The notes under the pieces are model-generated. The model made no database searches, was not told the origin of the DNA, and saw nothing but the letters and a program-made list of their open reading frames with translations. Below are positions 1 to 64,000 of a stretch of DNA of 64,000 nucleotides, one piece after another. Position numbers and translations under genes: made by a program. Origin of the DNA: an uncultured Acidobacteriota bacterium (GTDB lineage: Bacteria > Acidobacteriota > Vicinamibacteria > Fen-336); contig CAVOPG010000002.1 in assembly GCA_963697835.1 (NCBI GenBank), positions 2,243,256 through 2,307,255 on the forward strand, in the 5' to 3' direction. Within the stretch, counting starts at the first letter, position 1. Each line of letters starts with the position of its first letter.

Positions 1-395
1 CGTTCGCGCGCCTCGGCCTCGACGGGCGTGCCACCCGCGCCGACGCCACGACGGCTCCGCTGCCCAAGCCCCCGGCCGGCGTCCTCGCCGCGTTCACCGT
101 CAACGAGCTCGCGGAGGAGCCACGCCGGCAGCTGCTCGCCCGCCTCGTCGATGCGGCCAGGTCGGGATCGACCGTTCTCGTCGTGGAGCCGATCTCGAGA
201 CGCGTCAGCCCCTGGTGGCCGGAGTGGAGAGAGGCCGTAAGGACCGCCGGCGGGCGCGAGGACGAGTGGCGCTTCCGCCCGCCGATGCCCGACCGCCTCG
301 CCCTCCTCGGGAAGGCCGCCGGTCTCGACGCTCGCGAGCTGACCGGCCGGTCGCTCGTCCTGCCCGGAGGGGCAGGGCTCGTCCTGCCAGGATAG
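1..395 (+). CDS. SAM-dependent methyltransferase (Rsm22-like), 3' part; 5' end lies outside the window
   Basis: Frame 3 is open from the window edge to TAG 393-395. The translation ...AFTVNELAEEPRRQLLARLVDAARSGSTVLVVEPISRRVSPWWPEWREAV... resembles the C-terminal half of class I/Rsm22-type methyltransferases. Recognition is by eye only. Confidence 0.5.
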   Translation, partial: FARLGLDGRATRADATTAPLPKPPAGVLAAFTVNELAEEPRRQLLARLVDAARSGSTVLVVEPISRRVSPWWPEWREAVRTAGGREDEWRFRPPMPDRLALLGKAAGLDARELTGRSLVLPGGAGLVLPG

Positions 396-481
396 CCAGG
401 ACTCGTCCTCGCCCTCCGGGGCGCCCGGGACTATGATCACGCCGCAGGCGCCGTTTCCGCCCGATGAACGAGGAGGCCCTC

Positions 482-1981
482 ATGCCCAAGTCCGGCTCCG
501 TCAGCCGCCGCACGTTCCTGGAGACGAGCGCCACCACCGCCGCCGTGACGCTCGTCGCGCGCCACGTCCTGGGGGGGCCGCGGCACGTGCCGCCGAGCGA
601 TCGCATCAACGTCGCGTACGTCGGAACCGGCACGCAGGGTCTCCGACAGCTGATGCCCGCCTTGCAGCGACCGGACCTGCGGATCACCGCGGTCTGCGAT
701 CCCAATCGCAAGAGCGAGGACTACGTCGAGTGGTCCCGTTTCGAGCTGCGGGACAAGATCCGGGAATTCCTGGCCGATCCCGGCTGGGCCGAGGGCGCCA
801 GGGCCTGCCCCTGCGGGCGCGAGGTGGGCCGCGAGCTCGTGGACCGGCACTACGGCGCGTCCTCGGCCGGCGGCTGCCACGCGTACGCCGACTTCCGGGA
901 GCTTCTGGCGAAGGAGAAGGACCTCGACGCCGTCTACATCATGACGCCGGATCACCTCCACGCCACGGTCGCTCTCGCGGCGATGAGGGCCGGCAAGCAC
1001 GTCATCGTCCACAAGCCGCTCGGCAACGTCCTCCACGAGGCGCGCCTCGTCGTCCAGACCGCGCGCGAGACCGGCGCCGCTACGCACATGTTCTGCGCCG
1101 CCGGGAACGAGTCGACGCCGCAGATCGCCGAGTGGATCCAGGCCGGGGCGATCGGCCCCGTGCGCGAGGTGCACAACTGGTCCACTCGGCCCTTCTGGCC
1201 GCAGGGCATGACGACCCTCCCGGCCGAGTCGGTGCCGGTCCCGGACGGGCTCGACTGGGACCTCTGGCTGGGGCCCGTGCCGCACCGGCCCTATCACCCC
1301 GCCTACACGAACGCGGTCTTCCGGGGCTGGTACGACTTCGGCACCGGCGCCCTCGGCGACATGGGGCACTACAGCTTCTTCCAGATCTTCAAGATCCTGA
1401 AGCTCGGCTCGCCCCTCACCGTCGAGGCCACCCGGAGCCAGTACTGGAAGATCGACGACCTCCTCTGGAAGAAGCAGATCAACACGGTCTCCTACCCGCA
1501 GGCCTCGCTCATCCGCTGGGAGTTCCCGGAGCGGGCGGGGATGCCCCCGGTCACGCTCCACTGGTACGACGGCGGCCTGCGCCCTCCGAAGCCCCGCGAG
1601 CTGGAGGAAGACGGCGAGCCGATGCCCGAGGAGGGACTCCTCTTCGTGGGAGACCGCGGGAAGATCCTGGGTGAGTTCACCGGCCGGGACCCGCGCCTCA
1701 TCCCGAAGGCGAAGATGACGGCCTTCCAGCCTCCGCCGAAGACCCTGCCGCGCCCGGCCGAGGAGCTGGAGCAGTGGGTCCGCGCCTGCCGCGGCACCGC
1801 CCCGTCGGACGCCAGCTTCGAGAACGTGGCGGCCATCAGCGAGACGATCCTGCTGGGGACGATCGCGGTGCGCGTCGACAAGAAGCTCCGTTGGGACGCC
1901 GCGAACGCGCGCTTCGTCGACGCTCCCGAGGCCGACGCGCTCATGGCCCGCGGCGAGTACCGCGAGGGCTGGAAGCTGTAG
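482..1981 (+). CDS. Gfo/Idh/MocA family oxidoreductase with twin-arginine (TAT) signal
   Basis: ORF 464..1981. The second ATG (482) is preceded by GAGGAGG. The N-terminus SRRTFLETSATTAAVTLVA is a TAT motif, followed by the Rossmann motif INVAYVGTGTQG and a typical Gfo/Idh/MocA body. Confidence 0.9.
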   Translation: MPKSGSVSRRTFLETSATTAAVTLVARHVLGGPRHVPPSDRINVAYVGTGTQGLRQLMPALQRPDLRITAVCDPNRKSEDYVEWSRFELRDKIREFLADPGWAEGARACPCGREVGRELVDRHYGASSAGGCHAYADFRELLAKEKDLDAVYIMTPDHLHATVALAAMRAGKHVIVHKPLGNVLHEARLVVQTARETGAATHMFCAAGNESTPQIAEWIQAGAIGPVREVHNWSTRPFWPQGMTTLPAESVPVPDGLDWDLWLGPVPHRPYHPAYTNAVFRGWYDFGTGALGDMGHYSFFQIFKILKLGSPLTVEATRSQYWKIDDLLWKKQINTVSYPQASLIRWEFPERAGMPPVTLHWYDGGLRPPKPRELEEDGEPMPEEGLLFVGDRGKILGEFTGRDPRLIPKAKMTAFQPPPKTLPRPAEELEQWVRACRGTAPSDASFENVAAISETILLGTIAVRVDKKLRWDAANARFVDAPEADALMARGEYREGWKL

Positions 1982-2001
1982 TCACCCGCGAGCACCCTCT
2001 T

Positions 2002-2024
2002 GTACACCTCGGCCAAAGGTGTAC
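2002..2024. promoter_or_regulatory. Perfect 8-bp inverted repeat GTACACCT-N7-AGGTGTAC upstream of vapB (candidate TA operator, or terminator of the upstream gene)
   Basis: Read directly: gtacacct cggccaa aggtgtac. It ends 10 nt before the vapB ATG (2035) and 21 nt after the stop of the upstream gene. Confidence 0.4.
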
Positions 2025-2034
2025 GGTGAGGTGT

Positions 2035-2274
2035 ATGAGAACGAACATCGTCCTCAACGACGAGCTCGTGCGCGAGGCGGCTCGCTACGCGAAGGGCCGT
2101 TCGAAGCGCGCCCTGGTCGAGGAAGCGTTGGCGACGTTCGTGGCGGTGAAGAGCGCCGAGCGCCGGCACGCGACGTACCGCGAGCGGCTGACCCGTCTCG
2201 AGACCCGGCTGGGCGCGCTCCGCCTGCGCGAGAGCCCCTCCCGCCTGCTGCGGCACGACCGGCAGCGCTCGTGA
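2035..2274 (+). CDS. vapB: Type II antitoxin, VapB family
   Basis: MRTNIVLNDELVREAARYAKGRSKRALVEEALATFV... is a typical VapB N-terminus. ATG at 2035 follows GGTGAGG. The stop overlaps the GTG of the downstream PIN ORF (GTGA). Confidence 0.8.
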   Translation: MRTNIVLNDELVREAARYAKGRSKRALVEEALATFVAVKSAERRHATYRERLTRLETRLGALRLRESPSRLLRHDRQRS

Positions 2275-2543
2275 GATCCCTGGTACTCGACACGAGCGTC
2301 GCGATCGCCTGGTACCTGCCGGAGACCTTCCGGGCCGCGGCACGGGTCTGGCAGTCACGGCTGCTCGACGGGCGCGTCCGTCTGGTGGTGCCGGGCCTGC
2401 ACTACTGGGAGTTCGGCAATGTGCTCCGGACCTACGTCATGCGCTCCGAGCTGGAGGATCTCCCGCTGCTGACGGCCGAGCGCACCACGACACCGTGGGT
2501 GGTGAAGCTGGGCCGCCGGGTCGAGAGCGTCCTCAAGAACTGA
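2271..2543 (+). pseudogene. vapC: PIN-domain toxin (VapC), C-terminally truncated or aberrant (90 codons)
   Basis: VRSLVLDTSVAIAWYLPE...VVPGLHYWEFGNVLRTYV carries the first Asp and the Glu of the PIN acidic set. After about residue 60 the sequence (EDLPLLTAERTTTPWVVKLGRRVESVLKN*) no longer looks PIN-like. The ORF stops about 40 residues short, so the distal catalytic Asp residues are absent. Confidence 0.55.
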
Positions 2544-2672
2544 GGGCCGAGCTCCGTCGCCCGTGCCTTCTGCTCGAAACGCCTGAGACGGTCCTTGTGG
2601 GCGGCCAGAACCTCGGGGATGACTTCGACGGCGATGTTTGATCCCGACAGGTCCCGAGGTGGTAGGCTTCCG

Positions 2673-3614
2673 ATGGCCCGGTTCGGGAATGGGCGGGCCG
2701 TCGAGAGGCGCGGAGTCGTGAATAGCAGGACCGTCGCCGGCGTGCTCCTGGCGCTGCTCGTCGCGGCGTCGTCGGCAACCGCGCAAGCGCCGGCCGCGAA
2801 GGGCGCGGGGCCGCCGCTGTCGTGGCGCGTGATCGTGGGCCCGTCGATCAGCCTCCCGGCCTTCGACACTCCGTACGCATCCACGTACTCCCCACCCTTC
2901 CAGTACGTCCCCCACACGAGCACGGCGACGCAGACGATGCCGCTCGACGCGGGCACGGCACCGGGGGTACTGGTGGGTGTCGAGCGCGCGCTGGGCGGAC
3001 ACGTCGCTCTGCAGCTCTCCGCCCACTTCGGCAAGGCGAGCCTCTCGGGTGCGCCGGGCCAATACGACCTCAGCATGCAGTTCACCTCACTACAGCCGCC
3101 CTCGTACGAGCCCGTGGAGGTGAGCCTGCAGCGGTCCGAGGCTCGGCCCGAGGCCGACGGTCACCTGAAGACGCTGGCTTTGGCTTTCGACGTCGCGGCC
3201 TGGACGGACCTCGGCTCCGGGGGACGCCTCGGGTTCTCCGCCGGTCCGGCCTGGCTGCGGACGACGGGGCGGGCGGAGAGCCTCGTCTACACTGCGTACT
3301 TCATGGGCGGCCACTCGGTGGCCTTCTCCGAGGACTACCTCGTCTCGTTCGAGTTCCCCGCGAGCGCCCTCGGTCTGGACGTCGGGGGATTCGCCGAGGT
3401 GGCCCTCGGCCGGCACGCGGGCCTGCGCCTCGACGTGCGCTACACCTGGGGACCCGAGCGCGACGCCGAGGTGACGCTCCGCGAGATCGTGAACGCGGAC
3501 GAGGTCATCCGCAGCGCCGAGCTGGCCGACATCGAGAGCGGGCTTCTCCCGGCCCCGGTGCGGGTCGATCCTTCGCTCTTCCGTGCCGCCCTGGCGCTGA
3601 CCTTCCGCTTCTGA
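2673..3614 (+). CDS. Predicted outer-membrane beta-barrel protein (hypothetical)
   Basis: Signal peptide VAGVLLALLVAASSATAQA, alternating beta-strand-like sequence and a C-terminal ...ALALTFRF (terminal Phe). The alternative start is GTG 2718. Confidence 0.55.
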   Translation: MARFGNGRAVERRGVVNSRTVAGVLLALLVAASSATAQAPAAKGAGPPLSWRVIVGPSISLPAFDTPYASTYSPPFQYVPHTSTATQTMPLDAGTAPGVLVGVERALGGHVALQLSAHFGKASLSGAPGQYDLSMQFTSLQPPSYEPVEVSLQRSEARPEADGHLKTLALAFDVAAWTDLGSGGRLGFSAGPAWLRTTGRAESLVYTAYFMGGHSVAFSEDYLVSFEFPASALGLDVGGFAEVALGRHAGLRLDVRYTWGPERDAEVTLREIVNADEVIRSAELADIESGLLPAPVRVDPSLFRAALALTFRF

Positions 3615-3619
3615 AGCTC

Positions 3620-3651
3620 GGGCCCGCGCCGCCCTCACGCGGCACGGGCCC
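3620..3651. terminator. GC-rich hairpin between convergent genes (candidate bidirectional terminator)
   Basis: gggcccgcgccg-ccctcacg-cggcacgggccc sits between the stop at 3614 (+) and the stop at 3683 (-). There is no clear U-tract. Confidence 0.4.
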
Positions 3652-3682
3652 GCGATCGATCGGCCGGTTCCCGGGGCTCGTG

Positions 3683-6600
3683 CTACTCCATGTACCCGTT
3701 GACGTCGATGATGACGTGCCCGGTCCCCGTCGGCGCCAGGAGGACTCCGATGTCCCCGTTGGTGCCCAGCGCCACGAACCCGTTGTTCGCGCGGGTCTGT
3801 CCGGTGCTGAAGTTGACGGAAGACGTCGCCGGCGCCGGCGTCCCGCCCGGGAACAGCCTCACGTTGCCGCCGGCGGTGGAGCCGGTCACGGTGACGTTGT
3901 ACGAGATGGCCCGGGCCGTCGGCGGGATGAGGCAGTTCCCCCCCACGACCGTGAAGGTCCGTGAGACGCCCGCGACGAGAGGCGCGCCGGGTGCGGGATA
4001 CCGGGTGTCGACGAGCCGGCACGGAGCGACCGTGTAGAAGCCCATCGCGATCTGGGAGAGCGAGTCGCCGATCGTGGCGGTGGCCATCCCCGCCCCGGTG
4101 GCGATAGTGGCGTTCGTGGGCGAGGACAGGGTCAGGGTGAAGGTCTCCGCGCCCTCGACGAGCGCGTCGGAGAGAACCGCGACGTCGACCGTCCGGGTGA
4201 GGTCCCCGGGGTCGAAGGAGAGAGTGCCGGAGGTCGAGGTGTAGTCCGAGCCGGCCAGGGCCGATCCGTTCGCCGTCGCGTAGTCGACGGTGACGGTGCT
4301 GCCGGAGGCGCCGCTCAGGGTCACGGTGAAGGTCGCGTTGACGCTGCCGCTGAGCGGCTCTGTCGCCTGGACGGCGAGGGGCGAGAGCGAGATCGTCCGG
4401 GGCGAGTCGTCGTCGAGGATGATCCCGAGCGCCTTCGTGCGGGCGAGGGTCGCACCCCCGGTGGGGCCGCTCAAGCTCAACCCGAAGGACTCGTTGGCCG
4501 CCTCGACGGTGGTGTCGCCGATGACGGACACCGACACCTGCTGGGACAGCACGCCGGGGGCGAAGGTCACGAGCGTCGACAGGGTCATGAAGTCCGTCCC
4601 CGCGGTGGCCGCGGGCGGGGTGGGGCCGCCGGGGCTCGTCGCCGCGTTCACGGTGACCGGCTGGGCGTGATCGCCGCTCACGGTCAGCGTGAACGTCGCC
4701 GGCGTGGTGCCGGAGTTCCCCTCCGTCACCGAGACGTCCGCCACGTTGATCGTCAGCACGTCGTCGTCCGTGATCGTGCCGTCACCTCGGCTGTCCGAGA
4801 TCGCGGGCCCGGTGCTGTTCGACAGCACGACGGCGAAGGTCTCGTTGGCCTCGTCCAGGGTGTCGCCCACCACCGGTACCGTCACGGTCCTCGTGGTGGT
4901 CCCCGCCGTGAACGTCAACGTGCCCGACGCGGCCAGGTAGTCGACTCCCTCCGTGGCGGGGTTCGTAATCCCGGCCGCAGTCGCCCAGTTGACGGTGAAG
5001 TCGCGGTAGTAGGGCGTATTGAGGCTGAGGCTGACGGTGAAGACCGCGTCCGTCGTGCCGGCGTTGCCCTCCGGGATCGTCACGTTGTTGATGGCCACCG
5101 TGGCCGTGTCGTTGTCGTTGATCGTCCCCACCGCGTCTCCGTCGAGGATGAGCGGCCCGCTGCTGTTCGAGAGGTGGACGAGGAAGGTCTCCGCCGGCTC
5201 GTCGACGAGGTCGCTGTTGACGGTCACCGTGAACGTCCTGGTCCTGGTCCCCTGGGGGAAGCTGAGGGTGCCCGAAGTGGACACGTAGTCGACTCCGGCC
5301 GTCGCCGGCTGCGCGCCGCCGTCGGCCGTCGCGTAGTCGACGGTGAACGCGCTCTTGTTTCCGGCGACGTCCGCGGTCGACACGGTGAACGTCACGGTGG
5401 CGGTGCCGGTGTTGCCCTCGGTCGTGCTCGCGTCGGCCACCGAAACCGTCGTGTCGTCGTCCGTGATCGTGGCGAGGCCGCTGGTGTCCGAGATGCCGGG
5501 ACCGGTCGAGTTGGACAGGACCAGGGTGAAGGCCTCGTTGCTCTCGTCGAGAACGTCCCCGAGCAGCGGCACCGTGAGCGACCTCTGGGTCGCTCCCTTC
5601 GGGAAGAAGAGCGTCCCCTGGACGGCCGTGTAGTCGAGTCCGGCCTTCGCGGTGCCGTCCACGGTCGTGTAGTTGAGCGTGAAGTCGCGGTAGTAGGGGG
5701 TCGAGATGGTGATGTTGAACGTGGCGTTGGTGGTGCCCGTGTCGCCTTCGGGGATGTTGCCGGCGTCGGCAATGGCGAGCGTCGAGTTGTCGTTGTCGGT
5801 GATCTGGCCGACGCCGCGGCCGACGCCGACCCAGGCTCCCCAGTTGCTGGCCGTGTCGAGGTCGACCCAGAACTTCTCGTTGGGCTCGTCGATCGTGTCG
5901 TCGAACGTCTCGACGCTGATGGTGTGGGTCGTGTCCCCCGGGCGGAAGACGAAGAAACCCGACGTCTCGCGGTAGTCGAGGGCCGGGTCTGCCGGCGGAT
6001 CCTCTCCGCCCACGCCGCTCGTCCAGTAGAGCCGCGTCGTCTTCTCGCTCGGCTTGTTGTTGAGCGTCGCCTGGAAGACGGCGAACGGGGGATTGGTGGC
6101 GGACTCGGTCACCGTGACGCTGTTGAGCGAGACCGTCGGCCAGTAGGGCCCGTCGGGTCCGGGGACGTCCTCGTTCTCGATCCAGGCGGCCGCCGTCGGG
6201 ACCGCGATGGTCCCCTCGGTCGGGTTGAAGATCTCCACCGCGAAGGACTTGTAGTGGTCCTCGTAGGCCTGGTCGTTGACCGTCGCAATGGAGAGGGTGA
6301 CGGTCTGGGGTGTCGAACTCGTGGTCGCGGCGAACTTCACGGGCGTGTGCGTGAGCACGTGGACGCCGGGCGCGAAGGTCATCTTTTCGACGTAGTCGGT
6401 GCCCGGTTTGGCCGTGATCGCGACCGTGCGGTAGTCGACGTAGATGTCGGCGGCGTGCCCTCCGGTGCCGCTGGTCAGGGTGACCTTGAAACTGATGCTG
6501 CTTCCTTCCCGGACGCACACCGAGGTGGGGGCACCGACGCAGACCGGGGGATTCTGGGCCGGTGGGGTCACGCCATCGATCGACAGGGTGGGGGCGGCGG

Positions 6601-9600
6601 CTAGCACCACCGCTCCAGGGTCGCCTCCGCCCGTGACCTCGCGTCTCGCGGCGCCGTCGGTCGAGCGGCTCGCTGCGGCCGAAATCGCTGCGGCACCGTC
6701 AGCGCGCGGCGCCGCCGCCGCGGAGCGCGCGGCCAAAGCCGCCGGCCCGAGTTCGAGCGCCCAGGGCTCCGAGTTCGAGTAGTCGTCGGCGCCCGCGAAG
6801 ACGATCTGGCTCCCGAGGCGCGCGAGGTAGTCCGAGGTGACGCCGCTCATCACGCCCGGGAGAGGATCGGCGGCCAGGGCGATCGTCATCGTCGTCTCGT
6901 CGCAGTACCAGAGCTCGCGCCCCGTCGCGACCGTCTGCGCCGTGAAGAAGAAGCCGTTCGAGGTCACGACCCGGCACTTCGCGCGCCCGCAGGACTCGAG
7001 GTTCAGCGAGGGGTCGGAGGGCTCGGCCGGCTGGAACTCGAGCGGGGCCGAGGGGTCCTGGTTGAGGTCCTGCACCATCCGGGTGCCGCCGGTCGTGCCG
7101 TCGCTCGTCCAGAGCTCCAGGCCGTGCACTCCGTCGTCCACGACGAAGTAGAGGCGGCCGTGGATCTCCGTCAGCTGGTTGGGCCCGTTCGCCGGGTCGC
7201 AGGAGTTCGAGGGGCCGGTCGCGAACCCGCCGCCGGGGGTGAGGAAGTCCTTCACCAGCGTGACCGTGGTCCCGTCCGTCTTGTAGAGGCCGCGGCCGAC
7301 CTTCGGGTCGCAGGCCGCGAAGAACACGGTCGTCCCCACCGTGGTCAGCTCGGAGACGGCGGCGTCCCCGTTGGGCCAGAGCGTGCTGAGCGGAGTCGCG
7401 GCGTCCTGTACGCCGTTGGTCGTCCACAGCTCCTGCTTCAACCGGCCGGGCGAGGTCGACCCGGAGCGCTTCGCGATGAAGAGCGTGCTGGCGACGGCCG
7501 CCAGCTGTCCGTCGACGCGCGCCTCGATCAGCTGCCGGCCCGTGCTCGGGCTCCAGGACCACAGGTTGGTCTCCGTCGAGGCCTGTGTCTCCTTGGCGGT
7601 GAGGAAGACGCTCCCGTTGAAGGTGACGAACTCCCGCGGGTCCTTGAAGGTGTCGAGGACCGCCGTGCCGGCGGTCGTCCCGTCCGTGACCTGGAGCGTC
7701 GGGCCGTTCTGGTCGGGGCTCGCCGAGAACAGCAGCCGCTCCTCAGGCGCGACCACCCCGGCCGGGACGACGAAGAAGCGCCACGGGTTCGAGGAGACGC
7801 TGCCGGTGTAGACGTCCTTGACGAGGGTTGGGCTGGTGCCGTCGTAGGACCAGAGCTCACGGCCATAGGGCGTCCCGGGCTCGTAGGTGCCCGAAATGAG
7901 CAGCCTGCCGTTGAGGACGGCCATCTCCACGATGTCGAAGAAGGGCTCCCGGAACTCCACCGTCGTGCCGTCCGTTCTCCAGAGCCCGGTCCGGTCGGCG
8001 GTGTGGAGCGAGTCCCAGTTCTCGCTGGCGAAGAAGTAGACGTATCCCTGGTACGTGGTGAAACCGGTGGCACCCGACCCCTGGAAGTCCGCCCCGAAGT
8101 AGATCGACGACCCGGCGATCTCCGCGATCTTGCCCGCAGTGAAAGCCGTCGGGACCGTGAACAACGCGCTGATTGCGGTCCCACCCGGGCCGGTGACGGA
8201 GATCGAGCCGCTCCGGGCCGCGGCCGGAACGGTGGTCGAGATCTGGGTCGCGGAGTCGACGGTGAAGGTGGCGCTCGCGCCGGCGAACGCGACCGCGGTC
8301 ACTCCCGTGAAGTTCGTCCCGGTGATCGTCACTGCCGTGCCGGCGGCGCCGACCGTGGGAGTGAAGCTCGTGATCGTCGGCGCGGGAATCGAGGTCACGG
8401 TGAAGCTGGAGGCGCTGGTCGCCGTCCCGCCGGGTGTCGTCACGCTGATCGGCCCCGTAGTCGATGCCGGCGGCACCGTCGTCACGATCATGGTCGGGGT
8501 CACGACGGAGAAGGTGGTACTCGTCCCGTTGAACCGCACGTCGGTCGCGGCGGTGAAGCTCGTGCCCGTCAACTGCACCGAAGCGAAGTAGCCGCCGCTC
8601 GTCGGGTTGAAGCCGGTGATCGTCGGCGGATGAGCATGGCGGAGGATGACCAGCCCGTTGTTGTAGTCGGCGAGCACCACGTCGGGCCTGCCGTCGTTGT
8701 CGATGTCCCCGACGGCGAGCCCGTGCGGGTTGTAGTGGCTCGCATACGGGATCGGCTCCAGCATCTCGGAGCCGAGCACGCCGGCCGCCTGCAGGTAGAC
8801 GCCCAGCGCGGTCCAGCCGCCGTGCGCGACGAGCACGTCGGGCTTCCCGTCGCCGTTCACGTCGGCCACCTCCACCGGCTCGGGAATGTCGTAGGAGGCG
8901 TACGTCGTCGGGCTGGCGGCCAGCACTCCGCTGCCGTCCTGCGCGAAGACCGCCAGCCCGGAGCTCGGCTGGTTCCCACCGAAGCTCGCGACGAGGTCCT
9001 TACGGCCGTCGCCACTGACGTCTCCCACGGCGACTCCCGACGGCCACTCACCCCCTCCGACGGACCGGTTCACCAGTCCGCCAAGCGTGCCGTCCGCCTG
9101 CTGGTAGAGCACGGAAATGCTCACCGTCGCCATCCCCTGGTCGCTCGTCACCGCGACGTCCGCCCAGCCATCGCCATTGAGGTCGCCGACCTCGAGGTCG
9201 TCCCACCCCGCGTGGGGCGCCGAGTACACGACCGGGGTGGCGAGCGTCCCGTCGGCCTGCTGGAGGAGGACGGTCACGGTGTCGGTCCCCCAGCCCGCCC
9301 CCACGATGTCGAGGCGCCCGTCGTGGTTCAGATCGGCGATCCGGACCTTGCCCGAGTCGATCGTCGGGTGAAGAGAGACGGGATCGAGGGTCCCCGACGG
9401 GTTCTGGTAGAAGACTCCAATGGCGTCGCCGGTGTTCCCCACGACGATGTCGTTGCGTCCGTCACCGTTCAAGTCCCCGATCGCCACCGTCTCCGGCGAG
9501 CTGGTGTAGGTCCCGGCCGCGGGGTACTTGACGGGTGCGTCGAGGGTGCCGTCAGGCAGTTGTGGGAAGACGAAGAGCTTGTAGTCGTTGGCGGCGTCGA

Positions 9601-9961
9601 AGTAGAACGACGTGACCAGCACCACGTCGTTCCGCCCATCGCCGGTGACGTCGCCGATGGCCACGGCCTCGGGCCACGAACCAGTCGCGATGGCGGTGTA
9701 CGGCTCGAAGAGACCCGAGGGCCCTCCGGACAGGGACGTGAGGGCCGCGGGTGTGGCAGCGGCCGCCGCCCGTGGAGCGGCGGAGGGACGCTGCTCCAGG
9801 CCCGCTGGCCCCTTCCGGACCTCGAACCACTTCCCGCCGTCCTGCTTGAGGTACGCGCGCCCGTCGGGCTTCCGGACGCTCGACGGGGCCTGGGCGAAGC
9901 CGGGGACCGTGGCCAGGAGAAGAAGGACGGCCGGGGCGAAGATCGAGCGCCGCGAGATCAT
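3683..9961 (-). CDS. Giant secreted multidomain adhesin-like protein: FG-GAP/VCBS propeller, IPT/TIG domains, ELWxxDGT-repeat propeller, 7 Calx-beta domains and a conserved C-terminal CRLVDTR-type domain
   Basis: Uninterrupted ORF 3683..10015. ATG 9961 is preceded by GGAGGAG and gives the signal peptide MISRRSIFAPAVLLLLATVPGFAQA. FG-GAP motifs recur (IGDVTGDGRNDVV, GDLNGDGRNDIV, ADLNHDGRLDIV, GDIDNDGRPDVV). IPT-like units read TITGFNPTSG..., TITSFTPTVG.... ELWxxDGT-like repeats include GLWRTDGT, RELWSYDGT, ELWTSDGT and RELWYCDET. Calx-beta signatures include GxDY...L.F..G.T...v.V.v.gD...E..E.F and ITDDD. Confidence 0.9.
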   Translation of the reverse strand: MISRRSIFAPAVLLLLATVPGFAQAPSSVRKPDGRAYLKQDGGKWFEVRKGPAGLEQRPSAAPRAAAAATPAALTSLSGGPSGLFEPYTAIATGSWPEAVAIGDVTGDGRNDVVLVTSFYFDAANDYKLFVFPQLPDGTLDAPVKYPAAGTYTSSPETVAIGDLNGDGRNDIVVGNTGDAIGVFYQNPSGTLDPVSLHPTIDSGKVRIADLNHDGRLDIVGAGWGTDTVTVLLQQADGTLATPVVYSAPHAGWDDLEVGDLNGDGWADVAVTSDQGMATVSISVLYQQADGTLGGLVNRSVGGGEWPSGVAVGDVSGDGRKDLVASFGGNQPSSGLAVFAQDGSGVLAASPTTYASYDIPEPVEVADVNGDGKPDVLVAHGGWTALGVYLQAAGVLGSEMLEPIPYASHYNPHGLAVGDIDNDGRPDVVLADYNNGLVILRHAHPPTITGFNPTSGGYFASVQLTGTSFTAATDVRFNGTSTTFSVVTPTMIVTTVPPASTTGPISVTTPGGTATSASSFTVTSIPAPTITSFTPTVGAAGTAVTITGTNFTGVTAVAFAGASATFTVDSATQISTTVPAAARSGSISVTGPGGTAISALFTVPTAFTAGKIAEIAGSSIYFGADFQGSGATGFTTYQGYVYFFASENWDSLHTADRTGLWRTDGTTVEFREPFFDIVEMAVLNGRLLISGTYEPGTPYGRELWSYDGTSPTLVKDVYTGSVSSNPWRFFVVPAGVVAPEERLLFSASPDQNGPTLQVTDGTTAGTAVLDTFKDPREFVTFNGSVFLTAKETQASTETNLWSWSPSTGRQLIEARVDGQLAAVASTLFIAKRSGSTSPGRLKQELWTTNGVQDAATPLSTLWPNGDAAVSELTTVGTTVFFAACDPKVGRGLYKTDGTTVTLVKDFLTPGGGFATGPSNSCDPANGPNQLTEIHGRLYFVVDDGVHGLELWTSDGTTGGTRMVQDLNQDPSAPLEFQPAEPSDPSLNLESCGRAKCRVVTSNGFFFTAQTVATGRELWYCDETTMTIALAADPLPGVMSGVTSDYLARLGSQIVFAGADDYSNSEPWALELGPAALAARSAAAAPRADGAAAISAAASRSTDGAARREVTGGGDPGAVVLAAAPTLSIDGVTPPAQNPPVCVGAPTSVCVREGSSISFKVTLTSGTGGHAADIYVDYRTVAITAKPGTDYVEKMTFAPGVHVLTHTPVKFAATTSSTPQTVTLSIATVNDQAYEDHYKSFAVEIFNPTEGTIAVPTAAAWIENEDVPGPDGPYWPTVSLNSVTVTESATNPPFAVFQATLNNKPSEKTTRLYWTSGVGGEDPPADPALDYRETSGFFVFRPGDTTHTISVETFDDTIDEPNEKFWVDLDTASNWGAWVGVGRGVGQITDNDNSTLAIADAGNIPEGDTGTTNATFNITISTPYYRDFTLNYTTVDGTAKAGLDYTAVQGTLFFPKGATQRSLTVPLLGDVLDESNEAFTLVLSNSTGPGISDTSGLATITDDDTTVSVADASTTEGNTGTATVTFTVSTADVAGNKSAFTVDYATADGGAQPATAGVDYVSTSGTLSFPQGTRTRTFTVTVNSDLVDEPAETFLVHLSNSSGPLILDGDAVGTINDNDTATVAINNVTIPEGNAGTTDAVFTVSLSLNTPYYRDFTVNWATAAGITNPATEGVDYLAASGTLTFTAGTTTRTVTVPVVGDTLDEANETFAVVLSNSTGPAISDSRGDGTITDDDVLTINVADVSVTEGNSGTTPATFTLTVSGDHAQPVTVNAATSPGGPTPPAATAGTDFMTLSTLVTFAPGVLSQQVSVSVIGDTTVEAANESFGLSLSGPTGGATLARTKALGIILDDDSPRTISLSPLAVQATEPLSGSVNATFTVTLSGASGSTVTVDYATANGSALAGSDYTSTSGTLSFDPGDLTRTVDVAVLSDALVEGAETFTLTLSSPTNATIATGAGMATATIGDSLSQIAMGFYTVAPCRLVDTRYPAPGAPLVAGVSRTFTVVGGNCLIPPTARAISYNVTVTGSTAGGNVRLFPGGTPAPATSSVNFSTGQTRANNGFVALGTNGDIGVLLAPTGTGHVIIDVNGYME
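4064..6586 (-). repeat. Tandem array of 7 Calx-beta modules (111-140 aa each) inside the giant gene
   Basis: I counted module boundaries from the translation. Each module ends in DDD/DND/ENED-type acidic motifs. Modules 3 and 5 share long identical stretches (TPYYRDFT.N, VLSNSTGP.ISD). Confidence 0.8.
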
Positions 9962-10138
9962 GGACTCCTCCACAGGTGACAAGTCGGGACCTGCAAGTGG
10001 GCCAGGCCCCGCCACACCGTGTGGAGTATAGGTGCTGAACGATTCAGCGCGATCGGTTCAAGTGATCGCTCTCACATCGTTCGATTTCAATACGGATTAA
10101 GATTAGTACATCGGCATCATTGACTTCTGGTATCCGTA

Positions 10139-12219
10139 TCACCACACGTCGCAGCGCTTGTCGGACGGACGGACCATGGGCGCGCCGGCTGGGCAGCCGA
10201 AGGCCTTCTCGAACTCCGGCAGGTTCGACAGCGGGCCGATGACGCGGTACTTCCCCGTCGGGTGCGGGTCGCCCTGCACCATCAGCCGCTGGGTCTCGGG
10301 ACGGATGGCGTCGCCGCGGAACTGGCCCCAGGCGATGAAGAACTGCTGCTCCGGCGTGAAGCCGTCGACCGTGGGCGCGGGCGCCTTGCCCTCGAGCGAC
10401 TTCAGGAACGCGCGGTAGGCGATCCTGGCGCCGGCGAGGTCGCCGATCGACTCGCCGAGGACCAGCTTGCCGTTGTGGTGGATCCCGGGCTCGATCTCGT
10501 AGCTCTCGAACTGGTCGACCACGCACTGCCCCCGCGCCCGGAACTTCGCGAGGTCCGCCGCCGCCCACCAGTTCCGGAGCCGCCCCTGCGCGTCGTACTG
10601 CGCGCCCTCGTCGTCGAAGCCGTGGCTGATCTCGTGGCCGATGACCACTCCGATGGCGCCGTAGTTCACGGCGTCGGCCGCGTCCACGCTGAACGCCGGG
10701 GGCTGCAGGATCCCCGCCGGGAACACGATCTCGTTCAGCAGCGGGTTGTAGTACGCGTTCGAGGTGGGCGGCGTCATCCCCCACCGGCCGCGGTCCACCG
10801 GCTTGCCGACCTGGCTTCGTTCGTCGTCCACGTTGAACTTCCGTCCCGGCCGCCACGTTCGCCCAGTAGGCGTCGCGCCCGATGGGCACTCCGGAGTAGT
10901 CCTTCCACTTGTCGGGATAGCCGATCTTCGGGTTGAAGGTCGCGAGCTTCTCGAGGGCCTTCGCCTTCGTCTCCGGTCCCATCCACCCGAGCCCCCGGAT
11001 GGTGTCGCCCATGGCGAGGAGCAGGTTCTTCACGAGCTCCTGCATGCGGGCCTTCGCTTCCGGCGGGAAGTGCTTCTCGACGTACTTCCGGCCGAGCGCC
11101 TCGCCGAGAACGGCGTCCGTCGACTCCGCGCAGCGTTTCCAGCGGGGCTTCATCTCCTTCGCCCCGCCGAGGTACTGCTCCTCGAAGGCGAAGGCTTCCT
11201 TCACGAAGGGCGACGAGAGGTGCGGGGCGGCGGACCGGACGAGGTGCCAGCGGAGGTACGCCTTCCAGGAGGCGAGGGGCGTCTCCAGGAAGAGCCGGTC
11301 CATGGCCTTCAGGAACTCGGGTTCCTGGACATTGAGGGCGGAGCGCGGCAGCTTCGCGGCGGCGAAGTAGCCGGGCCAGTCGAAGTTCGGGGCGAGGTCC
11401 GTGAGGGCCACGAAGCTCGTCTTGTGGTCGGTGGCCCTCGGGTCGCGGCGGGCCACGTTGTCGAGCGACGCCAGGGCGAGCTGCTTCTCCATGCGGAAGA
11501 CGGCCTCCGCCGCGAGGCGCGACTCGGCACGTGCTCTTTCCGCTCAGCTCGACGAGGTGCGCCACGTGGACCCGGTACTTCTCGCGCGCCTCCTGGAAAC
11601 GGGGCTCCGTCTTCACGTAGTAGTCGCGGTCGGGCAACCCGAGGCCCGAGGCGAGAACGTCCGCGATCACCCGCGTCGGCGCGTGGTTGTCCGGCGAGGC
11701 GCGGAGTCCGAACGGCACCTGGATCGCCATCTCGTGGAAACGGCCGATCATCTTGTCGACGACGCCGATGTCGGCCAGGGCCGTCGATCTCGGCGAGCAG
11801 GGGTTTGATCGGCTCCAGGCCCAGAGCCTCGACGCGCGCCTCGTCCATGCACGCGCCGTAGTGGTCGCCGACCAGCTGCTCGACGCTCCCCTTCGGCCAG
11901 TCGGTCCGGGCCGACTGAGCCCGTCGAGGATCGCGTTCAGCTGGTCCTTGGCCGTCTCCCCCGCCGCCCAGCGGCGGCTCCAGCGCACCATCGACGGCGG
12001 GATCGGATTGGCGGCCCGCCAGGCCCCGTTCGCGAACTCGAAGAAGTCGACGCAGGGCGCGACCGATCGGTCCAGGTCGCCCGTCTCGATGCCCGTCCGG
12101 GCGGGCACGTCGGCGGCGAGGGCGGACGAAGCGAGGGCGAGGAGCGCGGCGGCGGCGAGCGGTCGCAGGGCTTCCGGCCTACTTGCCCGCTTCGAACGGC
12201 GCGGCCAGCTTCGTCCCAC
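10139..12219 (-). pseudogene. M13 family zinc metallopeptidase (PepO/endothelin-converting-enzyme-like), interrupted by 4 frame changes
   Basis: Segments lie in three frames. They are CVDFFEFANGAWRAANPIP... (frame of 12219), ARTDWPKGSVEQLVGDHYGACMDEARVEALGLEPIKPLLAEID (frame of 11848) and LADIGVVDKMIGRFHEM...YYVKTEPRFQEAREKY. They continue with MEKQLALASLDNVARRDP...YWANVAAG (frame of 11492) and GKPVDRGRWGMTPPTSNAYYNP...VIGHEISHGFDDEG...CDVW* (frame of 10831, HExxH present). The shifts fall near 11911, 11782, 11538 and 10844. Confidence 0.85.
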
Positions 12220-12699
12220 CCCAGCTCAGGCCGAAGCTGCCGCCCTTCGCCGCGGGCGCGAGGTCGATGGTGAACGTCTCGACCGGGCTGGCCAGCGCGG
12301 TCTTCGTCATGGCGACGCTGCACGACGTCCTTGGCCGGGTCGTGCTGCGTCCCCCACTGCCCCGTCTGGGAGTTGAAGACCAGCTGGAACGCGTCCCCGC
12401 TCTTCTTCAGCCAGAGGCTGTAGGCTCCCTTGGGCGACCTTCGTCGCGCCGAACGAGAGGTCGACGGGTGTCGTCAGGACCGTGGCCTGGTTCATGCCCA
12501 TCCGCCAGAACGCCCCCTCCTGCAGCTGGGACAGCATGTCCCGCCCCTTGAGCGATGGACGGCCGTAGTCGACCGTGATCGCGCCCGATCCCGCCTTCAG
12601 CTCCGCCTTGCCCCGCTCCGCCTGTGCGCTCGCGGGCACCGTGAGGACGAACGACAGCATTCCAGGGAACGTCCAGGCGAGAACCTTCTTCAGTGTCAT
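12179..12699 (-). pseudogene. DUF2911-like secreted protein, 2 frame changes
   Basis: ATG 12699 follows GGGAGG. The protein begins MTLKKVLAWTFPGMLSFVLTVPASAQA...GAFWRMGMNQATVLTTPVDLSFGATKVA. It continues in a second frame as KGAYSLWLKKSGDAFQLVFNSQTGQWGTQHDPAKDVV and in a third as MTKTALASPVETFTIDLAPAAKGGSFGLSWGGTKLAAPFEAGK* (stop 12179-12181). The shifts fall near 12434 and about 12310-12325. Confidence 0.7.
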
Positions 12700-12740
12700 G
12701 GATACCTCCCTTTCCAGCTTCCTTCGCCGGCGGCTCACTG

Positions 12741-13883
12741 TCAACGGCCCGGCATGTACAGCCCCGCGACCTCGAGGGCGAGCGCGCGCGGGTCGAGGTC
12801 GTCGCGGTTGCAGAGGACGACGACCGTGAGCCCGTCGTCGGGGAAGCGCTCGATCACCGTGCGGAAGCCGACGGTCGATCCCTGGTGCCACATTCGCGGC
12901 CGGCCGTGCCACGGGTCGAGGAACCAGCCGAACCCGTAGGACACGGGACGGCCGGGGTCGAGGTTGTCGCCGCCCGCCTCGGAAGGCCACCTGGGCTCGG
13001 ATCCGTCGAGGAGCCGCACCGGCGTGAGCGCGGGCTTCATCGCCCCCGGGGAGAGGAGCTCGCTCACCCGCAGGGCCTCGTCCCACTTCGCGAGGTCCTC
13101 GAGGTTCGAGTAGACGCCGCCGTCGCCGAGCGTCGCCGACGTGGGGCTCTGGTCGGTTTCCCGGAAGCCGGCGCCGTCCTTCGCGTGGCCGAAGGCACGG
13201 CGCTCCACCTCGTTCCTTCCCCTCGCGAACGCGAGCGTGTGGCCCATCGCCAGGGGTTTGAAGATCCGCTGGTGCAGGAAGTCGCCGAACGGCTTCCCCG
13301 AGGCGCGCGCGACGACGAGGCCCAGCACGACGTAGCCCGAGTTGCTGTAGGCCCAGCTCGTTCCCGGGGCGAAGCGGCCCTTCGTCTCGCCCCGCAGGAG
13401 AGCGAGGACCTCGTCGTCGTGGATCTGTCGGTCGGCCGTCCAGATCGGCGCCCGGCCCTTCTCGGCCGCCGCCATCAGGTCCTCGTAGTCGGGCAGGCCG
13501 GAGGTGTGGGTGAGCAGGTGGCGGATCGTGATCCCCTTGCCGTAGGCCGGGAAGGCGGGGAAGACGTCGGTGAGCGCGTCGCCGTAGCGCAGCTTGCCGT
13601 CGCGCACGAGCAGCATGACGGCCATGGCCGTGAACTGCTTGGTCACGGAAGCGAGGCGGAAGCTCGTGTCGGGATCGATGCGCTCGCGCGACCGGAGATC
13701 GCGGACGCCGTACCCACGCTCGAAGACCGTCTTCCCGTCTTGCCGCACGAGGACCGCGAGGCCGGGTTCGTCGGTGCGCACGAGCTTCTCGAGGATGCTC
13801 GCGGTCTCGGCCTCGCGGGGGTCCCGGCCGGACGACGCGAGCGCCAGGAGCGCCGAGACCGCGGACACGCCCGCGAGCGTCAA
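12741..13883 (-). CDS. Serine hydrolase, beta-lactamase/transpeptidase-like family (class C/EstB-like)
   Basis: SxxK motif SVTKQF, YSNSGY, and a typical body. The TTG start (13883) overlaps the upstream stop (TTGA) and follows AAGGAGGG. The signal-like N-terminus is LTLAGVSAVSALLALASS. Confidence 0.85.
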   Translation of the reverse strand: MTLAGVSAVSALLALASSGRDPREAETASILEKLVRTDEPGLAVLVRQDGKTVFERGYGVRDLRSRERIDPDTSFRLASVTKQFTAMAVMLLVRDGKLRYGDALTDVFPAFPAYGKGITIRHLLTHTSGLPDYEDLMAAAEKGRAPIWTADRQIHDDEVLALLRGETKGRFAPGTSWAYSNSGYVVLGLVVARASGKPFGDFLHQRIFKPLAMGHTLAFARGRNEVERRAFGHAKDGAGFRETDQSPTSATLGDGGVYSNLEDLAKWDEALRVSELLSPGAMKPALTPVRLLDGSEPRWPSEAGGDNLDPGRPVSYGFGWFLDPWHGRPRMWHQGSTVGFRTVIERFPDDGLTVVVLCNRDDLDPRALALEVAGLYMPGR

Positions 13884-14588
13884 CGGGGCTGGCCCTCCTT
13901 CGCCCGGTCGTAGATGCGCTTCAGGGCGACGCCCGGCCCGAGGCCGCCTTCCATCTTGACGTTGACGATGAGGCGGCTGCCGTCGGGGATCATCTCCCAG
14001 GTCTCGACCACGCTGCCCCCGCGGGTCTGCCTCGTTTCGACGAGGAGCTTGCCCTCCTTCCAGGAGGTCTTGAGCTCCGACGCGCCGTTGTCGGTCTTGT
14101 ACTTCTTCCCGTCGGGGTGGAGCCGGCGCATCCGGCCGAACTTCTCGTCGATGGCGATCTCGGAAGCCTCCTGCACGATCGCGAGCTCCTCGGCCGGCTC
14201 GAAGATCGAGTGCATCGACTCGCGTGCGTCGTCGTCCCCGTCCATCCCGCCGGGCGGCGGACTCATCCGGCCACCTCGACCACCCATCCCTCCGCTGCCA
14301 CCCATGCCGCCCCCACCCGGACCACCCGTCCCGCCGCCGCCAGGCCCACCGCCGGGTGCTCCACCGCCAGGCCCACCCCTGCCCGAACCGTCTCGCCCCT
14401 CCTGGCCGTCGCGCATCTTCTCGCGCGCGTCGTCGCTCAGCTCGCGGTTGTAGACCCAGCGGCCGGAGAGATCCACGGTGACGGCCGGCAGCTTTCGCCT
14501 TCTCGTCAGCCTGGGCGAGCGGTGGACCGAGGGCGACGCCGGGGGAGAACGCGAGAGCACACGAGAGGAACGCCGTTCGCATCGTCAT
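13880..14588 (-). pseudogene. Secreted hypothetical protein with Gly-rich low-complexity core, 1 frame change
   Basis: ATG 14588 follows AAGGAGGG. The signal peptide is MTMRTAFLSCALAFSPGVALGPPLAQA DEKAK. The frame then shifts at an AAA run (plus-strand ttt 14493-14495) into ORF 13880..14560 (LPAVTVDLSGRWVYNRELSDD...GGPGGGAPGGGPGGGG...KRIYDRAKEGQPR*). Confidence 0.55.
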
Positions 14589-15013
14589 CGGACCCTCCTT
14601 CGCCGCGCCCCGCGGGGAGGCCCGGCGTCGTCCTCGGTACCGAGCATTAGACGACACTCGGCGGCATCGATTCGTAAAGAGACCGCAAAACTTCGTGCTC
14701 CGGGACGAGGAGTCCGAGCGGATGGAGAAGGGAACGGGCGTCGTGAGTCAGCCAGGCGCCAGAGGGCAACGGAAAGGCCCAGACATGAGAGCGCCCCTTG
14801 AGCTGTCGGGGGGATTGACAAGTTCCTGGGAGGGTCCAAACTGGAGGGAATCGTATCGTCATAAGAAGGCGCAGGTCCGGCCCGCGCATCGCCTTCCCTC
14901 AGCCGGTGGGCCCCTGACGAGGGCTTCGCACCGGGCGTCCCCCGCGAGTGAAGAAGAGATCGGCCCGACCAGGACGACGGTGTCCCGGCCGGCAAGAGAG
15001 AAGGCGGTTGGCG

Positions 15014-15172
15014 ATGCCCGAGCTGGTGCACTCGACAGAGTGCGCGTGCCATGACTGCTGGAGCCGCCGGCTGATTCGTGACTCCGGCCCGGCCTCCGGA
15101 CCCTACTCCGCCGATGAGATGGAGGACTTCGGCCACCTTCTGACGGAGCGCAAGCTCAGCCAGGAAGAGTGA
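15014..15172 (+). CDS. Possible small Cys/His-rich protein (52 aa), hypothetical
   Basis: MPELVHSTECACHDCWSRRLIRDSGPASGPYSADEMEDFGHLLTERKLSQEE. About 43 of 51 codons end in G/C (hand count), unlike the surrounding lower-GC spacer. The RBS is weak (gagaaggcgg). I recognise no homolog. Confidence 0.25.
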   Translation: MPELVHSTECACHDCWSRRLIRDSGPASGPYSADEMEDFGHLLTERKLSQEE

Positions 15173-15195
15173 CCACTTAAGACCGAAGGCCATCC

Positions 15196-16555
15196 TCACT
15201 CTTCCACCAAGCCCGCCGTCATTTCCTCCGAGGGCTCACCTCCGGCCATTGCCTGGGCCACGATCAGGCGGCGCGCCTCCACCCTGATCTTGGGCAAGCG
15301 TCAGCCCGAACCAGACGGCACCTCCCAGGCACGCCACGGCCCCCATGGCAACCGTGAGGGGTGCGCCCAGCCGGTGAGCCAGCGCTCCTCCCATCAACGC
15401 TCCGAACGGCGCCATCCCCATGAACATCATCGAGTACACGGACATCACCCGGCCGCGCAGGTGGTCCGGCACCATGGTCTGGATCAGCGTGTTGGACGAC
15501 GCCATCTGCAGCATCATGCAGAACCCCGCGGGCACCAGAAGCGCCGTGGAGACCCAGAAGCTGCGCGAGAACGCGAAGAGGACCAGCGCGGCCCCGAACC
15601 CACCACACGAGTACGCCACCCACCGGCCCAGTCCACGCACGCCGGTCCGCGAGGCCAACGTGAGCGCAGCCAGCAGCGCCCCCACGCCGGTGGCGCTCAT
15701 CAGGATCCCCAGGCCGCGGGCTCCGCCGTGCAGGATCCGGTCAGCGAAGAGCGGCATGAGCACCGTGTAGGGCATGGCCACCAGGCTGACGAGCCCGAGA
15801 AGGAGCAGAATCGCCCGGATCGGACGCGTATGCCGCACGAAGCGGAAGCCCTCGACGATCTGCGTCAGTGGCGAGCCGGAGGGCGGGCTTCTGGAAGGGA
15901 CGCGGCACTCGCATCATCGTCAGCCCGACGATCACCGCGATGTAGCTGACGGCGTTCGCGAAGAAGCACCATCCTTCACCGATCATCGCCACCAGGATTC
16001 CGGCGACCGCGGGCCCGACGATTCGCGCCCCATTGAACATGGAGGAATTCAGGGCGATGGCGTTCATCAGGTCTTCCTTGCCGACCATGTCGACGAGGAA
16101 GGCCTGTCTGGCCGGGATGTCGAACGCATTCGCCACGCCGAGGGACGCCGCCAGCACCAGGATGTGCCACACCTGCACCTTCCCGGAGAGCGTCAACGCC
16201 GCGAGCAGGAAGGCCAGCACCATGGAGGCCGTCTGGGTCCCGATCACGATCCGCTGCCGGTCGTAGCGGTCGGCCACCGTCCCGCCCAGTGGAGCCACCA
16301 GGAAGACCGGGATCTGGCTCGACGAACCCCACCGTGCCCAGCAAGCAGCGAAGAGCCGGTGAGCCGGTAGACCAGCCAGGACAGCGCCACGGTCTGCATC
16401 CACGTGCCGGTCACGGAGATGAGCTGTCCGCCGAAGAAGAGCTGGAAGTTGCGGTGCTTCAGGGCGCGCAGGGTCGTCGGCAGCCCGCCACCGCCCGGTC
16501 CGCCCGGAGCGGGACGGCTGTGGAGCCCGTCTCGAGAGACGGCTGGGTTGCTCAC
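15196..16555 (-). pseudogene. MFS transporter (EntS/DUF894-like family), 4 frame changes
   Basis: The segments, in order, are LRALKHRNFQLFFGGQLISVTGTWMQTVALSWLVYRLTGSSLL, then LGTVGFVE, then QIPVFLVAPLGGTVADRYDRQRIVIGTQ...GLTMMRVPRPFQKPA. They continue with SGSPLTQIVEGFRFVRHTRPIRAILLLLGL...AVWFGLTL and then PKIRVEARRLIVAQAMAGGEPSEEMTAGLVEE* (stop 15196-15198). The shifts fall near 16343, 16319, 15882 and 15295, and each behaves as +1. Confidence 0.8.
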
Positions 16556-16578
16556 GCGCCTCGCGACGGTGACGAGCG

Positions 16579-17589
16579 CTACGGCTGTGTCGCCCAGGCC
16601 AGACCGTCGGCCATCGGCCCCGCCTGGATGAGCCGCTCGACCTTCCAATCCGCGAGGTCGATCGCCGCCACCTGGCCGCTGGCGTCGCAGGACACGTAGG
16701 CCACGCGCCCGTCGGGCCTCACCAGGACCTCCTGCGGCGCCTTCGGCACGTCGAGGGTGCGCACGACCTCCATCGACTTGATGTCGAGGACGCCCACCTG
16801 GTTCACGCCGGGCAGCGCCATGAGCAGCCAGCGGCCGTCCGGGGTGGCCGCCGTCCCGTAGGCGACGCCGGGCAGGGCCACGCCGGGGGCGAGCTTGTTC
16901 GTCTTCGTGTCGATCACCGCCAGCCGCGGCGCGTCCTGGTCGGCGGTGAACGCCCAGCGGCCGTCCGTGGACAACGCGATGCGCTGCGCTCGGGCCGCCA
17001 CCGTGACCACGGCCGCGACCTTCCGCGTGGCGACGTCGATGACGCTCACCGTTCCCGCGCCTACGTTCGACGTGTAGGCCGTCCTGCCGTCAGGCGAGAG
17101 GACGAGCATGTGCGACTCCTTCTGGCCGGTGGGGAGGGTGTCCACCACGGTGTTCGTGCGCGGGTCGACGACCTTGACCGAATTGGTGAGCTCCGTCGTC
17201 ACGTAGAGCCGGCCGTCCGGCCCGAACACGGCGGCGTGAGGCCGCTGGGGGGCCGCGAAGTCGATGGTGGTCACGCGTCGCTGCGAGGCGAGGTCGATCA
17301 CGTCCATCGTCCGCCCGTCGGAGCCGGGCCGACCCACGCCCGAGTCGCCGTAGATCGGCACGTAGGCCGTCCTGCCGTCCGGGGAGGCGACGACCTCGTG
17401 GCCGGTCACCCCGCTCTGCTTCACGGTCGCCACCTGCCGGCCCGTTTCCGGGTCGATGATCCCGAGTGTGTGGTCGCCCTTGTTCGCGACCAGCAGCCGG
17501 CCACCCGCGGCAGGCGAGCCGGCCGTGCGCACCTCCGCTCCGGCCACCGTGGCCAGCAAGACCATGACGACGCCTCCCTTCCGCAGCAT
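16579..17589 (-). CDS. YVTN/YncE-like beta-propeller repeat protein, secreted
   Basis: Intact 336-aa ORF with a strong RBS (GGGGGAGGAGG). Repeated units read SPDGRTAYV, GPDGRLYVT, SPDGRTAYTS, STDGRWAFT, TPDGRWLLM and RPDGRVAYVS. Confidence 0.8.
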   Translation of the reverse strand: MLRKGGVVMVLLATVAGAEVRTAGSPAAGGRLLVANKGDHTLGIIDPETGRQVATVKQSGVTGHEVVASPDGRTAYVPIYGDSGVGRPGSDGRTMDVIDLASQRRVTTIDFAAPQRPHAAVFGPDGRLYVTTELTNSVKVVDPRTNTVVDTLPTGQKESHMLVLSPDGRTAYTSNVGAGTVSVIDVATRKVAAVVTVAARAQRIALSTDGRWAFTADQDAPRLAVIDTKTNKLAPGVALPGVAYGTAATPDGRWLLMALPGVNQVGVLDIKSMEVVRTLDVPKAPQEVLVRPDGRVAYVSCDASGQVAAIDLADWKVERLIQAGPMADGLAWATQP

Positions 17590-17704
17590 GCGTGCCTCCT
17601 CCCCCTTCGCCCGTGGAATCCCGGTACCGTATCACGCGACGGACGCACGGAGGTCCTCTCTCGTCGCGTGCGGGGAGTCCGGCGCCAGAGTAGGATCCGG
17701 CTCC

Positions 17705-18817
17705 ATGGACACAAGACCCGCCGGCGAGCGGCTCCTCTCCCTCGACGCCTTCCGCGGCGCCACGATCGCCGGGATGATCCTCGTCAACAACTCCGGCGAC
17801 TACCCGAACACCTGGTGGCCGCTCCTGCACCAGCCGTGGCACGGGTGGACGCCCACGGATCTCATCTTCCCGTTCTTCCTCTGGATGGCCGGGATGTCGC
17901 TGGTCTTCTCCCACCGGATCGGCTTCCGGGCCGCCCTTTGGCGTTCGGTCAAGCTCGTCCTCCTCGGCCTCCTCGTCAACTTCACGACCGGCGGCTTCAC
18001 GCTGCCCCTGCGGTGGGGCGGCGTCCTGCAGCGCATCGGCCTCTGCTATCTCGCCGCCTGGGCGGCGAAGCGCTGGCTCGGCTCCCGCGGCCAGGCCGTC
18101 CTCGCCGCCGGCTTGCTCGTCGGCTACTGGGCCGTGATGACCCGCGTCGTCGGCCCCGAGGGGTTCGCTCCCAACCTGGAGCCGCAGACGAACCTCTCCG
18201 CACAGGTGGATCGGATCGTGCTGAGCGGGCACCTCTACCGGTGGACGAAGACGTGGGACCCGGAGGGTGTCCTCTCCACGTTCCCCGCGATCGCGACAGC
18301 GCTCCTCGGCCTTCTCACCGGCGCGTGGCTGCGCTCGGGCCGCGAGCCGCGGCCGAAGGCCACGGGCTTCGTCGCGGGCGGGCTCGCCCTCTTCGTGCTC
18401 GGCGTCTTGTGGGGCGAGGCGGCGCCGCCCTGGCTCGTGTTCCCCGTCAACAAGAACCTCTGGAGCCCGTCGTTCGTGCTCCTGACCGGTGGTCTGGCAG
18501 CGGCGCTCTTCGGGCTGACGTGGTGGCTCGTGGACGTTCGAGGCCTGCGCGCCTGGACGGGCCCGTTCGTCACGTACGGAAAGAACGCGATCGCCGTCTA
18601 CGTGGGGTCGGAGGTGCTGTCGGGCGCCTGGGGCACGATCCGCTGGGCGGAGGCGAGCGGCGTCGTCAAGACCCTCCAGGAGCGCCTGCACCAGGCGCTG
18701 TTCGCGAGCTGGCTTCCGCCCACGCTCGCCGCGTTCGCCTTTGCCCTCGCGAACGTGGTCCTGTGGTGGGCCGTGGCCTGGTGGATGGACCGGCGGGGGA
18801 TCTACCTCAAGGTCTGA
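17705..18817 (+). CDS. Membrane acyltransferase, heparan-alpha-glucosaminide N-acetyltransferase-like (DUF5009/DUF1624)
   Basis: ATG 17705. RLLSLDAFRGATIAGMILVNNSGDYPNTWWPLLHQPWHGWTPTDLIFPFFLWMAGMS is the family N-terminal signature, followed by multiple hydrophobic helices. Confidence 0.75.
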   Translation: MDTRPAGERLLSLDAFRGATIAGMILVNNSGDYPNTWWPLLHQPWHGWTPTDLIFPFFLWMAGMSLVFSHRIGFRAALWRSVKLVLLGLLVNFTTGGFTLPLRWGGVLQRIGLCYLAAWAAKRWLGSRGQAVLAAGLLVGYWAVMTRVVGPEGFAPNLEPQTNLSAQVDRIVLSGHLYRWTKTWDPEGVLSTFPAIATALLGLLTGAWLRSGREPRPKATGFVAGGLALFVLGVLWGEAAPPWLVFPVNKNLWSPSFVLLTGGLAAALFGLTWWLVDVRGLRAWTGPFVTYGKNAIAVYVGSEVLSGAWGTIRWAEASGVVKTLQERLHQALFASWLPPTLAAFAFALANVVLWWAVAWWMDRRGIYLKV

Positions 18818-18827
18818 AGCCCGGAGC

Positions 18828-21800
18828 CTACGGCACCGGCTGCAGGGGCCGCGGCGGGATCGGCGGGGCCGGCGCCAGGTCCCGCGGGTCCTTCGCGATC
18901 TCCTTCAGCAGGAGGTCGATCGCGTAGTCGAGCTGCCCGTCCTTGCCACCCAGGAAGCCGTCGGGCCCGAGGTCGAGGGGGACGTCGGGGTCGACGCCGT
19001 GGCCTTCGATGATCCAGACCTTGCCCTTCGGGTCCCAGCCGCCGAACTCGGGCTGGGTGATCATCCCCCCGTCGCGCAGCGGCTTGTCCCCGCGGATGCC
19101 CACCCAGCCGCCCCAGGTGCGGGTGCCGATCACCGGCCCCAGCTTGAACTCCTTGAAGCCCAGGGCGAAGGTCTCGCAGTCGCTGCCGCCCTGCCGGTTG
19201 ATCAGGGTCGCCATGTGGCCGTGGAAGGCGCGCGAAGGGGTCGTGTCCAATGGGCCGCCGTGACGCGTCCCCCCGACGGCCAGGATCTTCCGGTCGAGGT
19301 GGGCCAGGATCATCGGGGCCACGAAGCCGCCGTGGTTCCAGCGGTCGTCCATGATCAGCCCGCGCTTTCCCCACTGCGGCGGGTAGTCGCGCGCGAACTG
19401 CTGCAGGCCCCGGCCCCCCATGTCGTAGAGGTGGATGTAGCCGATCTGCCCGTTGCTCTTCCGGTCCACGTACTCGCGGGTCTCGCGGATCCAGCTCGCG
19501 TACCGGATCGGTGTGTCGTTGTCGACCGTCTTGACCACCACCCGGCGCGCGCCCGCCAGCGTCGGCGTGTCGGAGATCGACAGCTCGACCTCCTGGCCGG
19601 CGCGGTTGGCCAGGCGCACCAGGTAGTCCTCGCCCTTCGCGAGGGGCTTGCCGTCGATCGCCACCAGCCACTGGCCGGGCTTGATGCGCAGGTCGGGCCG
19701 CGCGAGAGGCGAGCTCACCTTCGGGTCGGGGAAGTCGCCGCGGTAGATCTTCCGGATCTGCCAGAAGCCGCTCGCGGGGTCGTAGCTCGAGGTCGGCGGC
19801 GAGGAGGCCCGTGCCCACCGGCTTGCCGCGCCGCACGTCGCCGCCCCCCTGGTAGGCGTGGCCGACGTTCAGCTCCCCGAACATCTCACCCAGCATGTCC
19901 GCGAGGTCGTCGCGCGAGGAGATGCGGTCGGCCAGGGGGCCGTACTGCTTCCACACGCCGTCCCAGTCCACGCCGTGCATCTTGGGGTCGTAGAAGAAGT
20001 CGCGCTGCAGACGCCAGGCCTCGTGCAGCATCTGCTTCCACTCGTCGCGCGGGACGACGCTGAGGGCCCAGCCGGAGAGGTCGACCTTCGCCTCCTTCGC
20101 CGCGTCGTCCTTGGGCGCTTCCGTCGCCCCCGCCTCCACCCGGGTGAAGCCGTCCTTCGTCCGATAGACGAGGACCTTGCCGTCCATCGAGACCTCGTAG
20201 CTCCGCACGCCGGAGGCCAGGGTCGAGAGCTTCTCCTTCTCCAGGTCGTAGGTCAGAAGGTCCCCGCCGGGGTCGTCGTCCGGCTCGTCGCCCGGCGGCA
20301 TCATGCCGCGGTTGACGGACCTCGACCAGTGGAGCTTGCCTTCGACCGCCCGCAGGTCGTCGTAGTTCCCGGGTGCCACGGGCACCTGGACGACACGGTC
20401 CGCCAGGCCCTCGAAGTCGATCCGGATCGGCTCGACCTTCTCCTCCGCCTTCGCGGCAGCCGCTTTCGCCTCGGGCGCCTTCGAGTCCTTCGTCTTCGCC
20501 TCACCGGCCTTCTCGTCCTTCTTGTCCTCGGGCTTCGCCGGATCCACGTCGCCGCGGGGCGCGAAGGGCAGCGCCCCGTCCGCCTGCAGCGCAACCACGA
20601 AGGGCAGCGTCGCCTCGTTCACGATGAAGCGGGCCTCGAAGACGTCCAGGAAGGGGTTGATGGCGCGCTCAGAGAGGAAGAACAGGTACTTGCCCTTCGG
20701 GTCCCAGGCGGACCGGAAGGAGTCGTAGGCCGGGTCCGTGACCGGGTACGCCTTCTTGGCCGGCGCGTCCCAGATCCGCACCTGGGCGAAGAGGCTGGGG
20801 AGGAGCACGTCGTAGGCGAGGTAGCGGCTGTCGGGCGACCAGGAGTAGCGCCGGATCTCCCACTCGCTGCTGTCGACGAGAGCGCTCGCGCCGGTGGCCA
20901 CGTCGGTCACGTACAGCTTGTGCTTCTCGTCGCCCCACGCGATCGACCGGCCGTCCGGCGACCAGGCGGGCGCGAAGTGCCAGCCGGGCGCGACCCTGCC
21001 GAGCGTCCTCGGCGGTGTGCCGTTGTCCGCGGCGTGGAGGACCAGCTGCTCCTCGCCTTCCACCTCGGTCCAGGCGGCGATCGTCTTCCCGTCCGGCGAG
21101 AAGGCCGGAAACCGCGTCCGCGCGAGGCTCGTCTCGGTGATGCGGCGGATCAGGCCCTTCTTCCACGTGCGGGCCACGAACACGTCGCCCCGCGTCTCGA
21201 GCACGATCCTCGCCCCGTCCTTCGAGAGCCCCCACCCCCGCAGGTTGGCGTTCGGGTCCACGAATCTCTCCCGCACCTGCAGCCGGTCGCTGGGCAGCTC
21301 CACCTTCAGCTGCTCGTTGCGGCCCGAGGCGAGGTCGTAGCTCCACAGGTCCATCTTGTGCTGGTAGACGATCTGCCCGTCTCCCATCGACGGCCACCGC
21401 ACGTCGTAGTCCTCGAAGCGGGTCAGCCGCCGCACGTCGCTCCCGTCGGGCAGCATCGACGCGAGGTTCGGGCGTCCCCAGCGGTCGGTGACGAAGTAGA
21501 TGCGCCCGTCCGGGGCCCACATCGGAAAGGCGTCCTTGCCGTCGTACTTCGTGACCTCGGCGAAGGCCAGCGGGGAGAGGGTGCCGACCCAGATGTCCTC
21601 GGCCTCGCCGCCCTTGTAGCGCTTCCAGTTGTGGAACTCGAGCCCGATCTTCTGCAGGGCCAGGCGCGAGCCGCCGGGCTCGAAGCTCACCCAGGCCGCG
21701 GGCTCGAGGGGGATCATGCGGGGAACCCCGCCCGTGGGCGGGATCGTGTAGACGCGGTAGTCGCCGTGCGGGTGGTTCCGCCGGCTGCGGAAGAGCACCT

Positions 21801-22191
21801 GGCCGTCGGCGGTCCACCCCAGGGCCTGGTCGGACGCGGGGTGGAACGTGAGGCGCCGGGGCTCCCCGCCGCTCGCCGGGATGACGTACACCTCGTCGTT
21901 CCCCTCGTACTGCGCGGTGAAGGCGATCTGTCTCCCGTCCGGCGAGATCCTCGGGAAGCGCTCCTCGCCCTCGTGCGTGGTCAGGCGCAGGGCCACGCCG
22001 CCCTGGGCCGGGACGCGCCACAAGTCGCCCTCCGACGCGAAGACGATCGTCCCGCCGCCGATCGACGGGTAGCGGTAGAAGCCGTCCGGCGGCGCGGTCC
22101 CCGGGGCCGGCGGCTCCGCCGCGACGGCGGCGGAGGCGAGGGCGGCGAGGAGGCCGACGAGCGCGGCAGCGGAACGGCGGGCGACACGCAT
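18828..22191 (-). pseudogene. Tricorn protease homolog (S41-type C-terminal domain plus beta-propellers plus PDZ), single frame change
   Basis: The N-terminal 800 aa in ORF 18802..22191 read YRYPSIGGGTIVFASEGDLWRVPAQGG...YQGGGDVRRGKPVGTGLLAADLE. The protein continues in ORF 18828..19718 (YDPASGFWQIRKIYRGDFPDPKVSSPLARPDLRIKPGQWLVAIDGKPL...NHGGFVAPMIL...). The junction is at about 19786 (gag-c-tac) and behaves as +1. Confidence 0.85.
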
Positions 22192-22278
22192 GTTTCCTCC
22201 CTGTCTTTGACGCGGATCCCGGGAGTTCTACGCTCTCCGCGCGGACGGCGCAACCGTTCAACGCGTTGGACCTGACGG

Positions 22279-24462
22279 CTACTCGATGCCCATCTCCCGG
22301 ATGAGGTGCGCGGCGCCGTCCACCTCCGCCATGACCCACAGCATGTACCGCACGTCCGCGTGGATCGAGCGGGTGTTCACGGTGTCGAACAGGAAGTCCG
22401 ACGCGATCGTGTCGTAGGTGCCGTCGAAGAGCAGGCCGACGAACTCGCCCTTGCCGTTGAGGGTCGGCGAGCCGGAGTTCCCGCCGGTCGTGTCCACGGT
22501 GGAGAGGAAGTCGGTCGGCACGTCGCCGAGCGCCGGGCTCGCGTACGGGGTCTGCTTCCCGGCGCGAAGGGCCTTGATCGCCTCGAGCTCGCGGGCGGGG
22601 GCGTTGAACTCGCCCTCGCCGGTCGCCTTCTGCTCGACGCCCTTGAGCGTGGTGAACGCCGTCCACTGGATTCCGTCCGGGCCGGGCTTGCTCTTCACGG
22701 TCCCGAATGTGACCCGCAGCGTGCTGTTCGCGTCGGGCGCCACCAGGCCGCCCGACTTCGCGAGGAGGGCCTGCATGTAGCGCGGCCGTATCCGGGTCGA
22801 GGCACCCTGGCGCCGCCTGGTCGCCTCGCGGTTGGCCTGGTAGAGCGGGTCGAGGCCGAGCGCGAGGTCCACCATCGGGTCCTTCGTGGCGGCGATCTCG
22901 GCCGTCGCCTGGCCGAGGAGGCCCAGGCGGAAGTCCTTGTCGGCCATCTTCGTCCCCCCGAGCAGCTTCTCCAGGTAGTCGGAGATCGCCCGGTCGGAGT
23001 CGGTCTTCGTCATCCCGGGGGTGAGGCCCACGAGCTTGTCGAGGCCGGTGATCCGCTGGTCGGCGGGGAGCGCCGCCGCGTAGCCCATCGCCCAGCGCAG
23101 GAGCGCCTTGTCGATCCGGGCGTCGATCGTGCGCTGCGCCCGCTCCTGGCCCTCGCGGATCCGGGTCCAGTTGCGCTCCTGGTACTCGGGCTCGCGGTCC
23201 ATGTCGTTCTTCTTCTCCCTCTCCACGGAGAGGAGGTGGGCCGAGTGGGCCGCGTTCAGCATCGAGGACGACATGAAGAGGCCGTTGAACGTCGCGTCGC
23301 GCTCGCGGGTCTTCTCGGCCTCGGCCTGCAGCGCGGCTAGGGCCGGAAGCACGTCTCCGTACTCCTTCTGGCGGGCGGGGTCCGCGGCGATCCAGGCAGC
23401 GAGCTCCCTCTCGTTCTGCTCCTTCTCGGCGAGGATGCCGCCCTTCACCAGGCCCTCGAGCTGGCCCTTCCGGTTGGTGAGCGAGTTGTTGAGGCCGCGC
23501 AGGCGCCCGGCCGCCTTGATCTGCAGCTCCTTGTCGGTCTTCCCCAGGGCCTCGAGTATGGCGATCTGCTCCTCGGCGGCCTTGATGAACCGGGGGAAGC
23601 TCCACTCCGTCGTGTCCCTCACCTCGGCGTAGGTCTGGTGGCGCTGGGTCCGTCCGGGGTACCCGACCACGAAGACGAGGTCCCCATCCTTCAGCCCCGC
23701 GGGTTGGACGGGGAGCCAGCGCGTCGGCTTGTACGGGACGTTCTCCTTCGAGAAGCTCGCCGGCTTGCCGTCCTTGCCGACGTACGCGCGGTAGAAGGAC
23801 CAGTCGCCGGTGTGCCGCGGCCAGCGCCAGTTGTCGGTCTCGCCTCCGAAGTTGCCGATCCCGGCCGGCGGGGCGTAGACGAGGCGGACGTCCTGGATCT
23901 CGAGCTGCGCGATCTCGAAGTAACGAAGGCCGCCGAAGAAGGCGTTGACGGCGCAGCGGTAGCCGCCGGCCTCGCAGGCCGCGACGCGCTCCTTGGTGCG
24001 CCGCTCGACGACGTCGAAGCGCTTGCGGTCGTCGAGCTTCGAGTCGATCTTCGCAGTGATCGCGTCGGTCACCTCCTTCACGGAGACGGTGACGAACACG
24101 CGGGAGCCCGGGCCGTTGGAGAGCTCCTCCTCGCGCGTCTTCGCGAGGTAGCCGTCCACCAGGAGGTTCTTCTGCGGCGTCGAGTTGTACTGCAGCGACC
24201 CCTGCACGCAGTGGTGGTTGGTCGCGATGAGGCCCTCGGGCGAAACGAAGGAGGCGGTGCAGCCGCCGAGCGACACGATCGCGCCCATCGGCTGGCCCGT
24301 GAGGTCGGCGAAGGCCGCGGGGTCGCCCTCGAAGCCCATCGCCCTTAGCTTCTGCGCGAGGTCGGGGATCTGCTGCGGCATCCACATCCCCTCGTCGGCG
24401 GCGAGGGGCAGCGCGCCGACGACGAGCGCCGCGAGCAAGAGGAGGCGGGCAAGGGTCTTCAT
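22279..24462 (-). CDS. Peptidase S46 (dipeptidyl-peptidase 7/11 family)
   Basis: Intact 727 aa. The signal peptide is followed by the hallmark DEGMWMP. The His region reads ATNHHC and the catalytic Ser region reads TTGGNSGSPTLN. RBS AGGAGA. Confidence 0.9.
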   Translation of the reverse strand: MKTLARLLLLAALVVGALPLAADEGMWMPQQIPDLAQKLRAMGFEGDPAAFADLTGQPMGAIVSLGGCTASFVSPEGLIATNHHCVQGSLQYNSTPQKNLLVDGYLAKTREEELSNGPGSRVFVTVSVKEVTDAITAKIDSKLDDRKRFDVVERRTKERVAACEAGGYRCAVNAFFGGLRYFEIAQLEIQDVRLVYAPPAGIGNFGGETDNWRWPRHTGDWSFYRAYVGKDGKPASFSKENVPYKPTRWLPVQPAGLKDGDLVFVVGYPGRTQRHQTYAEVRDTTEWSFPRFIKAAEEQIAILEALGKTDKELQIKAAGRLRGLNNSLTNRKGQLEGLVKGGILAEKEQNERELAAWIAADPARQKEYGDVLPALAALQAEAEKTRERDATFNGLFMSSSMLNAAHSAHLLSVEREKKNDMDREPEYQERNWTRIREGQERAQRTIDARIDKALLRWAMGYAAALPADQRITGLDKLVGLTPGMTKTDSDRAISDYLEKLLGGTKMADKDFRLGLLGQATAEIAATKDPMVDLALGLDPLYQANREATRRRQGASTRIRPRYMQALLAKSGGLVAPDANSTLRVTFGTVKSKPGPDGIQWTAFTTLKGVEQKATGEGEFNAPARELEAIKALRAGKQTPYASPALGDVPTDFLSTVDTTGGNSGSPTLNGKGEFVGLLFDGTYDTIASDFLFDTVNTRSIHADVRYMLWVMAEVDGAAHLIREMGIE

Positions 24463-24634
24463 GAGGTCTCCTGGAATGCGTCCGCCCGGGCGGGCGGAAC
24501 CCGGCCAAGGATAGCCGACCCGGGCCGGACTGCCGGTGGTGCGAACGCACTAGACCGAACGGACGGTTCGCGCTGGCCTCGCTCCCGCGCCTGCGTTAAG
24601 GTAGCGCCCTCGGTTGTCGGGCAGGAGTGCATTC

Positions 24635-25096
24635 ATGAGGAACCTTCGATCGGGACTCTGGGGGGCGGCGGGCCTTGCCGTCCTGGCGCTCGTGACGTCG
24701 GGCTGCGCCGTCAAGGCCCCCATCCTGGCCGTGGACGGCCTGAAGGTCGGGGACATGGGCATCACGGGAGTCGCCCTCGACGTGCGCTTCCGGGTGCGGA
24801 ATCCCAACCCGGAGCCGCTCAACATCGACCGGATGGAGTACGAGCTGTTCGTGAACGGCAACCGGCTCGGGCGGGGATTCGACTCCAAGGGGCTCCCGCT
24901 CGCCGGCTTCGGCGAGGGCACGGTGCAGAGCCGGGTCGACGTGAACTTCCTGGCCCTGCCCGGCGCCATCAAGGACGTGCTGCACCAGGACCGGGTGAAG
25001 GCGCGCGTCAAGGGGCACTTCTACACGTCGGGCCACTACGGCGACAAACGCCTCGGGTTCGACGCCGACGCGGACGTCAACCTGCACGACCGCTGA
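24635..25096 (+). CDS. LEA type 2 / WHy-domain lipoprotein
   Basis: ATG 24635 follows CAGGAG. The lipobox is LALVTSGC. The body (GITGVALDVRFRVRNPNPEPLNIDRMEYELFVNGNRLG) is typical of LEA_2. Confidence 0.7.
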   Translation: MRNLRSGLWGAAGLAVLALVTSGCAVKAPILAVDGLKVGDMGITGVALDVRFRVRNPNPEPLNIDRMEYELFVNGNRLGRGFDSKGLPLAGFGEGTVQSRVDVNFLALPGAIKDVLHQDRVKARVKGHFYTSGHYGDKRLGFDADADVNLHDR

Positions 25097-26559
25097 TGCG
25101 CGCCCCGCTGGCGGTCATCGGAGCGGCCCTGCTCGCCGCCGCCACCCCCTCGGCGCCGGCCGCCGACGAGGGCTGGACGTCTCTCTTCGACGGGCGGTCC
25201 CTCGCCGGCTGGAGGGCCTCCGAGAGCCCGGCCTCGTTCAGCGTCGTGGACGGTGCCATCGCCTGCGACGGGCCGCGGGCTCACCTCTTCTATGTGGGGC
25301 CGGACGGCAAGGCCTCGTTCGAGAACTTCGAGGCCGAGGTGGAGGTCAAGGCCCGGGCCGGGGCCAACTCCGGCTTCTACTTCCACACGGCCTTCCAGGA
25401 GAAGGACTGGCCGGCCCAGGGCTTCGAGGTCCAGGTCGACAACTCGCAGAAGCGTCACGGGGACTACCTCGAGAACAAGATGACCGGCAGCCTCTACGGC
25501 ATCCGGAACGTCTACAAAGCGATGGCGAAGGACGACGAGTGGTTCACGCTCCACGTCACCGTCCGGAGGCCGCGGGTCGAGATCCGGGTGAACGGCACTC
25601 TCGTCGTGAGCTGGATCGAGCCGCCCGGACCGCTGCCGGAAGGCGCTCCGAAGTTGAACCGCCTCGGCCGCGGCACGTTCGCCCTGCAGTGCCACGACCC
25701 GGAGAGCAAGGTCTTCTACCGGAACCTGCGGGTGAAGCCCCTGCCGAGCCCTCCTGCGGTCGCGGCCCCCATGCCCCTCGTGGACGCGCGGTACGCGCAG
25801 ATGCTCGCCCTCGGCCGCGACAACTTCCCGCTCGTGGACCTGCACGCCCACCTCAAGGGCGGACTCACGCTCGAGCAGGCGCTGGCGCTGTCCCGGGGCA
25901 CCGGCATGTTCCTCGGCCTCGCCGTGAACTGCGGCAAGGGCTTCCCCATCGAGACCGACGCCGGGGCCCTCGAGTTCCTGAAGACGATGGAGGGCCAGCC
26001 GGCCTTCGTCGGCATGCAGGCCGAGGGACGCGAGTGGGTCACGATGTTCTCGAAGGAGACGCGGGCGAAGTTCGACTACGTCTTCACCGACGGGATGACC
26101 TGGACGAACCCCGCCGGCAAGCGCATGCGCCTGTGGATGCCCGACGAGGTCGAGATCGGCCCCGATGAGCAGGCCTTCATGGATCTCCTCGTCTCGAAGA
26201 TCGTCGGCATCCTCGAGACGGAGCCCATCGACATCTACGTCAACCCGACGTTCCTGCCGGCGGTCATCGCCCCGAGATACGACGCGCTCTGGACCGAGGA
26301 GCGGATGGCCCGCGTGATCGATGCCGCGGTGAAGAACGGCGTCGCGATCGAGATCAACGCCCGGTACAAGCTCCCGAGCGAGGCCTTCCTGCGCCTCGCC
26401 AAGGCGAGGGGGGCGAAGTTCACGTTCGGGACGAACAACGGCGGGGCGGACGACCTCGGCGACTGGTCCTACCCGCTCGAGATGCAGAGAAAGCTCGAGC
26501 TGAAGTGGCAGGACATGTTCGTGCCCGGCCACCAGCCGAGCCGCGCGAACCGGGAGTAG
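25096..26559 (+). CDS. Fusion protein: DUF1080 (3-keto-disaccharide hydrolase-like jelly roll) plus PHP/amidohydrolase-like metal-dependent hydrolase domain
   Basis: The start overlaps the upstream stop (TGATG). After the signal peptide come GWTSLFDGRSLAGWR...NSGFYFH...FALQCHDPESKVFYRNLRVKPL (DUF1080). Next come PLVDLHAHLKGGLT...VAIEINARYKLPS (PHP-like). Confidence 0.75.
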   Translation: MRAPLAVIGAALLAAATPSAPAADEGWTSLFDGRSLAGWRASESPASFSVVDGAIACDGPRAHLFYVGPDGKASFENFEAEVEVKARAGANSGFYFHTAFQEKDWPAQGFEVQVDNSQKRHGDYLENKMTGSLYGIRNVYKAMAKDDEWFTLHVTVRRPRVEIRVNGTLVVSWIEPPGPLPEGAPKLNRLGRGTFALQCHDPESKVFYRNLRVKPLPSPPAVAAPMPLVDARYAQMLALGRDNFPLVDLHAHLKGGLTLEQALALSRGTGMFLGLAVNCGKGFPIETDAGALEFLKTMEGQPAFVGMQAEGREWVTMFSKETRAKFDYVFTDGMTWTNPAGKRMRLWMPDEVEIGPDEQAFMDLLVSKIVGILETEPIDIYVNPTFLPAVIAPRYDALWTEERMARVIDAAVKNGVAIEINARYKLPSEAFLRLAKARGAKFTFGTNNGGADDLGDWSYPLEMQRKLELKWQDMFVPGHQPSRANRE

Positions 26560-26566
26560 CCCGGCG

Positions 26567-27603
26567 GTGCGCGTCGCGTCTCTCCTCGTCGCGCTGCTGC
26601 TCGTCGCGCCCGGGACGGCCCGGCGGCGAACGGACAGCCCGCTCGATCACCTGCCGTCGGGCGTCGAGGTCCTGACCCGCTTCGGCGAGCGGGCCGACAT
26701 CTCCCCCGACAACCGGCGCGTCGCCTTCATGGCCAAGAGCTTCGGGGACGCGTTCGAGATCGACCTCGAGACACGGGCGATCCGCTGCCTGACGTGCAAC
26801 GTCCCGGGGGCGGCGTTCCTGCGGGTCATGCACCTCGCAAGCTCGGATTACCTCCTCATCGGCCCGGAGCGGTTCGAGGACGTCGGCCGCAGCCGCTCAC
26901 GGACAACGAGCTGTGGTTCCTGAGCCGGAAACCGGGCTCGCGCCCGGTGCGGCTCGGCCGCCGGATGTCCGAGGGTGCTTCGGTCTCGAAGCGATCGACG
27001 AAGATCGCGTTCGCCGTCAACCACGCCCAGGACGCTTCGGTCCCGGAGGGCCACTCGCGGATCGTCGTGGCCGACTTCGACCCGTCGGGCGAGAAGCCCT
27101 CGCTGAAGGGAGAGCGCGTCGTTTTCACGAGCGAAGGCCCCGGTTGCAGCCTCGAGGCACAGGACTTCTTCGACGAGGACCGCAAGCTCACCTACTCCTG
27201 CTACGAGCCGGAGGGAAGGGCGAGCGCCTGGACGCTCGACCTCGCGACCGGAGAGCGCGTGAACCACACCGCCGCCATCGGGTTCTACAACGAGGTCGAG
27301 GGCATCTTCCCGGACGGCCAGCACGCCTGCGTGGAGAGCGACCACCAGGCCCGCGCGTACGGCGATCCGGCCGGCTTCCGCAACATCGACATCTGGAAAC
27401 TGCGCCTGGACGGGACGGGCCAGAGCTTCTCCCGCCTCACCACGTTCAACGACCACGAGGGCTGGAAAGCCTCCAACCCCGTGGTGTCCACCGACGGTCG
27501 TTTCATGGCGTTCCAGGTCGCGCGGACGGCGGACGAGGCCGGCGTCGGCTACGGCATCCTGCTGCTGCACCTCGACCGGATCCCGGAATCCCGGGGGCAC
27601 TGA
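26567..27603 (+). pseudogene. Periplasmic WD40-like (TolB/PD40-type) beta-propeller protein, single frame change
   Basis: ORF 26567..26923 (signal peptide, ISPDNRRVAFMAKSFGDAFEIDL) continues in ORF 26794..27603 (PLTDNELWFLSRKPGSRPVRL...VSTDGRFMAFQVART). The junction is near 26893 and behaves as a 1-nt deletion (or +2). Confidence 0.6.
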
Positions 27604-27660
27604 GGCGGGAAGGCACTAGCGACTGCGTCCGCGCGGGCATCAGCGACGGATCTGCTGGAG

Positions 27661-27696
27661 GGTGACGAGTCACCTACCACGATGGCCGTGTCACAC
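27661..27696. promoter_or_regulatory. Two short palindromes sharing GTGAC/GTCAC half-sites upstream of the antitoxin gene (candidate operator)
   Basis: GGTGAC-GA-GTCACC (27661-27674) and GTGTCACAC (27688-27696), 22-57 nt upstream of GTG 27718. Confidence 0.35.
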
Positions 27697-27717
27697 TAGC
27701 CTTGTGGAGCTGATGGG

Positions 27718-27954
27718 GTGCCCAAACTGACCATCACGGCCGAAGAGGACGTCCTCCGCTGGGCGCGGGGGAAGGCGGCCAAGGAGAGAACGAGTGTCGC
27801 GCGCCTGGTCGGGGACCTGCTGAGGGAACACATGCAGGCCGAGCGCGGCTATCGCGCCGCGAAGAAGCGCATCGTCGGTGCGAAGTCGCGGATCCTGAGC
27901 CGCGGCCCCTACCCATCGCGAGACGACCTTCATGACCGCTCCGGTCTTCGTTGA
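27718..27954 (+). CDS. Type II antitoxin (ribbon-helix-helix/VapB-like)
   Basis: MPKLTITAEEDVLRWARGKAAKERTSVARLVGDLLREHM... is immediately followed by an ORF that opens with a PIN N-terminus. Confidence 0.6.
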   Translation: MPKLTITAEEDVLRWARGKAAKERTSVARLVGDLLREHMQAERGYRAAKKRIVGAKSRILSRGPYPSRDDLHDRSGLR

Positions 27955-28351
27955 CACCAACGTCCAGCGCGCCCGCGGATGGATGGCGTTTCCATGGACG
28001 GCGGGTCTCCTGGCGATGGCGGGCGACGTCCGCACGCGCCAGAACGTCTACGAACGGACCGACCTGCGCCTACTCTCGATGGAAAGCGACGGGAGCGTCG
28101 CGCTGCTCGACACCGCCGAGCTTCCGAGCCGGGTGCGGCAGCTCCTCTTCCATCCCTCCGGCCGCTTCCTGTACGTCGCGGACGAGGATGACAGCCTCCG
28201 GACCTACCTTGTCAGCCCCGGCAAGCGGCTCGAGCCGATCGAGAACATGCCCGACACTGCACGGCCTTCCGTCGGCCGGGACTGGCCGTACTACGAGGCC
28301 GAGCCCCCGTTCATGGCGGTGTCGGTCCGTCCGGGGATGCCGCGGCTGTAG
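27932..28351 (+). pseudogene. Chimeric ORF: about 11 codons of a PIN toxin N-terminus joined to a fragment of a lactonase-type beta-propeller blade
   Basis: MTAPVFVDTNV is a canonical PIN start. The remainder (...SVALLDTAELPSRVRQLLFHPSGRFLYVADEDDSLRTYLVSPGKRLEPI...) resembles one blade of a 6-phosphogluconolactonase/3-carboxymuconate-cyclase-type propeller. Neither part is full length. Confidence 0.45.
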
Positions 28352-28496
28352 CGACCCGATCCCTGGTGTACGAGAGCCACGAGCCTCGAGTTACCCCTGG
28401 CCCGTGGAGGCGAGGATCTGCCGGCCGGTCACGACTTGGCGGGCGTCCGGATCGCGAGCCCGTTCCTCGCGTCCGTCGGAGCTCGGCGGGTAGACC

Positions 28497-30086
28497 TCAA
28501 CGCATCAGGTAGAAGAGCGCCGTCGTAATCGTCACGACGAGGCCGAGCCACAGCCGGTAGTCCCGTAACCCGCGGCCGCGCCCCTCGAGCAGGTCTCGCG
28601 GCTGCGCACGCATTCCGGCGAGGGTGGTCGTGGCGAGCCGGTCGGCGGGAGGCGGCGCGGTCGCCAGGCTGGCCGCGACAAGCGCGCCCATGCAGACGAG
28701 GAACGCCACGAACGCGCCGTGCAGCCACGGCCGCAGCAGCGGGTGCGCCATGAACGGCAGGAAGGAGGCCTGCGAATCGGCGATCAGCAGCGGACACACG
28801 ACCGCCGCCGTGGCGAGGCAGGCGTAGACCCCGGTGGTGTTGGTGCGGCGCCACAGCACGCCGAGGAAGAAGACCCCGGCCATCGGCATCATCAGGTACG
28901 CCTGCACCGTCTGCAGGTAGATCCACAGCGAGCGGAACTGGCCGATCACCGGCGCCCACAGCGCGCCGAGCACGAACACGGCCAGCACCGCGATCCGCCC
29001 CACCCACACCTGCCGCACCGCGTCGGCCCGCGGCCGGAAGCACAGGTAGAAGTCGCGGGTGACGAGCGTCGCGACCGAGTTGTAGGTCGCGCTGAGGTGA
29101 CCCATGAGCGCCGCGGCGATGCCGGCCACGGTCAGCCCGCGCAGGCCCGTGGGCATCAGCGTCTCGAGAAGCTTCGGGAACGCGTGATCGGCCTCGGCGA
29201 GGTCCGGGTGGAGCGCTTTCGCGACGAGGCCCGGCAGCACGAGCAGGAACGGCGTCGAGAGCTTGAGGAACGCGCAGAAGATGGCGCCGAGTCTTCCCTC
29301 GTCGAGGCTCTTCGCCGCGAACGCGCGCTGGACGAGCACCTGGTCCATCGACCAGTAGAAGCTGCCCAGGACGAAGACGCCGATGAACATTCCCGGCCAC
29401 GGCACGTCGAGGTCGGTGGCCGGCCGGACCATCGAGAACATGTCGGCCGGCAGCCTCGCGTGGAGGCCCGACCAGCCGCCGGCCGCGCGCAGGCCGAGGC
29501 CGGCCAGCGCGACCGCAGCGATCAGCAGGACCGCCGTCTGCAGGGCGTCGGTGTAGACCACCGCGCGCAGGCCGCCCTTCATCGTGTAGAGGCAGGTCAC
29601 GAAGCCGACGCCCCAGATCACGGACGCCGGGGGCCAGCCGAGGAGGCCGGAAAACACGATCGACGACGCCCAAAGGGAGATCGAGACCTTCGTCAGCACC
29701 GAGAGCGCGACCATGAGCCCGGAGAACAGGAGTCGCACGCCGGGCGAGAAGCGCCGCTCGAGGAACTCGGGCACGGTGTAGATGCGGTTCCGGACGTAGA
29801 ACGGCAGGAAGAGCACGACGAGCGGTACGATGCAGTAGACCGCCATCCACTCGAAGCCGCCGATCGCCATGCCGATCGCGAAGCCGCTGCCGGCGAGGCC
29901 GACGAAGTGCTCGGCCGAGATGTTCGACGCGAACATCGAGGCGCCGATGAACGGCCAGCGCAGCCGGCGCCCCGCCAGGAAGTAGCCTTCCGCGCCGGCC
30001 TGGCGGCGCACGAGCACGAGGCCGATGACGAGGACGGTTGCGAGGTAGCCGGCGACGACGAGCCAGTCGAGGGCGTGGAGGGTCAC
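28497..30086 (-). CDS. Sodium:solute symporter (SSS family)
   Basis: Intact 529 aa. YFLAGRRLRWPFIGASMFASNISAEHFVGLAGSG is the SSS signature, followed by many TM helices. Confidence 0.9.
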   Translation of the reverse strand: MTLHALDWLVVAGYLATVLVIGLVLVRRQAGAEGYFLAGRRLRWPFIGASMFASNISAEHFVGLAGSGFAIGMAIGGFEWMAVYCIVPLVVLFLPFYVRNRIYTVPEFLERRFSPGVRLLFSGLMVALSVLTKVSISLWASSIVFSGLLGWPPASVIWGVGFVTCLYTMKGGLRAVVYTDALQTAVLLIAAVALAGLGLRAAGGWSGLHARLPADMFSMVRPATDLDVPWPGMFIGVFVLGSFYWSMDQVLVQRAFAAKSLDEGRLGAIFCAFLKLSTPFLLVLPGLVAKALHPDLAEADHAFPKLLETLMPTGLRGLTVAGIAAALMGHLSATYNSVATLVTRDFYLCFRPRADAVRQVWVGRIAVLAVFVLGALWAPVIGQFRSLWIYLQTVQAYLMMPMAGVFFLGVLWRRTNTTGVYACLATAAVVCPLLIADSQASFLPFMAHPLLRPWLHGAFVAFLVCMGALVAASLATAPPPADRLATTTLAGMRAQPRDLLEGRGRGLRDYRLWLGLVVTITTALFYLMR

Positions 30087-30110
30087 GGGGTCAGCCCGGC
30101 GTTGCCCGGT

Positions 30111-31106
30111 CTATCTCCGGATCCCGGCCAGGGTCGCGAGCATTTTCTCCTGAGCCGTCCCCTCGCCGCCCGTAGCCGCCGCTGGCCCGGGGGACACCGG
30201 GGCAGACAGCAAGAGCAGGACGTGGAGGCTGCGGAGCAGGTTCCGCGCGTTCTGCGACGCGTCGAGGGTCGCCGGATCCGGCGGCGACTTCGACCAGACC
30301 TGCTTCTCGAGAGCGACGAACCGAGCGAGCCAGGGATCGAGGGTGGCGGGGTCGAAGTCGGCACGACGCACGACCGACACGAGGGCGGCGGCCAGGCGCT
30401 CGTCCTCGGCGTGGGTGAAGACCGGCGTGCCCGGGGCCGTCATCTTCGCCCAGACGGCGTCGAGGAGTCGGGCCTCGTCCGCCGGCGCGAAGCGCTGATT
30501 CCGAGCCAGGAACTTCAGCAGGTCGGCGGTGTGGGCGGTGGCGTGGATCCAGCCGACGCGCGGCTCGAGCCCGCGGAGATCGCGCTCGTCGCGCAGGTAC
30601 GCGAGGGCGCCGTCGAGCAGCTGCCGGTAGCCGGCGTCGTCGAGCGCGGGGTCGGCATTCTCGAGCGCCGCGAGGATCGAGAGGTCGAGCGCCGAGAAGG
30701 ACCGGAGGAGGACGGTGTCGGTCCCGGTCTCGCCGATGCCGCGCCGCAGGTTCTCCGACAGGCGCGCGACGAGCGCGCGGCGCTCCTCCGGCTTCAGTAC
30801 TTTCTTCTCGTAAACGCAGGCCGCGATGACGCCGTAGCCGACGTCGTCGCGCCACTCGGTGTCGGGCGAGCTGAGGAAGCCGACGGCTTCGCTCACGAGG
30901 CTGAACGCCGACTCCCCCGCCGGCACGGTGCAGTCCTTCGCGAGCGCGGTCCAGAAGGGCTTCCCCCGCGTCTCACCGGTCGGCGCCCGCGCGACGGCGG
31001 AGGAAGGCGCGGATAGAAAGGTCAGTCCCGACAGGGCCAACCCCGCGGCGCGCGCGAAGCTCCCCGGAACTCGCGCGGGCGCCCACGGCTTGCACCGCCT
31101 GCTCAT
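30111..31106 (-). CDS. DUF2785 domain protein, secreted
   Basis: ATG 31106. The signal-like N-terminus is followed by FLSSPDTEWRDDVGYGVIAACVYEKK...LLRSFSALDLSILAA...GWIHATAHTADLL. Confidence 0.6.
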   Translation of the reverse strand: MSRRCKPWAPARVPGSFARAAGLALSGLTFLSAPSSAVARAPTGETRGKPFWTALAKDCTVPAGESAFSLVSEAVGFLSSPDTEWRDDVGYGVIAACVYEKKVLKPEERRALVARLSENLRRGIGETGTDTVLLRSFSALDLSILAALENADPALDDAGYRQLLDGALAYLRDERDLRGLEPRVGWIHATAHTADLLKFLARNQRFAPADEARLLDAVWAKMTAPGTPVFTHAEDERLAAALVSVVRRADFDPATLDPWLARFVALEKQVWSKSPPDPATLDASQNARNLLRSLHVLLLLSAPVSPGPAAATGGEGTAQEKMLATLAGIRR

Positions 31107-31165
31107 GGAACCTGATCGTCCTTCACGTAACTCTCGAGTCGCCCCTCGGGCTCGGCGCCGGAGGG

Positions 31166-32584
31166 TCAGCGCTTCAACCCGGCCAGACCGAGCGTGGCGA
31201 GCTCGTCGTAGAGGTGGACGGCTGACCGCATCGCCTTCTTCCAGTCCCCGAGGTGCAGGCTCTCGTCCTCCGAGTGGGCGCCGCAGCCCGGGTCCTCGAC
31301 GCCGGTGAGGAGACACGGCACTCCGGAGAAAGCGTCCGCGAACGGCCTCACGAAGCCGATCGAGGCGCCGGAGCCGATGAGGGCGGGCTTGCGCCCGTAG
31401 CCCTTCTCGAGCGCGCGCATCGCCGCCTCGAAGGCCGGCCCCGAGGGCTCGGTCGTCCACCAGGGCGTCGTGCGCGTGATCCGCGCGGCGACGCGGGCGC
31501 CGGCCGGCGGCTTCGCCAGAAGCTCGCGGACGATCCGCTCCCCCGCTTCCTGCGCGTCCATGTTCGGCACCGTGCGCAGCGAGAGCCTCGCCCGCGCGGA
31601 GTCGAGGATCTGGTTGGCGGCGCCGTGGATCGGGTGTGCCTCGATCGCGATCACGGTCAACGACGGCCGCATCCAGACCTGCTCGTAGACGCTCGCGCCC
31701 TTCTCGCGCTCGAGGCGGGTGCCGGGCAGCATCCCCGCCCCCCGGCGGAAGGCCGCCTCCGAGAACGGCAGACGGCGCAGTCGCCGGCGCTGGGCGGCGC
31801 TCGGTCGCGCGACGCGGCGGTAGAGGCCGGGGACGTCGATCCTTCCGTCCTTCGCGCGCAGGTCGTCGAGAAGGCGGCAGAGGATCCGGACCGGATCGGG
31901 CACGGCGCCCCCGAAGTCGCCGCTGTGGACCGGCCGGTGGAGGCAGGTCACCTCGACGTCGACCTGCACGAGCCCACGGAGCTGCCACGTCAGGGCCGGG
32001 ACGCCGGTCGCGAAGTTGTAGGTGTCGGAGAGGACGAGGACGTCGGCTTCGATCTTCGAGCGGGAGCGTGCGAGGAGCTCCGGGAGGTGCGTCGAGCCCG
32101 TCTCCTCTTCCCCCTCGATCAGGAACTTGACGTTGACCGGCACGCGGCCGGCGGCCCCCAGCCACGCCGAGGCCGCGGCCACCCAGGCGAGGAACCCTCC
32201 CTTGTCGTCGGCCGTGCCCCGTCCGTAGAGGCGGCCCTTCCGCTCGACGGGGAGAAACGGCGGGCTCGTCCACTTCTCGGCCGGCCCCGGGGGAACCACG
32301 TCGTGGTGTCCGTAGACGAGGACGGTGGGAGCGCCCGCCGCGTGCCGCCAGTCGCCGTACACGTAAGGTGGCACGCCCGGCAGGGCGAGGAGCGCGACGT
32401 TCTCGACGCCCAGCCGCCCGAGCACCCCGGCCGTGACTTCGGCCGAGCGGCGCAGGTCGTCGGGCGGGAAGCCCGCCGCCGAGACGCCGGGCACGCGCAC
32501 GAGCTCGCAGAGGGCTTCCTTGAACTCGTGGAAACGCTTCTCCACGCTGCGAAGGGCCGGAGCACGAAGCGAGAGGCGGCTCAC
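31166..32584 (-). CDS. M20 family dipeptidase (ArgE/DapE/ACY1/CPG2 clan), paralog A
   Basis: Intact 472 aa with VYGHHDVVPPG, GRGTADDKG, FLIEGEEETGS and SGASIGFVRPF...HSEDESLHL. Confidence 0.9.
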   Translation of the reverse strand: MSRLSLRAPALRSVEKRFHEFKEALCELVRVPGVSAAGFPPDDLRRSAEVTAGVLGRLGVENVALLALPGVPPYVYGDWRHAAGAPTVLVYGHHDVVPPGPAEKWTSPPFLPVERKGRLYGRGTADDKGGFLAWVAAASAWLGAAGRVPVNVKFLIEGEEETGSTHLPELLARSRSKIEADVLVLSDTYNFATGVPALTWQLRGLVQVDVEVTCLHRPVHSGDFGGAVPDPVRILCRLLDDLRAKDGRIDVPGLYRRVARPSAAQRRRLRRLPFSEAAFRRGAGMLPGTRLEREKGASVYEQVWMRPSLTVIAIEAHPIHGAANQILDSARARLSLRTVPNMDAQEAGERIVRELLAKPPAGARVAARITRTTPWWTTEPSGPAFEAAMRALEKGYGRKPALIGSGASIGFVRPFADAFSGVPCLLTGVEDPGCGAHSEDESLHLGDWKKAMRSAVHLYDELATLGLAGLKR

Positions 32585-34653
32585 ATCACGGCGGTCGGCG
32601 GGGCCGGCTCGTCGGGAGCGCCCGCCTTCGACAGCGGACGACGCACGAGGTAGACGACCAGGAAGAGCATCACCGGGATGGCCAGCCAGCGGGCGATCCC
32701 GGCGAAGCCCGGCACCTGCGGGAACGCGATCTGCACGCTCGGGTCGCTCGCCGCCTGCCAGGCCTTGAACGCCACGACGCCGGCCGCCACGAGGCCCATG
32801 AGCGCCTCACCGGCGATGAGGCCGGAGGCGGTGAGGACGCCGGCGTTCTCGACCCGGGCCTTCTGGGCCACGTTGTAGCTGCGCTTGTCGGCCAGCCGGT
32901 CCACGAGGCCGCGCATGAGGCCGCCGACGAAGATGGCGAACGTCGTCTCCAGCGGCAGGTACATCCCCACGGCGAACAGCATCGGGCTCTTGACCCGCAC
33001 CAGGACGAGGGAGAGGCCCATCGCTATGCCGACGATCACCAGGGGCCAGGCCATCTCCCCGCCCACGATGCCCTGGGAGAGCGCGGCCATGAGCCCGGCC
33101 TGGGGCGCCGAGAGATTGGGCCCGCCGAAGCCGCCGGTCTGCGGGTTGGCCGCGAGATCCGAGGTGTGAAGCAGGTAGAGCGGGAAGTAGAGGACGAGCC
33201 CCGCGACCACGACCCCGATGATGTCGCCCACCTGCATCTTCCACGGCGTGCCGCCGAGGATGTGCCCGACCTTGAGGTCCTGCAGCATCTCGCCCGCCAC
33301 CGCCGAGGAGACGCACACGACCGCGGCCACCCCGAGGACGGCGGCCACCCCCTCTACCCCCTTCACCTTCACGATGACCATCGTGAGCGCGGCCACGATC
33401 GTGGTGGCCAGGGTCAGGCCGGAGATCGGGTTGTTGGAGGAGCCGATCATGCCGACGAGGTTGCCGGAAACCGCGGCGAAGAAGAACCCGGTCACGAGCA
33501 TGACGATCGCGGCGAAGATGGCGCCCGGCAGGACCTTGGCGAAGTAGAAGTAGAGGGCGATCATGAGCACGAACACGACCGCGATACCCATGAGCACCGT
33601 GCGGAACGACAGGTCGCGGTCGGTGCGTAGCGTCGCGGTCTGGGCGGCGGCCGACTTCTGCACGTCGGCGACCCCTCGCTTCAGACCCGTGGCGAGGTTC
33701 TTCCGCATCCGGAAGAGCGTGTAGCTCGCGCCGACGAGCATCCCCCCCACCGCGATCGGCCGCACGATCGACACCCAGACGTGGCCGGCGAGACGGGCCC
33801 AGTTGGTCACTCCGTCGGCCCCGGTGTAGCCGGGAGCGAGCTGCGGGCCGAGGAAGAACACGAGCAGGGGCACGAAGAGGCCCCAGGCGAGAAGGCCGCC
33901 CGCGAAGTTCAGGGCCCCCAGCTCGGGGCCGATGATGTAGCCCACACCCAGGTAGGCCGGGCTCACCCCCGGGGCCTGGAAGGTGGTGGCCCCCCCGGCG
34001 GGGACCATGGCGGCGTCCCTGGTGAGCCCGAGCCGCACGAAGCTCTCCTTGATCCGTCCGACCGCGATCGGCAACGCGTTCGACGCCCGGAAGATCCCGG
34101 AGTCGCCGAGGAGCTTGATGAACGCGCCCACGCCCATGGCGCTGAAGAGCTGGACCGCGGCGTCCGCCCCGCGCTGGCCCGCCTTGTGGATCTCCGACGC
34201 CGCCACCGACTCCGGGAAGGGCAGCGAGCGGTCCTCCACCATGACGCGTCGCAGGATCGTGACGAAGAGGACCCCGAGGATGCCGCCCACTATCATGAGC
34301 GCGCTCGCCGTGAGGTACTCGGCCAGGTCGAAGCTGTGGAAGTCCCAGATCCGGAGGATGACGAACGCGGGGATCGTGAAGATCGCCCCCGCCGCGACCG
34401 ACTCGCCGATGGAACCGACGGTCCGCGCGAAGTTCTCCTCGAGGAGCGAGCCCTTCATCATGCGGAGCACGGCCATGCCGATGACCGCGGCCGGGTAGGT
34501 GGCGGCGATCGTCATGCCCGCCCGCAGGCCGAGGTAGGCGTTTGCGGCGCCGAGGACGACGCTCATCACCAGCCCCAGGAGGAGCGCCCGCAGCGTGAAC
34601 TCCGACATCGTGGAGTCCGCGCTGACGTAGGGCTTGTGTTCCTTGTCGCTCAT
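32581..34653 (-). CDS. OPT family oligopeptide transporter
   Basis: Intact 690 aa, RBS AAGGAGG. Signature FTLRALLLGLVMSVVLGAANAYLGLRAGMTIAATYPAAV. The stop overlaps the M20-A start by 4 nt. Confidence 0.9.
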   Translation of the reverse strand: MSDKEHKPYVSADSTMSEFTLRALLLGLVMSVVLGAANAYLGLRAGMTIAATYPAAVIGMAVLRMMKGSLLEENFARTVGSIGESVAAGAIFTIPAFVILRIWDFHSFDLAEYLTASALMIVGGILGVLFVTILRRVMVEDRSLPFPESVAASEIHKAGQRGADAAVQLFSAMGVGAFIKLLGDSGIFRASNALPIAVGRIKESFVRLGLTRDAAMVPAGGATTFQAPGVSPAYLGVGYIIGPELGALNFAGGLLAWGLFVPLLVFFLGPQLAPGYTGADGVTNWARLAGHVWVSIVRPIAVGGMLVGASYTLFRMRKNLATGLKRGVADVQKSAAAQTATLRTDRDLSFRTVLMGIAVVFVLMIALYFYFAKVLPGAIFAAIVMLVTGFFFAAVSGNLVGMIGSSNNPISGLTLATTIVAALTMVIVKVKGVEGVAAVLGVAAVVCVSSAVAGEMLQDLKVGHILGGTPWKMQVGDIIGVVVAGLVLYFPLYLLHTSDLAANPQTGGFGGPNLSAPQAGLMAALSQGIVGGEMAWPLVIVGIAMGLSLVLVRVKSPMLFAVGMYLPLETTFAIFVGGLMRGLVDRLADKRSYNVAQKARVENAGVLTASGLIAGEALMGLVAAGVVAFKAWQAASDPSVQIAFPQVPGFAGIARWLAIPVMLFLVVYLVRRPLSKAGAPDEPAPPTAVM

Positions 34654-34699
34654 GAAGCCTCCTTGCCGGGCCCGCGGAGCGGGCCGGCGGAGCCGGCGG

Positions 34700-34873
34700 G
34701 CCGGATGTCGCGCGGATTGTACCCCAGGCCGGAGGTTCGACCCTGCCGTCGAAGAGCAGGAGCGTGGGCATCGCGCTCACGTCCCCGAACGAGCGGGCCA
34801 GCTCGGGGCCGCCCATCGCCCAGGAGGACACCCGCGCCTGCGGGAGCGCATTCGCAGAGGAGCCCGGGCTCGT
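34700..34873 (-). pseudogene. Thioredoxin-fold remnant (C-terminal part only, no CxxC region)
   Basis: The minus-strand frame following TAG (plus cta 34874-34876) reads ...RVSSWAMGGPELARSFGDVSAMPTLLLFDGRVEPP... Compare the thioredoxin C-terminal consensus ...np.la.kygv..iPTlllF.nG. There is no start codon or upstream active-site segment, and it runs out of frame into the OPT start. Confidence 0.35.
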
Positions 34874-34898
34874 CTAGACTCGGCGACGGGAAGCATCA

Positions 34899-36344
34899 AT
34901 GCCGCAGTCCGCCCCCTCCGACCGGCGCCCCGACCTCCGAGGGCGAGCCGTCCGCGCCGCGCTCGGCCACGCCGAGGCGCACGTCGGCGAGGTGAAGGCC
35001 CGCCTGGCCGATCTCGTTCGGATCCCGAGCGTCTCGGCCGCGGGCTTTCCCCCCGGGGAGGTGCGCCGCTCGGCCGAGGCGACCGCGGCCGTCCTGCGCG
35101 AGGCCGGCCTCGAGAACGTGCGCCTCATCGAGATGCCGGGCCAGCACCCTTACGTCTACGCCGACTGGCTCCACGTCCCCGGCGCGCCCACCCTGCTCGT
35201 ATACGGCCACCACGACGTCCAGCCCCCGGGACGGACGGAGAGGTGGAAGACCCCGGCCTTCGAGCCGGCCGAGCGCGGCGGGCGACTCTACGGGCGGGGA
35301 GCGGTGGACGACAAGGGCACGTTCATGACCCACGTCGCCGCGATCCGCGCGTGGCTCGAGACCTCCGGCCGGCTGCCCCTCAACGTGAAGATCCTCATCG
35401 AAGGGGAGGAGGAGATCGGCTCGCCGGGCCTCGAGGCGTTCCTGGCGCGGCACGCCCGGGCCCTCGCCGCCGACGTCGCCGTGCTCGCCGACACCGGCAA
35501 CTTCGACGTGGGTCACCCCGCCCTCACCTACCAGCTCCGCGGCATCTGCCAGGTCGACGTCGAGGTGCGCTGCCTGGCGCAGCCCGTCCACAGCGGCTTC
35601 TGGGGCGGGCCGGTGCCGGACGCGGTGCGCATCCTCGCCCGCCTCGTCGCCGACCTCGAGAAGCCCGGCGGATCGCTGAACGTCCCCGGGCTCTACCGCT
35701 CCGTCGCGAAGACCGGAGGAAAGCAGCTCCGGAGGATCCGCACGCTGCCGTTCGACGAGGCGAAGTTCCGCGCGTCGGCGGCGATGAGGCCGGGTACCCG
35801 CTTCGTCGGCGAGAAGGCCTACTCCGTGTGGGAGCGTCTGTGGACGCGGCCCGCGCTCACCGTCATCGCCCTCGAGGCCCACCCCGTCGCCGGCTCCTCC
35901 AACCAGATCATCGACTCGGCGCGGGCGTTGCTATCCATGCGCACCGTGCCCGACATGGACGCCCGAGCCGCCGGCCGGCTGCTCGTGAAGAAGCTGACGT
36001 CCCGCCCGCCGGCCGGCGCGAAGGTGACGGCCCGAGTCAGCGGCACCTCGCTCTGGTGGAAGACCGACCCCGAGGGCCCGGCCTTCGAGGCGGCGCGGCG
36101 CGCGCTGCTGCAGGGCTACGGGCGCGAGGCGGCCATGATCGGCGCCGGCGGCTCGATCGGTTTTGTCAAGCCCTTCTCCGACGCCCTCGGCGGCGTGCCG
36201 TGCCTGCTCATGGGCGTCGAGGACCCTTCCTCGGCCATCCACTCCGAGAACGAGAGCGTCCATCTCGGGGACTTCCTGAACGCGATCCGCGCGGCGGTGC
36301 ACCTCTACGACGAGCTGTCCCGGACGTCCCTGGCGAGAGGATGA
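34899..36344 (+). CDS. M20 family dipeptidase, paralog B (inverted relative to paralog A)
   Basis: Intact 481 aa with the same motif set (VYGHHDVQPPG, GRGAVDDKG, ILIEGEEEIGS, HSENESVHL). By eye it aligns along its whole length with 31166-32584, at roughly 55-60% identity. Confidence 0.9.
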   Translation: MPQSAPSDRRPDLRGRAVRAALGHAEAHVGEVKARLADLVRIPSVSAAGFPPGEVRRSAEATAAVLREAGLENVRLIEMPGQHPYVYADWLHVPGAPTLLVYGHHDVQPPGRTERWKTPAFEPAERGGRLYGRGAVDDKGTFMTHVAAIRAWLETSGRLPLNVKILIEGEEEIGSPGLEAFLARHARALAADVAVLADTGNFDVGHPALTYQLRGICQVDVEVRCLAQPVHSGFWGGPVPDAVRILARLVADLEKPGGSLNVPGLYRSVAKTGGKQLRRIRTLPFDEAKFRASAAMRPGTRFVGEKAYSVWERLWTRPALTVIALEAHPVAGSSNQIIDSARALLSMRTVPDMDARAAGRLLVKKLTSRPPAGAKVTARVSGTSLWWKTDPEGPAFEAARRALLQGYGREAAMIGAGGSIGFVKPFSDALGGVPCLLMGVEDPSSAIHSENESVHLGDFLNAIRAAVHLYDELSRTSLARG

Positions 36345-36874
36345 ACGCCGTTCGCGCGGCCGCGGCGGTGCCCGTGCTCGAGACCGACCGCCTGGCGCTT
36401 CGCCAATTCACGACCGACGACGCGGAGTTCATCCTGGACCTGCTCAACGACCCGTCCTTCCTGCGCCACATCGGTGACAAGGGTGTCCGGACCAGGGCCG
36501 ATGCGGTCCGGTACGTCCAGGCAGGACCGATCGCCAGCTACGAACGGTTCGGCTTCGGGCTCTACCGGGTGGACCTGAAGGAGGGCGGGACGCCCATCGG
36601 CATGTGCGGCCTGCTCAAGCGCGACTGGCTCGCGGACGTGGACATCGGCTTCGCCTTCCTGCCCCGGTTCTGCGCGAAGGGGTACGCGTTCGAGGCCGCC
36701 TCGAGCGTCCTCGCCCACGCGCGCGCCCTGGGCCTGAAGCGGGTCGTGGCCATCACCTCGCCGGACAACGTGGCCTCGATGGGCCTCCTCGCGAAGCTCG
36801 GCTTCCGCTTCGAGGGCGTGGCCCGGGCGTCCGACAAGGAACCGGAGGTCAAGGTGTTCGGGCGGGAGGCCTGA
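36341..36874 (+). CDS. GNAT family N-acetyltransferase (RimJ/RimL-like)
   Basis: ATG overlaps the upstream stop (ATGA). LETDRLALRQFTTDDAEFILDLLNDPSFLRHIGDKGVRT...IGFAFLPRFCAKGYAFEAASSVL. Confidence 0.85.
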   Translation: MNAVRAAAAVPVLETDRLALRQFTTDDAEFILDLLNDPSFLRHIGDKGVRTRADAVRYVQAGPIASYERFGFGLYRVDLKEGGTPIGMCGLLKRDWLADVDIGFAFLPRFCAKGYAFEAASSVLAHARALGLKRVVAITSPDNVASMGLLAKLGFRFEGVARASDKEPEVKVFGREA

Positions 36875-37894
36875 ATGGTCGCGGGGTTCCTGGTCCTGAC
36901 CGGGGTCACCCTCGCTCGCGCGACGGACGCTCCCTCCGCGATCGTGGACTCCGAGTTCGTCTTCGAGCGCGCGCCCTTCCGGTCCGCCCACGCGTCCACG
37001 ATCGTGGAGACGCGGGACGGGCTCCTGTGTGCGTGGTTCGGGGGAACGGAGGAGGGGCGGCCGGACGTCGGCATCTGGCTGTCGCGGCGAAGCGAAAAGG
37101 GCTGGTCCCCTCCGGTCGAGATCGCGACCGGCCGTCAACCCGACGGCACGCGCCACCCCTGCTGGAACCCCGTGCTCTTCCAGCCGTCGCGCGGCCCCCT
37201 GCTCCTCTTCTACAAGATCGGCCCCAGCCCGCGCGAGTGGTGGGGCCTCGTCCGCACCTCGACCGACGAGGGGCGCTCGTGGTCGGACTCGGTCCTCTTG
37301 CCGGCCGGGATCCTCGGCCCCATCCGCGCCAAGCCCGTCGAGCTCCCCGGTGGAGACGTGCTCGCCGGGTCGAGCACCGAAGACGCCGGCTGGGCCGTGC
37401 ACATGGAGCGCTGGACGCCGGCGGACCCGGCCTCTGCCGCCGCATGGCGGAAGAGCGGCCGCCTCAACGACCCGCGGGAGCTCGAGGCCATCCAGCCGAC
37501 GCTGCTCGTGCACTCGCCGACGCGGCTCCAGGCCCTCTGCCGCAGCCGGCAGAAGGTGGTCACGGAAGCCTGGTCCGAAGACGGCGGGACAACCTGGGGG
37601 CGGATGACCGCGACGGCGCTGCCGAACCCGAGCGCCGGGATCGACGCCCTGCGGCTCGCCGACAGCCGTTTCCTGCTCGTCTACAACCCGACCACGACCG
37701 GCCGCGACCGCCTCGAGGTCGCGGTCTCGGCCGACGGCAAGGCGTGGCGCCGCGGCGTCGTCCTCGAGGCCTCGCCGGGCGAGCACTCCTACCCCGCCAT
37801 GATCCAGTCGCGCGACGGCCTCGTTCACGTCACCTACACGTGGAAGCGCGAGCGGATCAAGCACGTCATCCTCGCCCCCGCAGCGATACAGTAG
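36875..37894 (+). CDS. BNR/sialidase-like (exo-alpha-sialidase fold) protein
   Basis: ATG immediately follows the upstream TGA. FRSAHASTIVETRDGLLCAWFGGTEEG, TSTDEGRSWS and SEDGGTTWG (BNR Asp-box motifs SxDxGxTW). Confidence 0.75.
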   Translation: MVAGFLVLTGVTLARATDAPSAIVDSEFVFERAPFRSAHASTIVETRDGLLCAWFGGTEEGRPDVGIWLSRRSEKGWSPPVEIATGRQPDGTRHPCWNPVLFQPSRGPLLLFYKIGPSPREWWGLVRTSTDEGRSWSDSVLLPAGILGPIRAKPVELPGGDVLAGSSTEDAGWAVHMERWTPADPASAAAWRKSGRLNDPRELEAIQPTLLVHSPTRLQALCRSRQKVVTEAWSEDGGTTWGRMTATALPNPSAGIDALRLADSRFLLVYNPTTTGRDRLEVAVSADGKAWRRGVVLEASPGEHSYPAMIQSRDGLVHVTYTWKRERIKHVILAPAAIQ

Positions 37895-37922
37895 AGGGGA
37901 AGAAGCCAGAGGGAGGCGCGCC

Positions 37923-38921
<999 letters not shown>

Positions 38922-38937
38922 GAGGAGGCAAGGGACC

Positions 38938-39465
38938 GTGACCCACGGGACCGCCGCCGCCTCCTCGCCGGGCGTGATCTACCTGGCCGACGCGACGAGA
39001 CGCTTCCGCGAGACGAAGTCGCAGGCCGACCGGGCGCTGGCGCAGGTGCCGTTTGAGCGGTGGCCGGTTCGGCTCGACCCCGGCTCGAACAGCCTGGTCA
39101 CGCTCGTGCTGCACATCTCGGGCAACCAGGTTTCGCGCTGGACCGACTTCCTGAGCACCGACGGCGAGAAGCCCGACCGCCACCGCGACGCCGAGTTCGA
39201 GGACGCCTCCCTGTCGCGCGACGAGCTGCTGGCGCGCTGGGAGCGCGGGTGGGCGTGCCTCTTCGCCGCGCTCGCGCCCCTCGGCGAGGACGACCTCGCC
39301 CGGCCGGTCGTCATCCGCGGCCAGTCGATGGCCGTCGTCGAGGCGATCAACCGGCAGATCGCCCACTACGCGCTTCACGTCGGCCAGATGCTCTTCCTGG
39401 CGAAGCACCTGGCCGGGGAAGGCTGGCAGTCGCAGAGCGTGCCGCGCCGCGCCGCACGAGCCTGA
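38938..39465 (+). CDS. DinB superfamily protein (DUF1572)
   Basis: GTG start follows GAGGAGG. VLHISGNQVSRWTDFLSTDGEKPDRHRDAEFED...AINRQIAHYALHVGQMLFLAKHL. Confidence 0.7.
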   Translation: MTHGTAAASSPGVIYLADATRRFRETKSQADRALAQVPFERWPVRLDPGSNSLVTLVLHISGNQVSRWTDFLSTDGEKPDRHRDAEFEDASLSRDELLARWERGWACLFAALAPLGEDDLARPVVIRGQSMAVVEAINRQIAHYALHVGQMLFLAKHLAGEGWQSQSVPRRAARA

Positions 39466-39466
39466 G

Positions 39467-40297
39467 ATGTTCGAGACACTCGTCGCCGGAGCGATCGGGG
39501 CGTTGGCCGGCGGCCTCGCCTGGGTGATCGCTCGACGGAGCGGCCCCGCCGGGAGCCCGCGGCACCGGGCGGTTCTGCTCGTGTCGTTCGTCGCCTTCTT
39601 CACGCTCGGCAACGCGGCGCTCATGCCCCACGCGCGTGCCTGGAAGCAGGAGCGCGACGTCGAGGCCCTGCTCGCGAGCGAGCCGCTCTTCGCGGCGGTC
39701 CTCGCGGACGAGCCCTCCCTGCGCGAGCCGCTGCGCGACGGCCTGCTGAGGGCCTTCCGCAGCGGCGAGCGCGGCGAGGCTCTCCTGGTGGGGCAACGGC
39801 TGCTCAGCCCGCGGCTGTGGCGGTACGTGCCGGAGGCCTCCGACGCGGCCGCCCTCGGGCTCGGCCGCGCCCTGGTCGCGACCCTCACCGACCTGCAGGC
39901 GCGCGACCCGGAGCAGTGCTACCGCTCCCTCTACCCGGCGGTGGCGGGGCCACCGCGGGGCGGCGCCGCCGCCCGGGACGACCAGCTCCTGGCCGCCCTG
40001 CGCGACGTCGTCGTGTCCGCCCGCGACGGGTCGGCCGAGCCGCTCGATCGGCGCGCGGCCGCGAAGCAGCTCGACGCGGTGTACGGGCGGCTTCGCGAGC
40101 GCCACGGCGACGACGTCGATGCCCTCGAGAAGCCCCAGGCCCCCGGCGCGAACCGCACCCGGGTGTGCGCGATGACGATCGCCCTCTACTCGGAGCTGGT
40201 CGCGCTACCTGCCGCTGCCGCCGGCCAGACGCTGCGACACACGCTGGGCCCGGCCGAGAAGCCGGTCGCCGACGGCGGGCCGGTGTCCAGCCGCTGA
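39467..40297 (+). CDS. Hypothetical membrane-anchored protein
   Basis: Intact 276-aa ORF whose ATG lies 1 nt after the upstream stop. It has two N-terminal hydrophobic segments. No family recognised. Confidence 0.5.
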   Translation: MFETLVAGAIGALAGGLAWVIARRSGPAGSPRHRAVLLVSFVAFFTLGNAALMPHARAWKQERDVEALLASEPLFAAVLADEPSLREPLRDGLLRAFRSGERGEALLVGQRLLSPRLWRYVPEASDAAALGLGRALVATLTDLQARDPEQCYRSLYPAVAGPPRGGAAARDDQLLAALRDVVVSARDGSAEPLDRRAAAKQLDAVYGRLRERHGDDVDALEKPQAPGANRTRVCAMTIALYSELVALPAAAAGQTLRHTLGPAEKPVADGGPVSSR

Positions 40298-40307
40298 TCG
40301 CGGCGTG

Positions 40308-41466
40308 CTAGCCCTTCTTCGCGTTCCAGGCGGCGAGGACCTGCGCCTCCCGGTCGGGAGCGATGCCGGCGCGGAGCTTCGACTGGCGCTCCGACGGCAG
40401 GGCCTTCCACCACGCCAGCGTGTCGGCCGCGGTCTCGGCGAGCGGCCGGAAGGAGAGGCCGGCGGCAATCGCCTTCTGGTTCCGGCGGCGGCTCGCGCCC
40501 GCGGTGTCGCCAGCGGCGGGGATCCAGACCGGCATGTCGCCCCAGGGAGCTGACCTTCTGCTGCTCGAGGAAGTCCGAAGGCGCCCACACGAGACGGGCC
40601 TTCGAGCCGATGCCTCCCTGGATGCCGTCGAGCATCCCGCCCATCGCGAGCTCGGAGGCGGGCCCCATGGCGTTGAAGACGCCGAGGGTCGGCACCTCCA
40701 CCATCCGGATCGTCCACTCGGCGAGGTCGCGGGCGTCGATGAACTGCACCGGGTCCTTCCCGTCGCCGGGGGCGAGGACGTCTCCGCCGCGGTCGAGGCG
40801 CACCGGCCAGTACGTGAACCGGTCGCTCTCGTCGCCGGGGCCGACGATGAGCCCCGGGCGGACGACCGTGCTGATGCCCGGGAACCACTTCTCCCCTTCC
40901 TTCTCGGAGAGCGCCTTGAGCGGGCCGTAGAGCCCCTCGATGTCGGCGCGCAGGGTCTCCTGCGTCTCCTTCATCGGGTCGGCACCCTTGTAGGGGGCGA
41001 CGGGCGCCGTCTCGTCCTGCCCGGGGTCCTTGTCGGAGGCGTAGACGGACAGCGTCGAGATGAAGACGTAGTGCTTGACCTTGCCCTTCAGCACCTGCCC
41101 CGCGTCGCGCACCCAGAAGGGCAGTGACGTCGGGTTGTCGATGCACACGTCCCACTCGCGGCCGGCGAGGGCCTTGAGGTCGCCGGTGTTGCGGTCGCCC
41201 ACCAGCTCCTCGACCGGCGCCGGCCACTCCTTCGGCCGGCGGCCGCGGTTGAAGAGGGTGAGCTTGTGGCCCCGCGCGAGCGCGTAGCGGACCTGGTGCG
41301 GGCCGGTGAAGCCGGTGCCGCCGAGGATGAGGATGCGGAGCGGCTTCGGCGCTTCGGCGACGGGCGCCTTGCCCGGGGTCTCGCGCGCGAAGCCGAGCGC
41401 CGGCCGAAGGCCGAGCCCCACCGCCCCGGCGCCGGCGAGCTTCAGCAGGTCCCTGCGAGTGGTCAT
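40308..41466 (-). pseudogene. NAD-dependent epimerase/dehydratase (SDR) with TAT signal, single frame change
   Basis: MTTRRDLLKLAGAGAVGLG (TAT signal), then ILILGGTGFTGPHQV (Rossmann motif). The body is good to ...FLEQQKVS. It continues in ORF 40308..40535 (PWGDMPVWIPAAGDTAGASRRRNQKAIAAGLSFRPL...AAWNAKKG*). The junction is near 40551 and behaves as +1. Confidence 0.75.
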
Positions 41467-41508
41467 CACACCCTCCCGTGGATCGCCGACGGTACCACGG
41501 ACGCGGCG

Positions 41509-42756
41509 CTACCAGCGGCGCGGGGCGTTCTTCACGCAGCGCACGGTGTCCCGCGCGATGAGCAGCTCCTCGTTCGTCGGGATGACGAAGGTGCGGATTC
41601 GGGCGCCTTCGGCGCTGACGTCGCCCTCCTTGCCCCCGACCGCGGCCTGGTTCTTCGCGGGGTCGATCGCGATGCCCAGGAAGTCCATGTCCTTGCCGAT
41701 CCGGGCGCGGATCTCGGCCGAGTTCTCCCCGATGCCGCCGGTGAAGACGATCGCCTCCGCGCCGTTCATCTGCGCGAGGTAGGAGCCGAGGTAGTGCTTC
41801 ACGCGCAGGCAGAAGATCTCGATCGCGAGCCGCGCCCGGCGGTCCTGGTGGACGCGCTCCTCCTCGAGGAGCTCCCGCATGTCGTTGGTGAGCCCGGAGA
41901 CGCCGAGGAGGCCGGACTGCTTGTTGAGGAGGGTGTCGATCTCCTGGAACGACATCCCCTCCTTGTGGTGCAGGAACTCGAGGACGGAGGGGTCGATGTT
42001 CCCGCCGCGGGTGCCCATGACGAGGCCCTCGAGAGGGGTGAGTCCCATCGAGGTGTTGATCGACTCGCCCTTCTGGATCGCGCAGGCCGAGCAGCCGTTG
42101 CCGAGGTGCACGGTGATGATGTTCGTGTCCTCGTACGACTTCCCGGTCAGGATCCGGTAGCGGTACGCGACGTAGCGGTGCGACGTGCCGTGGAAGCCGT
42201 ACCGGCGGATGCGGTGCCGCACGTAGAGCGGGTAGGGGATCGCGTAGAGGTACGAGACCTCGGGCATCGTGGAGTGGAACGAGGTGTCGAAGACCGCCAC
42301 CTGGGGGACGCCGGGGCCGAGCAGCTCGCGGGCGGCGTAGATGCCCTTGAGGTTGGCCGGGTTGTGGAGGGGGGCGAGGTCGATGCAGTCCTCGATCTGG
42401 TCCACCACCTCGTCGGTGATCTCGACCGAGCGCGTGAACTTCTCGCCGCCGTGCACCGTGCGGTGGCCGACCGCGTGGATGTCGCCGACCGACGCGATGC
42501 CGGGCACTCCCGCCTCGGGCGAGACCAGCCACCGCAGCACGTAGTCGAGCGCGGCGCGGTGGTCGCGGAGCGCCGCCGTGCGCCGCACCGCGGGCTTGCC
42601 CTCGACGCGGAAGGTGACGAGCGACTCGCTGCCGATCCGCTCGATGACTCCGCGGGCGAGCTGCCGGTCGGCGTTCTTCTCGATGGCGTCGAGGTCCGTG
42701 TCGATGACCTGGAACTTGAGGGAGGAGCTGCCGGTGTTGAGGACCAGTACGTTCAT
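41509..42756 (-). CDS. ackA: Acetate kinase
   Basis: Intact 415 aa with [41 protein letters not shown] and FTGGIGENS. Confidence 0.95.
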
Positions 42757-42903
42757 GAGGCCATCCTAATGGCCCGGCGGCCGGCGTCGGGAGAGCCAAA
42801 CGGTCCAGTACCCGGTGCCCCCCCGCCGCGCTCATCCGCTCCATTCCCGTCGCGCATGGGCGCCCGCCCGCGTGCTAGACTCCGCGCCTCGACGGAGGAG
42901 AAC

Positions 42904-43272
42904 ATGCTCAAGGGTTTCCGCGACTTCCTCATGCGCGGCAACGTGGTGGAGCTCGCCACGGCCGTGATCATCGGGGCCGCCTTCGGCGGCGTCGTGGACG
43001 GGCTCATCAAGGGGGTCATCGATCCGCTGATCGCGGTGCTCGCGCCCGGCGAGGTGAAGGAGCTGCAGAACGCGCTCGTCTTCGGGCCGTTCCACATCGG
43101 CCTCGTCCTCTCGGCGTTCGTCAATTTCCTCCTGAAGGCCGGGGTCGTCTACTTCTTCATCGTCCGGCCGTTCGCGAACTTCGCCGCGAAGCTCGCGGCG
43201 GCGCCGGCGCCGCCCGCGGCCGAGGTCCAGCTGCTCACCGAGATCCGCGACCTGCTGAAGGACAAGAAGTAG
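42904..43272 (+). CDS. mscL: Large-conductance mechanosensitive channel
   Basis: MLKGFRDFLMRGNVVELATAVIIGAAFGGVVDGLIKGVIDPLI... RBS GGAGGAG. Confidence 0.95.
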   Translation: MLKGFRDFLMRGNVVELATAVIIGAAFGGVVDGLIKGVIDPLIAVLAPGEVKELQNALVFGPFHIGLVLSAFVNFLLKAGVVYFFIVRPFANFAAKLAAAPAPPAAEVQLLTEIRDLLKDKK

Positions 43273-43295
43273 AATCGCCGACAGCCTCGCGAACT

Positions 43296-43597
43296 TCAGG
43301 CCTCGATCACGATCAGGTGCTCAGGTCCTGCCCCCCGGACGGCTTTCAGGGGAATCGACCGGTCGAACGTGGCCAGCCGGCCGCCGTGGGCCCTGGCGAG
43401 CCCCAGCAGGTAGACGTCCGTGAGCTGGCGGTGGCTGACGGCCAGGCTGAAGAGCTCGGCGGCGAGAGAGAGATGTCGTCGGGCCAGAAGACGTGGTGGC
43501 CGCTGGCGCGGAAGGTCCGGAGGTGGTCGGCGACGACGTGCTCGGGATCGAAGAGGGCGACGAGGACGTTCACGTCCAATAGAGCCGGCCGTCTCAC
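43296..43597 (-). pseudogene. vapC: PIN-domain toxin (VapC) with a frame change in a (TC)n run and an apparent internal deletion
   Basis: MRRPALLDVNVLVALFDPEHVVADHLRTFRASGHHVFWPDDISL is in one frame. AAELFSLAVSHRQLTDVYLLGLARAHGGRLATFDRSIPLKAVRGAGPEHLIVIEA* is in another. The junction lies in the plus-strand gagagagaga run at 43464-43473 and behaves as +2. The reconstructed length is only about 99 aa. The segment normally found between the first Asp region and the H.FWPDD motif seems to be missing. Confidence 0.65.
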
Positions 43598-43821
43598 GGC
43601 TCGTCACGCAGCCGGTTGACGAGCTCCGGGGTCGGCTTGGGCCCTCCCGCGGGACGTCGAGGCAGCAGCGGGACGCCGTTGCGCACGCGAAACCGGCGCC
43701 TCGGCTCGAGCGCCTTCCGGGCCAGCTCCGAAATCACCCTCCCGGCGGTCGTGCCCCGGTTGGCCGCGAGGTCCTTCGCCGCCTGCAGGATGTCGTCGTC
43801 GATCTCGAGGGTGGTCCTCAT
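43594..43821 (-). CDS. vapB: Type II antitoxin (VapB-like)
   Basis: MRTTLEIDDDILQAAKDLAANRGTTAGRVISELARKALEP... The stop overlaps the toxin ATG by 4 nt. Confidence 0.7.
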   Translation of the reverse strand: MRTTLEIDDDILQAAKDLAANRGTTAGRVISELARKALEPRRRFRVRNGVPLLPRRPAGGPKPTPELVNRLRDEP

Positions 43822-43891
43822 TGTCGTATCATCTCGCATCACGCATCCGGGGGCACCGGGATAGAATGGGTTTCTCGTTCCCGGAGAGCCC

Positions 43892-45080
43892 ATGCCCATC
43901 TACCACCAGCTGGGGCGCGTGCCCCGCAAGCGCCACGTCGCCTTCCGCAAGGACGACGGCTCGCTCCACTACGAGGAGCTCGTCGGCAACCAGGGCTTCA
44001 CCGGACCCTCGTCGCTCCTCTACCACCTGCGCCTGCCCACCGCGGTCACGAGCGTTCGCCCGATCCGGGGCCTCGGCTGGGTGGCGGAAGCCGGAGCGCG
44101 TGGTGCGCCACCGCCACTTCCGCACCTCCGGCCTCGCGACCGGGCCGAGCCCGGTCCTCGACCGCGTGCCGCTCCTCTTCAACGCGGACGTCGCGATCTC
44201 GATGGCGCGCCCGCGGAAGGAGGACGCCTTCTTCTACCGCAACGGCCAGGGCGACGAGGTCGTGTTCGTGGTGGAGGGCGAAGGGGTCGCTCGAGTCGCC
44301 CTTCGGCGACCTCGCCTACCGGCCCGGCGACTACGTCGTCATCCCGCGCGGGATCCTGCACCGGTGGCGCCTGGGCCCGGGACCCACGCGCGCTCCTCGT
44401 CATCGAGAGCGCCGGCTACGTCCGCACGCCGACGCGCTACCGCAACGAGCACGGCCAGCTCACCGAGATGGCGCCCTTCTCCGAGCGCGACATCCGCCGG
44501 CCGGAGCGCCTCGTGACGCACGACGAGACCGGCGAGTTCCCGATCGTGGTGAAGAGCGGCAACCGCCTCGTGGAGATGGTGATGCCGCACCACCCCTTCG
44601 ACGTCGTGGGCTGGGACGGCTACTACTACCCCTGGGCCTTCAGCATCCACGACTTCGAGCCGCGCGTCGGCCGCGTGCACCTGCCGCCGCCGGTGCACCA
44701 GACCTTCGAGGGCGAGGGCTTCGTCGTCTGCTCGTTCTGCCCGCGGCCCTACGACTTCGAGCCCGAGGCGGTCTCGGCGCCCTACAGCCACCAGAACGTG
44801 ATGTCCGACGAGGTGCTCTTCTACGCGAACGCCGAGTTCATGAGCCGCAAGGGCATCGAGCTCGGCTCGATCACGCTCCACCCCGACGGGTTGCCGCACG
44901 GCCCGCAGCCGGGCAAGACCGAGGAGTCGATCGGGGCCACGAGCACGAACGAGCTCGCGGTGATGGTCGACACCTTCCGGCCCCTGCTCGTGAGCCGCGA
45001 GGCGCTCGCGATCGAGGACGCCTGCGTACCAGCTCTCCTGGCTCGATCCGCAGCCCGGCGAGCTGCCGGGCGGAGAGTGA
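43892..45080 (+). pseudogene. hmgA: Homogentisate 1,2-dioxygenase (short cupin-type), 4 frame changes
   Basis: MPIYHQLGRVPRKRHVAFRKDDGSLHYEELVGNQGFTGPSSLLYHLRLPTAV is in the frame of 43892. ERVVRHRHFRTSGLATGPSPVLDRVPLLFNADVAISMARPRKEDAFFYRNGQGDEVVFVVEGEG is in the frame of 43821. SLESPFGDLAYRPGDYVVIPRGILHRWRLGP is in the frame of 43420. The protein then returns to DPRALLVIESAGYVRTP...PHHPFDVVGWDGYYYPWAFSIHDFEP...APYSHQNVMSDEVLFY...LHPDGLPHGPQPG...AIED and ends with PAYQLSWLDPQPGELPGGE* (stop 45078-45080). The shifts fall near 44080-44100, 44285 (GGGG run), 44380 and 45020, and all behave as +1. Confidence 0.8.
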
Positions 45081-45112
45081 GCCCCGCGAGTCGCCGGACG
45101 GGCGGGCGAGAA

Positions 45113-46048
45113 ATGACCGCGGCACGGGCCCTGCTGGCCGGGCTCGTGGACTACGCCGGCCTCTTCCCTCCGGCGGCGCTGTCGATGGAGGAGGCGGTCG
45201 CGGAGTACGCCCGGTGGCGACGGTCGCCGGAGGCGTGGATGCTCGGTCGCTTCGTGCTGCCGGCCGCGCGGCTCGTCGAGCTCGCGCGGCGCCGCCGACG
45301 CCCACCTGCCCGAGCCCGGCGCCGGCGAGCCCTGGCGACTGAGCGCGCTCCTCGGCGCCGACGTGCACGGCGACTCGGCGCTCGTGACGTCGTTCAACGC
45401 GCGCGAACGCAGGACGTGCGGTCGTGGACGCGGTCGAGCTGAAGGCGGGGAGCGCCGAAGGACGCCGAGGCTGCCCTCGAGGCGCTGCCGCCCGGCCTCG
45501 CCGCCTTCGTCGAGGTGCCGCTCGGCGGCGATCTCGCCGGCGTGCTCGCCGACACTGGGCCGTCGCCGGCGCGCGCCAAGGTCCGCACCGGCGGCGTCGT
45601 CCCGGAGGCCATCCCCGACCCCGCCGACCTCGCCCGCTTCATCGCCGCCTGCGCCACGGCGGGGGTGCCGTGGAAGGCCACCGCCGGGCTCCACCACCCG
45701 GTCCGCGGCGAGCGGGCGCTCACCTACGAGCCGGGGGGCCCGCGCGCGGTGATGCACGGCTTCCTGAACGTGTTCGCCGCGGCCGCCTTCGCCCGCGCGG
45801 GCGCCGCGCTCGCCGACCTCGAGGCCGTCCTGCGCGAGGAGGAGGCCTCGGCCTTCCGCCTCGACGAAGACGGCCTCGCCTGGCGCCACCTCCGCGTCTC
45901 GGCGGACGACGTCCTCGAGGCCCGCCGCGACTTCGCCACGTCCTTCGGCTCCTGCTCCTTCGCCGAGCCCGTGGCCGACCTGCGCGCGCTCGGGGTGCTT
46001 GCCCTGGCCGAGGGGCCGGGAGCGGCCCTCGCGCGGGAGACCCCGTGA
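45113..46048 (+). pseudogene. Conserved-looking hypothetical protein between hmgA and fahA, 3 frame changes
   Basis: The segments, in order, are MTAARALLAGLVDYAGLFPPAALSMEEAVAEYARWRRSPEAWMLGRFVLPAARLVELA, then GAADAHLPEPGAGEPWRLSALLGADVHGDSALVTSFNAR, then AGRAVVDAVELKAGSAE. The last segment is DAEAALEALPPGLAAFVEVPLGGDLAGVLADTGPSPARAKVRTGGVVPEAIPDPADLARFIAACATAGVPWKATAGLHHPVRGE...FGSCSFAEPVADLRALGVL... The shifts fall near 45287, 45408 and 45460, and all behave as +1. I recognise no family. Confidence 0.55.
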
Positions 46049-47376
46049 TCCCGAAGACCGACGACACGCACGACGCGTCGCTCCGCAGCTGGGTCGAGTC
46101 GGCGAACGATCCCGCCACCGACTTCCCCGTCCAGAACCTGCCCCTCGGCGTCTTCCGCCGCGGGGGCGCGCGGCCCGCGCGAATCGGGTGCGCCATCGGG
46201 GACCAGGTCCTCGACCTCGCCGCCTGCGCGGAGCGGGGTCTCCTGCGCGGGCTGCCGTCCGACGTGGAGGACGCCTGCCGCGGGACGAGCCTCAACGCGC
46301 TCATGGCCCTCGAGGCGCGGGTGCGCGGCACGCTGCGTCACCGCCTGAGCCACCTGCTGCGGGCGGAGGGCGGCTTCGTGACCGCCCGCAGCGACGCGGC
46401 GCAGGTGCTGGTGCGCCAGGCGGACGTCGAGATGCTCCTCCCGGCGAAGGTCGGCGACTACACCGACTTCTACGCCTCGGTCTTCCACGCGACGAACGTC
46501 GGCAAGATGCTGCGCCCCGACAACCCGCTGCTGCCGAACTACAAGTGGGTGCCGATCGGCTACCACGGCCGCGCCTCGTCGCTCGTGGTGAGCGGGACTG
46601 CCGTCAAGCGGCCGAGCGGCCAGACGGAGACGGCCGGCGGCGGGCCGCCTGGCTTCGGCCCGAGCCGCAACCCTCGACTACGAGCTCGAGGTCGGCGCCT
46701 TCCTGGGCCCGGGCAACGCGCTCGGGGAGCCGGTCCCCCTGGCGGAGGCCGAGGGCCGGATCTTCGGCCTCTGCCTCGTGAACGACTGGTCGGCCCGCGA
46801 CCTGCAGAAGTGGGAGTACCAGCCGCTCGGGCCCTTCCTCGCCAAGAGCTTCGCGACCTCGGTGAGCCCGTGGGTGGTGACCCTGGAGGCGCTCGCGCCG
46901 TACCGCGTGCCCGGCCTTCGCCCGGCCCGAAGGCGACCCGCGGCCCCTGCCGTACCTCACGCACGAGGAGAACGAGGCGCACGGCGGGATCGACCTGCGG
47001 CTCGAGGCGCTCCTCCTCACGCCGACGATGCGCGAGCGAGGGCTGCCGCCGCATCACGGTGAGCCGGAGCAACCTCCGCGACCTGTACTGGACCCTCGCC
47101 CAGATGGTGGCGCACCACGCGTCGAACGGCTGCAACCTCCAGCCCGGCGACCTGATCGCGAGCGGAACGGTGTCGGGAGAGGACGAGGAGGCGCGGGGCT
47201 GCCTCCTGGAGAGGACGTGGCGCGGGACGATGCCCCTGGCGCTCCCTTCGGGGGAGGAGCGGCGCTTCCTGGAGGACGGCGACGAGGTGATCCTGCGCGG
47301 CCACTGCGAGCGCGAGGGCTTCGCGCGGATCGGCTTCGGCGAGTGCCGAGGGGTGGTGACGGGGGCGACCGGCTGA
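46045..47376 (+). pseudogene. fahA: Fumarylacetoacetase, 3 frame changes
   Basis: The GTG start overlaps the upstream stop (GTGA). SWVESANDPATDFPVQNLPLGVFRR...[56 protein letters not shown]...FGPSRN is in frame 1. [80 protein letters not shown] is in frame 2. [46 protein letters not shown] is in frame 0. The protein returns to frame 1 with [42 protein letters not shown]... The shifts fall near 46672 (CCC run), 46913 (GG run) and 47046-47056, and all behave as +1. Confidence 0.85.
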
Positions 47377-47382
47377 CGCTGG

Positions 47383-47739
47383 CTAGTCCGGCGTCGCGAG
47401 GCCAAGAACGAGCCGCACGCCGTCCTCGACCTGCCGTAGCGTCGCGGGAGGCAGACGGCCGATCCTCGCCCCGAGAAAGCGCCGGTCGAGAGTCGAGATC
47501 TGCGTCACGTTGACGACTGAGGGCTCCGCCAGCCCCGTCCCGCGGGGGCGGCAGGCGACGTTGCCGGGTGCTTCGGCGAGACGCAGGTTGGTCGTCAGCG
47601 ACACGACCACGACCGTCTGGAGCTTGCTTCGGTTGAAGCTGTCGGCTTGGACCACCAGCACCGGGCGCCGTAGCGCCGGCTCCGACCCCCGCGGCTCGCC
47701 GAGGTCGGCCCACCACAGCTCACCTTTCTGGACCGTCAT
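47383..47739 (-). CDS. mazF: Type II toxin, MazF/PemK family endoribonuclease
   Basis: Intact 118 aa. MTVQKGELWWADLGEPRGSEPALRRPVLVVQADSFNRSKLQTVVVVSLTTNLR is the family signature. Confidence 0.85.
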   Translation of the reverse strand: MTVQKGELWWADLGEPRGSEPALRRPVLVVQADSFNRSKLQTVVVVSLTTNLRLAEAPGNVACRPRGTGLAEPSVVNVTQISTLDRRFLGARIGRLPPATLRQVEDGVRLVLGLATPD

Positions 47740-47969
47740 CTCGACCGTCGCAGCGTGGCCCGGGCGGAGGCCGCGAGAAAGGGATCGGCGGGGCGGGGTG
47801 TGTCCGCATAGACCTCGTCGAGCCGTCGCGTGATTTCGTCCTCCGAGACCGTCGCGAGGAAGGCCTCCATGGCCTTCACATAGATCCGGCTCCGGGGCAC
47901 TCTCAGCCGGCGCGCGACCCGGTCGGCGGCCTGGTGGACGCGGTCGGGAACGGATATCGCGACCTTCAT
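47736..47969 (-). CDS. mazE: Type II antitoxin (ribbon-helix-helix, MazE/CopG-like)
   Basis: MKVAISVPDRVHQAADRVARRLRVPRSRIYVKAMEAFLA... (77 aa). The stop overlaps the mazF ATG by 4 nt. Confidence 0.65.
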   Translation of the reverse strand: MKVAISVPDRVHQAADRVARRLRVPRSRIYVKAMEAFLATVSEDEITRRLDEVYADTPRPADPFLAASARATLRRSR

Positions 47970-47976
47970 GGGCTCA

Positions 47977-47994
47977 GTATGACCGTGGTCATAC
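47977..47994. promoter_or_regulatory. Perfect 18-bp palindrome GTATGACC-GT-GGTCATAC upstream of mazE (candidate MazE operator)
   Basis: Read directly. It starts 8 nt upstream of the mazE ATG, in the divergent spacer shared with hppD. Confidence 0.5.
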
Positions 47995-48107
47995 CGAGGC
48001 GTCAAGACTCCTTCGTCCGGCTGGATCGCCCTCCCCGGTGGCCGGCGCCGCGGCGATGCGTGGTAGCCTATTCGCCATCGGCACCCGGACAGTCCAGGAG
48101 GCAGTCC

Positions 48108-49271
48108 ATGGCGAAGGCGGAGTCTCTCGGCATCCGGCGGCTCGAGTCCGTGCACTACTACGTCCACGATCTCGAGCGCAGCCGCCGCTTCTACACCGAC
48201 GTCATGGACTTCGCCGAGATCGGCGGCAGCTCCGAGGAGCTGACGACGGCCGGCCGGCAGAAGTCGCTCGCCTTTCAGGCCGGCAACTGCGTGGTCGTCT
48301 GCATCGAGCCCCGGGGCGAGGGCGGGCGCGCCTGGCGCTGGCTGCGCAAGCACCCGGACGGCGTCGGCACGTTGAACTTCGAGGTGGAGGACGTGGAGAA
48401 GACGTTCCGGCTCCTCGAGGGGCGGGGCGGGACGCCGATCGACGACGTCCGGCGGTTCGAGGACGAGGGCGGCGACGAGATCGCCTTCTTCTCGATCACG
48501 ACGCCCTTCGGCGACACGACGTTCCGCTTCGTCGAGCGGCACGGCTACCGGCGGCTCTACCCCGGCTTCGAGCCCCACGCGACCCCCCGGGGCGGGCAGA
48601 ACCGCCTCGGCTTCGTGGGCTTCGACCACACCACGTCGAACTTCCCCACCCTCGGCCACGTCGCCCTCTGGCTCGAGCACGTGATGGGGTTCGAGCGGTT
48701 CTGGGAGATCCAGTTCCACACGAACGACGTGGACCCGGCTCACGAGCACGGCTCCGGGCTGCGCTCGCTCGTCTACCGGGACCCCGTCTCGGGAGTGAAG
48801 TTCGCGAACAACGAGCCCTGGCGTCCGAACTTCCGCGGCTCGCAGATCAACGTCTTCAACGAGGAGCTGCGGGGGGCCGGCGTCCAGCACCTCGCCATCA
48901 CGGTCAAGGACATCATCGGCTGCGTCCGGCTCCTGCGCGAGCGAGGGCTCGAGTTCATGCCGACGCCGGGGACCTACTACGACGCCCTCCCCGCGCGCTT
49001 GAAGACCCTCGGCATCGGCTCGATCGACGAGGACCTCGCGGTGCTGCGCGACCTCGAGATCCTGGTGGACGGGGACGGGCCCGGGAAGTACCTGCTGCAG
49101 ATCTTCGTGAAGGAGTCCTCGGGGATGTACCACGACGCCGGCGCGGGCCCCTTCTTCTTCGAGATCATCCAGCGGAAGGGGGACGAGGGATTCGGGGGCG
49201 GGAACTTCCGGGCGCTCTTCGAGTCGATCGAGCGCGCGCAGCAGGGGCAGCTACAGGGAGCGAAGCCCTGA
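48108..49271 (+). CDS. hppD: 4-hydroxyphenylpyruvate dioxygenase
   Basis: ATG 48108 follows CAGGAGG. Intact with two VOC domains. Motifs include GFDHTTSNFP, SGLRSLVYRDPVSGVKFANNEP, GAGVQHLAI and FFFEIIQRKGDEGFGGGNFRALFESIE. Confidence 0.9.
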   Translation: MAKAESLGIRRLESVHYYVHDLERSRRFYTDVMDFAEIGGSSEELTTAGRQKSLAFQAGNCVVVCIEPRGEGGRAWRWLRKHPDGVGTLNFEVEDVEKTFRLLEGRGGTPIDDVRRFEDEGGDEIAFFSITTPFGDTTFRFVERHGYRRLYPGFEPHATPRGGQNRLGFVGFDHTTSNFPTLGHVALWLEHVMGFERFWEIQFHTNDVDPAHEHGSGLRSLVYRDPVSGVKFANNEPWRPNFRGSQINVFNEELRGAGVQHLAITVKDIIGCVRLLRERGLEFMPTPGTYYDALPARLKTLGIGSIDEDLAVLRDLEILVDGDGPGKYLLQIFVKESSGMYHDAGAGPFFFEIIQRKGDEGFGGGNFRALFESIERAQQGQLQGAKP

Positions 49272-49281
49272 GCCGCCTACA

Positions 49282-51447
49282 ATGAATGCCCTCCGCCGCG
49301 GCGTGACGACCCGGCGGTCCACGGAGGTCCACGACTTGCAGAGCCGAACGCGATTCCTGTCGCTTTCCGCCGCGCTAGCGGCTGCCCCCGCGCTGGCGCA
49401 GGTGCCCGCCCCGACGCCCTCGCCTGCTCCGACCCCGACCGCCGTCGCCGAGTACGTCGAGGTGACCGCCACCCGCGTCCGGAAGGAGACGATCGACGTC
49501 CCCGCCTCGATGACCGTCTTGACCTCGCAGGAGCTGCGGGACATGGGAGCGACGGACCTCCCGACCGCCCTGAGCCTCGCCGCGGGCGTCGACATGGCCC
49601 CCGGGGGCGACGCCGGCCCCGCCGCCTCCGTCCCCGAGATCTGGGGACTGCGCGAGTTCGACTCCGTACTCTTCGTCGTGGACGGCGTGCCGAGGACGGG
49701 CGCGTTCATCCCCGACTTCGAGTCGATCGACCTCGCGGACGTGGAGCGCATCGAGGTGCTGCGGGGGGCGGCACCCGTAACGTTCGGCGCCACCTCGTTC
49801 AACGGCGTGATCCACGTCCTGCGGCGCGACGCCGAGGCGGCCCGGGGCCGCGTCGCGGCCTTCGGCGGAAGCGAGGGCAGCGGGGGCGGCCGCGTCGAGG
49901 CCGACCTGCCGGCCTGGGGCCGGCTCCAGTCGTCGCTCGCCCTCGACGGGGCGCGCCAGGGCTTTCGCGACCCGCGCACGTCGTGGGGGCGCGGCCACGT
50001 CCTCTGGCGCGGCCGCCTGCCCGCCGGCGGGGGTTCGCTTCGCTTCGACGTGGACGGCGTGTGGCTCGACCAGTCCCCCGGGAGCCCTCACCCGCGCGAG
50101 GGGACGACGCTCTCAGCCCTCGTCCCGCTCGACGCCAACCACAACCCCGAGGGCGCGTTCCTCGACGAGAGACGGCTGCAGGTCGGCGCGGGCTACGAGC
50201 GGCCCACCGCGGGCGCTCTCTGGTCGACGCGCCTGGCGTTCGCCGGGACGCGCGGCCACGACCTGCGCGGCTTCCTGAGCGAGCTGGCCGACGTGCCGGA
50301 CAACGCCACCGGCTACCGCCGCGACCTCGACCTGAACGAGGTGTACCTCGACAGCCACCTCGCGTGGTCGGGCCGGCTGGAGGCGGTGGCCGGCGTCGAC
50401 TGGATCCACGGGAGCGGCGAGGCGACGGGCGGTACCTTCGACTACACGGTCGGGCTCGACGGCTCGGGCGCGCCCGAGGGCGGCGGCCTCATGCCCGACG
50501 CCAGCACCCGGATCGAGAGCCGCCGGGACTTCGCGGGAGCCTACGGCCTCCTCGCCTTCCGGCCGTTCCCCACCCTCCGTCTCGAGGGAGGGCTGCGGCT
50601 CAACGTGACCGCGGAGGCGCGCGAGGCCGGCCGCGGCGCGGAGCCGGCCGGGGATGAGGGCGACAACGAGCGCGCCGACGTGCGCCCGAGCGGAAGCCTG
50701 GGCGCCGTCCTCACCGCATGGTCGCGGGAGAAGGACACCGTGCGCCTGTACGCGAGCTACCGGAGCACGTTCAAGCCCGCGGTCTTCGACTTCGGCGTGG
50801 GCGACGCGGAAGGCGAGGAGGGCGAGAGGCTCCTCGAGCCCGAGACCGCGAACAGCGTCGACGGGGGCGTGAAGGGGCGCTTCGCCGGCGGACGCCTCGA
50901 CGTCGAGCTGAGCGCGTTCCGGATGGACTTCGACAACCTCGTGGTGGCGCGGACGGTGAACGGCCTCCCCGGCCTCGAGAACGCCGGCCAGAGCCGGTTC
51001 AAGGGGGTCGAGGCGCAGGCGGCCTGGCGCGTGCGGAGAGGGCTTTCGCTGCGTGGCGCCTGGAGCTGGCACGACGCGCGCTTCCGCGACTACGTGGCCG
51101 AGTTCGACGGCGTCCCCACCCAGCTCGCCGGCAAGCGGCTCGAGATGTCCCCGAGCCACATCGCGAGCGCCGGGCTCCAGTGGGCGGCCGAGCGGGGCCC
51201 CCTCGCGTCGCTCACGGTGCGCTACGTCGGCGAGCGCTACCTGAACAAGCGGAACACCGCCCTTGCCGACGCCTACACGACGCTCGACGCCGCTCTCGGC
51301 TGGCGGGCCGGCCGCTACGAAGCGCGCCTCGACGGCCACAACGTGACCGACGAGCGCCCGCCGGTCGCGGAGAGCGAGCTCGGCGACGCCCAGTACTACC
51401 GGCTTCCGTCCCGGCAGCTGCGGCTCTCCGCCTCGGTGCGCTTCTGA
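49282..51447 (+). CDS. TonB-dependent outer-membrane receptor
   Basis: Intact. Plug motifs include EYVEVTATR, IDVPASMTVLTSQEL, VVDGVP and IERIEVLRGAAPVTFGATSFNGVIHV. The beta-barrel ends ...LSASVRF. A TTG at 49336 preceded by GGAGG gives MQSRTRFLSLSAALAAAPALAQ and may be the real start. No N-terminal signalling (STN) extension is visible. Confidence 0.85.
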   Translation: MNALRRGVTTRRSTEVHDLQSRTRFLSLSAALAAAPALAQVPAPTPSPAPTPTAVAEYVEVTATRVRKETIDVPASMTVLTSQELRDMGATDLPTALSLAAGVDMAPGGDAGPAASVPEIWGLREFDSVLFVVDGVPRTGAFIPDFESIDLADVERIEVLRGAAPVTFGATSFNGVIHVLRRDAEAARGRVAAFGGSEGSGGGRVEADLPAWGRLQSSLALDGARQGFRDPRTSWGRGHVLWRGRLPAGGGSLRFDVDGVWLDQSPGSPHPREGTTLSALVPLDANHNPEGAFLDERRLQVGAGYERPTAGALWSTRLAFAGTRGHDLRGFLSELADVPDNATGYRRDLDLNEVYLDSHLAWSGRLEAVAGVDWIHGSGEATGGTFDYTVGLDGSGAPEGGGLMPDASTRIESRRDFAGAYGLLAFRPFPTLRLEGGLRLNVTAEAREAGRGAEPAGDEGDNERADVRPSGSLGAVLTAWSREKDTVRLYASYRSTFKPAVFDFGVGDAEGEEGERLLEPETANSVDGGVKGRFAGGRLDVELSAFRMDFDNLVVARTVNGLPGLENAGQSRFKGVEAQAAWRVRRGLSLRGAWSWHDARFRDYVAEFDGVPTQLAGKRLEMSPSHIASAGLQWAAERGPLASLTVRYVGERYLNKRNTALADAYTTLDAALGWRAGRYEARLDGHNVTDERPPVAESELGDAQYYRLPSRQLRLSASVRF

Positions 51448-51733
51448 GCGGCCGGCCCGGCAAGGGGCCTGGCACGCCCATGCGTCTTGCTAACGTTCCG
51501 GCCGTCGTGCGCGTCCTGTCTCCGTGAAGGCGCTTTCGGCAAGTGAACTTGTCAGCCCGAGGAGCTCCATTCCTACCGTGCGACGAGGGGTCCACCGTCG
51601 GGCCGGCGGATCCCTCCTCGCTCGGCTTCACGAATCTCGTCGGGATGACAACGACAGGTCATTGCTCAAGGCGACCGGCGTTCCGCCGGTCGTGACTCGG
51701 GAGGAGCGGGTGGGTGTCGGTTTCAGCCCGGCG

Positions 51734-52279
51734 ATGGACGGCCTTGTGCCAACGGACGGCGATCGCGCCCCCTCGCTCGAGGCCCGGCTCGTGGCCGCCG
51801 CCCGGGACGGAGACCGGGCCGCGTTCGGCCGGCTGTACGACCGCTTCGCCCCGATGGTGCACGGCGTCCTCCTCGCGCGGGTGCCGCGGGCGGACGTGGA
51901 CGACCTCGTCCAGGACGCGTTCCTGCAGGCGATGAGGCGCCTGGGCTCGCTGCAGAGCGCCGAGGCTTTCGGCCCCTGGCTGGCCACGATCGCGAGGAAC
52001 CGCGCGCGCGACCACTGGCGCCGGGGTGAGGACACGGTCGAGCTGCCGGACGACGTGCCGGGAAGGCCGCACCCCGAAGGCGAGGCGATGACGGTGCTCG
52101 CGGCGATCCGGCGGCTGCCGGAGGCGTACCGCGAGACGCTGGTGCTGCGCCTCGTGGAAGGCATGACGGGCCCCGAGATTGCCGAGCGCACGGGGCTCAC
52201 GCCCGGGTCCGTCCGGGTGAACCTGCACCGCGGCATCAAGATGCTGCGCGAGGCGCTCGGCAGGAGCGACAGGCCGTGA
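51734..52279 (+). CDS. ECF-type RNA polymerase sigma-70 factor
   Basis: Region 2 reads FGRLYDRFAPMVHGVLLARVPRADVDDLVQDAFLQAMR...WLATIARNRARDHWRR. Region 4 reads LPEAYRETLVLRLVEGMTGPEIAERTGLTPGSVRVNLHRG. The start is uncertain (ATG 51734, or GTG 51710 after GGGAGGAG). Confidence 0.85.
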   Translation: MDGLVPTDGDRAPSLEARLVAAARDGDRAAFGRLYDRFAPMVHGVLLARVPRADVDDLVQDAFLQAMRRLGSLQSAEAFGPWLATIARNRARDHWRRGEDTVELPDDVPGRPHPEGEAMTVLAAIRRLPEAYRETLVLRLVEGMTGPEIAERTGLTPGSVRVNLHRGIKMLREALGRSDRP

Positions 52280-53319
52280 GCGGCGACTACCTGTGGGACG
52301 GCGAGGGCCCGCCCGACCCCGAGATCCAACGGCTCGAGGCGACGCTCGCCCCGCTGCGCGGGACGAGGCCGGCGCCGGAGCTCTCTCCGCGGCGGCCACC
52401 GCCGGCCTTCTCGTTCCACGGCTGGCGCGCGCTGGCTGCGGCCGCGGCCGTGGTCCTCGCCCTGGCCGCGGTGATCACGCGAGCCCGCCCCCCCGTACCG
52501 GTCGCGGGCTGGCCCCTCGCCTGGCTCGAGGGCGCGTCCTGGCCGGAGGCGCGCGTCGTGCGGCAGACCCGCCTGGGCGTCGGGGAGTGGATCGACACTC
52601 GCGAGGGCCGGGCGCGGCTCTCGGTCGGCGAGATCGGGGAGGTGGAGCTGGAGCCGGCCACGCGCGTTTGGCTGGTCGACGCCGGCGACCGCTCGCACCG
52701 CCTCTCCCTCGCTCGCGGCACGATGCACGCGATGATCTGGGCGCCCCCGGGGCAGTTCCTCGTGGACGCGCCGTCGGCGGTGGCCGTGGACCTCGGCTGC
52801 CGCTACACGCTCGAGGTGGCCGACGACGGCTCCGGACTCCTGCGGGTCGAGGCGGGCTGGGTGGGTTTCGAGAACCGCGGGCTGCAATCGCTCGTGCCCG
52901 CCGGCGCGGCGTGCGCCACCCGGCGCGGCGTCGGGCCGGGCACCCCGTACTTCGAGACCGCGCCCGAGGCGCTGCGCCGGGAGCTCGCCGTGATCGACTT
53001 CGACGCCGACACCAGCGCGAGCCGCGCCGCCCTCGGGACCGTGCTCGGCGCGGCCCGCGAGCGCGACGCTCTCTCGCTCTGGCACCTCCTCTCGCGTCTC
53101 GACGGCAACGAGCGCGGACGCGTGCACGACCGGCTCGCCGTGCTCGTGCCCCCGCCCGGCGAGGTGACGCGCGAGGGCATCCTGGCCGGCGACCGGGCGA
53201 TGCGGGACGCGTGGTGGGACGAGCTGGGCCTCGGCTCGGCCGACTTCTGGCGGGACTGGACGGCCCATTGGAGCGACCCGAAGAGTGGCGGATCAGGAGC
53301 CGGCCGACCCGCCCGCTAA
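52276..53319 (+). CDS. Anti-sigma factor, FecR-domain, single-pass membrane protein
   Basis: The GTG start overlaps the sigma-factor stop (GTGA). The TM segment is WRALAAAAAVVLALAAVI. The periplasmic part has FecR-like strands (SVGEIGEVELEPATRVWL...SLARGTMHAMI). Confidence 0.7.
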   Translation: MSGDYLWDGEGPPDPEIQRLEATLAPLRGTRPAPELSPRRPPPAFSFHGWRALAAAAAVVLALAAVITRARPPVPVAGWPLAWLEGASWPEARVVRQTRLGVGEWIDTREGRARLSVGEIGEVELEPATRVWLVDAGDRSHRLSLARGTMHAMIWAPPGQFLVDAPSAVAVDLGCRYTLEVADDGSGLLRVEAGWVGFENRGLQSLVPAGAACATRRGVGPGTPYFETAPEALRRELAVIDFDADTSASRAALGTVLGAARERDALSLWHLLSRLDGNERGRVHDRLAVLVPPPGEVTREGILAGDRAMRDAWWDELGLGSADFWRDWTAHWSDPKSGGSGAGRPAR

Positions 53320-53376
53320 CGCGGAGGCGCGAGGGGGCGTCTTCCTCCACGAACGCACATTCCCTGGAGGTTGACG

Positions 53377-54048
53377 ATGCCCAGCCGACTCGGCCGCACC
53401 CTCGTCCTGTCCCTGCTCGCCCTGTTCCCCGCCGCCGCGCAGGCGGGTCCGCCCCTCGTCTGCTTCCCCATGTCGATCGGCGAGGCCCGCTCCCTCGCCT
53501 GGGGCTCCGGGAGCGGGTGGAATACACCGCGCCCCGATTACGATCGCGCGCGGCTCGCCGAGGACACGCTCGCCCTCCTCGGCCAGGAGACGGCGGTGCT
53601 CGTCCGCATGGAGACGCTGCGGCGGGCGGCGATCTACGCATCCAGCGACCCCGCCACCGCGAAGCGGCTCTTCGACGCGCTGCGCGGCCGGGTCGTTCCC
53701 GCGAGCGGCGGGAAGGCCGATCCGCTGGCGCAGTTCGACCTCGGCTATGCGGTGGAGGCGTACCGCCAGGCGCGGCCCCTGCGGGGCAGCGTCATCGCCA
53801 CCGAGCCTTCGGAGGACGGCTACGCGCTCGTGCGCCAGGCGCTCGCGGCCCGCGGCCCGGACGCGGAGATGCAGTACGCGGCGGCGCTCATCACCTGCGA
53901 CCGCGACCGACGCACCCTCTCCGACAAGCACCTGCAGGCGGCCCTCGCCGGCACCCGAGACGGTTCGAACCTCTCGCGCACCCTCGCCGCGCACCAGCCG
54001 CTCTGGGGCGATCGCATCCAGGGCTTCCGAGCCGCGGCGGCGCGCTGA
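53377..54048 (+). CDS. Secreted hypothetical protein downstream of the sigma/anti-sigma pair
   Basis: ATG 53377 follows CTGGAGG. The signal peptide is MPSRLGRTLVLSLLALFPAAAQA. No family recognised. Confidence 0.5.
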   Translation: MPSRLGRTLVLSLLALFPAAAQAGPPLVCFPMSIGEARSLAWGSGSGWNTPRPDYDRARLAEDTLALLGQETAVLVRMETLRRAAIYASSDPATAKRLFDALRGRVVPASGGKADPLAQFDLGYAVEAYRQARPLRGSVIATEPSEDGYALVRQALAARGPDAEMQYAAALITCDRDRRTLSDKHLQAALAGTRDGSNLSRTLAAHQPLWGDRIQGFRAAAAR

Positions 54049-54057
54049 CGTCCCCCC

Positions 54058-55044
54058 TTACCAGCTCGGGTGAACCAGCGGGCGCAGCCGCTCGTCGTAG
54101 ACGGCCTTCACCGCCGCCATCGTTGCCGGTGAGAGCGGCGGCAGGTCCGCGGCGGCGGCGTTGTCGCGGGCCTGCGCGGGCGTCCTCGCCCCCGGGATCG
54201 CGCAGCTCACCGCCTCGAACATGAGCGTCCACCGGAGCGCGAGCTGGCTCAGGGTCGTGCCGTCGGGGACGAGCGGGCGCAGGCGCTCGACGGCCTCGAG
54301 CCCGACTTCGTACGGCACGCCCGAGAACGTCTCGCCCTTGTCGAACGCCTCGCCGTCGCGGTTGAAGCTGCGGTGGTCGTCTCGCGAGAACGCCGAGGCC
54401 TTCGTCAGCTTGCCGGTCAGCATTCCGCTCGCGAGCGGCACCCGGGCCAGGATCCCCGCGTGCCGGTGCAACGCCTCGGCGAAGAGCTTCTCGGCGGGCT
54501 TCAGGCGGAACATGTTGAAGATGATCTGCACGGTCTGGACCCGGGGATGGCGGAGCGCGCGGTGGGCTTCCTCCACGGTCTCGACGCTGACGCCGTAGTA
54601 GCGGATCTTCCCCTCTTGCACCAGGTCGTCGAGCAGGCCGAAGACCTCCGGCCTGTCGTACACCGCGGGGTGGGGGCAGTGGAGCTGCAGGAGGTCCACT
54701 GCCTCCATCTCGAGGTTCTTCAGGCTGCGATCCAGCCAGGCGTTCAGGTTCGCGCGGCCGTAGCCCTCGGGCGTCTGCTTCGGCAGGCGTCGCCCCGCCT
54801 TGGTGGCGACGAAGATCGTCTCGCCCTTCCGCTCGCGACGGAGGCGCGCCACGAGCCGCTCGCTGCGCCCGTCCCCGTAGACGTCGGCGGTGTCGACGAA
54901 GTTGGTGCCGGCGTCGACGGCGGCGTGCAGCGCGCGCATCGACTCCTCGTCGTCCACCGGGCCCCAGGTGCCGCCGATCGCCCAGGCCCCGAAGCTGATC
55001 GCCGAAACCTTCATGTCCGTCTTCCCGAGCTGTCGGTATTCCAT
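54058..55044 (-). CDS. Aldo/keto reductase
   Basis: ATG 55044 follows GGAGG. MEYRQLGKTDMKVSAISFGAWAIGG, FVDTADVYGDGRSE, AVDLLQLH and IRYYGVS. Confidence 0.9.
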   Translation of the reverse strand: MEYRQLGKTDMKVSAISFGAWAIGGTWGPVDDEESMRALHAAVDAGTNFVDTADVYGDGRSERLVARLRRERKGETIFVATKAGRRLPKQTPEGYGRANLNAWLDRSLKNLEMEAVDLLQLHCPHPAVYDRPEVFGLLDDLVQEGKIRYYGVSVETVEEAHRALRHPRVQTVQIIFNMFRLKPAEKLFAEALHRHAGILARVPLASGMLTGKLTKASAFSRDDHRSFNRDGEAFDKGETFSGVPYEVGLEAVERLRPLVPDGTTLSQLALRWTLMFEAVSCAIPGARTPAQARDNAAAADLPPLSPATMAAVKAVYDERLRPLVHPSW

Positions 55045-55088
55045 GGCGTCTCGCCTCCGCGGAGCCGGGGGCCCCGACGCCGCCGATT

Positions 55089-56741
55089 CTAGCGACGAAC
55101 GGGCGAGCCTGGCGCGCGCCGGTACCACGGGAGCCGGTCGAGCGGGGCGCTCACTTCCACCGACGTCGGGCCGGTGACGACGCTGCCGTCGTCCCCCTGC
55201 CAGCGCCCGGGCGGGACCACGACGCGGCGCTTCCGCGCCCCCTTCTCCACCACCGGGGCCACCAGGATGTCGGGGCCCAGCAGGAACTGGTCGCCGACGT
55301 CGGCGTAGCCCATGTGCGGGTACGCGTACTCCAGGGATCGGACGATCGGCTCTCCGGTCTTCGCCGACTCCCGGGCGAGGGCCAGGATCTCCGCCCCTCT
55401 CTCGGTGTGCAGGGCCGCCATGCGCCGGCAGATCGCGAGGTTGTCCTGGCCCAGCACTCTCCACGGGGCCACCGAGAACTGCATCATGGGCATCAGGGCG
55501 TGGACCTCGGCCGCGCGGACGATGAGCTCCTGGTCGATCGCGGACAGGTTCCGGAAGGACAGGTATTCCCCGCCCCCGATCATGTCGGGACAGGCGAACG
55601 GGTACCCCATGAGCCCCAGGTTCACGATGCCGGGGACGAGCTTCCGCAGGTCTTCCCAGGTGTGCTCCTTGTCCCGCAGGCGCTGGGCGAGCGGCTGCCC
55701 GCCCGCCTTCCAGCACGCGCGGTACTCGTTGAGCGGGTAGCGGAGCCCCAGCTGGGCGAAGGCCTCCGTGTGGCGGTTCGGGGTGGCGGCGGCGTCGAAG
55801 GCGACGGCGCCGGTGAGCATCGCCCCGGCACTGAAGAGCTCCGCGTCGCCGCCGTCGAGCTTGAAGCCGTCGACGCCGTACGCGTCGACGAGGCGGTCGA
55901 ACTGCGCGAGGAGCCAGCCCCGGCCGTGGGGGTTCGTGAGGTCGGTGACGGCGCTGAAGCCGTCCCACCAGCGCACGAGGGCCGGAAGGCGGGGGTCCGC
56001 CTTGCTGCGGAGCCAGACGACGCTGGACTCGTCGTGGAGGAGCTCCGTGAACTGCTTCCCGTCGGGCTGGATGTACGGGCAGACCCACACCATGACCTTG
56101 AAGCCCATCCGGTGGAGCTCCGCGATCATCTCCTTCGGGTCGGGGAAGCGGCCGCGGTGGAAGTCCCAGACGCCGTAGCCCTCCGCCCAGCCCTCGTCGA
56201 TCATCAGGACCGCCGGGGGAAAGCCGTTCGCGACGATGCCCCGGGCGTAGGCGAGGACGTCCCGCTGGTTCTGGTCGTAGGTGAGCTCGATCCAGGTGTT
56301 GAACTGCGGGTGCGTGAAGAGCATCGGGTCTGGGATCTTCCCCGACGCGGGAAAGAAGGTCCGGCCGGCGTGGAGGGCTGCTTCCCGCAGCGTCCTGCCG
56401 TGTCGACCGGCCTCTACCGGGCCGAGGTCCGAGATCACCTGGATCCGGCCGTCGCGGGACGCGAGCCGGAACGGCTCCTCGGACCAGACGTAGCGGCCGT
56501 CGGTCGACAGCAGGAGCGGCTGCACCTGGTTGCCCGCGGTGTTGCCGAGGAGGTCGATCTCGAAGGGGGCGCTGGAGCGGCCGAGGGGCATCCGGTGCGA
56601 CTCGCTGACGACGCCTACCCACCACCTCTCGTCGTCCCCGACCGCGATCTCGAGCGACTGGCTCTTCTCGGCGCCGCGGACGGGTGGCCGGACCATCCCG
56701 GCGGCGAGGAACGCGAGGACGAGGGCGGCGCGCCGGCGCAT
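55089..56741 (-). CDS. Glycoside hydrolase family 31-like protein, secreted
   Basis: ATG 56741. The signal peptide is MRRRAALVLAFLAAGMV. Motifs include FNTWIELTYDQNQ, VLMIDEGWAEGYGVWDF, MGFKVMVWVCPYI, GVDGFKLDGGDAE and PWRV. Confidence 0.8.
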   Translation of the reverse strand: MRRRAALVLAFLAAGMVRPPVRGAEKSQSLEIAVGDDERWWVGVVSESHRMPLGRSSAPFEIDLLGNTAGNQVQPLLLSTDGRYVWSEEPFRLASRDGRIQVISDLGPVEAGRHGRTLREAALHAGRTFFPASGKIPDPMLFTHPQFNTWIELTYDQNQRDVLAYARGIVANGFPPAVLMIDEGWAEGYGVWDFHRGRFPDPKEMIAELHRMGFKVMVWVCPYIQPDGKQFTELLHDESSVVWLRSKADPRLPALVRWWDGFSAVTDLTNPHGRGWLLAQFDRLVDAYGVDGFKLDGGDAELFSAGAMLTGAVAFDAAATPNRHTEAFAQLGLRYPLNEYRACWKAGGQPLAQRLRDKEHTWEDLRKLVPGIVNLGLMGYPFACPDMIGGGEYLSFRNLSAIDQELIVRAAEVHALMPMMQFSVAPWRVLGQDNLAICRRMAALHTERGAEILALARESAKTGEPIVRSLEYAYPHMGYADVGDQFLLGPDILVAPVVEKGARKRRVVVPPGRWQGDDGSVVTGPTSVEVSAPLDRLPWYRRAPGSPVRR

Positions 56742-56749
56742 GGTCGGTC

Positions 56750-57607
56750 TCACTGGTAGCGGCACGAAGCCTGGTCGGCCTCCTCGTAGTACGACCGGTA
56801 GTTCTTCGCCTTCTTGTCCGTGCAGCCGACGAGGTTCAGCAGCTCCACCTTCCGGAACTCGACCGGGTGGCTCTCGGCCTGGAGCGAGATCGAGCCGCCG
56901 GTGAGCAGCTGGCCGTCCTTCTTCACCGCCGGGTCGTGGTTCAGGACGTTGCCGCCGCCGATCTGCGGCTTCTCGTACGCGAGCACGGTCTCGCCGTTCA
57001 CCTTGTGGGTGATCGCGCCGCCGCCGTGGACCTCGACCTCGACGCGAACCCACTGGTCCCCGTCGAACGTCTTCGAGGTCGAGTTGACGCAGTGCTGCGT
57101 CTCCAGCTTCCCGTTCATCACCACGTTCGTCCCCGGCGTGCAGACGTTCGCGGTCGGGCGGGGCTTGCCGTCGCCCCGTCCGCCGAGGAGCTGCACCTCG
57201 ATCGAGATCGGGAAGTCCTGGTCCTTCCTCATCGTCTCGACCGGCTGGCCGTGGATCATGATCCCGCTGTTGCGGAAGCCCCAGTCCGGGCCGCCTTTCG
57301 TCTGCTCGCCCGTGAAGCGGTACTCGACCGCGATCACGTAGTGCGAGAAGGGCGTCCGGTAGAAGAGGTGGCCGAAGCGGTTGCCGAAGGTGTCGTACCG
57401 GTCGTAGGCGACCTTCGGAGCACGCCGTCTTCGACCCGGAACGTGTTGCCGAAGTTCTCCCCCGACCTCGTAGCCGGTGATCTTCGGCACCCAGCCGTCG
57501 AGATTCTTCCCGTTGAAGAGCGGGATCCACTCCTTCCGGTCCGGGTCTTCCGAGAAGGCGAGGGCGGGGGCGAGGAGCAGCAGCAGGACGAGAGCGTGTC
57601 GCTTCAT
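56750..57607 (-). CDS. DUF1080 (3-keto-disaccharide hydrolase-like) protein with an internal compensated frameshift
   Basis: Signal peptide, WIPLFNGKNLDGWVPKITGYEVG and ...SISLQAESHPVEFRKVELL. Residues GELRQHVPGRRRRAPK are out of character. Shifting the frame across 57421-57475 gives ENFGNTFRVEDGVL, which fits the family. Confidence 0.8.
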   Translation of the reverse strand: MKRHALVLLLLLAPALAFSEDPDRKEWIPLFNGKNLDGWVPKITGYEVGGELRQHVPGRRRRAPKVAYDRYDTFGNRFGHLFYRTPFSHYVIAVEYRFTGEQTKGGPDWGFRNSGIMIHGQPVETMRKDQDFPISIEVQLLGGRGDGKPRPTANVCTPGTNVVMNGKLETQHCVNSTSKTFDGDQWVRVEVEVHGGGAITHKVNGETVLAYEKPQIGGGNVLNHDPAVKKDGQLLTGGSISLQAESHPVEFRKVELLNLVGCTDKKAKNYRSYYEEADQASCRYQ

Positions 57608-57692
57608 GCGGGCAAGCGTACCGCATGTCCAGCGGTTGGGAGCGGAGGCGCCGGCTCGTCCCGGGCCGAACGCGCGGTGGTCGGGCGAGGAA

Positions 57693-57722
57693 TTGCCGGT
57701 GGGCGTCCGCCGGTGCTAGCAT
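57693..57722 (+). promoter_or_regulatory. Weak sigma-70-like promoter candidate for the kinase gene
   Basis: TTGCCG (57693-57698), an 18-nt spacer, then TAGCAT (57717-57722), about 90 nt upstream of TTG 57811. This is a pattern match only. Confidence 0.2.
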
Positions 57723-57810
57723 CCGCTCGTCCCAAACCCATCCAGCGACGGTCGTTCGGCATCACCACACGTGCGGTCCCCTCCTCCGGCGACCGCCTCT
57801 CGAGGTTCGA

Positions 57811-60800
57811 TTGATCGGCAGCAAGCTGGCCGGCCGGTACGAGCTGACGGGGGAGGTCGGCCGTGGGGGGATGGGGGTCGTCTATCGGGCCCACGACCCG
57901 CTGCTGAACCGGGAGGTCGCGGTCAAGCTCATCCCGCCCGCCCAGCTCAGCGCGGAGGCCGAGCAGCGCTTCCAGCGCGAGGCCCAGGTGGTGGCCCAGA
58001 TGGACCATCCCTCGATCGTGGCGATCCACGATCTGGGCCGTCACGAGGGGTCTCTCTTCTTCGTGATGCCGCTCGTGCCGGGGATGAACCTGCACCAGTT
58101 CCGGCACCGGCGCTCGGCCCTGGGCGACGTGGTGGACATCGCCATCCAGATCGCGGAGGCGCTCGAGTACAGCCACGCTCGGGGAGTGGTGCACCGGGAC
58201 ATCAAGCCCGACAACGTGATGGTGGCGGAGGAAGCGGGTGGGCTCCGGGTCCGCGTGATGGACTTCGGGCTGGCGCGGGCCTCGAGCGAGACGCGCCTCA
58301 CGAAAACCGGGGCGCTCCTGGGGACGCTCGCGTACCTGAGCCCGGAGCAGGTGGCGGCACGTGACCTCGACGGGCGGTCGGACATCTACTCGCTGGGGGT
58401 GGTGCTCTACGAGTGCGTGACGGGCGCCCCGCCTTTCCAGGGAGATGCGCAGTCGGTGCTGTACCGGATCGTGCACGAGCTGCCGCGGTCGCCGCGCTCC
58501 CTGGGGGCGGAGATCGACGAGGATCTGGAGGCGATGATCCTGTCTTGCCTGGAAAAGGAGCCGGGCAAGCGGCCGCAGCGGGCGGGGGAGGTCGCGGAAG
58601 GGCTGAAGCGGTACCGCTCCCGGCTGCGCGACAGCGACCGGGAACGGCCGCTCACGGGGCTCACGCTCACGACTCCCCGGCCGGTCCTGGCGCCGTTCGT
58701 GGGGCGCGCGAAGGAGTTCGCGGAGCTGCAGCGCCGGATGAACGCCGCGCTCGACGGCGAGGGCCAGTTCGTCGTGGTGTCGGGCGAGCCCGGCATCGGG
58801 AAGACACGGCTCCTGGACGAGCTGGAGAAGCTCGCCTCGGCGCGGCAGATCCGGGTCCTGCACGGGCGGTCGCTCGAGCGCGACCGCGCCTTCGCGTACC
58901 AGGGCATCTGCGAGATCATCCAGGAGCACTTCCGTCAGAAGGACACGGCGAGCTCGCCCGCCCTCGATTTCTCGGACCTCGCGGGAGACCTCCTGACGCT
59001 CTTCCCGATGCTGGCCGAGGTCGGCGAGATCCGAAGGGCCTCCTCCGGCGACGCGCCTCGCGGCGCCGAAGCCGCGCCCGCCCTGGACAACAAGACCCAG
59101 ATCTTCGAGCTCCTCGCCCGCACCCTCGCCCGGATCGCCGCCTCGAAACCCCTCGTCCTGATCCTCGAAGACCTGCACGGGGCGGAGGCGACGATCGAGG
59201 CCCTCTCGTACGTCGTGACCCGCCTCAGCCCCACCCCGACCCTCATCCTCGGCACCTACCGCTCGACCGAGGTGGACGAGCGCCATCCGCTCACTCGTGT
59301 CCTCGACGGCTTCCGCGGCGACCGCCGCTTCTCCCACGTCACCCTCGGACCCTTCTCGCCCTCCGAGCACCGCTCGCTTATCGAGACGCTCGTGGGCGGC
59401 TCCGAGCTCGCCGACGGTCTCGTCGACCGCCTCTTCGAAGCCACGAAGGGCAACGCCTTCTTCGCCAAGGAGCTGGTGCGCTCGCTGCTGGACGCCGGGA
59501 GCATCTCCCGGGAGGCGAGCGGACGCTTTCGCCTCTCCGGCGAAACGGAGATCGGCGCCGAGGCCCTCCCCGCCACGATCCAGGAGGCGGTCGAGAAGCG
59601 GATCCGTCGCCTTCCGGAGGAGCTGCGCGAGGTCCTGCAGACCGCGGCCGTGATCGGCAAGACCTTCGACTCGCGCGACCTCGCGGCGCTGGCGAAAGGC
59701 ACGGACGTGGACGACGCGATCGACCGGCTCGTGCAGCAGGGATTGATCGAGGAGGAGCGCGAGTCGCGCGGGGAGCAGCTCAGCTTCTCGAGCGGCGTCG
59801 TCCGAGACGTGCTCTACGCGGGTCTCTCGCCCCGGAAGCGGCGGTCGCTCCACCGCAAGTGCGGGGAGGCCCTGGAGGCGCGCCACGGCAGCCGAAGCGA
59901 CCGCGTGCTGCCCCAGCTCGTCCAGCACTTCTACCAGGGCGACGTTCCCGAGAAGGCGGTCGAGTACGGCCTGCGCCTCGCCCGCGCGCTCCTCGACACC
60001 TTCAGTGTGGAGGAGGCGGCACGGGCGGCGAAGACGGTGCTCGACTGCCTGGACGAGGAGTGGCACGGCGAGCGGGCGGTCGAGGGCGAGGCCCGGATGC
60101 TCCTGGCGCGGGCGGAGCGGATCTCGGGGCACACCGAGACGGCGCTCGAGGCGGCGGCGGCCGCGGCGCGGATCTTCGAGGAGCAGGCCCAGCCCGCCCG
60201 GGCCGCGGCCGCGCTCCTTCTCGCGGCGGAGTCGGCGTGGCAGGCGCGGCGGAGCGAGGAGGCGGGCCGGTGGGTGGAGAGGGGCCTCGCCGTGGCGCGG
60301 GAGGCGGGCGAGCTCGAGAGCCTGAGGCCGCTCCTGTCCCTCGCCGCCACCCTCGCCAACCTCCGCGGCGAGTACGCGAAGGCCAACGAGTACGTGAAGG
60401 AGTCGGCCCGGCTCGCGCCCTCGCCCGGGGAGGCCGCAGGGGAGGAGACGATCCCCGCGGGCGGCCGGCTCGTGGTCGGCCTGGCGAGCCCCGTCCGCTC
60501 CATCGAGCCCGCCGCCATCGGCATCGACGAGGAGATCGAGATCGCCGCCAACGTCTACGAGACCCTCCTCGCCACCGACTCGCAGGGCAACCTCGTGCCC
60601 GGGCTGTGCGAGAAGTGGGAGGCCTTCGAGGGCGGCCGCGCCTTCCTCCTGACGCTGCGCCGGGGCGTCTCCTTCTCCGACGGAACCCCCTTCACCGCCG
60701 ACGCCGTCAAGGTCTCGATCGAGGCGTGCGTCTCGGGGGCGGAAGGCGACCTCGCCCCCGCCTACGCCGCCATCCGGGGCAGCGCCCAGTATCGTGCCTG

Positions 60801-63429
60801 GACGGCGCCGGCCATTGACGGCGTCGTGGTGAGAAGCGACGACACGCTGGAGATTCGGCTGAACGAGCCCCTTCCCATCTACCCCGCCCTGCTGACCCAC
60901 CAGCGCACGGCGGTGGCGCGAGCTCCCGGACAGGGGGCCACGGGTCCGGCGGTGGGCACCGGCCCCTTCCGGGTCGCTTCACGCGACGCCACTCGGATCG
61001 TCCTGGAGCGCAATCCGGCGTACTGGCGGAGCGGTTGGCCACGGCTGGACGCCGTCGAGTTCCGGCCCGGGCTCGCCGCCACCGCGATCGCACGGGGCTT
61101 CCGCGCCGGTGAGATCGACGTCGCTCGCGACCTGCTTCCCCAGGATCTGGACGGCATCGTGCGTGACGGCCGCTTCCGGCAGGGGCTCGTCGAGACGGCC
61201 AAGAAGAACACCTACTTCGTGCTGTTCAACTGCCGGGGCGGGCCGAACACCGGACACCAGGCCGTGCGCCGCGCTCTCCGGGGAGTGGTGCGGACGAGCG
61301 ACCTCGTCTGGCGCACGCTCGGACGCTTCGCCGCGCCCGCCGTGTGTCTCGTCCCGCCGGGCCTGCTCGGCCACGACCCCGGGCGTCGGAGTCAGCTGCT
61401 GACCCTGGAGGACGCGCGGCGAGCGCTGGTGTCGGACGCGCCGGGGATGCGGCTCAGGGCCTCCGTACACCCCGTGCTCCAGGACCGGTGCGGCGCGCTC
61501 GTCGCCGCCCTTCGCGCGAGCTGGGCGGAGCTGGGCGTCGAGGTCTCGATCGAGACCGGGGACATGGCCGCCTTCCTGGACTCGTTCGAGAGGAGCGAGG
61601 GTCTCGACCTCCTGATCGGGCGCTGGAACCCCGACTACGACGATCCCGACAACTTCACCCACACGCTCTTCCACTCGAAGGCGGGCCACTACCGGAGCTG
61701 GTTCTCCTCGGAGGCGGCGGACCATCTGCTCGAGGAGGCCCGCTCCGAGAGCCGGCCCGCCGTCCGGGAGGCCCTCTACCGGAAGTTCGAGAGCCTCCTC
61801 GTCGAGGCGGACGCGCTCATCCCGCTCTTCCACGACGTCGACTATCGCCTGGCGAGCCCGAAGGTGCGGGGGCTCACCCTGCGGGGCACGGCGCCCTACG
61901 TCAACTACTCGGAGCTGGGTCGCGTCGAAGCCGGCGCGCCCGACATCGAGCCCCGGCGCGGGGCCGGAGGGATCCTCCACGTGCCCCTCGCCGGGGACGT
62001 GAGCACCCTCGACCCGGCGCTGGGCTACGGGCTCGACTACCTGGATGCCCTCCCCTGCATCTACGAGACGCTGACCCGCGGCGCCGAAGGGGCGAGGATC
62101 GTCCCGTGGCTCGCCACCGAGTGCCGAGCCGAGGAAGGCGGGCAGACCTACCGCCTCCGCCTGCGCGACGACGTCCGCTTCCACGACGGCCGGAGGCTCG
62201 GCCCGCGCGACGTGCGCCACTCGTTCGAGCGGCTGCTGCAATCCCGCGGCGAGCCCCGCTGGCTCCTCTCGTCGATCCGCGGCGCTCGCGCCGTCCTGAG
62301 CGGCGAGAGAAAGGACCTCGAGGGCTTCCGGATCCACTCGGCGAGCGAGTTCACGATCGACCTGGAAGAGCCGGTCGCCTTCTTCCCGGCCGTTCTGGCC
62401 TTCGAAGGGGCGTCGATCGTCCCCGAGGGAAGCGATCCGTCCACGCGGGCACAGGAATGCGTGGGCACGGGACCGTTTCGCGTCGTGGCCTTCGAGCCCG
62501 GGCGGCGGCTCGAGCTCGAGCGCAACCGGTCCTACTGGCGGGAGGGGTATCCGCGCAGCGAAGGCCTCGTCTTCAGCTTCGGAGTGCCGCCCGCGGACAT
62601 CCTCTCCGGCTTCCGGGCCGGTCGTTTCTCGCTCGCGGGCGACCTCTTCCCGGCCGACGCCGATGCCCTTCGGCGCGAGCCCGGCTTCGCCTCCCGGTAC
62701 CGCGAGAACCCTCGCCTCAGCACCTATTTCGTCGCGTTCAACTCCCGGCGCGGCCCGCTCGCCGACCGGACGCTGCGCCAGCGCCTCCTCCTCGCCGTGG
62801 ACGCTCCCGCGCTCGTGCGGCAGAACCTCGGGCGGATGGCCATCCCCGCGGCCAGCCTGATCCCGCCCGGCCTCCTCGTCCACGACCCGACGCACGCCGC
62901 CCGGGTCGAGCCGACCCGCCCGGCGGCGCCCACGGAGCAGCCGGCGGCGGTCGAGGTGACCGCGGCCGTCCATCCGGTCTTCTCCGCCGGCTACTCCGCC
63001 TTCTCGCGCGGGCTCGTGAGCGCGATCGCCGGCGCGGGGGTGACGGTCCGGTCGGCCACGAGCACCTACGACGAGTACCTGGAGGCGGTGACGCAGGGCA
63101 GCGTCGACCTGCTGGTGGGCCGATGGACCGGCGACTATCCGGACGCCGACACCTTCGCCTACGTGCTGCACTCGCAGGGGGGCTTTCTCGGCCGCTTCTG
63201 CGCCTCGGCCGAGCTCGATCGCCTCGTCGGGCTGGGACGAACGGAGACGACGCCCGCGACCCGACACGCGATCTACCGCGAGATCGAGGAGACGGTCGCC
63301 CGCGAGGCGCTGCTCATTCCCCTCTTCCACGAGCAGGCGTACCGCTTCGCCCGGCCGGAGGTCGAAGGCCTCTCCATCTCCGCCACCCTCGGGCAGGTGG
63401 CGTACGAGGACCTCCACATCCGCGGGTAG
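57811..63429 (+). CDS. Multidomain signalling protein: Ser/Thr protein kinase, AAA_16/STAND ATPase, TPR-like helical region and two tandem family-5 solute-binding-protein (SBP_bac_5, Dpp/Opp-like) modules
   Basis: Uninterrupted ORF 57625..63429. TTG 57811 follows GAGG and gives MIGSKLAGRYEL.... Kinase motifs are GRGGMGVVY, AVK, HRDIKPDN, DFGLA and LAYLSPE. Walker A is SGEPGIGKT and Walker B is LVLILEDLH. SBP5 module 1 is ORF aa about 945-1432 (LVPGLCEKWEAFEGGRAFLLTLRRGVSFSDGTPFTADAV..., GTGPFRV, NPAYW). Module 2 is aa about 1448-1934 (IVPWLATECRAEEGGQTYRLRLRDDVRFHDGRRLGPRDV..., GTGPFRV, NRSYW). I see no signal peptide or 20-residue hydrophobic segment. Confidence 0.9.
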   Translation: MIGSKLAGRYELTGEVGRGGMGVVYRAHDPLLNREVAVKLIPPAQLSAEAEQRFQREAQVVAQMDHPSIVAIHDLGRHEGSLFFVMPLVPGMNLHQFRHRRSALGDVVDIAIQIAEALEYSHARGVVHRDIKPDNVMVAEEAGGLRVRVMDFGLARASSETRLTKTGALLGTLAYLSPEQVAARDLDGRSDIYSLGVVLYECVTGAPPFQGDAQSVLYRIVHELPRSPRSLGAEIDEDLEAMILSCLEKEPGKRPQRAGEVAEGLKRYRSRLRDSDRERPLTGLTLTTPRPVLAPFVGRAKEFAELQRRMNAALDGEGQFVVVSGEPGIGKTRLLDELEKLASARQIRVLHGRSLERDRAFAYQGICEIIQEHFRQKDTASSPALDFSDLAGDLLTLFPMLAEVGEIRRASSGDAPRGAEAAPALDNKTQIFELLARTLARIAASKPLVLILEDLHGAEATIEALSYVVTRLSPTPTLILGTYRSTEVDERHPLTRVLDGFRGDRRFSHVTLGPFSPSEHRSLIETLVGGSELADGLVDRLFEATKGNAFFAKELVRSLLDAGSISREASGRFRLSGETEIGAEALPATIQEAVEKRIRRLPEELREVLQTAAVIGKTFDSRDLAALAKGTDVDDAIDRLVQQGLIEEERESRGEQLSFSSGVVRDVLYAGLSPRKRRSLHRKCGEALEARHGSRSDRVLPQLVQHFYQGDVPEKAVEYGLRLARALLDTFSVEEAARAAKTVLDCLDEEWHGERAVEGEARMLLARAERISGHTETALEAAAAAARIFEEQAQPARAAAALLLAAESAWQARRSEEAGRWVERGLAVAREAGELESLRPLLSLAATLANLRGEYAKANEYVKESARLAPSPGEAAGEETIPAGGRLVVGLASPVRSIEPAAIGIDEEIEIAANVYETLLATDSQGNLVPGLCEKWEAFEGGRAFLLTLRRGVSFSDGTPFTADAVKVSIEACVSGAEGDLAPAYAAIRGSAQYRAWTAPAIDGVVVRSDDTLEIRLNEPLPIYPALLTHQRTAVARAPGQGATGPAVGTGPFRVASRDATRIVLERNPAYWRSGWPRLDAVEFRPGLAATAIARGFRAGEIDVARDLLPQDLDGIVRDGRFRQGLVETAKKNTYFVLFNCRGGPNTGHQAVRRALRGVVRTSDLVWRTLGRFAAPAVCLVPPGLLGHDPGRRSQLLTLEDARRALVSDAPGMRLRASVHPVLQDRCGALVAALRASWAELGVEVSIETGDMAAFLDSFERSEGLDLLIGRWNPDYDDPDNFTHTLFHSKAGHYRSWFSSEAADHLLEEARSESRPAVREALYRKFESLLVEADALIPLFHDVDYRLASPKVRGLTLRGTAPYVNYSELGRVEAGAPDIEPRRGAGGILHVPLAGDVSTLDPALGYGLDYLDALPCIYETLTRGAEGARIVPWLATECRAEEGGQTYRLRLRDDVRFHDGRRLGPRDVRHSFERLLQSRGEPRWLLSSIRGARAVLSGERKDLEGFRIHSASEFTIDLEEPVAFFPAVLAFEGASIVPEGSDPSTRAQECVGTGPFRVVAFEPGRRLELERNRSYWREGYPRSEGLVFSFGVPPADILSGFRAGRFSLAGDLFPADADALRREPGFASRYRENPRLSTYFVAFNSRRGPLADRTLRQRLLLAVDAPALVRQNLGRMAIPAASLIPPGLLVHDPTHAARVEPTRPAAPTEQPAAVEVTAAVHPVFSAGYSAFSRGLVSAIAGAGVTVRSATSTYDEYLEAVTQGSVDLLVGRWTGDYPDADTFAYVLHSQGGFLGRFCASAELDRLVGLGRTETTPATRHAIYREIEETVAREALLIPLFHEQAYRFARPEVEGLSISATLGQVAYEDLHIRG

Positions 63430-63443
63430 CGCCGGCGCACCTT

Positions 63444-64000
63444 CTAGGCCAGGGACGTCGAGCGGACGAAGCGCGCCAGCACCAGCCCCGCCAGGAACCA
63501 GCCGACGGTGTGGTCCACGAGCTGCGCCAGGAAGTAGCTCGTGGGGAAACCGTACCAGTTCCAGTACGAGGCGTCGACGTCCAGCGTGACCAGCAGGCCC
63601 AGGGCCGCCGTGACGAGCACGCGCTGGCCGTAGCCCACGGAAGCGGGAACGTGAAGGAGGACAAACCCCGCCACCAGCGCGGCCAGCACGTTCGTCAGCA
63701 GCTCGGTCGCAAAGAGGGTCGCGAACAGCGACCCTGCCCAGGCTCGTTTCCCGGGCTGGGGGTCGAAGGCCACGACGCCGCCCGGCCCCGCCTGCCACCT
63801 GGCGGTCCAGGCGGCCTGCTCCGATTCGCTCATGGGCCGGCTCGGGTCCAGCCCGGGAAAGACGTAGACGGCCCGTTCGTTCATCGCGCTGCGCATGGCG
63901 GCCAGGACAGCGGCCTCCTGCTCGGGAGGCATGGCACGAAGGCCGACCCTGCCCAGCGGCAGCAGCTCGTGGGAGACCGCCCCCCACACGAAAAGGCCGA
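63444..64000 (-). CDS. Hypothetical membrane protein, probably 5'-truncated by the window edge
   Basis: ORF 63444..63989 stays open upstream to the window end (..GLFVWGAVSHELLPLG..). The C-terminal half is hydrophobic (LFATLFATELLTNVLAALVAGFVLLHV, VLVTAALGLLVTL, VGWFLAGLVLARF). Confidence 0.4.
   Translation of the reverse strand, partial: GLFVWGAVSHELLPLGRVGLRAMPPEQEAAVLAAMRSAMNERAVYVFPGLDPSRPMSESEQAAWTARWQAGPGGVVAFDPQPGKRAWAGSLFATLFATELLTNVLAALVAGFVLLHVPASVGYGQRVLVTAALGLLVTLDVDASYWNWYGFPTSYFLAQLVDHTVGWFLAGLVLARFVRSTSLA

Follow-up and report, generated by a model that had tools for sequence, protein, structure and literature searches.

Frame changes in a peptidase–transporter gene cluster of an uncultured acidobacterial genome as probable consensus indel errors

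Mass pseudogenisation is genuine in host-restricted bacteria such as Mycobacterium leprae and Sodalis glossinidius. In genomes of this type the essential genes are intact, the pseudogenes gather stops, deletions and substitutions, and the indels are deletion-biased, as are bacterial mutation and pseudogene decay. Frame changes of one base also occur in prfB/RF2-type genes and in phase-variable genes, which need a conserved slippery/Shine-Dalgarno context or a long repeat tract, and these features are conserved among orthologs. In nanopore metagenome-assembled genomes (MAGs), residual indels produce "false pseudogenes" (PMC8103633; proovframe preprint 10.1101/2021.08.23.457338; PMC9262707; PMC8812927). 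Frameshift errors in long-read MAGs also depress CheckM completeness (PMC8103633; see also 10.1101/2021.08.23.457338, PMC9262707).

The window (the whole 64-kb stretch of DNA that was analysed) contains a cluster at positions 10139-16555 in which 11 frame changes had been reported in an M13 peptidase, a DUF2911, a Gly-rich and an MFS transporter gene. Judged from sequence comparisons, these are very probably errors left uncorrected in the consensus of a metagenome assembly built on long reads.

Frame changes in the cluster

Intact orthologs from three genomes of the same genus (G008, G004 and G016) were aligned to the window in a frameshift-aware manner, and a purpose-written codon-usage Viterbi detector was run on the 6.96-Mb assembly. 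The alignment placed 11 frame changes in the same four genes, each a few bases from the coordinates given in the earlier note. All 11 breaks were absent from the orthologs in G004, G008 and G016. Skipping one base restored the frame at 10 of the 11 sites, in agreement with the proposal that ten are single-base insertions. The protein between the shifts had been described as pristine with its HEISH motif intact, and so it proved: the bridged M13, DUF2911, Gly-rich and MFS proteins had no in-frame stops, HEISH was kept, and identity to the orthologs was 72-88%. The note was also right that the breaks are unlike those of old pseudogenes.

The M13 (neprilysin/PepO-type) zinc metallopeptidase gene (10139..12219, minus strand, ~675 aa) lies in five frame segments. 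After bridging, it shared 83% identity with the G008 ortholog across 673 aa and matched both Pfam families at full length (PF05649 Peptidase_M13_N, 1-381/381; PF01431 Peptidase_M13, 1-205/205). Its first frame change (11914..11917; alignment ~11916 with a skip of 2, Viterbi 11916) is the only one of the -1 type among the 11, with one base missing or two extra. The other three are extra bases: GGC[C]CTG at 11777..11781 (alignment 11779, Viterbi 11782), AGC[A]CGT, outside a homopolymer, at 11530..11534 (alignment 11532, Viterbi 11529), and GCC[G]GGA at 10843..10849 (alignment 10847, Viterbi 10841).

The DUF2911 secreted-protein gene (12179..12699, minus strand, ~172 aa) has two frame changes, both +1, aligned at 12432 (GCC[C]AAG) and 12320-12323 and called by Viterbi at 12432 and 12317. 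When bridged, it matched PF11138 over 6-144/145 and was 72-80% identical to its orthologs. The Gly-rich secreted protein gene (13883..14588, minus strand, ~235 aa) has a single +1 change, which separates the signal peptide from the mature part. The site lies within 14484-14496 (~14486, ambiguous over ~10 nt), a range that takes in the AAA run named earlier. The protein gave no Pfam family match, and it was 73% identical to the G008 ortholog once one base was skipped. The MFS_3/MFS_1 transporter gene (15223..16555, minus strand, ~435 aa) has four +1 changes, placed at ~16345, 16323, 15887 and 15298 by alignment to the intact G016 ortholog, to which the bridged protein was 88% identical over 428 aa. 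PF05977 and PF07690 were matched at full length (MFS_1, 2-346/347). Viterbi called 15869 and 15292, and the two close-set N-terminal shifts are below its resolution.

The beta-lactamase-family (serine hydrolase) gene inside the cluster (12741..13883, minus strand) and the adjacent 6.3-kb adhesin gene (3683-10015) had been noted as untouched, and Viterbi likewise gave no shifts in either. PF00144 matched the former in one stretch (residues 34-366 of 380). In this 1.14-kb gene ~2.4 shifts were expected, and finding none is not significant (P(0) ~0.09). In the adhesin gene ~13 were expected and the lack of shifts is significant (P ~2e-6).

About 5 of the 10 extra bases would lengthen a 1-2-base run, so the suggestion that several sites sit in short homopolymers holds weakly, and none of the sites has a long run. 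The runs at the local sites are 1-3 bases long and the ten sequence contexts all differ. A phase-variable contingency locus is not supported, as the sites have no long homopolymer or simple-repeat tract.

Scale, patchiness and sequence context in the assembly

Across the 6.96 Mb, Viterbi predicted ~7,070 frameshifts (~1 per kb), and 48% of the genes of at least 100 aa carried one or more. Detector precision was assessed on 10 random shift-bearing genes, in which all 12 testable shifts were bridged by one continuous Pfam domain match. The +1 type made up 5,690 of the 7,070 shifts (80%), and insertions outnumbered deletions 4:1.

The shifts were unevenly spread: in 5-kb bins their variance/mean ratio was 5.2, and gaps of >10 kb free of frameshifts numbered 86 (0.3 expected). 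Two-state segmentation gave 292 dense patches (median 6.5 kb, 2.2 shifts per kb) covering ~42% of the assembly, and a nearly clean remainder (0.16 per kb). The earlier note had correctly observed that the frame changes do not look like uniformly distributed error; a long-read assembly that has been corrected only in part shows just such uneven error. The special significance implied for the locus was not borne out, as equally patchy, insertion-biased shifting was found assembly-wide. The window had 26 Viterbi shifts, or 4.1 per 10 kb, and thus lies below the genome mean of 10.2 per 10 kb. A second dense patch in the window (43296..47969; 12 predicted frame changes) is the same phenomenon as the 10139-16555 cluster, and both rank among the ~290 dense patches.

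The errors would be mostly spurious single-base insertions that stay uncorrected patchwise, the remaining assembly being nearly clean. The dense patches may be stretches backed by noisy long reads alone, where coverage was low or where short-read polishing or short-read contigs were absent. Such an origin fits their slightly higher GC content (72.1% vs 70.5% in the remainder) in a genome of 71% GC. The strong contrast between clean and dense stretches may reflect short-read correction of only part of the assembly, or hybrid gap-filling.

Homopolymers were not enriched genome-wide: runs of at least 4 bases were found at 12.9% of shift sites and 17.6% of controls, and a homopolymer cause was ruled out on this comparison. 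No k-mer was enriched above ~2-5% of the 5,690 +1 sites. TCGCA/TGCGA was 3-4 times enriched, yet at only ~3% of sites, and a shared motif, methylation site or quadruplet was rejected as the cause. The excess of insertions (80%) and the lack of homopolymer preference are unlike the textbook nanopore error profile.

The predominance of +1 shifts (10 of 11 in the cluster, 80% genome-wide) and the perfect resumption of the protein sequence after each would also be expected if the cell decoded them, by programmed +1 ribosomal frameshifting, quadruplet decoding or transcript editing that restores the frame. However, the sites have neither a motif nor a slippery sequence nor a four-base word in common (the best 5-mer reaches ~2%), the extra bases have no counterpart at those positions in the orthologs, and the shifts follow patches of the chromosome rather than particular genes. 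Together with the differences between two copies of one locus described below, this leaves decoding a practically negligible probability.

Essential genes, a duplicated locus and related genomes

The sole copy of rpoB lies in pieces in three frames, with five shifts called independently by Viterbi at the piece boundaries, and the sole copy of rpoC is likewise split, with two (rpoB/rpoC, C6:4023-12554). Because the 11 shifts of the cluster are part of ~7,000 breaks that include these RNA polymerase genes, they are almost certainly sequencing or assembly errors. Real, recent pseudogenising mutations in a dispensable gene cluster, in a lineage undergoing gene decay, would fit the pristine sequence between the shifts, if the events were very recent and hit accessory genes (a secreted peptidase, a transporter). 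No viable cell could tolerate, however, breaks in 48% of its genes and in its only rpoB and rpoC, and this brings gene decay close to refutation. The 80% insertion bias runs against the expected deletion bias; stops, truncations and loss of conservation are all absent, and the copies of a single locus disagree at such sites. Gene decay is thus very unlikely.

The disagreement was seen between two contig ends, C2:1-5306 and C9:1-5307, which are 97% identical with 27-68 indel events and 60-139 substitutions between them. One gene has no shifts in C2 and four in C9, at the positions of the C2/C9 indels, and in another gene the situation is reversed. The ends could be one 5.3-kb locus assembled twice, or instead two strains or a repeat. 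With this caveat, the comparison, which needs no reference, shows the two consensus sequences of the locus differing at the shifts, in support of a consensus artefact.

The bin also shows signs of mixture: its two 16S genes are only 83% identical, C2 carries a foreign rRNA operon, and contig-end overlaps, with C4/C7 ends overlapping as well as C2/C9, have 90-97% identity. Along with the patchy shift distribution, these would agree with a consensus mosaic of co-assembled strains or species, whose dense patches would mark where haplotypes were mixed by the assembler or polisher, yielding indels found in no single genome. Real strain variants preserve the frame, though, and mixing alone does not account for thousands of +1 shifts; the character of the amino-acid sequence is also unchanged across the breaks. 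A mosaic is highly unlikely as the explanation, and would itself be an artefact, a variant of the consensus-error explanation rather than a true rival. The genus-typical 16S gene (C5) has no internal indels relative to its relatives and probably lies within a clean stretch.

CheckM completeness of the assembly is 65.3% despite its 9 contigs. Among the other same-genus genomes with at most 60 contigs, 6 of 7 also score 66-86% and have split M13 homologs, and M13 orthologs are open at full length in the many-contig genomes of the genus. A metagenome scan for near-identical M13 loci gave a best match of ~90% amino-acid identity, which is too far for base-level comparison, and exact-protein look-ups with two intact neighbouring proteins, in search of a same-strain contig, returned no record.

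It is extremely unlikely that the extra bases were truly in the sequenced DNA, for example through localised insertion-biased mutation or damage confined to kb-scale patches, among non-viable cells or relic DNA, or with +1 shifts tolerated via recoding of an unknown kind. Under the consensus-error explanation, the M13, DUF2911, Gly-rich and MFS genes are most likely unbroken in the organism itself, where they are ordinary, conserved soil-Acidobacteriota genes. This species-representative assembly has ~1 frameshift per kb overall and at least 2.2 per kb in 42% of its length. Any "pseudogene", "split gene", "novel short ORF" or "recoding" signal that it yields is to be treated as an artefact pending a read check. 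Several more genomes of the genus with few contigs and low completeness call for equal caution.

Comparison with known systems

As in prfB/RF2-type +1 frameshifting and phase-variable repeat genes, the frame changes by one base inside otherwise intact genes; unlike in those systems, no slippery or repeat context and no conservation among orthologs were seen here. With M. leprae and Sodalis the assembly shares frameshifts in a large fraction of its genes; it differs in having broken rpoB and rpoC genes, pristine sequence and an excess of insertions. The features shared with residual indels in nanopore MAGs are single-base indels that cut otherwise perfect genes, an inflated count of broken ORFs, low CheckM completeness despite high contiguity, and an effect that is stronger with poor coverage or polishing. 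Reports on nanopore data stress homopolymer-length errors, and in this respect the assembly differs, with a 4:1 excess of insertions and no preference for homopolymers.

Frame changes in cluster 1

Cluster 1 (10139–16555, minus strand) lies in a window of 70% GC on contig C2 (CAVOPG010000002.1) of the 6.96-Mb, nine-contig assembly. It holds five genes (M13 peptidase, DUF2911, beta-lactamase-family, Gly-rich secreted protein, and MFS transporter), and broken reading frames were evident among the ORFs listed for the interval. Syntenic regions from genomes of the same genus served as reference loci, and their intact orthologs were aligned, protein to DNA, against the window by dynamic programming with frameshifts allowed.

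Exactly 11 frame changes were recovered, all on the minus strand: 11916 (−1 type, one base missing or two extra), 11779, 11532, and 10847 in the M13 gene; 12432 and 12320–12323 in DUF2911; ~14486 in the Gly-rich gene (uncertain over ~10 nt spanning an AAA run); and 16345, 16323, 15887, and 15298 in the MFS gene. The earlier note had reported 11 frame changes, 10 of them single-base insertions; as all sites were recovered and skipping one base restored the frame at 10, it was correct almost to the base. Its description of the intervening sequence as pristine also held, the bridged proteins of cluster 1 having no in-frame stops, end-to-end Pfam family matches, and 72–88% identity to orthologs. 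The beta-lactamase-family gene (12741–13883, minus strand) and the adjacent 2,110-aa adhesin gene (3683–10015), described as untouched, were both unbroken. The four broken genes are ordinary, widely conserved genes of soil Acidobacteriota, and at least 588 M13 relatives were confirmed by a metagenome scan.

The MFS gene and ~640 bp of apparently non-coding DNA (14600–16570) were missing from the otherwise syntenic locus of the relative G008, where the Gly-rich gene directly adjoins a beta-propeller gene. The closest MFS ortholog (88% amino-acid identity) was found in G016 in another gene neighbourhood, and the segment may be a small insertion/deletion polymorphism.

Distribution of frameshifts across the genome

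Codon log-odds were trained on 1,224 long high-GC3 ORFs from the same genome and used in a Viterbi gene finder with explicit transitions for one-base and two-base frameshifts. In cluster 1, 8 of the 11 known shifts were called with no additional calls, and a second cluster was picked up at 43.3–48.0 kb of the window. Genome-wide there were 7,070 calls (10.2 per 10 kb), 5,690 of them of the one-extra-base type, affecting 48% of genes of ≥100 aa; the window, with 26 calls in 64 kb, was thus cleaner than average.

The non-uniform distribution proposed from cluster 1 was borne out genome-wide: calls were strongly clumped (variance/mean ratio 5.2 in 5-kb bins), with a median spacing of 325 bp and 86 frameshift-free gaps of >10 kb against 0.3 expected. 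Two-state Poisson segmentation gave 292 dense patches covering 42% of the genome (median 6.5 kb, 2.2 calls per kb), cluster 1 being one of them, with a slight GC excess (72.1% vs 70.5% elsewhere). The rate in the remainder, 0.16 per kb, bounds false positives at ~16% of calls. Absence of shifts from the intact 1.1-kb beta-lactamase gene was not significant (P ~0.09); that from the 6.3-kb adhesin gene was (P ~2e-6), and a true border of the patch lies there.

In profile searches of the genome with curated models, rpoB and rpoC were both found in pieces in different frames, and the Viterbi path independently placed five and two shifts, respectively, at the boundaries of these pieces. Bridged proteins of 10 randomly drawn frameshift-bearing genes were compared with Pfam. 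In nine, the predicted shifts (12 of 12 testable) all fell within one continuous domain match, and one of these nine matches scored under the Pfam cut-off; the tenth had no Pfam family.

Sequence error and its alternatives

Judged by these comparisons, the 11 frame changes are almost certainly sequence error rather than a biological feature, and the earlier finding is an accurate reading of flawed sequence. RNA polymerase beta and beta' are each encoded by a single gene copy, and both genes are repeatedly frameshifted, which no cell could survive. Marker completeness is 65% despite nine contigs, and 66–86% in six of seven other genus genomes with ≤60 contigs; M13 homologs are split in other few-contig, low-completeness genomes of the genus and open at full length in many-contig ones (presumably short-read assemblies), which also argues for error. 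The same syndrome has been described for long-read MAGs, including a loss of CheckM completeness regained after frameshift correction (PMC8103633).

The M13 ortholog of G008 (L012, G008 contig C7, 5266–7500) carries a separate frameshift close to its C-terminus, and the homologs in G010 and G016 are split too. The quality problem is common to most few-contig genomes of the genus.

Genuine gene decay in bacteria is deletion-biased; here 80% of shifts were insertions, the opposite direction, which again favours error. Programmed reading through a slippery site or quadruplet codon is very unlikely, since no k-mer common to the sites was found and the local contexts at ten cluster 1 sites all differed. 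Homopolymers were not enriched at genome-wide calls, and this, with the lack of a common k-mer, likewise points to error. The reverse-complementary 5-mers TCGCA and TGCGA were 3–4-fold over-represented at distances of up to 9 nt from predicted +1 shifts, covering just ~3% of such sites genome-wide, and could be a minor systematic error context, e.g. modification-linked.

Outside the window, genome self-comparison showed C2:1–5306 and C9:1–5307 to be reverse complements at 97% identity, i.e. the same locus assembled twice, with 27–68 indel events between copies depending on the aligner. Gene C2:2232–3618 had no frameshift; its C9 copy (1684–3074) had four, coinciding with indel differences between the copies. 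Conversely, gene C2:2–917 had four that are absent from its C9 copy. Such disagreement at frameshift positions supports error over biology, and the two contigs can probably be joined. Protein look-ups and the metagenome scan recorded no independent contig from the same strain.

Other features were noted in the assembly. Contig ends overlap a second time between C4:1–4115 and C7:4121–1. Identity there is just 90%, with 356 mismatches and 46 gaps, and the overlap may reflect either duplication at strain level or an assembly break at a repeat. Two full-length 16S rRNA genes (C2:2433629–2435199 and C5:246110–247667) were only 83% identical, the C5 copy matching same-genus relatives at 96–98.8% and the C2 copy, on the window's contig, matching all of them at 82–84%. 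These identities suggest that C2 contains, towards its 3' end, a chimeric join or a foreign segment; the flanks carried 17–26 predicted frameshifts per 5 kb. A tandem array at C2:300246–307362 (period ~339 bp, ~21 copies, 90–94% identity) is probably a giant repeat-protein gene.

Proposed origin of the dense patches

Most likely, the consensus in the dense patches derives from noisy long reads alone, through low coverage, failed short-read polishing, or long-read bridging of short-read contigs, and correction would have reached only the clean stretches. In a genome of 71% GC, the mild GC excess of the patches would fit short-read coverage that falls as GC rises. In practice, the result is a quality flag for this assembly and for others of the genus that likewise combine few contigs with low completeness. 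The error profile, insertion-rich and homopolymer-independent, differs from the classic nanopore pattern.

Follow-up and report, generated by a model that had tools for sequence, protein, structure and literature searches.

The three adjoining genes hmgA, fahA and the ORF between them are broken by frame changes in the genome of an uncultured Acidobacteriota bacterium, which raises the question of whether the organism has lost the ability to cleave homogentisate or whether the deposited sequence is at fault. The window, meaning the whole stretch of DNA that was analysed, is 64,000 nucleotides long (assembly GCA_963697835.1, contig CAVOPG010000002.1, positions 2,243,256 to 2,307,255). All three genes are on its plus strand: hmgA, a short-type homogentisate 1,2-dioxygenase-like gene, at 43892..45080; a conserved hypothetical, TIM-barrel-like ORF, here called the middle ORF, at 45113..46048; and fahA, encoding fumarylacetoacetase, at 46045..47376. 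The ten +1 frame changes that they carry are, on sequence comparison, almost certainly uncorrected 1 nt insertion errors of the consensus and not mutations of the organism.

When window positions 43800-47400 are aligned by MAFFT with seven loci from the same genus (L002-L008), exactly ten 1 nt insertions prove to be private to the window, and there are no 1 nt deletions. Four are in hmgA (at about 44088, 44289, 44392, and 45023), three in the middle ORF (at about 45290, 45399, and 45454), and three in fahA (at about 46669-46671, 46910-46913, and 47053). The initial annotation had counted ten shifts, all of them +1 and divided 4+3+3, and each of its positions is within about 10 nt of an aligned insertion. 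It had also placed several shifts in G or C runs. The alignment columns allow a homopolymer placement for about 4-5 of the ten only, the remainder being in mixed sequence. Against a short-read relative that is 93% identical (L038), the same three fahA insertions are apparent, with none in the hppD coding sequence. At least 14 other Vicinamibacteria MAGs have an intact cluster of hmgA, middle ORF, and fahA. DNA alignment was used instead of tblastn to show the shifts. A plain tblastn search of the window with intact orthologues returned one gapped, single-frame HSP per gene, at 60-69% identity; the shifts were masked because off-frame translations remain open in 72% G+C DNA.

The genes on either side are open, as had been proposed. 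The mscL gene (42881..43272, plus strand) is intact in its ORF translation, and window positions 42866-43276 align to locus L083 without gaps. On the other side, mazF (47383..47739) and mazE (47736..47969), both on the minus strand, are open in the ORF list. They are followed by hppD (48108..49271, plus strand), encoding 4-hydroxyphenylpyruvate dioxygenase, which is intact, with no indel in its coding sequence relative to L038 and a tblastn match in one frame at 88% identity. Only this genome has the mazF/mazE pair between fahA and hppD; in the compared relatives fahA is directly followed by hppD. The damaged stretch has a G+C content of 72-78%, and its flanks 68-70%. The edges of the damage had been said to coincide with gene edges, yet the last insertion, at 47053, is 320 nt inside fahA. 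At a density of about 2.6 events per kb, the edge of a patch is defined only to within a few hundred bases, and a match with gene boundaries therefore carries no weight.

Real pseudogenisation of the pathway would involve ten insertion mutations with hppD spared, such that homogentisate accumulates and pyomelanin is made. The breaks are indeed present in the deposited sequence, and hppD is open, as are the other flanking genes. Overproduction of pyomelanin upon loss of hmgA is established for Pseudomonas aeruginosa, Burkholderia, and Vibrio cholerae, and the window resembles such strains in that the break apparently affects the same step while hppD is intact. The condition of the broken genes nevertheless argues strongly against such a loss. 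They were translated via the codon columns of the intact orthologues from one relative (G002), ignoring the inserted columns, and this read-through has 0 stops and 0 gapped codons in hmgA, the middle ORF, and fahA. Across the three genes dN/dS is 0.16-0.42 (0.16-0.30 for hmgA and 0.29-0.42 for the middle ORF), which is inside the range of the intact relatives among themselves. The FahA read-through aligns to an intact protein of 442 aa (P0121) without gaps over positions 1-442, at 94.6% identity. All three genes thus appear to be under normal purifying selection, with no decay beyond the inserted bases. Ten mutations of the same type and in the same direction, free of stops, other indels, or any other decay, are unlike what is seen in pseudogenes.

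Profile matches support the identity of fahA. The G002 orthologue scores 540 bits against TIGR01266, above the curated cut-off of 375.3 bits, and the window gene matches the same model in three frames (204, 143, and 150 bits) that cover model positions 1-418. The G002 orthologue of the hmgA product is of a divergent short type, with 387 aa. It matches Pfam HgmA_N at 41.8 bits (cut-off 20.2) and the TIGR01015 equivalog model at only 54.9 bits (cut-off 510.75), and the function is suggested by the conserved adjacency to hppD and fahA.

The lesions are not restricted to this pathway. The source genome, a Vicinamibacteria MAG, consists of 9 contigs with a total of 6.96 Mb and is scored as only 65% complete, with reported contamination and heterogeneity of only 1.5%; relatives of 5-6 Mb reach a completeness of up to 100%. 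A home-made codon-phase HMM, which counts stop-less frame changes on the same strand, was validated at only two loci and on 400 kb of controls, and it recovers the known events at the studied locus and in rpoB. It identified 5,146 such changes in the 6.96 Mb, or 7.4 per 10 kb, with 4,343 (84%) being +1 and 803 being +2. For three relatives, the same HMM gave 0.5-1.1 per 10 kb over 400 kb, with no directional bias (21 +1 versus 14 +2). The same lesion that is found in hmgA and fahA is therefore present about 5,000 times in the genome, essential single-copy genes included. For example, rpoB, found on C6 only, is in three frames and has four private 1 nt insertions in its coding sequence relative to two relatives (G001 and G002), in which the gene is in one frame and encodes 1438 aa. 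The rpoC gene is also split over three frames.

The events are clustered, with a variance/mean ratio of 4.1 in 5 kb bins. There are 354 patches with at least 5 events, with a median of 3.3 kb in span and of 2.6 events per kb, and 118 clean gaps of more than 10 kb that add up to 2.0 Mb, the longest clean stretches reaching about 50 kb. At least 9 events are found in 8.4% of all 4.08 kb windows of the genome, so that many stretches of equal length are as badly affected as the one under study, which is a typical patch. The results support a patchy error process that acts genome-wide, rpoB and rpoC included, and is not special to this locus. This favours the alternative, already raised in the initial annotation, of a low-quality segment with insertion-biased errors, but not the notion that the low quality is local. 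The loss of homogentisate cleavage with pyomelanin formation, its other reading, is unsupported and very improbable, there being no decay, normal purifying selection, and lesions that are not pathway-specific. In this the locus differs from hmgA-loss strains, its breaks being best read as consensus errors. Because the breaks make up one of several hundred insertion-error patches, they permit no inference on pigment production.

Event density climbs monotonically with G+C content, from less than 1 per 10 kb below 66% to more than 10 per 10 kb above 76%, with the reservation that Spearman rho is only 0.24 and that the sensitivity of the HMM may vary with G+C. As the sole cause of the patchiness, G+C content is suggestive but insufficient.

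A uniform direction of change in genes that look selected could also come from genuine insertions that the cell reads through, whether by programmed +1 frameshifting or by quadruplet decoding, on a genome-wide scale. Programmed +1 ribosomal frameshifting occurs in prfB, and Euplotes has +1 shifts genome-wide. The events of this locus are likewise all +1, and the affected genes, essential ones included, are otherwise conserved. However, no slippery motif, codon, or quadruplet is common to 15 aligned sites. The prfB and Euplotes cases differ in this respect, since here there is neither a common shift site nor a stop-codon context, and close relatives do not share the sites, those of 90-93% identity lacking insertions at the same positions. 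The events also track patches of the chromosome and not gene or codon. No bacterium is known to recode on such a scale, and this mechanism has next to no chance of being correct. The broader proposition, that the DNA of this lineage really contains the extra bases in thousands of genes, rpoB and rpoC among them, and that RNA-level or ribosomal processes bypass them, is exceedingly improbable as well, on the same grounds of missing site motif, patch distribution, and absence from 90-93% identical relatives. If true, it would mean that a free-living bacterium recodes by +1 throughout its genome.

Among artefacts, the collapse of two or more co-assembled strains deserves consideration. Both alleles would then have been retained in series at polymorphic sites, and the patches would reflect strain heterogeneity. 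The metagenome origin of the sequence, the kb-scale patchiness, and the location of most insertions in mixed sequence instead of homopolymers are all compatible with such a collapse. Contamination and heterogeneity are low, though, and the G+C dependence is more easily explained by a bias in coverage or polishing. A collapse is unlikely, without being far-fetched. It would still be an artefact, though of another origin than low coverage or missed polishing.

Consensus error is thus the preferred explanation. The assembly is a highly contiguous mosaic of long-read style, in which clean stretches alternate with dirty patches at the kb scale, and the stretch at 43.4-47.1 kb is one such patch. The patches may be spots where the consensus had very few reads or that polishing failed to reach, and a G+C-linked density would fit a G+C-dependent loss of polishing coverage. 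Gene-fragmenting indel errors in long-read assemblies are among the matters treated in PMC12007338 (Kastor) and PMC9262707 (Sereika et al. 2022). The present case resembles the indel errors of long-read genomes and metagenomes in that 1 nt indels break ORFs throughout the assembly, including those of essential genes, and the completeness estimate falls despite high contiguity. It differs in the dominance of insertions, by about 5:1 or more. The residual nanopore error that is commonly described is the homopolymer indel, whereas here more than half of the insertions are outside homopolymers and there is strong clustering at the kb scale.

It follows from the preferred explanation that the organism itself most likely has intact copies of hmgA, the middle ORF, and fahA, and that with hppD these most likely form a functional tyrosine-catabolism cluster. 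Pseudogenes, frameshift clusters, decaying paralogues, and compensated frameshifts that are seen in this genome should all be regarded as artefacts until reads show otherwise. The codon-phase HMM tells such assemblies from good ones, at 7.4 strongly +1-biased versus about 1 stop-less frame change per 10 kb, and could flag them up front.

Searches with HppD, MazF, and FahA found no sequence from the same strain that lacks the insertions. An exact HppD is not on record in other assemblies. An exact MazF is encoded on one Logan contig of 1.2 kb (run ERR12036778), with a match to PemK_toxin, and of fahA this contig covers no more than the final 25 codons, which are downstream of all the insertions. 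For FahA read through its three breaks, the best match in the protein collection was the 94.6% identical protein and no same-strain copy was found.

The vapC remnant, encoding a PIN toxin (43296..43597, minus strand), is a separate case. The vapB antitoxin gene adjoining it (43594..43821, minus strand) is open, encodes 75 aa, and is 86% identical to the orthologue in another relative (G008), with a weak match to Pfam VapB_antitoxin. A +2 shift in a (GA)5/(TC)5 run had been described in vapC. In a DNA alignment to the intact G008 orthologue, this frame change is one 1 nt deletion, with the same effect as +2, and falls in the TCTCTCTCTC run, (TC)5, at 43464-43473. The alignment and tblastn of the pieces also revealed that vapC is missing 135 nt (45 codons, in frame) of the PIN core. 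With these core codons gone and the frame changed, there is no complete PIN domain in one frame, and a Pfam search with the vapC pieces gave no match. This gene is set apart because an internal in-frame deletion of 135 nt differs from the type of error seen elsewhere, and it is probably a genuinely degraded toxin gene.

Across Acidobacteriota without maiA, fahA is adjoined by members of an unannotated, TIM-barrel-like family, of which the middle ORF is one. The middle ORF is a candidate for a maleylacetoacetate isomerase that works independently of glutathione, a proposal that is more probable than genome-wide +1 recoding. Residues Cys281, Cys180, Lys156, and Lys188 of its G002 orthologue are invariant. 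No relevant paper on a gene for such an isomerase turned up in the library that was searched. This uncharacterised, fahA-linked TIM-barrel family is a useful biological by-product of the analysis.

Alignment of positions 43800-47400 of the window with seven same-genus loci that have the same hmgA, middle ORF and fahA cluster (76-83% DNA identity) identified exactly ten single-base insertions private to the window and no single-base deletions. Four are in hmgA (43892-45080; insertions at 44088, 44289, 44392, and 45023), three in the middle ORF (45113-46048; 45290, 45399, and 45454), and three in fahA (46045-47376; 46669, 46910, and 47053). The three in fahA are seen again in comparison with L038, the locus of a 93% identical short-read relative, against which there is no indel within hppD. 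The shift positions, the 4+3+3 split, and the uniform +1 direction proposed in the initial annotation are therefore correct. Only about 4 to 5 of the ten can be placed in runs of identical bases. Two extra segments are also private to the window, 51 nt at 45056-45106 and 41 nt at 46000-46040. The first is at the 3' end of hmgA and the second at that of the middle ORF, and the C-terminal extensions that they would give the two products are absent from the seven relatives.

Breaks such as these could reflect a real loss of homogentisate cleavage, with pyomelanin overproduction as the result, or insertion-biased assembly errors. When the codon columns of intact orthologues from the relative G002 are used to read the window, there are no stops and no gapped codons in any of the three genes. 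The dN/dS between the window and its relatives is 0.16-0.30 for hmgA, 0.29-0.42 for the middle ORF, and 0.21-0.33 for fahA, the means among the intact relatives being 0.24, 0.40, and 0.31, respectively. Read through its breaks, FahA aligns without gaps over residues 1-442 with an intact 442 aa fumarylacetoacetase, at 94.6% identity. Judged by these comparisons, the three genes have no decay beyond the inserted bases.

The genome assembly is 6.96 Mb in 9 contigs, with a completeness score of only 65%; the relatives found through HppD are Vicinamibacteria (Acidobacteriota) MAGs. Codon-position base frequencies were trained on long ORFs and a 7-state codon-phase Viterbi model (HMM) was run over the entire genome, counting as an event any same-strand phase change with no upstream-frame stop codon within 60 nt. 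Eight of the ten aligned insertions are recovered (two merged as one +2 call), as is the change in vapC. A total of 5,146 events were identified, or 7.4 per 10 kb, with 4,343 being +1 and 803 being +2. Across 400 kb of three relatives, there are 0.5-1.1 events per 10 kb and no directional bias (21 vs 14). The events are strongly clustered, with a variance/mean of 4.1 across bins of 5 kb, of which 353 are empty against an expected 34. There are 354 patches of 5 or more events, having a median span of 3.3 kb and a density of 2.6 per kb, and 118 clean gaps of over 10 kb, totalling 2.0 Mb. With 9 HMM events between 43465 and 47035, the patch at the tyrosine locus is typical of the genome rather than special: 8.4% of all 4.08-kb windows are at least as bad. 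Event density climbs monotonically with local G+C, which is 72-78% in the damaged stretch versus 68-70% in mscL and hppD. Elsewhere in the window, 7 HMM frame changes are present at 10840-16324; the stretches from 19783 to 40540 and beyond 47035 have none. At 57420-57459 there are +2 and +1 insertions relative to L038, 39 nt apart in an open ORF; this compensated pair probably comes from the same error process.

The same lesions are found in essential genes. The only rpoB in the genome (contig C6, 8266-12527) is spread over three frames, while four relatives have it as a single reading frame of 1438-1462 aa. Aligned at the DNA level with its G001 and G002 counterparts (90% identity), the rpoB CDS has four private 1-nt insertions; there is one further insertion just upstream, and no 1-nt deletion. 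The rpoB events are likewise picked up by the HMM. The adjoining rpoC is also spread over three frames, and the two genes occupy C6 4144-12527, outside the window. Since a living cell cannot have rpoB and rpoC broken, this type of lesion is technical. The genome-wide +1 excess, the patches, and the rpoB and rpoC lesions thus bear out the suggestion of insertion-biased assembly errors.

On this evidence the ten breaks are almost certainly consensus insertion errors rather than mutations, and no pyomelanin phenotype can be inferred from them. The site would be one such patch among several hundred in a long-read-style MAG that were left unpolished or had low support, and the patchiness may stem from dips in coverage, from a loss of polishing reads that depends on G+C, or from the collapse of strains. 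At least 14 other MAGs of the Vicinamibacteria have the hmgA, middle ORF and fahA cluster with hppD intact, and it is most likely intact in this organism too. Isolated hppD breaks occur in two loci from highly contiguous MAGs of the same genus, a private 1-nt insertion at ~6290 of L083 and a split ORF at ~5640-5750 of L002, and single frameshifts in these assemblies warrant equal caution.

The G002 orthologue of fahA scores 540 bits on TIGR01266 (cut-off 375). For hmgA, the score on Pfam HgmA_N is above cut-off at 41.8 bits, but that on TIGR01015 is only 55 bits, far under the cut-off of 511. By these profiles hmgA is a divergent short type, which adjoins hppD in many Myxococcota as well.

The middle ORF, with orthologues at L060 3764-4654 and in L120-L142, has no match in Pfam or NCBIfam, and its homologues, in at least 8,000 metagenome clusters, are all unnamed or 'hypothetical protein'. 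An AlphaFold2 model from a 10-sequence alignment alternates beta and alpha elements (pLDDT 86, pTM 0.87), and Foldseek returned TIM-barrel matches only, all weak (TM 0.39-0.46); the confident model predicts a TIM-barrel-like fold. Of 151 Acidobacteriota genomes, 22 have fahA and 20 the middle ORF family, with 19 having both. In 17 of 18 foreign genomes the family member lies immediately upstream of fahA and in the same orientation, with an identity of just 34-46%. Canonical maiA (TIGR01262) is above cut-off in one of the 151, a genome without fahA, and not even a weak match is present in any fahA-bearing genome. Because of this co-occurrence and adjacency, and the lack of maiA alongside fahA, the family is the strongest candidate for the maleylacetoacetate isomerase step that is otherwise missing, and the enzyme would be glutathione-independent; its role in this step is a tentative proposal, possible rather than probable. 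Cys180, Cys281 (in the motif FGSCSF), Lys156, Lys188, His194, and His195 are invariant in the family, and the product might perform a thiol-dependent cis-trans isomerisation. In the 1980s, glutathione-independent activity of this kind was reportedly described for Gram-positive bacteria, and no gene was assigned to it. A search of the available literature for such a gene found nothing relevant.

Comparison with the intact orthologue from G008 shows two lesions in the toxin gene vapC (43296-43597, minus strand): a 1-nt deletion at a (TC)5 run, and an in-frame loss of 135 nt (45 codons) from the PIN core. The vapB reading frame is open. The 135-nt loss is unlike the other lesions in kind and is probably real, which would make vapC a genuinely degraded toxin gene. 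Only this genome has a mazEF pair (47383-47969, minus strand) between fahA and hppD. In G009 (L038), G002 (L060), and the other relatives, hppD directly follows fahA, which suggests that this toxin-antitoxin pair was inserted into the cluster recently. An exact MazF is also found on a 1.2-kb Logan contig from run ERR12036778.

Follow-up and report, generated by a model that had tools for sequence, protein, structure and literature searches.

We analyzed a 64,000-nucleotide stretch of DNA from an uncultured acidobacterium (hereafter the window) and found that one of its genes encodes a Hanks-type Ser/Thr kinase fused to a P-loop NTPase core, a TPR-like helical array and two tandem SBP_bac_5 modules. 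SBP_bac_5 clamshells normally lie outside the cell and feed transporters; here, we think it somewhat likely (a probability of roughly 55%) that they form the distal sensor of a soluble cytoplasmic STAND-type receptor kinase, in which ligand capture would throw a switch that activates the kinase. Its signal is probably a small molecule within the cell. Pfam profile searches on the translation recovered the kinase, AAA_16 and SBP_bac_5 architecture of the original prediction, and the product is 1872 aa long where about 1870 aa had been expected. The gene and its parts are as follows:

57811..63429, + strand: whole gene with TTG start (1872 codons plus stop), running from kinase through NTPase and helical array to SBP modules 1 and 2
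57811..58650, + strand: Hanks-type Ser/Thr kinase domain, aa 1-280 (Pfam Pkinase; PknB match; invariant catalytic residues)
58693..59790, + strand: P-loop NTPase core, aa 295-660, with predicted nucleotide-binding, helical and winged-helix-like domains (AAA_16, TIGR03903, AlphaFold)
58783..58806, + strand: Walker A motif GEPGIGKT, aa 325-332 (read from the sequence)
59149..59178, + strand: Walker B strand PLVLILEDLH, aa 447-456 (read from the sequence)
59794..60414, + strand: TPR-like helical array, aa 662-868, about 10 helices (AlphaFold pLDDT mostly 80-95; weak TPR matches)
60415..60462, + strand: disordered linker APSPGEAAGEETIPAG, aa 869-884 (pLDDT <50 in both models; not hydrophobic)
60463..61920, + strand: SBP_bac_5 module 1, aa 885-1370 (Pfam; OppA 1b05; AlphaFold pLDDT ~90)
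61921..61968, + strand: inter-module linker, aa 1371-1386 (pLDDT <50 at model residues 511-523)
61969..63426, + strand: SBP_bac_5 module 2, aa 1387-1872 (8upi, MppA and DppA matches; likeness to module 1)

A scheme for STAND activation has been published, and PknK has been described as a STAND kinase (PMC4381067, PMC6468293). In the mechanism that we propose, the resting NTPase would be closed and ADP-bound, held in that state by the helical arm and the clamshells, which would contact it. Capture of a small cytoplasmic ligand, most likely one with a free ammonium group (for example, a peptide or an amino-acid-derived compound), would close one or both clamshells, and closure would release the autoinhibition. 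The NTPase would then swap ADP for ATP and oligomerize in a PknK/MalT-like switch, and the crowded kinase domains would trans-autophosphorylate their activation loops (T164/T166) before phosphorylating targets. Ligand binding, ligand class, autoinhibition, oligomerization and kinase activation are what we infer in this scheme. The clamshells fit the anatomy of a STAND switch as its sensor because the helical region is short and the SBP modules begin where the distal repeats of TIGR03903, a TOMM kinase/cyclase fusion model, would be. It had been proposed that the clamshells replace the usual TPR/WD40 sensor: their position fits that of a sensor, but the TPR-like array is retained and the clamshells are appended to it.

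Two tandem SBP_bac_5 modules

The Pfam SBP_bac_5 family (PF00496) matched two stretches of the protein (E 1.8e-105, 353.5 bits). Module 1 aligned with OppA (1b05) over its full length (E 3.4e-35 over residues 24-495), and module 2 matched 8upi (E 3.5e-36), MppA (1e-28) and DppA (2e-23), with MppA and DppA covered end to end. AlphaFold modeled the SBP half with a mean pLDDT of 82.6 and gave both modules a full-length cluster-C, two-lobe fold with the extra domain; Foldseek TM-scores to 8upi, 5u4o, MppA, OppA and YliB were 0.74-0.88 (target-normalized), and the orientation of one clamshell to the other is not predicted with confidence (pTM 0.58). The GTGPF motif, which had been noted in both copies, lies at 1049-1053 in module 1 and 1552-1556 in module 2 and is at least 90% conserved in both across the family. 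Both the motif and the completeness of the two modules were thus as originally described. Aligned with each other over 492 aa, the modules show 35% identity (E 3e-79), which indicates that the pair arose by internal duplication. We also looked for free periplasmic relatives of the modules: the short "SBP2-only" representatives start inside the module-1 tail or linker and lack a signal peptide, and we therefore regard them as gene fragments.

The two clefts were compared with that of OppA, in which Asp419 anchors the amino terminus of the peptide through the ligand alpha-amino group and Trp416 belongs to the same core. In module 1, D1275 of GRWNPDYDDPDNF (1270-1282) aligns with Asp419 and is conserved in 91% of 190 sequences, with W1272 at 96%; in module 2, the aligned residue is D1775 of GRWTGDYPDADTF (1770-1782), conserved in 92% of 225 sequences, with W1772 at 98%. 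A W-x-x-D-Y-x-D motif is kept in both. The Asp419/Trp416 core of OppA is retained, but its carboxylate-binding residues (R404, H405, R413, K307 and H371) are not. Positions corresponding to OppA contacts, taken from a presumed contact list and mapped through an alignment of ~25% identity, had a conservation of 0.76 in module 1 against a module average of 0.63, and of 0.58 against 0.61 in module 2, which is no excess; this mapping weakly supports a ligand cleft in module 1 only. Of the structural expectations for the two clefts, complete clamshells and the ammonium-anchoring Asp were found and the carboxylate-binding residues of OppA were not, such that a specificity for peptides, as put forward earlier, is only weakly indicated.

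The missing residues bear on an alternative that we consider unlikely but give real weight: that the SBP_bac_5 modules have ceased to bind small ligands and instead act as protein-protein interaction or scaffold domains, with the kinase regulated by another input. Such modules might dock kinase substrates, bind unfolded polypeptide tails or autoinhibit the NTPase. In addition to the missing carboxylate-binding residues and the lack of excess conservation at the mapped cleft positions of module 2, the modules are only ~16-26% identical to any solved SBP, and variants exist that have only one module or lack the NTPase, which implies that the tandem arrangement is not obligatory. The complete two-lobe fold with its extra domain has nevertheless been kept in both modules, the ammonium-anchoring Asp of W-x-x-D-Y-x-D is kept at 91-92%, and the mapped cleft positions of module 1 exceed the module average in conservation. 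Moreover, the literature treats the family of cytoplasmic SBP_bac_5 regulators as ligand-responsive, and glutamate has been reported as a ligand of E. coli SgrR (cited in PMC13060122).

Kinase domain and predicted STAND switch

By its Pkinase profile match and its predicted catalytic residues, the protein is a Hanks-type kinase. Pkinase (PF00069) matched aa 10-256 (E 2.3e-49, 168.6 bits against a Pfam cut-off of 31.7), and the catalytic residues fall at K39, HRD 128-130, N135, DFG 151-153 and S177-P178-E179, with the activation loop, SETRLTKTGALLGTLAYLSPE, at aa 159-179. M. tuberculosis PknB was the closest solved structure (E 5e-55): the N-terminus of the protein is the kinase beta1/Gly-loop, with residue 4 aligned to PknB residue 5, and T164/T166 align with PknB T171/T173. 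Across 61 sequences, K39, H128, R129, D130, N135, D151, F152, G153 and T164 were invariant.

Behind the kinase, AAA_16 (PF13191) matched aa 295-479 (E 6.2e-20, 72.8 bits against a Pfam cut-off of 32.6), and the AAA_16/TPR region of the NCBIfam model TIGR03903 was matched over model positions 481-1013 (E 1.3e-49). Among the same 61 sequences, G325, G328, G330 and K331 of Walker A were invariant and T332 nearly so, while in Walker B E453 was invariant and D454 at least 90% conserved. [quoted passage not shown] The inter-domain geometry in this N-terminal-half model is uncertain (pTM 0.42). The family profile gave E. coli MalT an hhalign probability of 9%, in the repeat region only, in a comparison whose sensitivity was low because the template was one sequence, and a PDB profile search (phmmer plus family profile) with the NTPase/helical part returned weak TPR matches and no STAND structure. 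With neither similarity detected, the STAND assignment rests on AAA_16, TIGR03903 and the predicted fold.

The helical region that follows the winged-helix domain is short (~207 aa), and the remaining C-terminus is mostly SBP_bac_5 rather than a repeat sensor. The TPR label originally given to this region holds in part: AlphaFold predicted about 10 stacked helices, but the array is weak by sequence, with a TPR_12 match at E 0.008, below the Pfam cut-off, and a TTC29 TPR match at E 6e-4. In the model, the array at aa 662-868 is a candidate "arm" or proximal sensor.

STAND proteins of the Avs type suggest a further alternative, which we judge improbable: that this is an antiviral or conflict system in which the clamshells recognize a phage peptide or protein and the kinase, together with SIR2 in some variants, is an abortive-infection effector. 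Of the 150 best cluster representatives, two (P0157 and P0251) carried an extra N-terminal SIR2_2 domain, and that of P0251 also matched the PADLOC LmuA model (E 1e-19). The kinase domain resembles the defense kinases PD-T4-6 and Mad6, the position of the gene is not conserved even between 83%-identical orthologs, and some MAGs hold two copies that are 56-65% identical. Against this, the PADLOC models (Avs, BREX PglW, Mad6 and PD-T4-6) found nothing in the window protein beyond the generic kinase domain (aa 1-280), with no match on the NTPase or sensor; the sensor half is 54-81% identical across three classes, unlike fast-evolving defense sensors; and the neighbors were metabolic or housekeeping genes at every locus examined, with no defense islands.

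Gene, family and cellular location

The gene lies within a single open reading frame (57625..63429, + strand). The TTG start originally chosen at 57811 proved sound: GAGG stands 5 nt upstream, the database protein P0001 has the same length and sequence as the TTG-start product (1872 aa, 100% identity), and homologs share the N-terminal start MIG[QTS]KL. GC3 is 0.92 and uniform along 57811..63429, and a simple promoter/terminator scan gave nothing informative. Two neighbors set the limits of the transcription unit:

56750..57607, - strand: upstream neighbor, 3-keto-disaccharide hydrolase family protein (Pfam PF06439, E 2.9e-33; ATG at 57607); divergently transcribed, not part of the system; sets the 5' limit
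63447..63998, - strand: downstream neighbor, convergent open reading frame (GC3 0.91; no Pfam family matched); sets the 3' limit

Because the flanking genes are divergent on the 5' side and convergent on the 3' side, the gene is monocistronic, as had been stated. The downstream frame comes to within 2 bases of the window end and so may extend past it.

No neighbor of the gene was conserved, either among 77 related loci (all-against-all clustering of flanking ORFs) or in four loci with gene tables. The clustering yielded a generic "other kinase" cluster in 21 of the 77 loci plus small lineage-specific clusters, and a conserved partner such as a transporter, phosphatase or FHA protein was dropped from consideration. 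Peptide sensing had also been argued from a window rich in peptidases, and this part did not survive: the S46, tricorn-like and M20 peptidases and the OPT transporter are real, but they lie at least 21 kb away, none is conserved near orthologs, and neither the window flanks nor the four related loci for which gene tables were used carry ABC permease or ATPase genes.

We found more than 120 colinear homologs of 1860-1940 aa that are 58-83% identical (NCBI, ENA, JGI and Logan assemblies), and at least 130 GTDB species carry the gene. As a phylum, Acidobacteriota are abundant in soil and seldom brought into culture. Most of the 80 loci listed are labeled Acidobacteriota, and loci labeled Vicinamibacteria, Blastocatellia and Thermoanaerobaculia carry the gene. 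The N-terminal halves are 62-86% identical, and high identity over the whole chain and in both halves argues for purifying selection on every domain. Related variants carry one SBP module, lack the NTPase or have the extra SIR2 domain. Judged from these alignments, the gene is real and conserved across soil Acidobacteriota. Public annotations call the protein an ABC transporter substrate-binding protein or a BREX ATP-binding protein; these labels are misleading and would mislead metabolic reconstructions.

From its hydropathy, the protein is soluble and cytoplasmic, as was first proposed. A 19-residue Kyte-Doolittle scan detected no signal peptide or transmembrane helix: the highest 19-residue mean (1.43) falls on the Walker B strand, no hydrophobic segment precedes either SBP module, and the N-terminus is the kinase itself. 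In 201 long relatives, hydropathy peaks above 1.6 fall on core strands and helices at homologous positions. SBP_bac_5 proteins are mostly exported, and the substrate-binding-protein label of the databases would suit a membrane-spanning or exported receptor with its kinase inside the cell and its SBP modules outside as conventional binding domains. We nonetheless find such a receptor very hard to credit, since no segment reaches transmembrane strength, the linkers are short polar stretches with predicted disorder, the NTPase and helical array sit between kinase and SBPs without a membrane anchor, and the peaks of homologs lie in globular cores. Least credible of all is an assembly chimera or fused pseudogene in which a kinase gene and two independent SBP genes were joined, in favor of which we found no points: the colinear homologs come from independent assemblies, every related locus with enough upstream DNA holds one uninterrupted frame of ~1875-2000 codons, composition is uniform along the gene and the alignments show conserved junction regions, so that the check for a chimera came out for an intact gene.

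Comparison with known systems

A literature search found no description of SBP_bac_5 combined with Pkinase in such an architecture, in agreement with the earlier statement that no characterized member was known. More tentatively than the cytoplasmic receptor itself, we suggest that this could be the first STAND-type switch with a Venus-flytrap sensor, two of them in tandem, and a widely conserved acidobacterial receptor kinase that reads an intracellular peptide-like or amino pool into Ser/Thr phosphorylation. Candidate pools would then include imported oligopeptides, murein peptides and a glutathione-like thiol peptide, and the paralogs and one-module variants would give different specificities. 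STAND design would extend beyond repeat-type sensors, and SgrR would be joined by another, independent instance in which a transporter binding protein has been co-opted for sensing in the cytoplasm. As the kinase and two copies of a very well understood ligand-binding fold form one covalent chain, the signal could be found directly from the isolated modules and linked to kinase output within one polypeptide.

Like OppA, MppA and DppA, both modules have the full-length fold, sequence homology and the Trp/Asp core; unlike them, the window protein lacks a signal peptide, a lipobox and neighboring permease or ATPase genes, and its modules are tandem-fused to signaling domains. The NCBIfam transporter-SBP models (OppA, DppA, NikA, GsiB and SapA) all scored far below their cut-offs (OppA 180.8 against 947, DppA 118.7 against 1005). 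The closest NCBIfam match for the NTPase/helical region was the TOMM kinase/cyclase fusion (TIGR03903), which likewise fuses a kinase to an AAA_16/TPR module. That match reached 294 bits against a cut-off of 706, the window protein has no cyclase domain, and the alignment stops at model position 1042 of 1267, such that the distal ~225 positions are absent and the SBP modules stand in their place.

Cytoplasmic sensing by SBP_bac_5 is not unprecedented: SgrR and DsvR are already HTH plus SBP_bac_5 regulators, in which a module without a signal peptide serves for sensing inside the cell and is joined to an output domain (PMC13060122). Their output is DNA binding, however, with one SBP module and no NTPase switch, whereas the window protein has no HTH and gave a marginal match to the NCBIfam SgrR model (E 1.5e-4; 20.6 bits, with the cut-off at 476). 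In mycobacteria, the GlnH-GlnX-PknG relay also brings SBP input to a Hanks-type kinase with TPR repeats (PMC6069109, PMC8546545), but there a separate extracytoplasmic SBP signals through a membrane protein, while here the SBP is fused and cytoplasmic, with the NTPase between sensor and kinase.

Both a cytoplasmic SBP_bac_5 sensor, SgrR, and a STAND kinase, PknK, are already known. PknK and MalT have been named as one STAND subfamily (PMC4381067). Compared by domain order, M. tuberculosis PknK is the closest system in architecture, with an N-terminal Hanks kinase that likewise precedes an AAA_16 NTPase and helical repeats, and by analogy the window protein, like PknK and MalT soluble and cytoplasmic, would be expected to use an inducer-released, ATP-dependent oligomerization switch. 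MalT binds maltotriose inside its TPR-like domain. PknK and MalT both sense through helical-repeat sensors, whereas in the window protein a short helical array is followed by ~1000 aa of two clamshells.

A kinase-NTPase fusion with two solute-binding modules

The ORF listing of the window gave a single long frame on the + strand (57625..63429), whose first in-frame ATG, at 57625, would add 62 codons and is 18 nt away from the start codon of the divergent 5′ neighbour. The original prediction had placed the gene at 57811-63429, and these coordinates hold: a TTG at 57811 has a GAGG 5 nt before it, translation from it yields 1872 aa matching a protein in a public collection (P0001) in both sequence and length, and relatives' starts have MIG[QTS]KL in common. 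On these grounds, we preferred the TTG over the upstream ATG. The extension (57625-57810, +) is Arg-rich, and an automatic longest-ORF call would add these codons wrongly. GC3 (0.92) and base composition are even along the whole ORF. As had been proposed, the gene is monocistronic, since its 5′ neighbour, a 3-keto-disaccharide hydrolase gene, is divergent and its 3′ neighbour, an ORF of no known family, is convergent.

Regions of the protein
aa 1-280, kinase region
aa 869-884, polar disordered linker between helical array and module 1
aa 885-1370, SBP module 1
between modules 1 and 2, second short linker
aa 1387-1872, SBP module 2

A Pfam scan of the 1872-aa protein placed Pkinase at aa 10-256, and the closest solved structure to this domain is M. 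tuberculosis PknB (E 5e-55). K39, HRD128-130, N135 and DFG151-153 are all present and invariant in 61 aligned sequences, and activation-loop residues T164 and T166 align as counterparts of PknB T171/T173. Kinase residue 4 aligns with PknB residue 5, and the N-terminus is the Gly-loop itself. Averaged over 19 residues, hydropathy peaks at 1.43, on the Walker B strand; this low peak, together with the position of the Gly-loop, indicates that there is no signal peptide or membrane segment, in agreement with what had been read from the sequence.

AAA_16 was matched at aa 295-479 (Pfam), and aa 294-865 match the AAA_16/TPR portion of a TOMM kinase/cyclase model (NCBIfam). In the AlphaFold model of the N-terminal half (mean pLDDT 77.8; pTM 0.42, at which inter-domain geometry is unreliable), a disordered stretch between kinase and NTPase (aa 282-294) is followed by a five-stranded alpha/beta NTPase (aa 300-512; Walker A GEPGIGKT, Walker B LILEDLH), a helical bundle (aa 517-561), a helix/beta-hairpin unit (aa ~590-660) and about ten stacked helices (aa 662-868). 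Such an order is what a STAND core with an arm or TPR-like array behind it would be expected to show. Sequence searches of the PDB reached no solved STAND protein from the NTPase/helical part, and E. coli MalT showed no link to the family profile (hhalign probability 9%). Of the predicted kinase-STAND-TPR arrangement, the kinase and AAA_16 matches stand and the modelled core order fits; TPR found only weak sequence matches (TPR_12, E 0.008; TTC29, E 6e-4).

The predicted tandem of SBP_bac_5 modules was borne out: Pfam matched the domain in two stretches of the C-terminal half, and each module aligns over its full length with solved peptide-binding proteins. Structure prediction of the tandem, a check proposed earlier, returned clamshell models (mean pLDDT 82.6) whose best structural matches were a Mesorhizobium peptide-binding protein, a Bacillus family-5 SBP, MppA, OppA and YliB/GsiB (target-normalised TM-scores 0.74-0.88). 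Both modules also match the NCBIfam OppA, NikA, DppA, SapA and GsiB models, all below threshold. They are 35% identical over 492 residues (E 3e-79), a closer match than any solved SBP gives with either one, which argues for duplication within the kinase-SBP lineage.

Family, variants and genomic surroundings

The query has over 120 colinear relatives in NCBI, ENA, JGI and Logan assemblies; they measure 1860-1940 aa, share 58-83% identity with it and have an identical set of Pfam domains. The original prediction had allowed for an assembly chimera; colinear homologues in independent assemblies instead mark a real gene family. With each GTDB species represented by a single genome, a scan gave at least 130 loci, and at every locus with enough upstream DNA the gene is one unbroken ORF of ~1875-2000 codons. 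Identity across the sample is 62-86% in the N-terminal half and 54-81% in the SBP half, suggesting strong constraint on all parts. Most of the 80 loci listed are labelled Acidobacteriota, Vicinamibacteria, Blastocatellia, Pyrinomonadaceae, Chloracidobacterium or Thermoanaerobaculia, and a few of their bin labels are unclassified or odd. Non-acidobacterial labels occur at L008, L017 (Clostridia), L020 (Nitrospiraceae) and L041 (Burkholderiales), with proteins 55-57% identical to acidobacterial ones; these probably reflect misbinning or mislabelling, not lateral transfer. Three MAGs hold two copies each, 56-65% identical (loci L004+L006, L035+L060 and L040+L055), which could be paralogues, perhaps differing in specificity, or bin contamination.

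We searched 50%-identity cluster representatives exhaustively and mapped domains in the best 150. About 70 clusters have the full architecture, and ~25 combine kinase, NTPase and helical array with one module-2-like SBP (~1350-1390 aa).

Variant architectures among the best 150 representatives
single module-2-like SBP: P0199 (L081:8001-12092), P0203, P0204, P0208, P0209, others
single module-1-like SBP, three clusters: P0192, P0197, P0220
NTPase absent, two clusters, ~1050 aa: P0250, P0264
extra N-terminal SIR2_2, two proteins, ~2180 aa: P0157 (L080:1267-7821), P0251

P0199 and P0157 are complete, contig-internal genes. "Free" SBP relatives of ~500 aa were rejected as fragments that start in the linker and carry no signal peptide.

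Peptidase and transporter genes of the window
10142-11029, - strand, M13 peptidase
18805-22227, - strand, tricorn-like protease with PD40 repeats
22282-24549, - strand, S46 dipeptidyl-peptidase
32584-34776, - strand, OPT oligopeptide transporter
34878-36341, + strand, M20 peptidase

The genes behind the proposed peptidase- and OPT-rich setting are real and fit a proteolytic lifestyle, but even the nearest, ending at ~36.3 kb, leaves a gap of at least 21 kb to the kinase-SBP gene, and none is linked to it. Four related loci have metabolic or housekeeping surroundings that share nothing with the window or one another and contain no ABC transporter genes, and clustering of flanking ORFs at 77 loci found no conserved partner gene; context therefore yields no functional clue. 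Elsewhere in the window, the ~2120-aa product of a giant ORF (3686-10057, -) contains six Calx-beta domains along with FG-GAP repeats and is probably a secreted or surface adhesin-like protein. An 855-codon ORF (54058-56625, -) matches Pfam (aldo/keto reductase) in its C-terminal third only; the true gene is probably shorter, or its N-terminal portion lacks annotation. Another aldo/keto reductase is encoded at 37803-38918 (+).

Candidate ligand site and proposed mechanism

OppA Asp419, the salt-bridge partner of the peptide alpha-amino group, aligned to D1275 within GRWNPDYDDPDNF of module 1; the module 2 counterpart of this motif is GRWTGDYPDADTF. Conservation in 190 module-1 and 225 module-2 sequences, respectively, is 91% and 92% for this Asp, 96% and 98% for the Trp before it, and 100% in both for the Asp after it. 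The basic residues with which OppA binds the ligand carboxylate are not retained in the modules. Mapped OppA contact positions exceed module-average conservation in module 1 only. On these sequence patterns, both clefts are probably still functional, and a candidate ligand that carries a free ammonium group is favoured; peptide specificity of the OppA kind is weakly indicated.

MalT and other STAND proteins are inducer-released, ADP-to-ATP oligomerisation switches, and PknK has been classed as a STAND Ser/Thr kinase (PMC4381067, PMC6468293). By analogy, the kinase-SBP protein most likely works by a scheme of this type: a cytoplasmic ligand would make the clamshell close, closure would lift autoinhibition of the NTPase, the NTPase would bind ATP and multimerise, and the clustered kinase domains would trans-autophosphorylate and then phosphorylate substrates. 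A pair of modules might confer dual specificity, cooperativity or coincidence detection; because one-module relatives exist, the second is an elaboration rather than a requirement.

It is unlikely that the modules serve instead as a ligand-independent scaffold. Less probable again is an Avs-like defence role, at odds with the strongly conserved sensor half and the housekeeping surroundings of the loci. The hints of such a role come only from generic similarity of the kinase to PD-T4-6 and Mad6 and from the rare variants P0157 and P0251. In both of these divergent relatives SIR2_2, a domain typically found in defence effectors that deplete NAD, precedes the kinase-NTPase-SBP-SBP body, and in P0251, where the kinase N-lobe is apparently reduced, the PADLOC LmuA model also hits the SIR2_2 region (E 1e-19). 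An extracytoplasmic SBP half is very improbable given the hydropathy profile, and an assembly chimera even more so given the independent homologues.

Annotation and comparison with known systems

Public names for family members (P0019, P0039, P0079, P0098, P0120 and others) are "ABC transporter substrate-binding protein" or "BREX system ATP-binding domain-containing protein", names that point to a family without a dedicated family model; both give a wrong idea of a cytoplasmic kinase fusion. The lack of an export signal and of linked transporter genes, and scores below every equivalog threshold, place the protein outside the transporter SBP functional class. A literature search found no paper describing the kinase-NTPase-SBP-SBP architecture, in keeping with the earlier statement that no characterised member was known. 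Judged from sequence, this is a solid, conserved, uncharacterised family of predicted receptor kinases, its architecture assembled from known parts through domain shuffling of a familiar type, and it opens the question of kinase signals to experiment.

In its presumed working the protein would be most like PknK and MalT, from which it differs by sensor class. SgrR/DsvR provide a precedent for intracellular SBP_bac_5 (PMC13060122), and both they and the kinase-SBP protein use this domain inside the cell. GlnH-GlnX-PknG is a precedent for an SBP feeding a Hanks kinase (PMC6069109); there, however, the components are individual proteins with the SBP outside the cell, whereas in the kinase-SBP protein they are fused.
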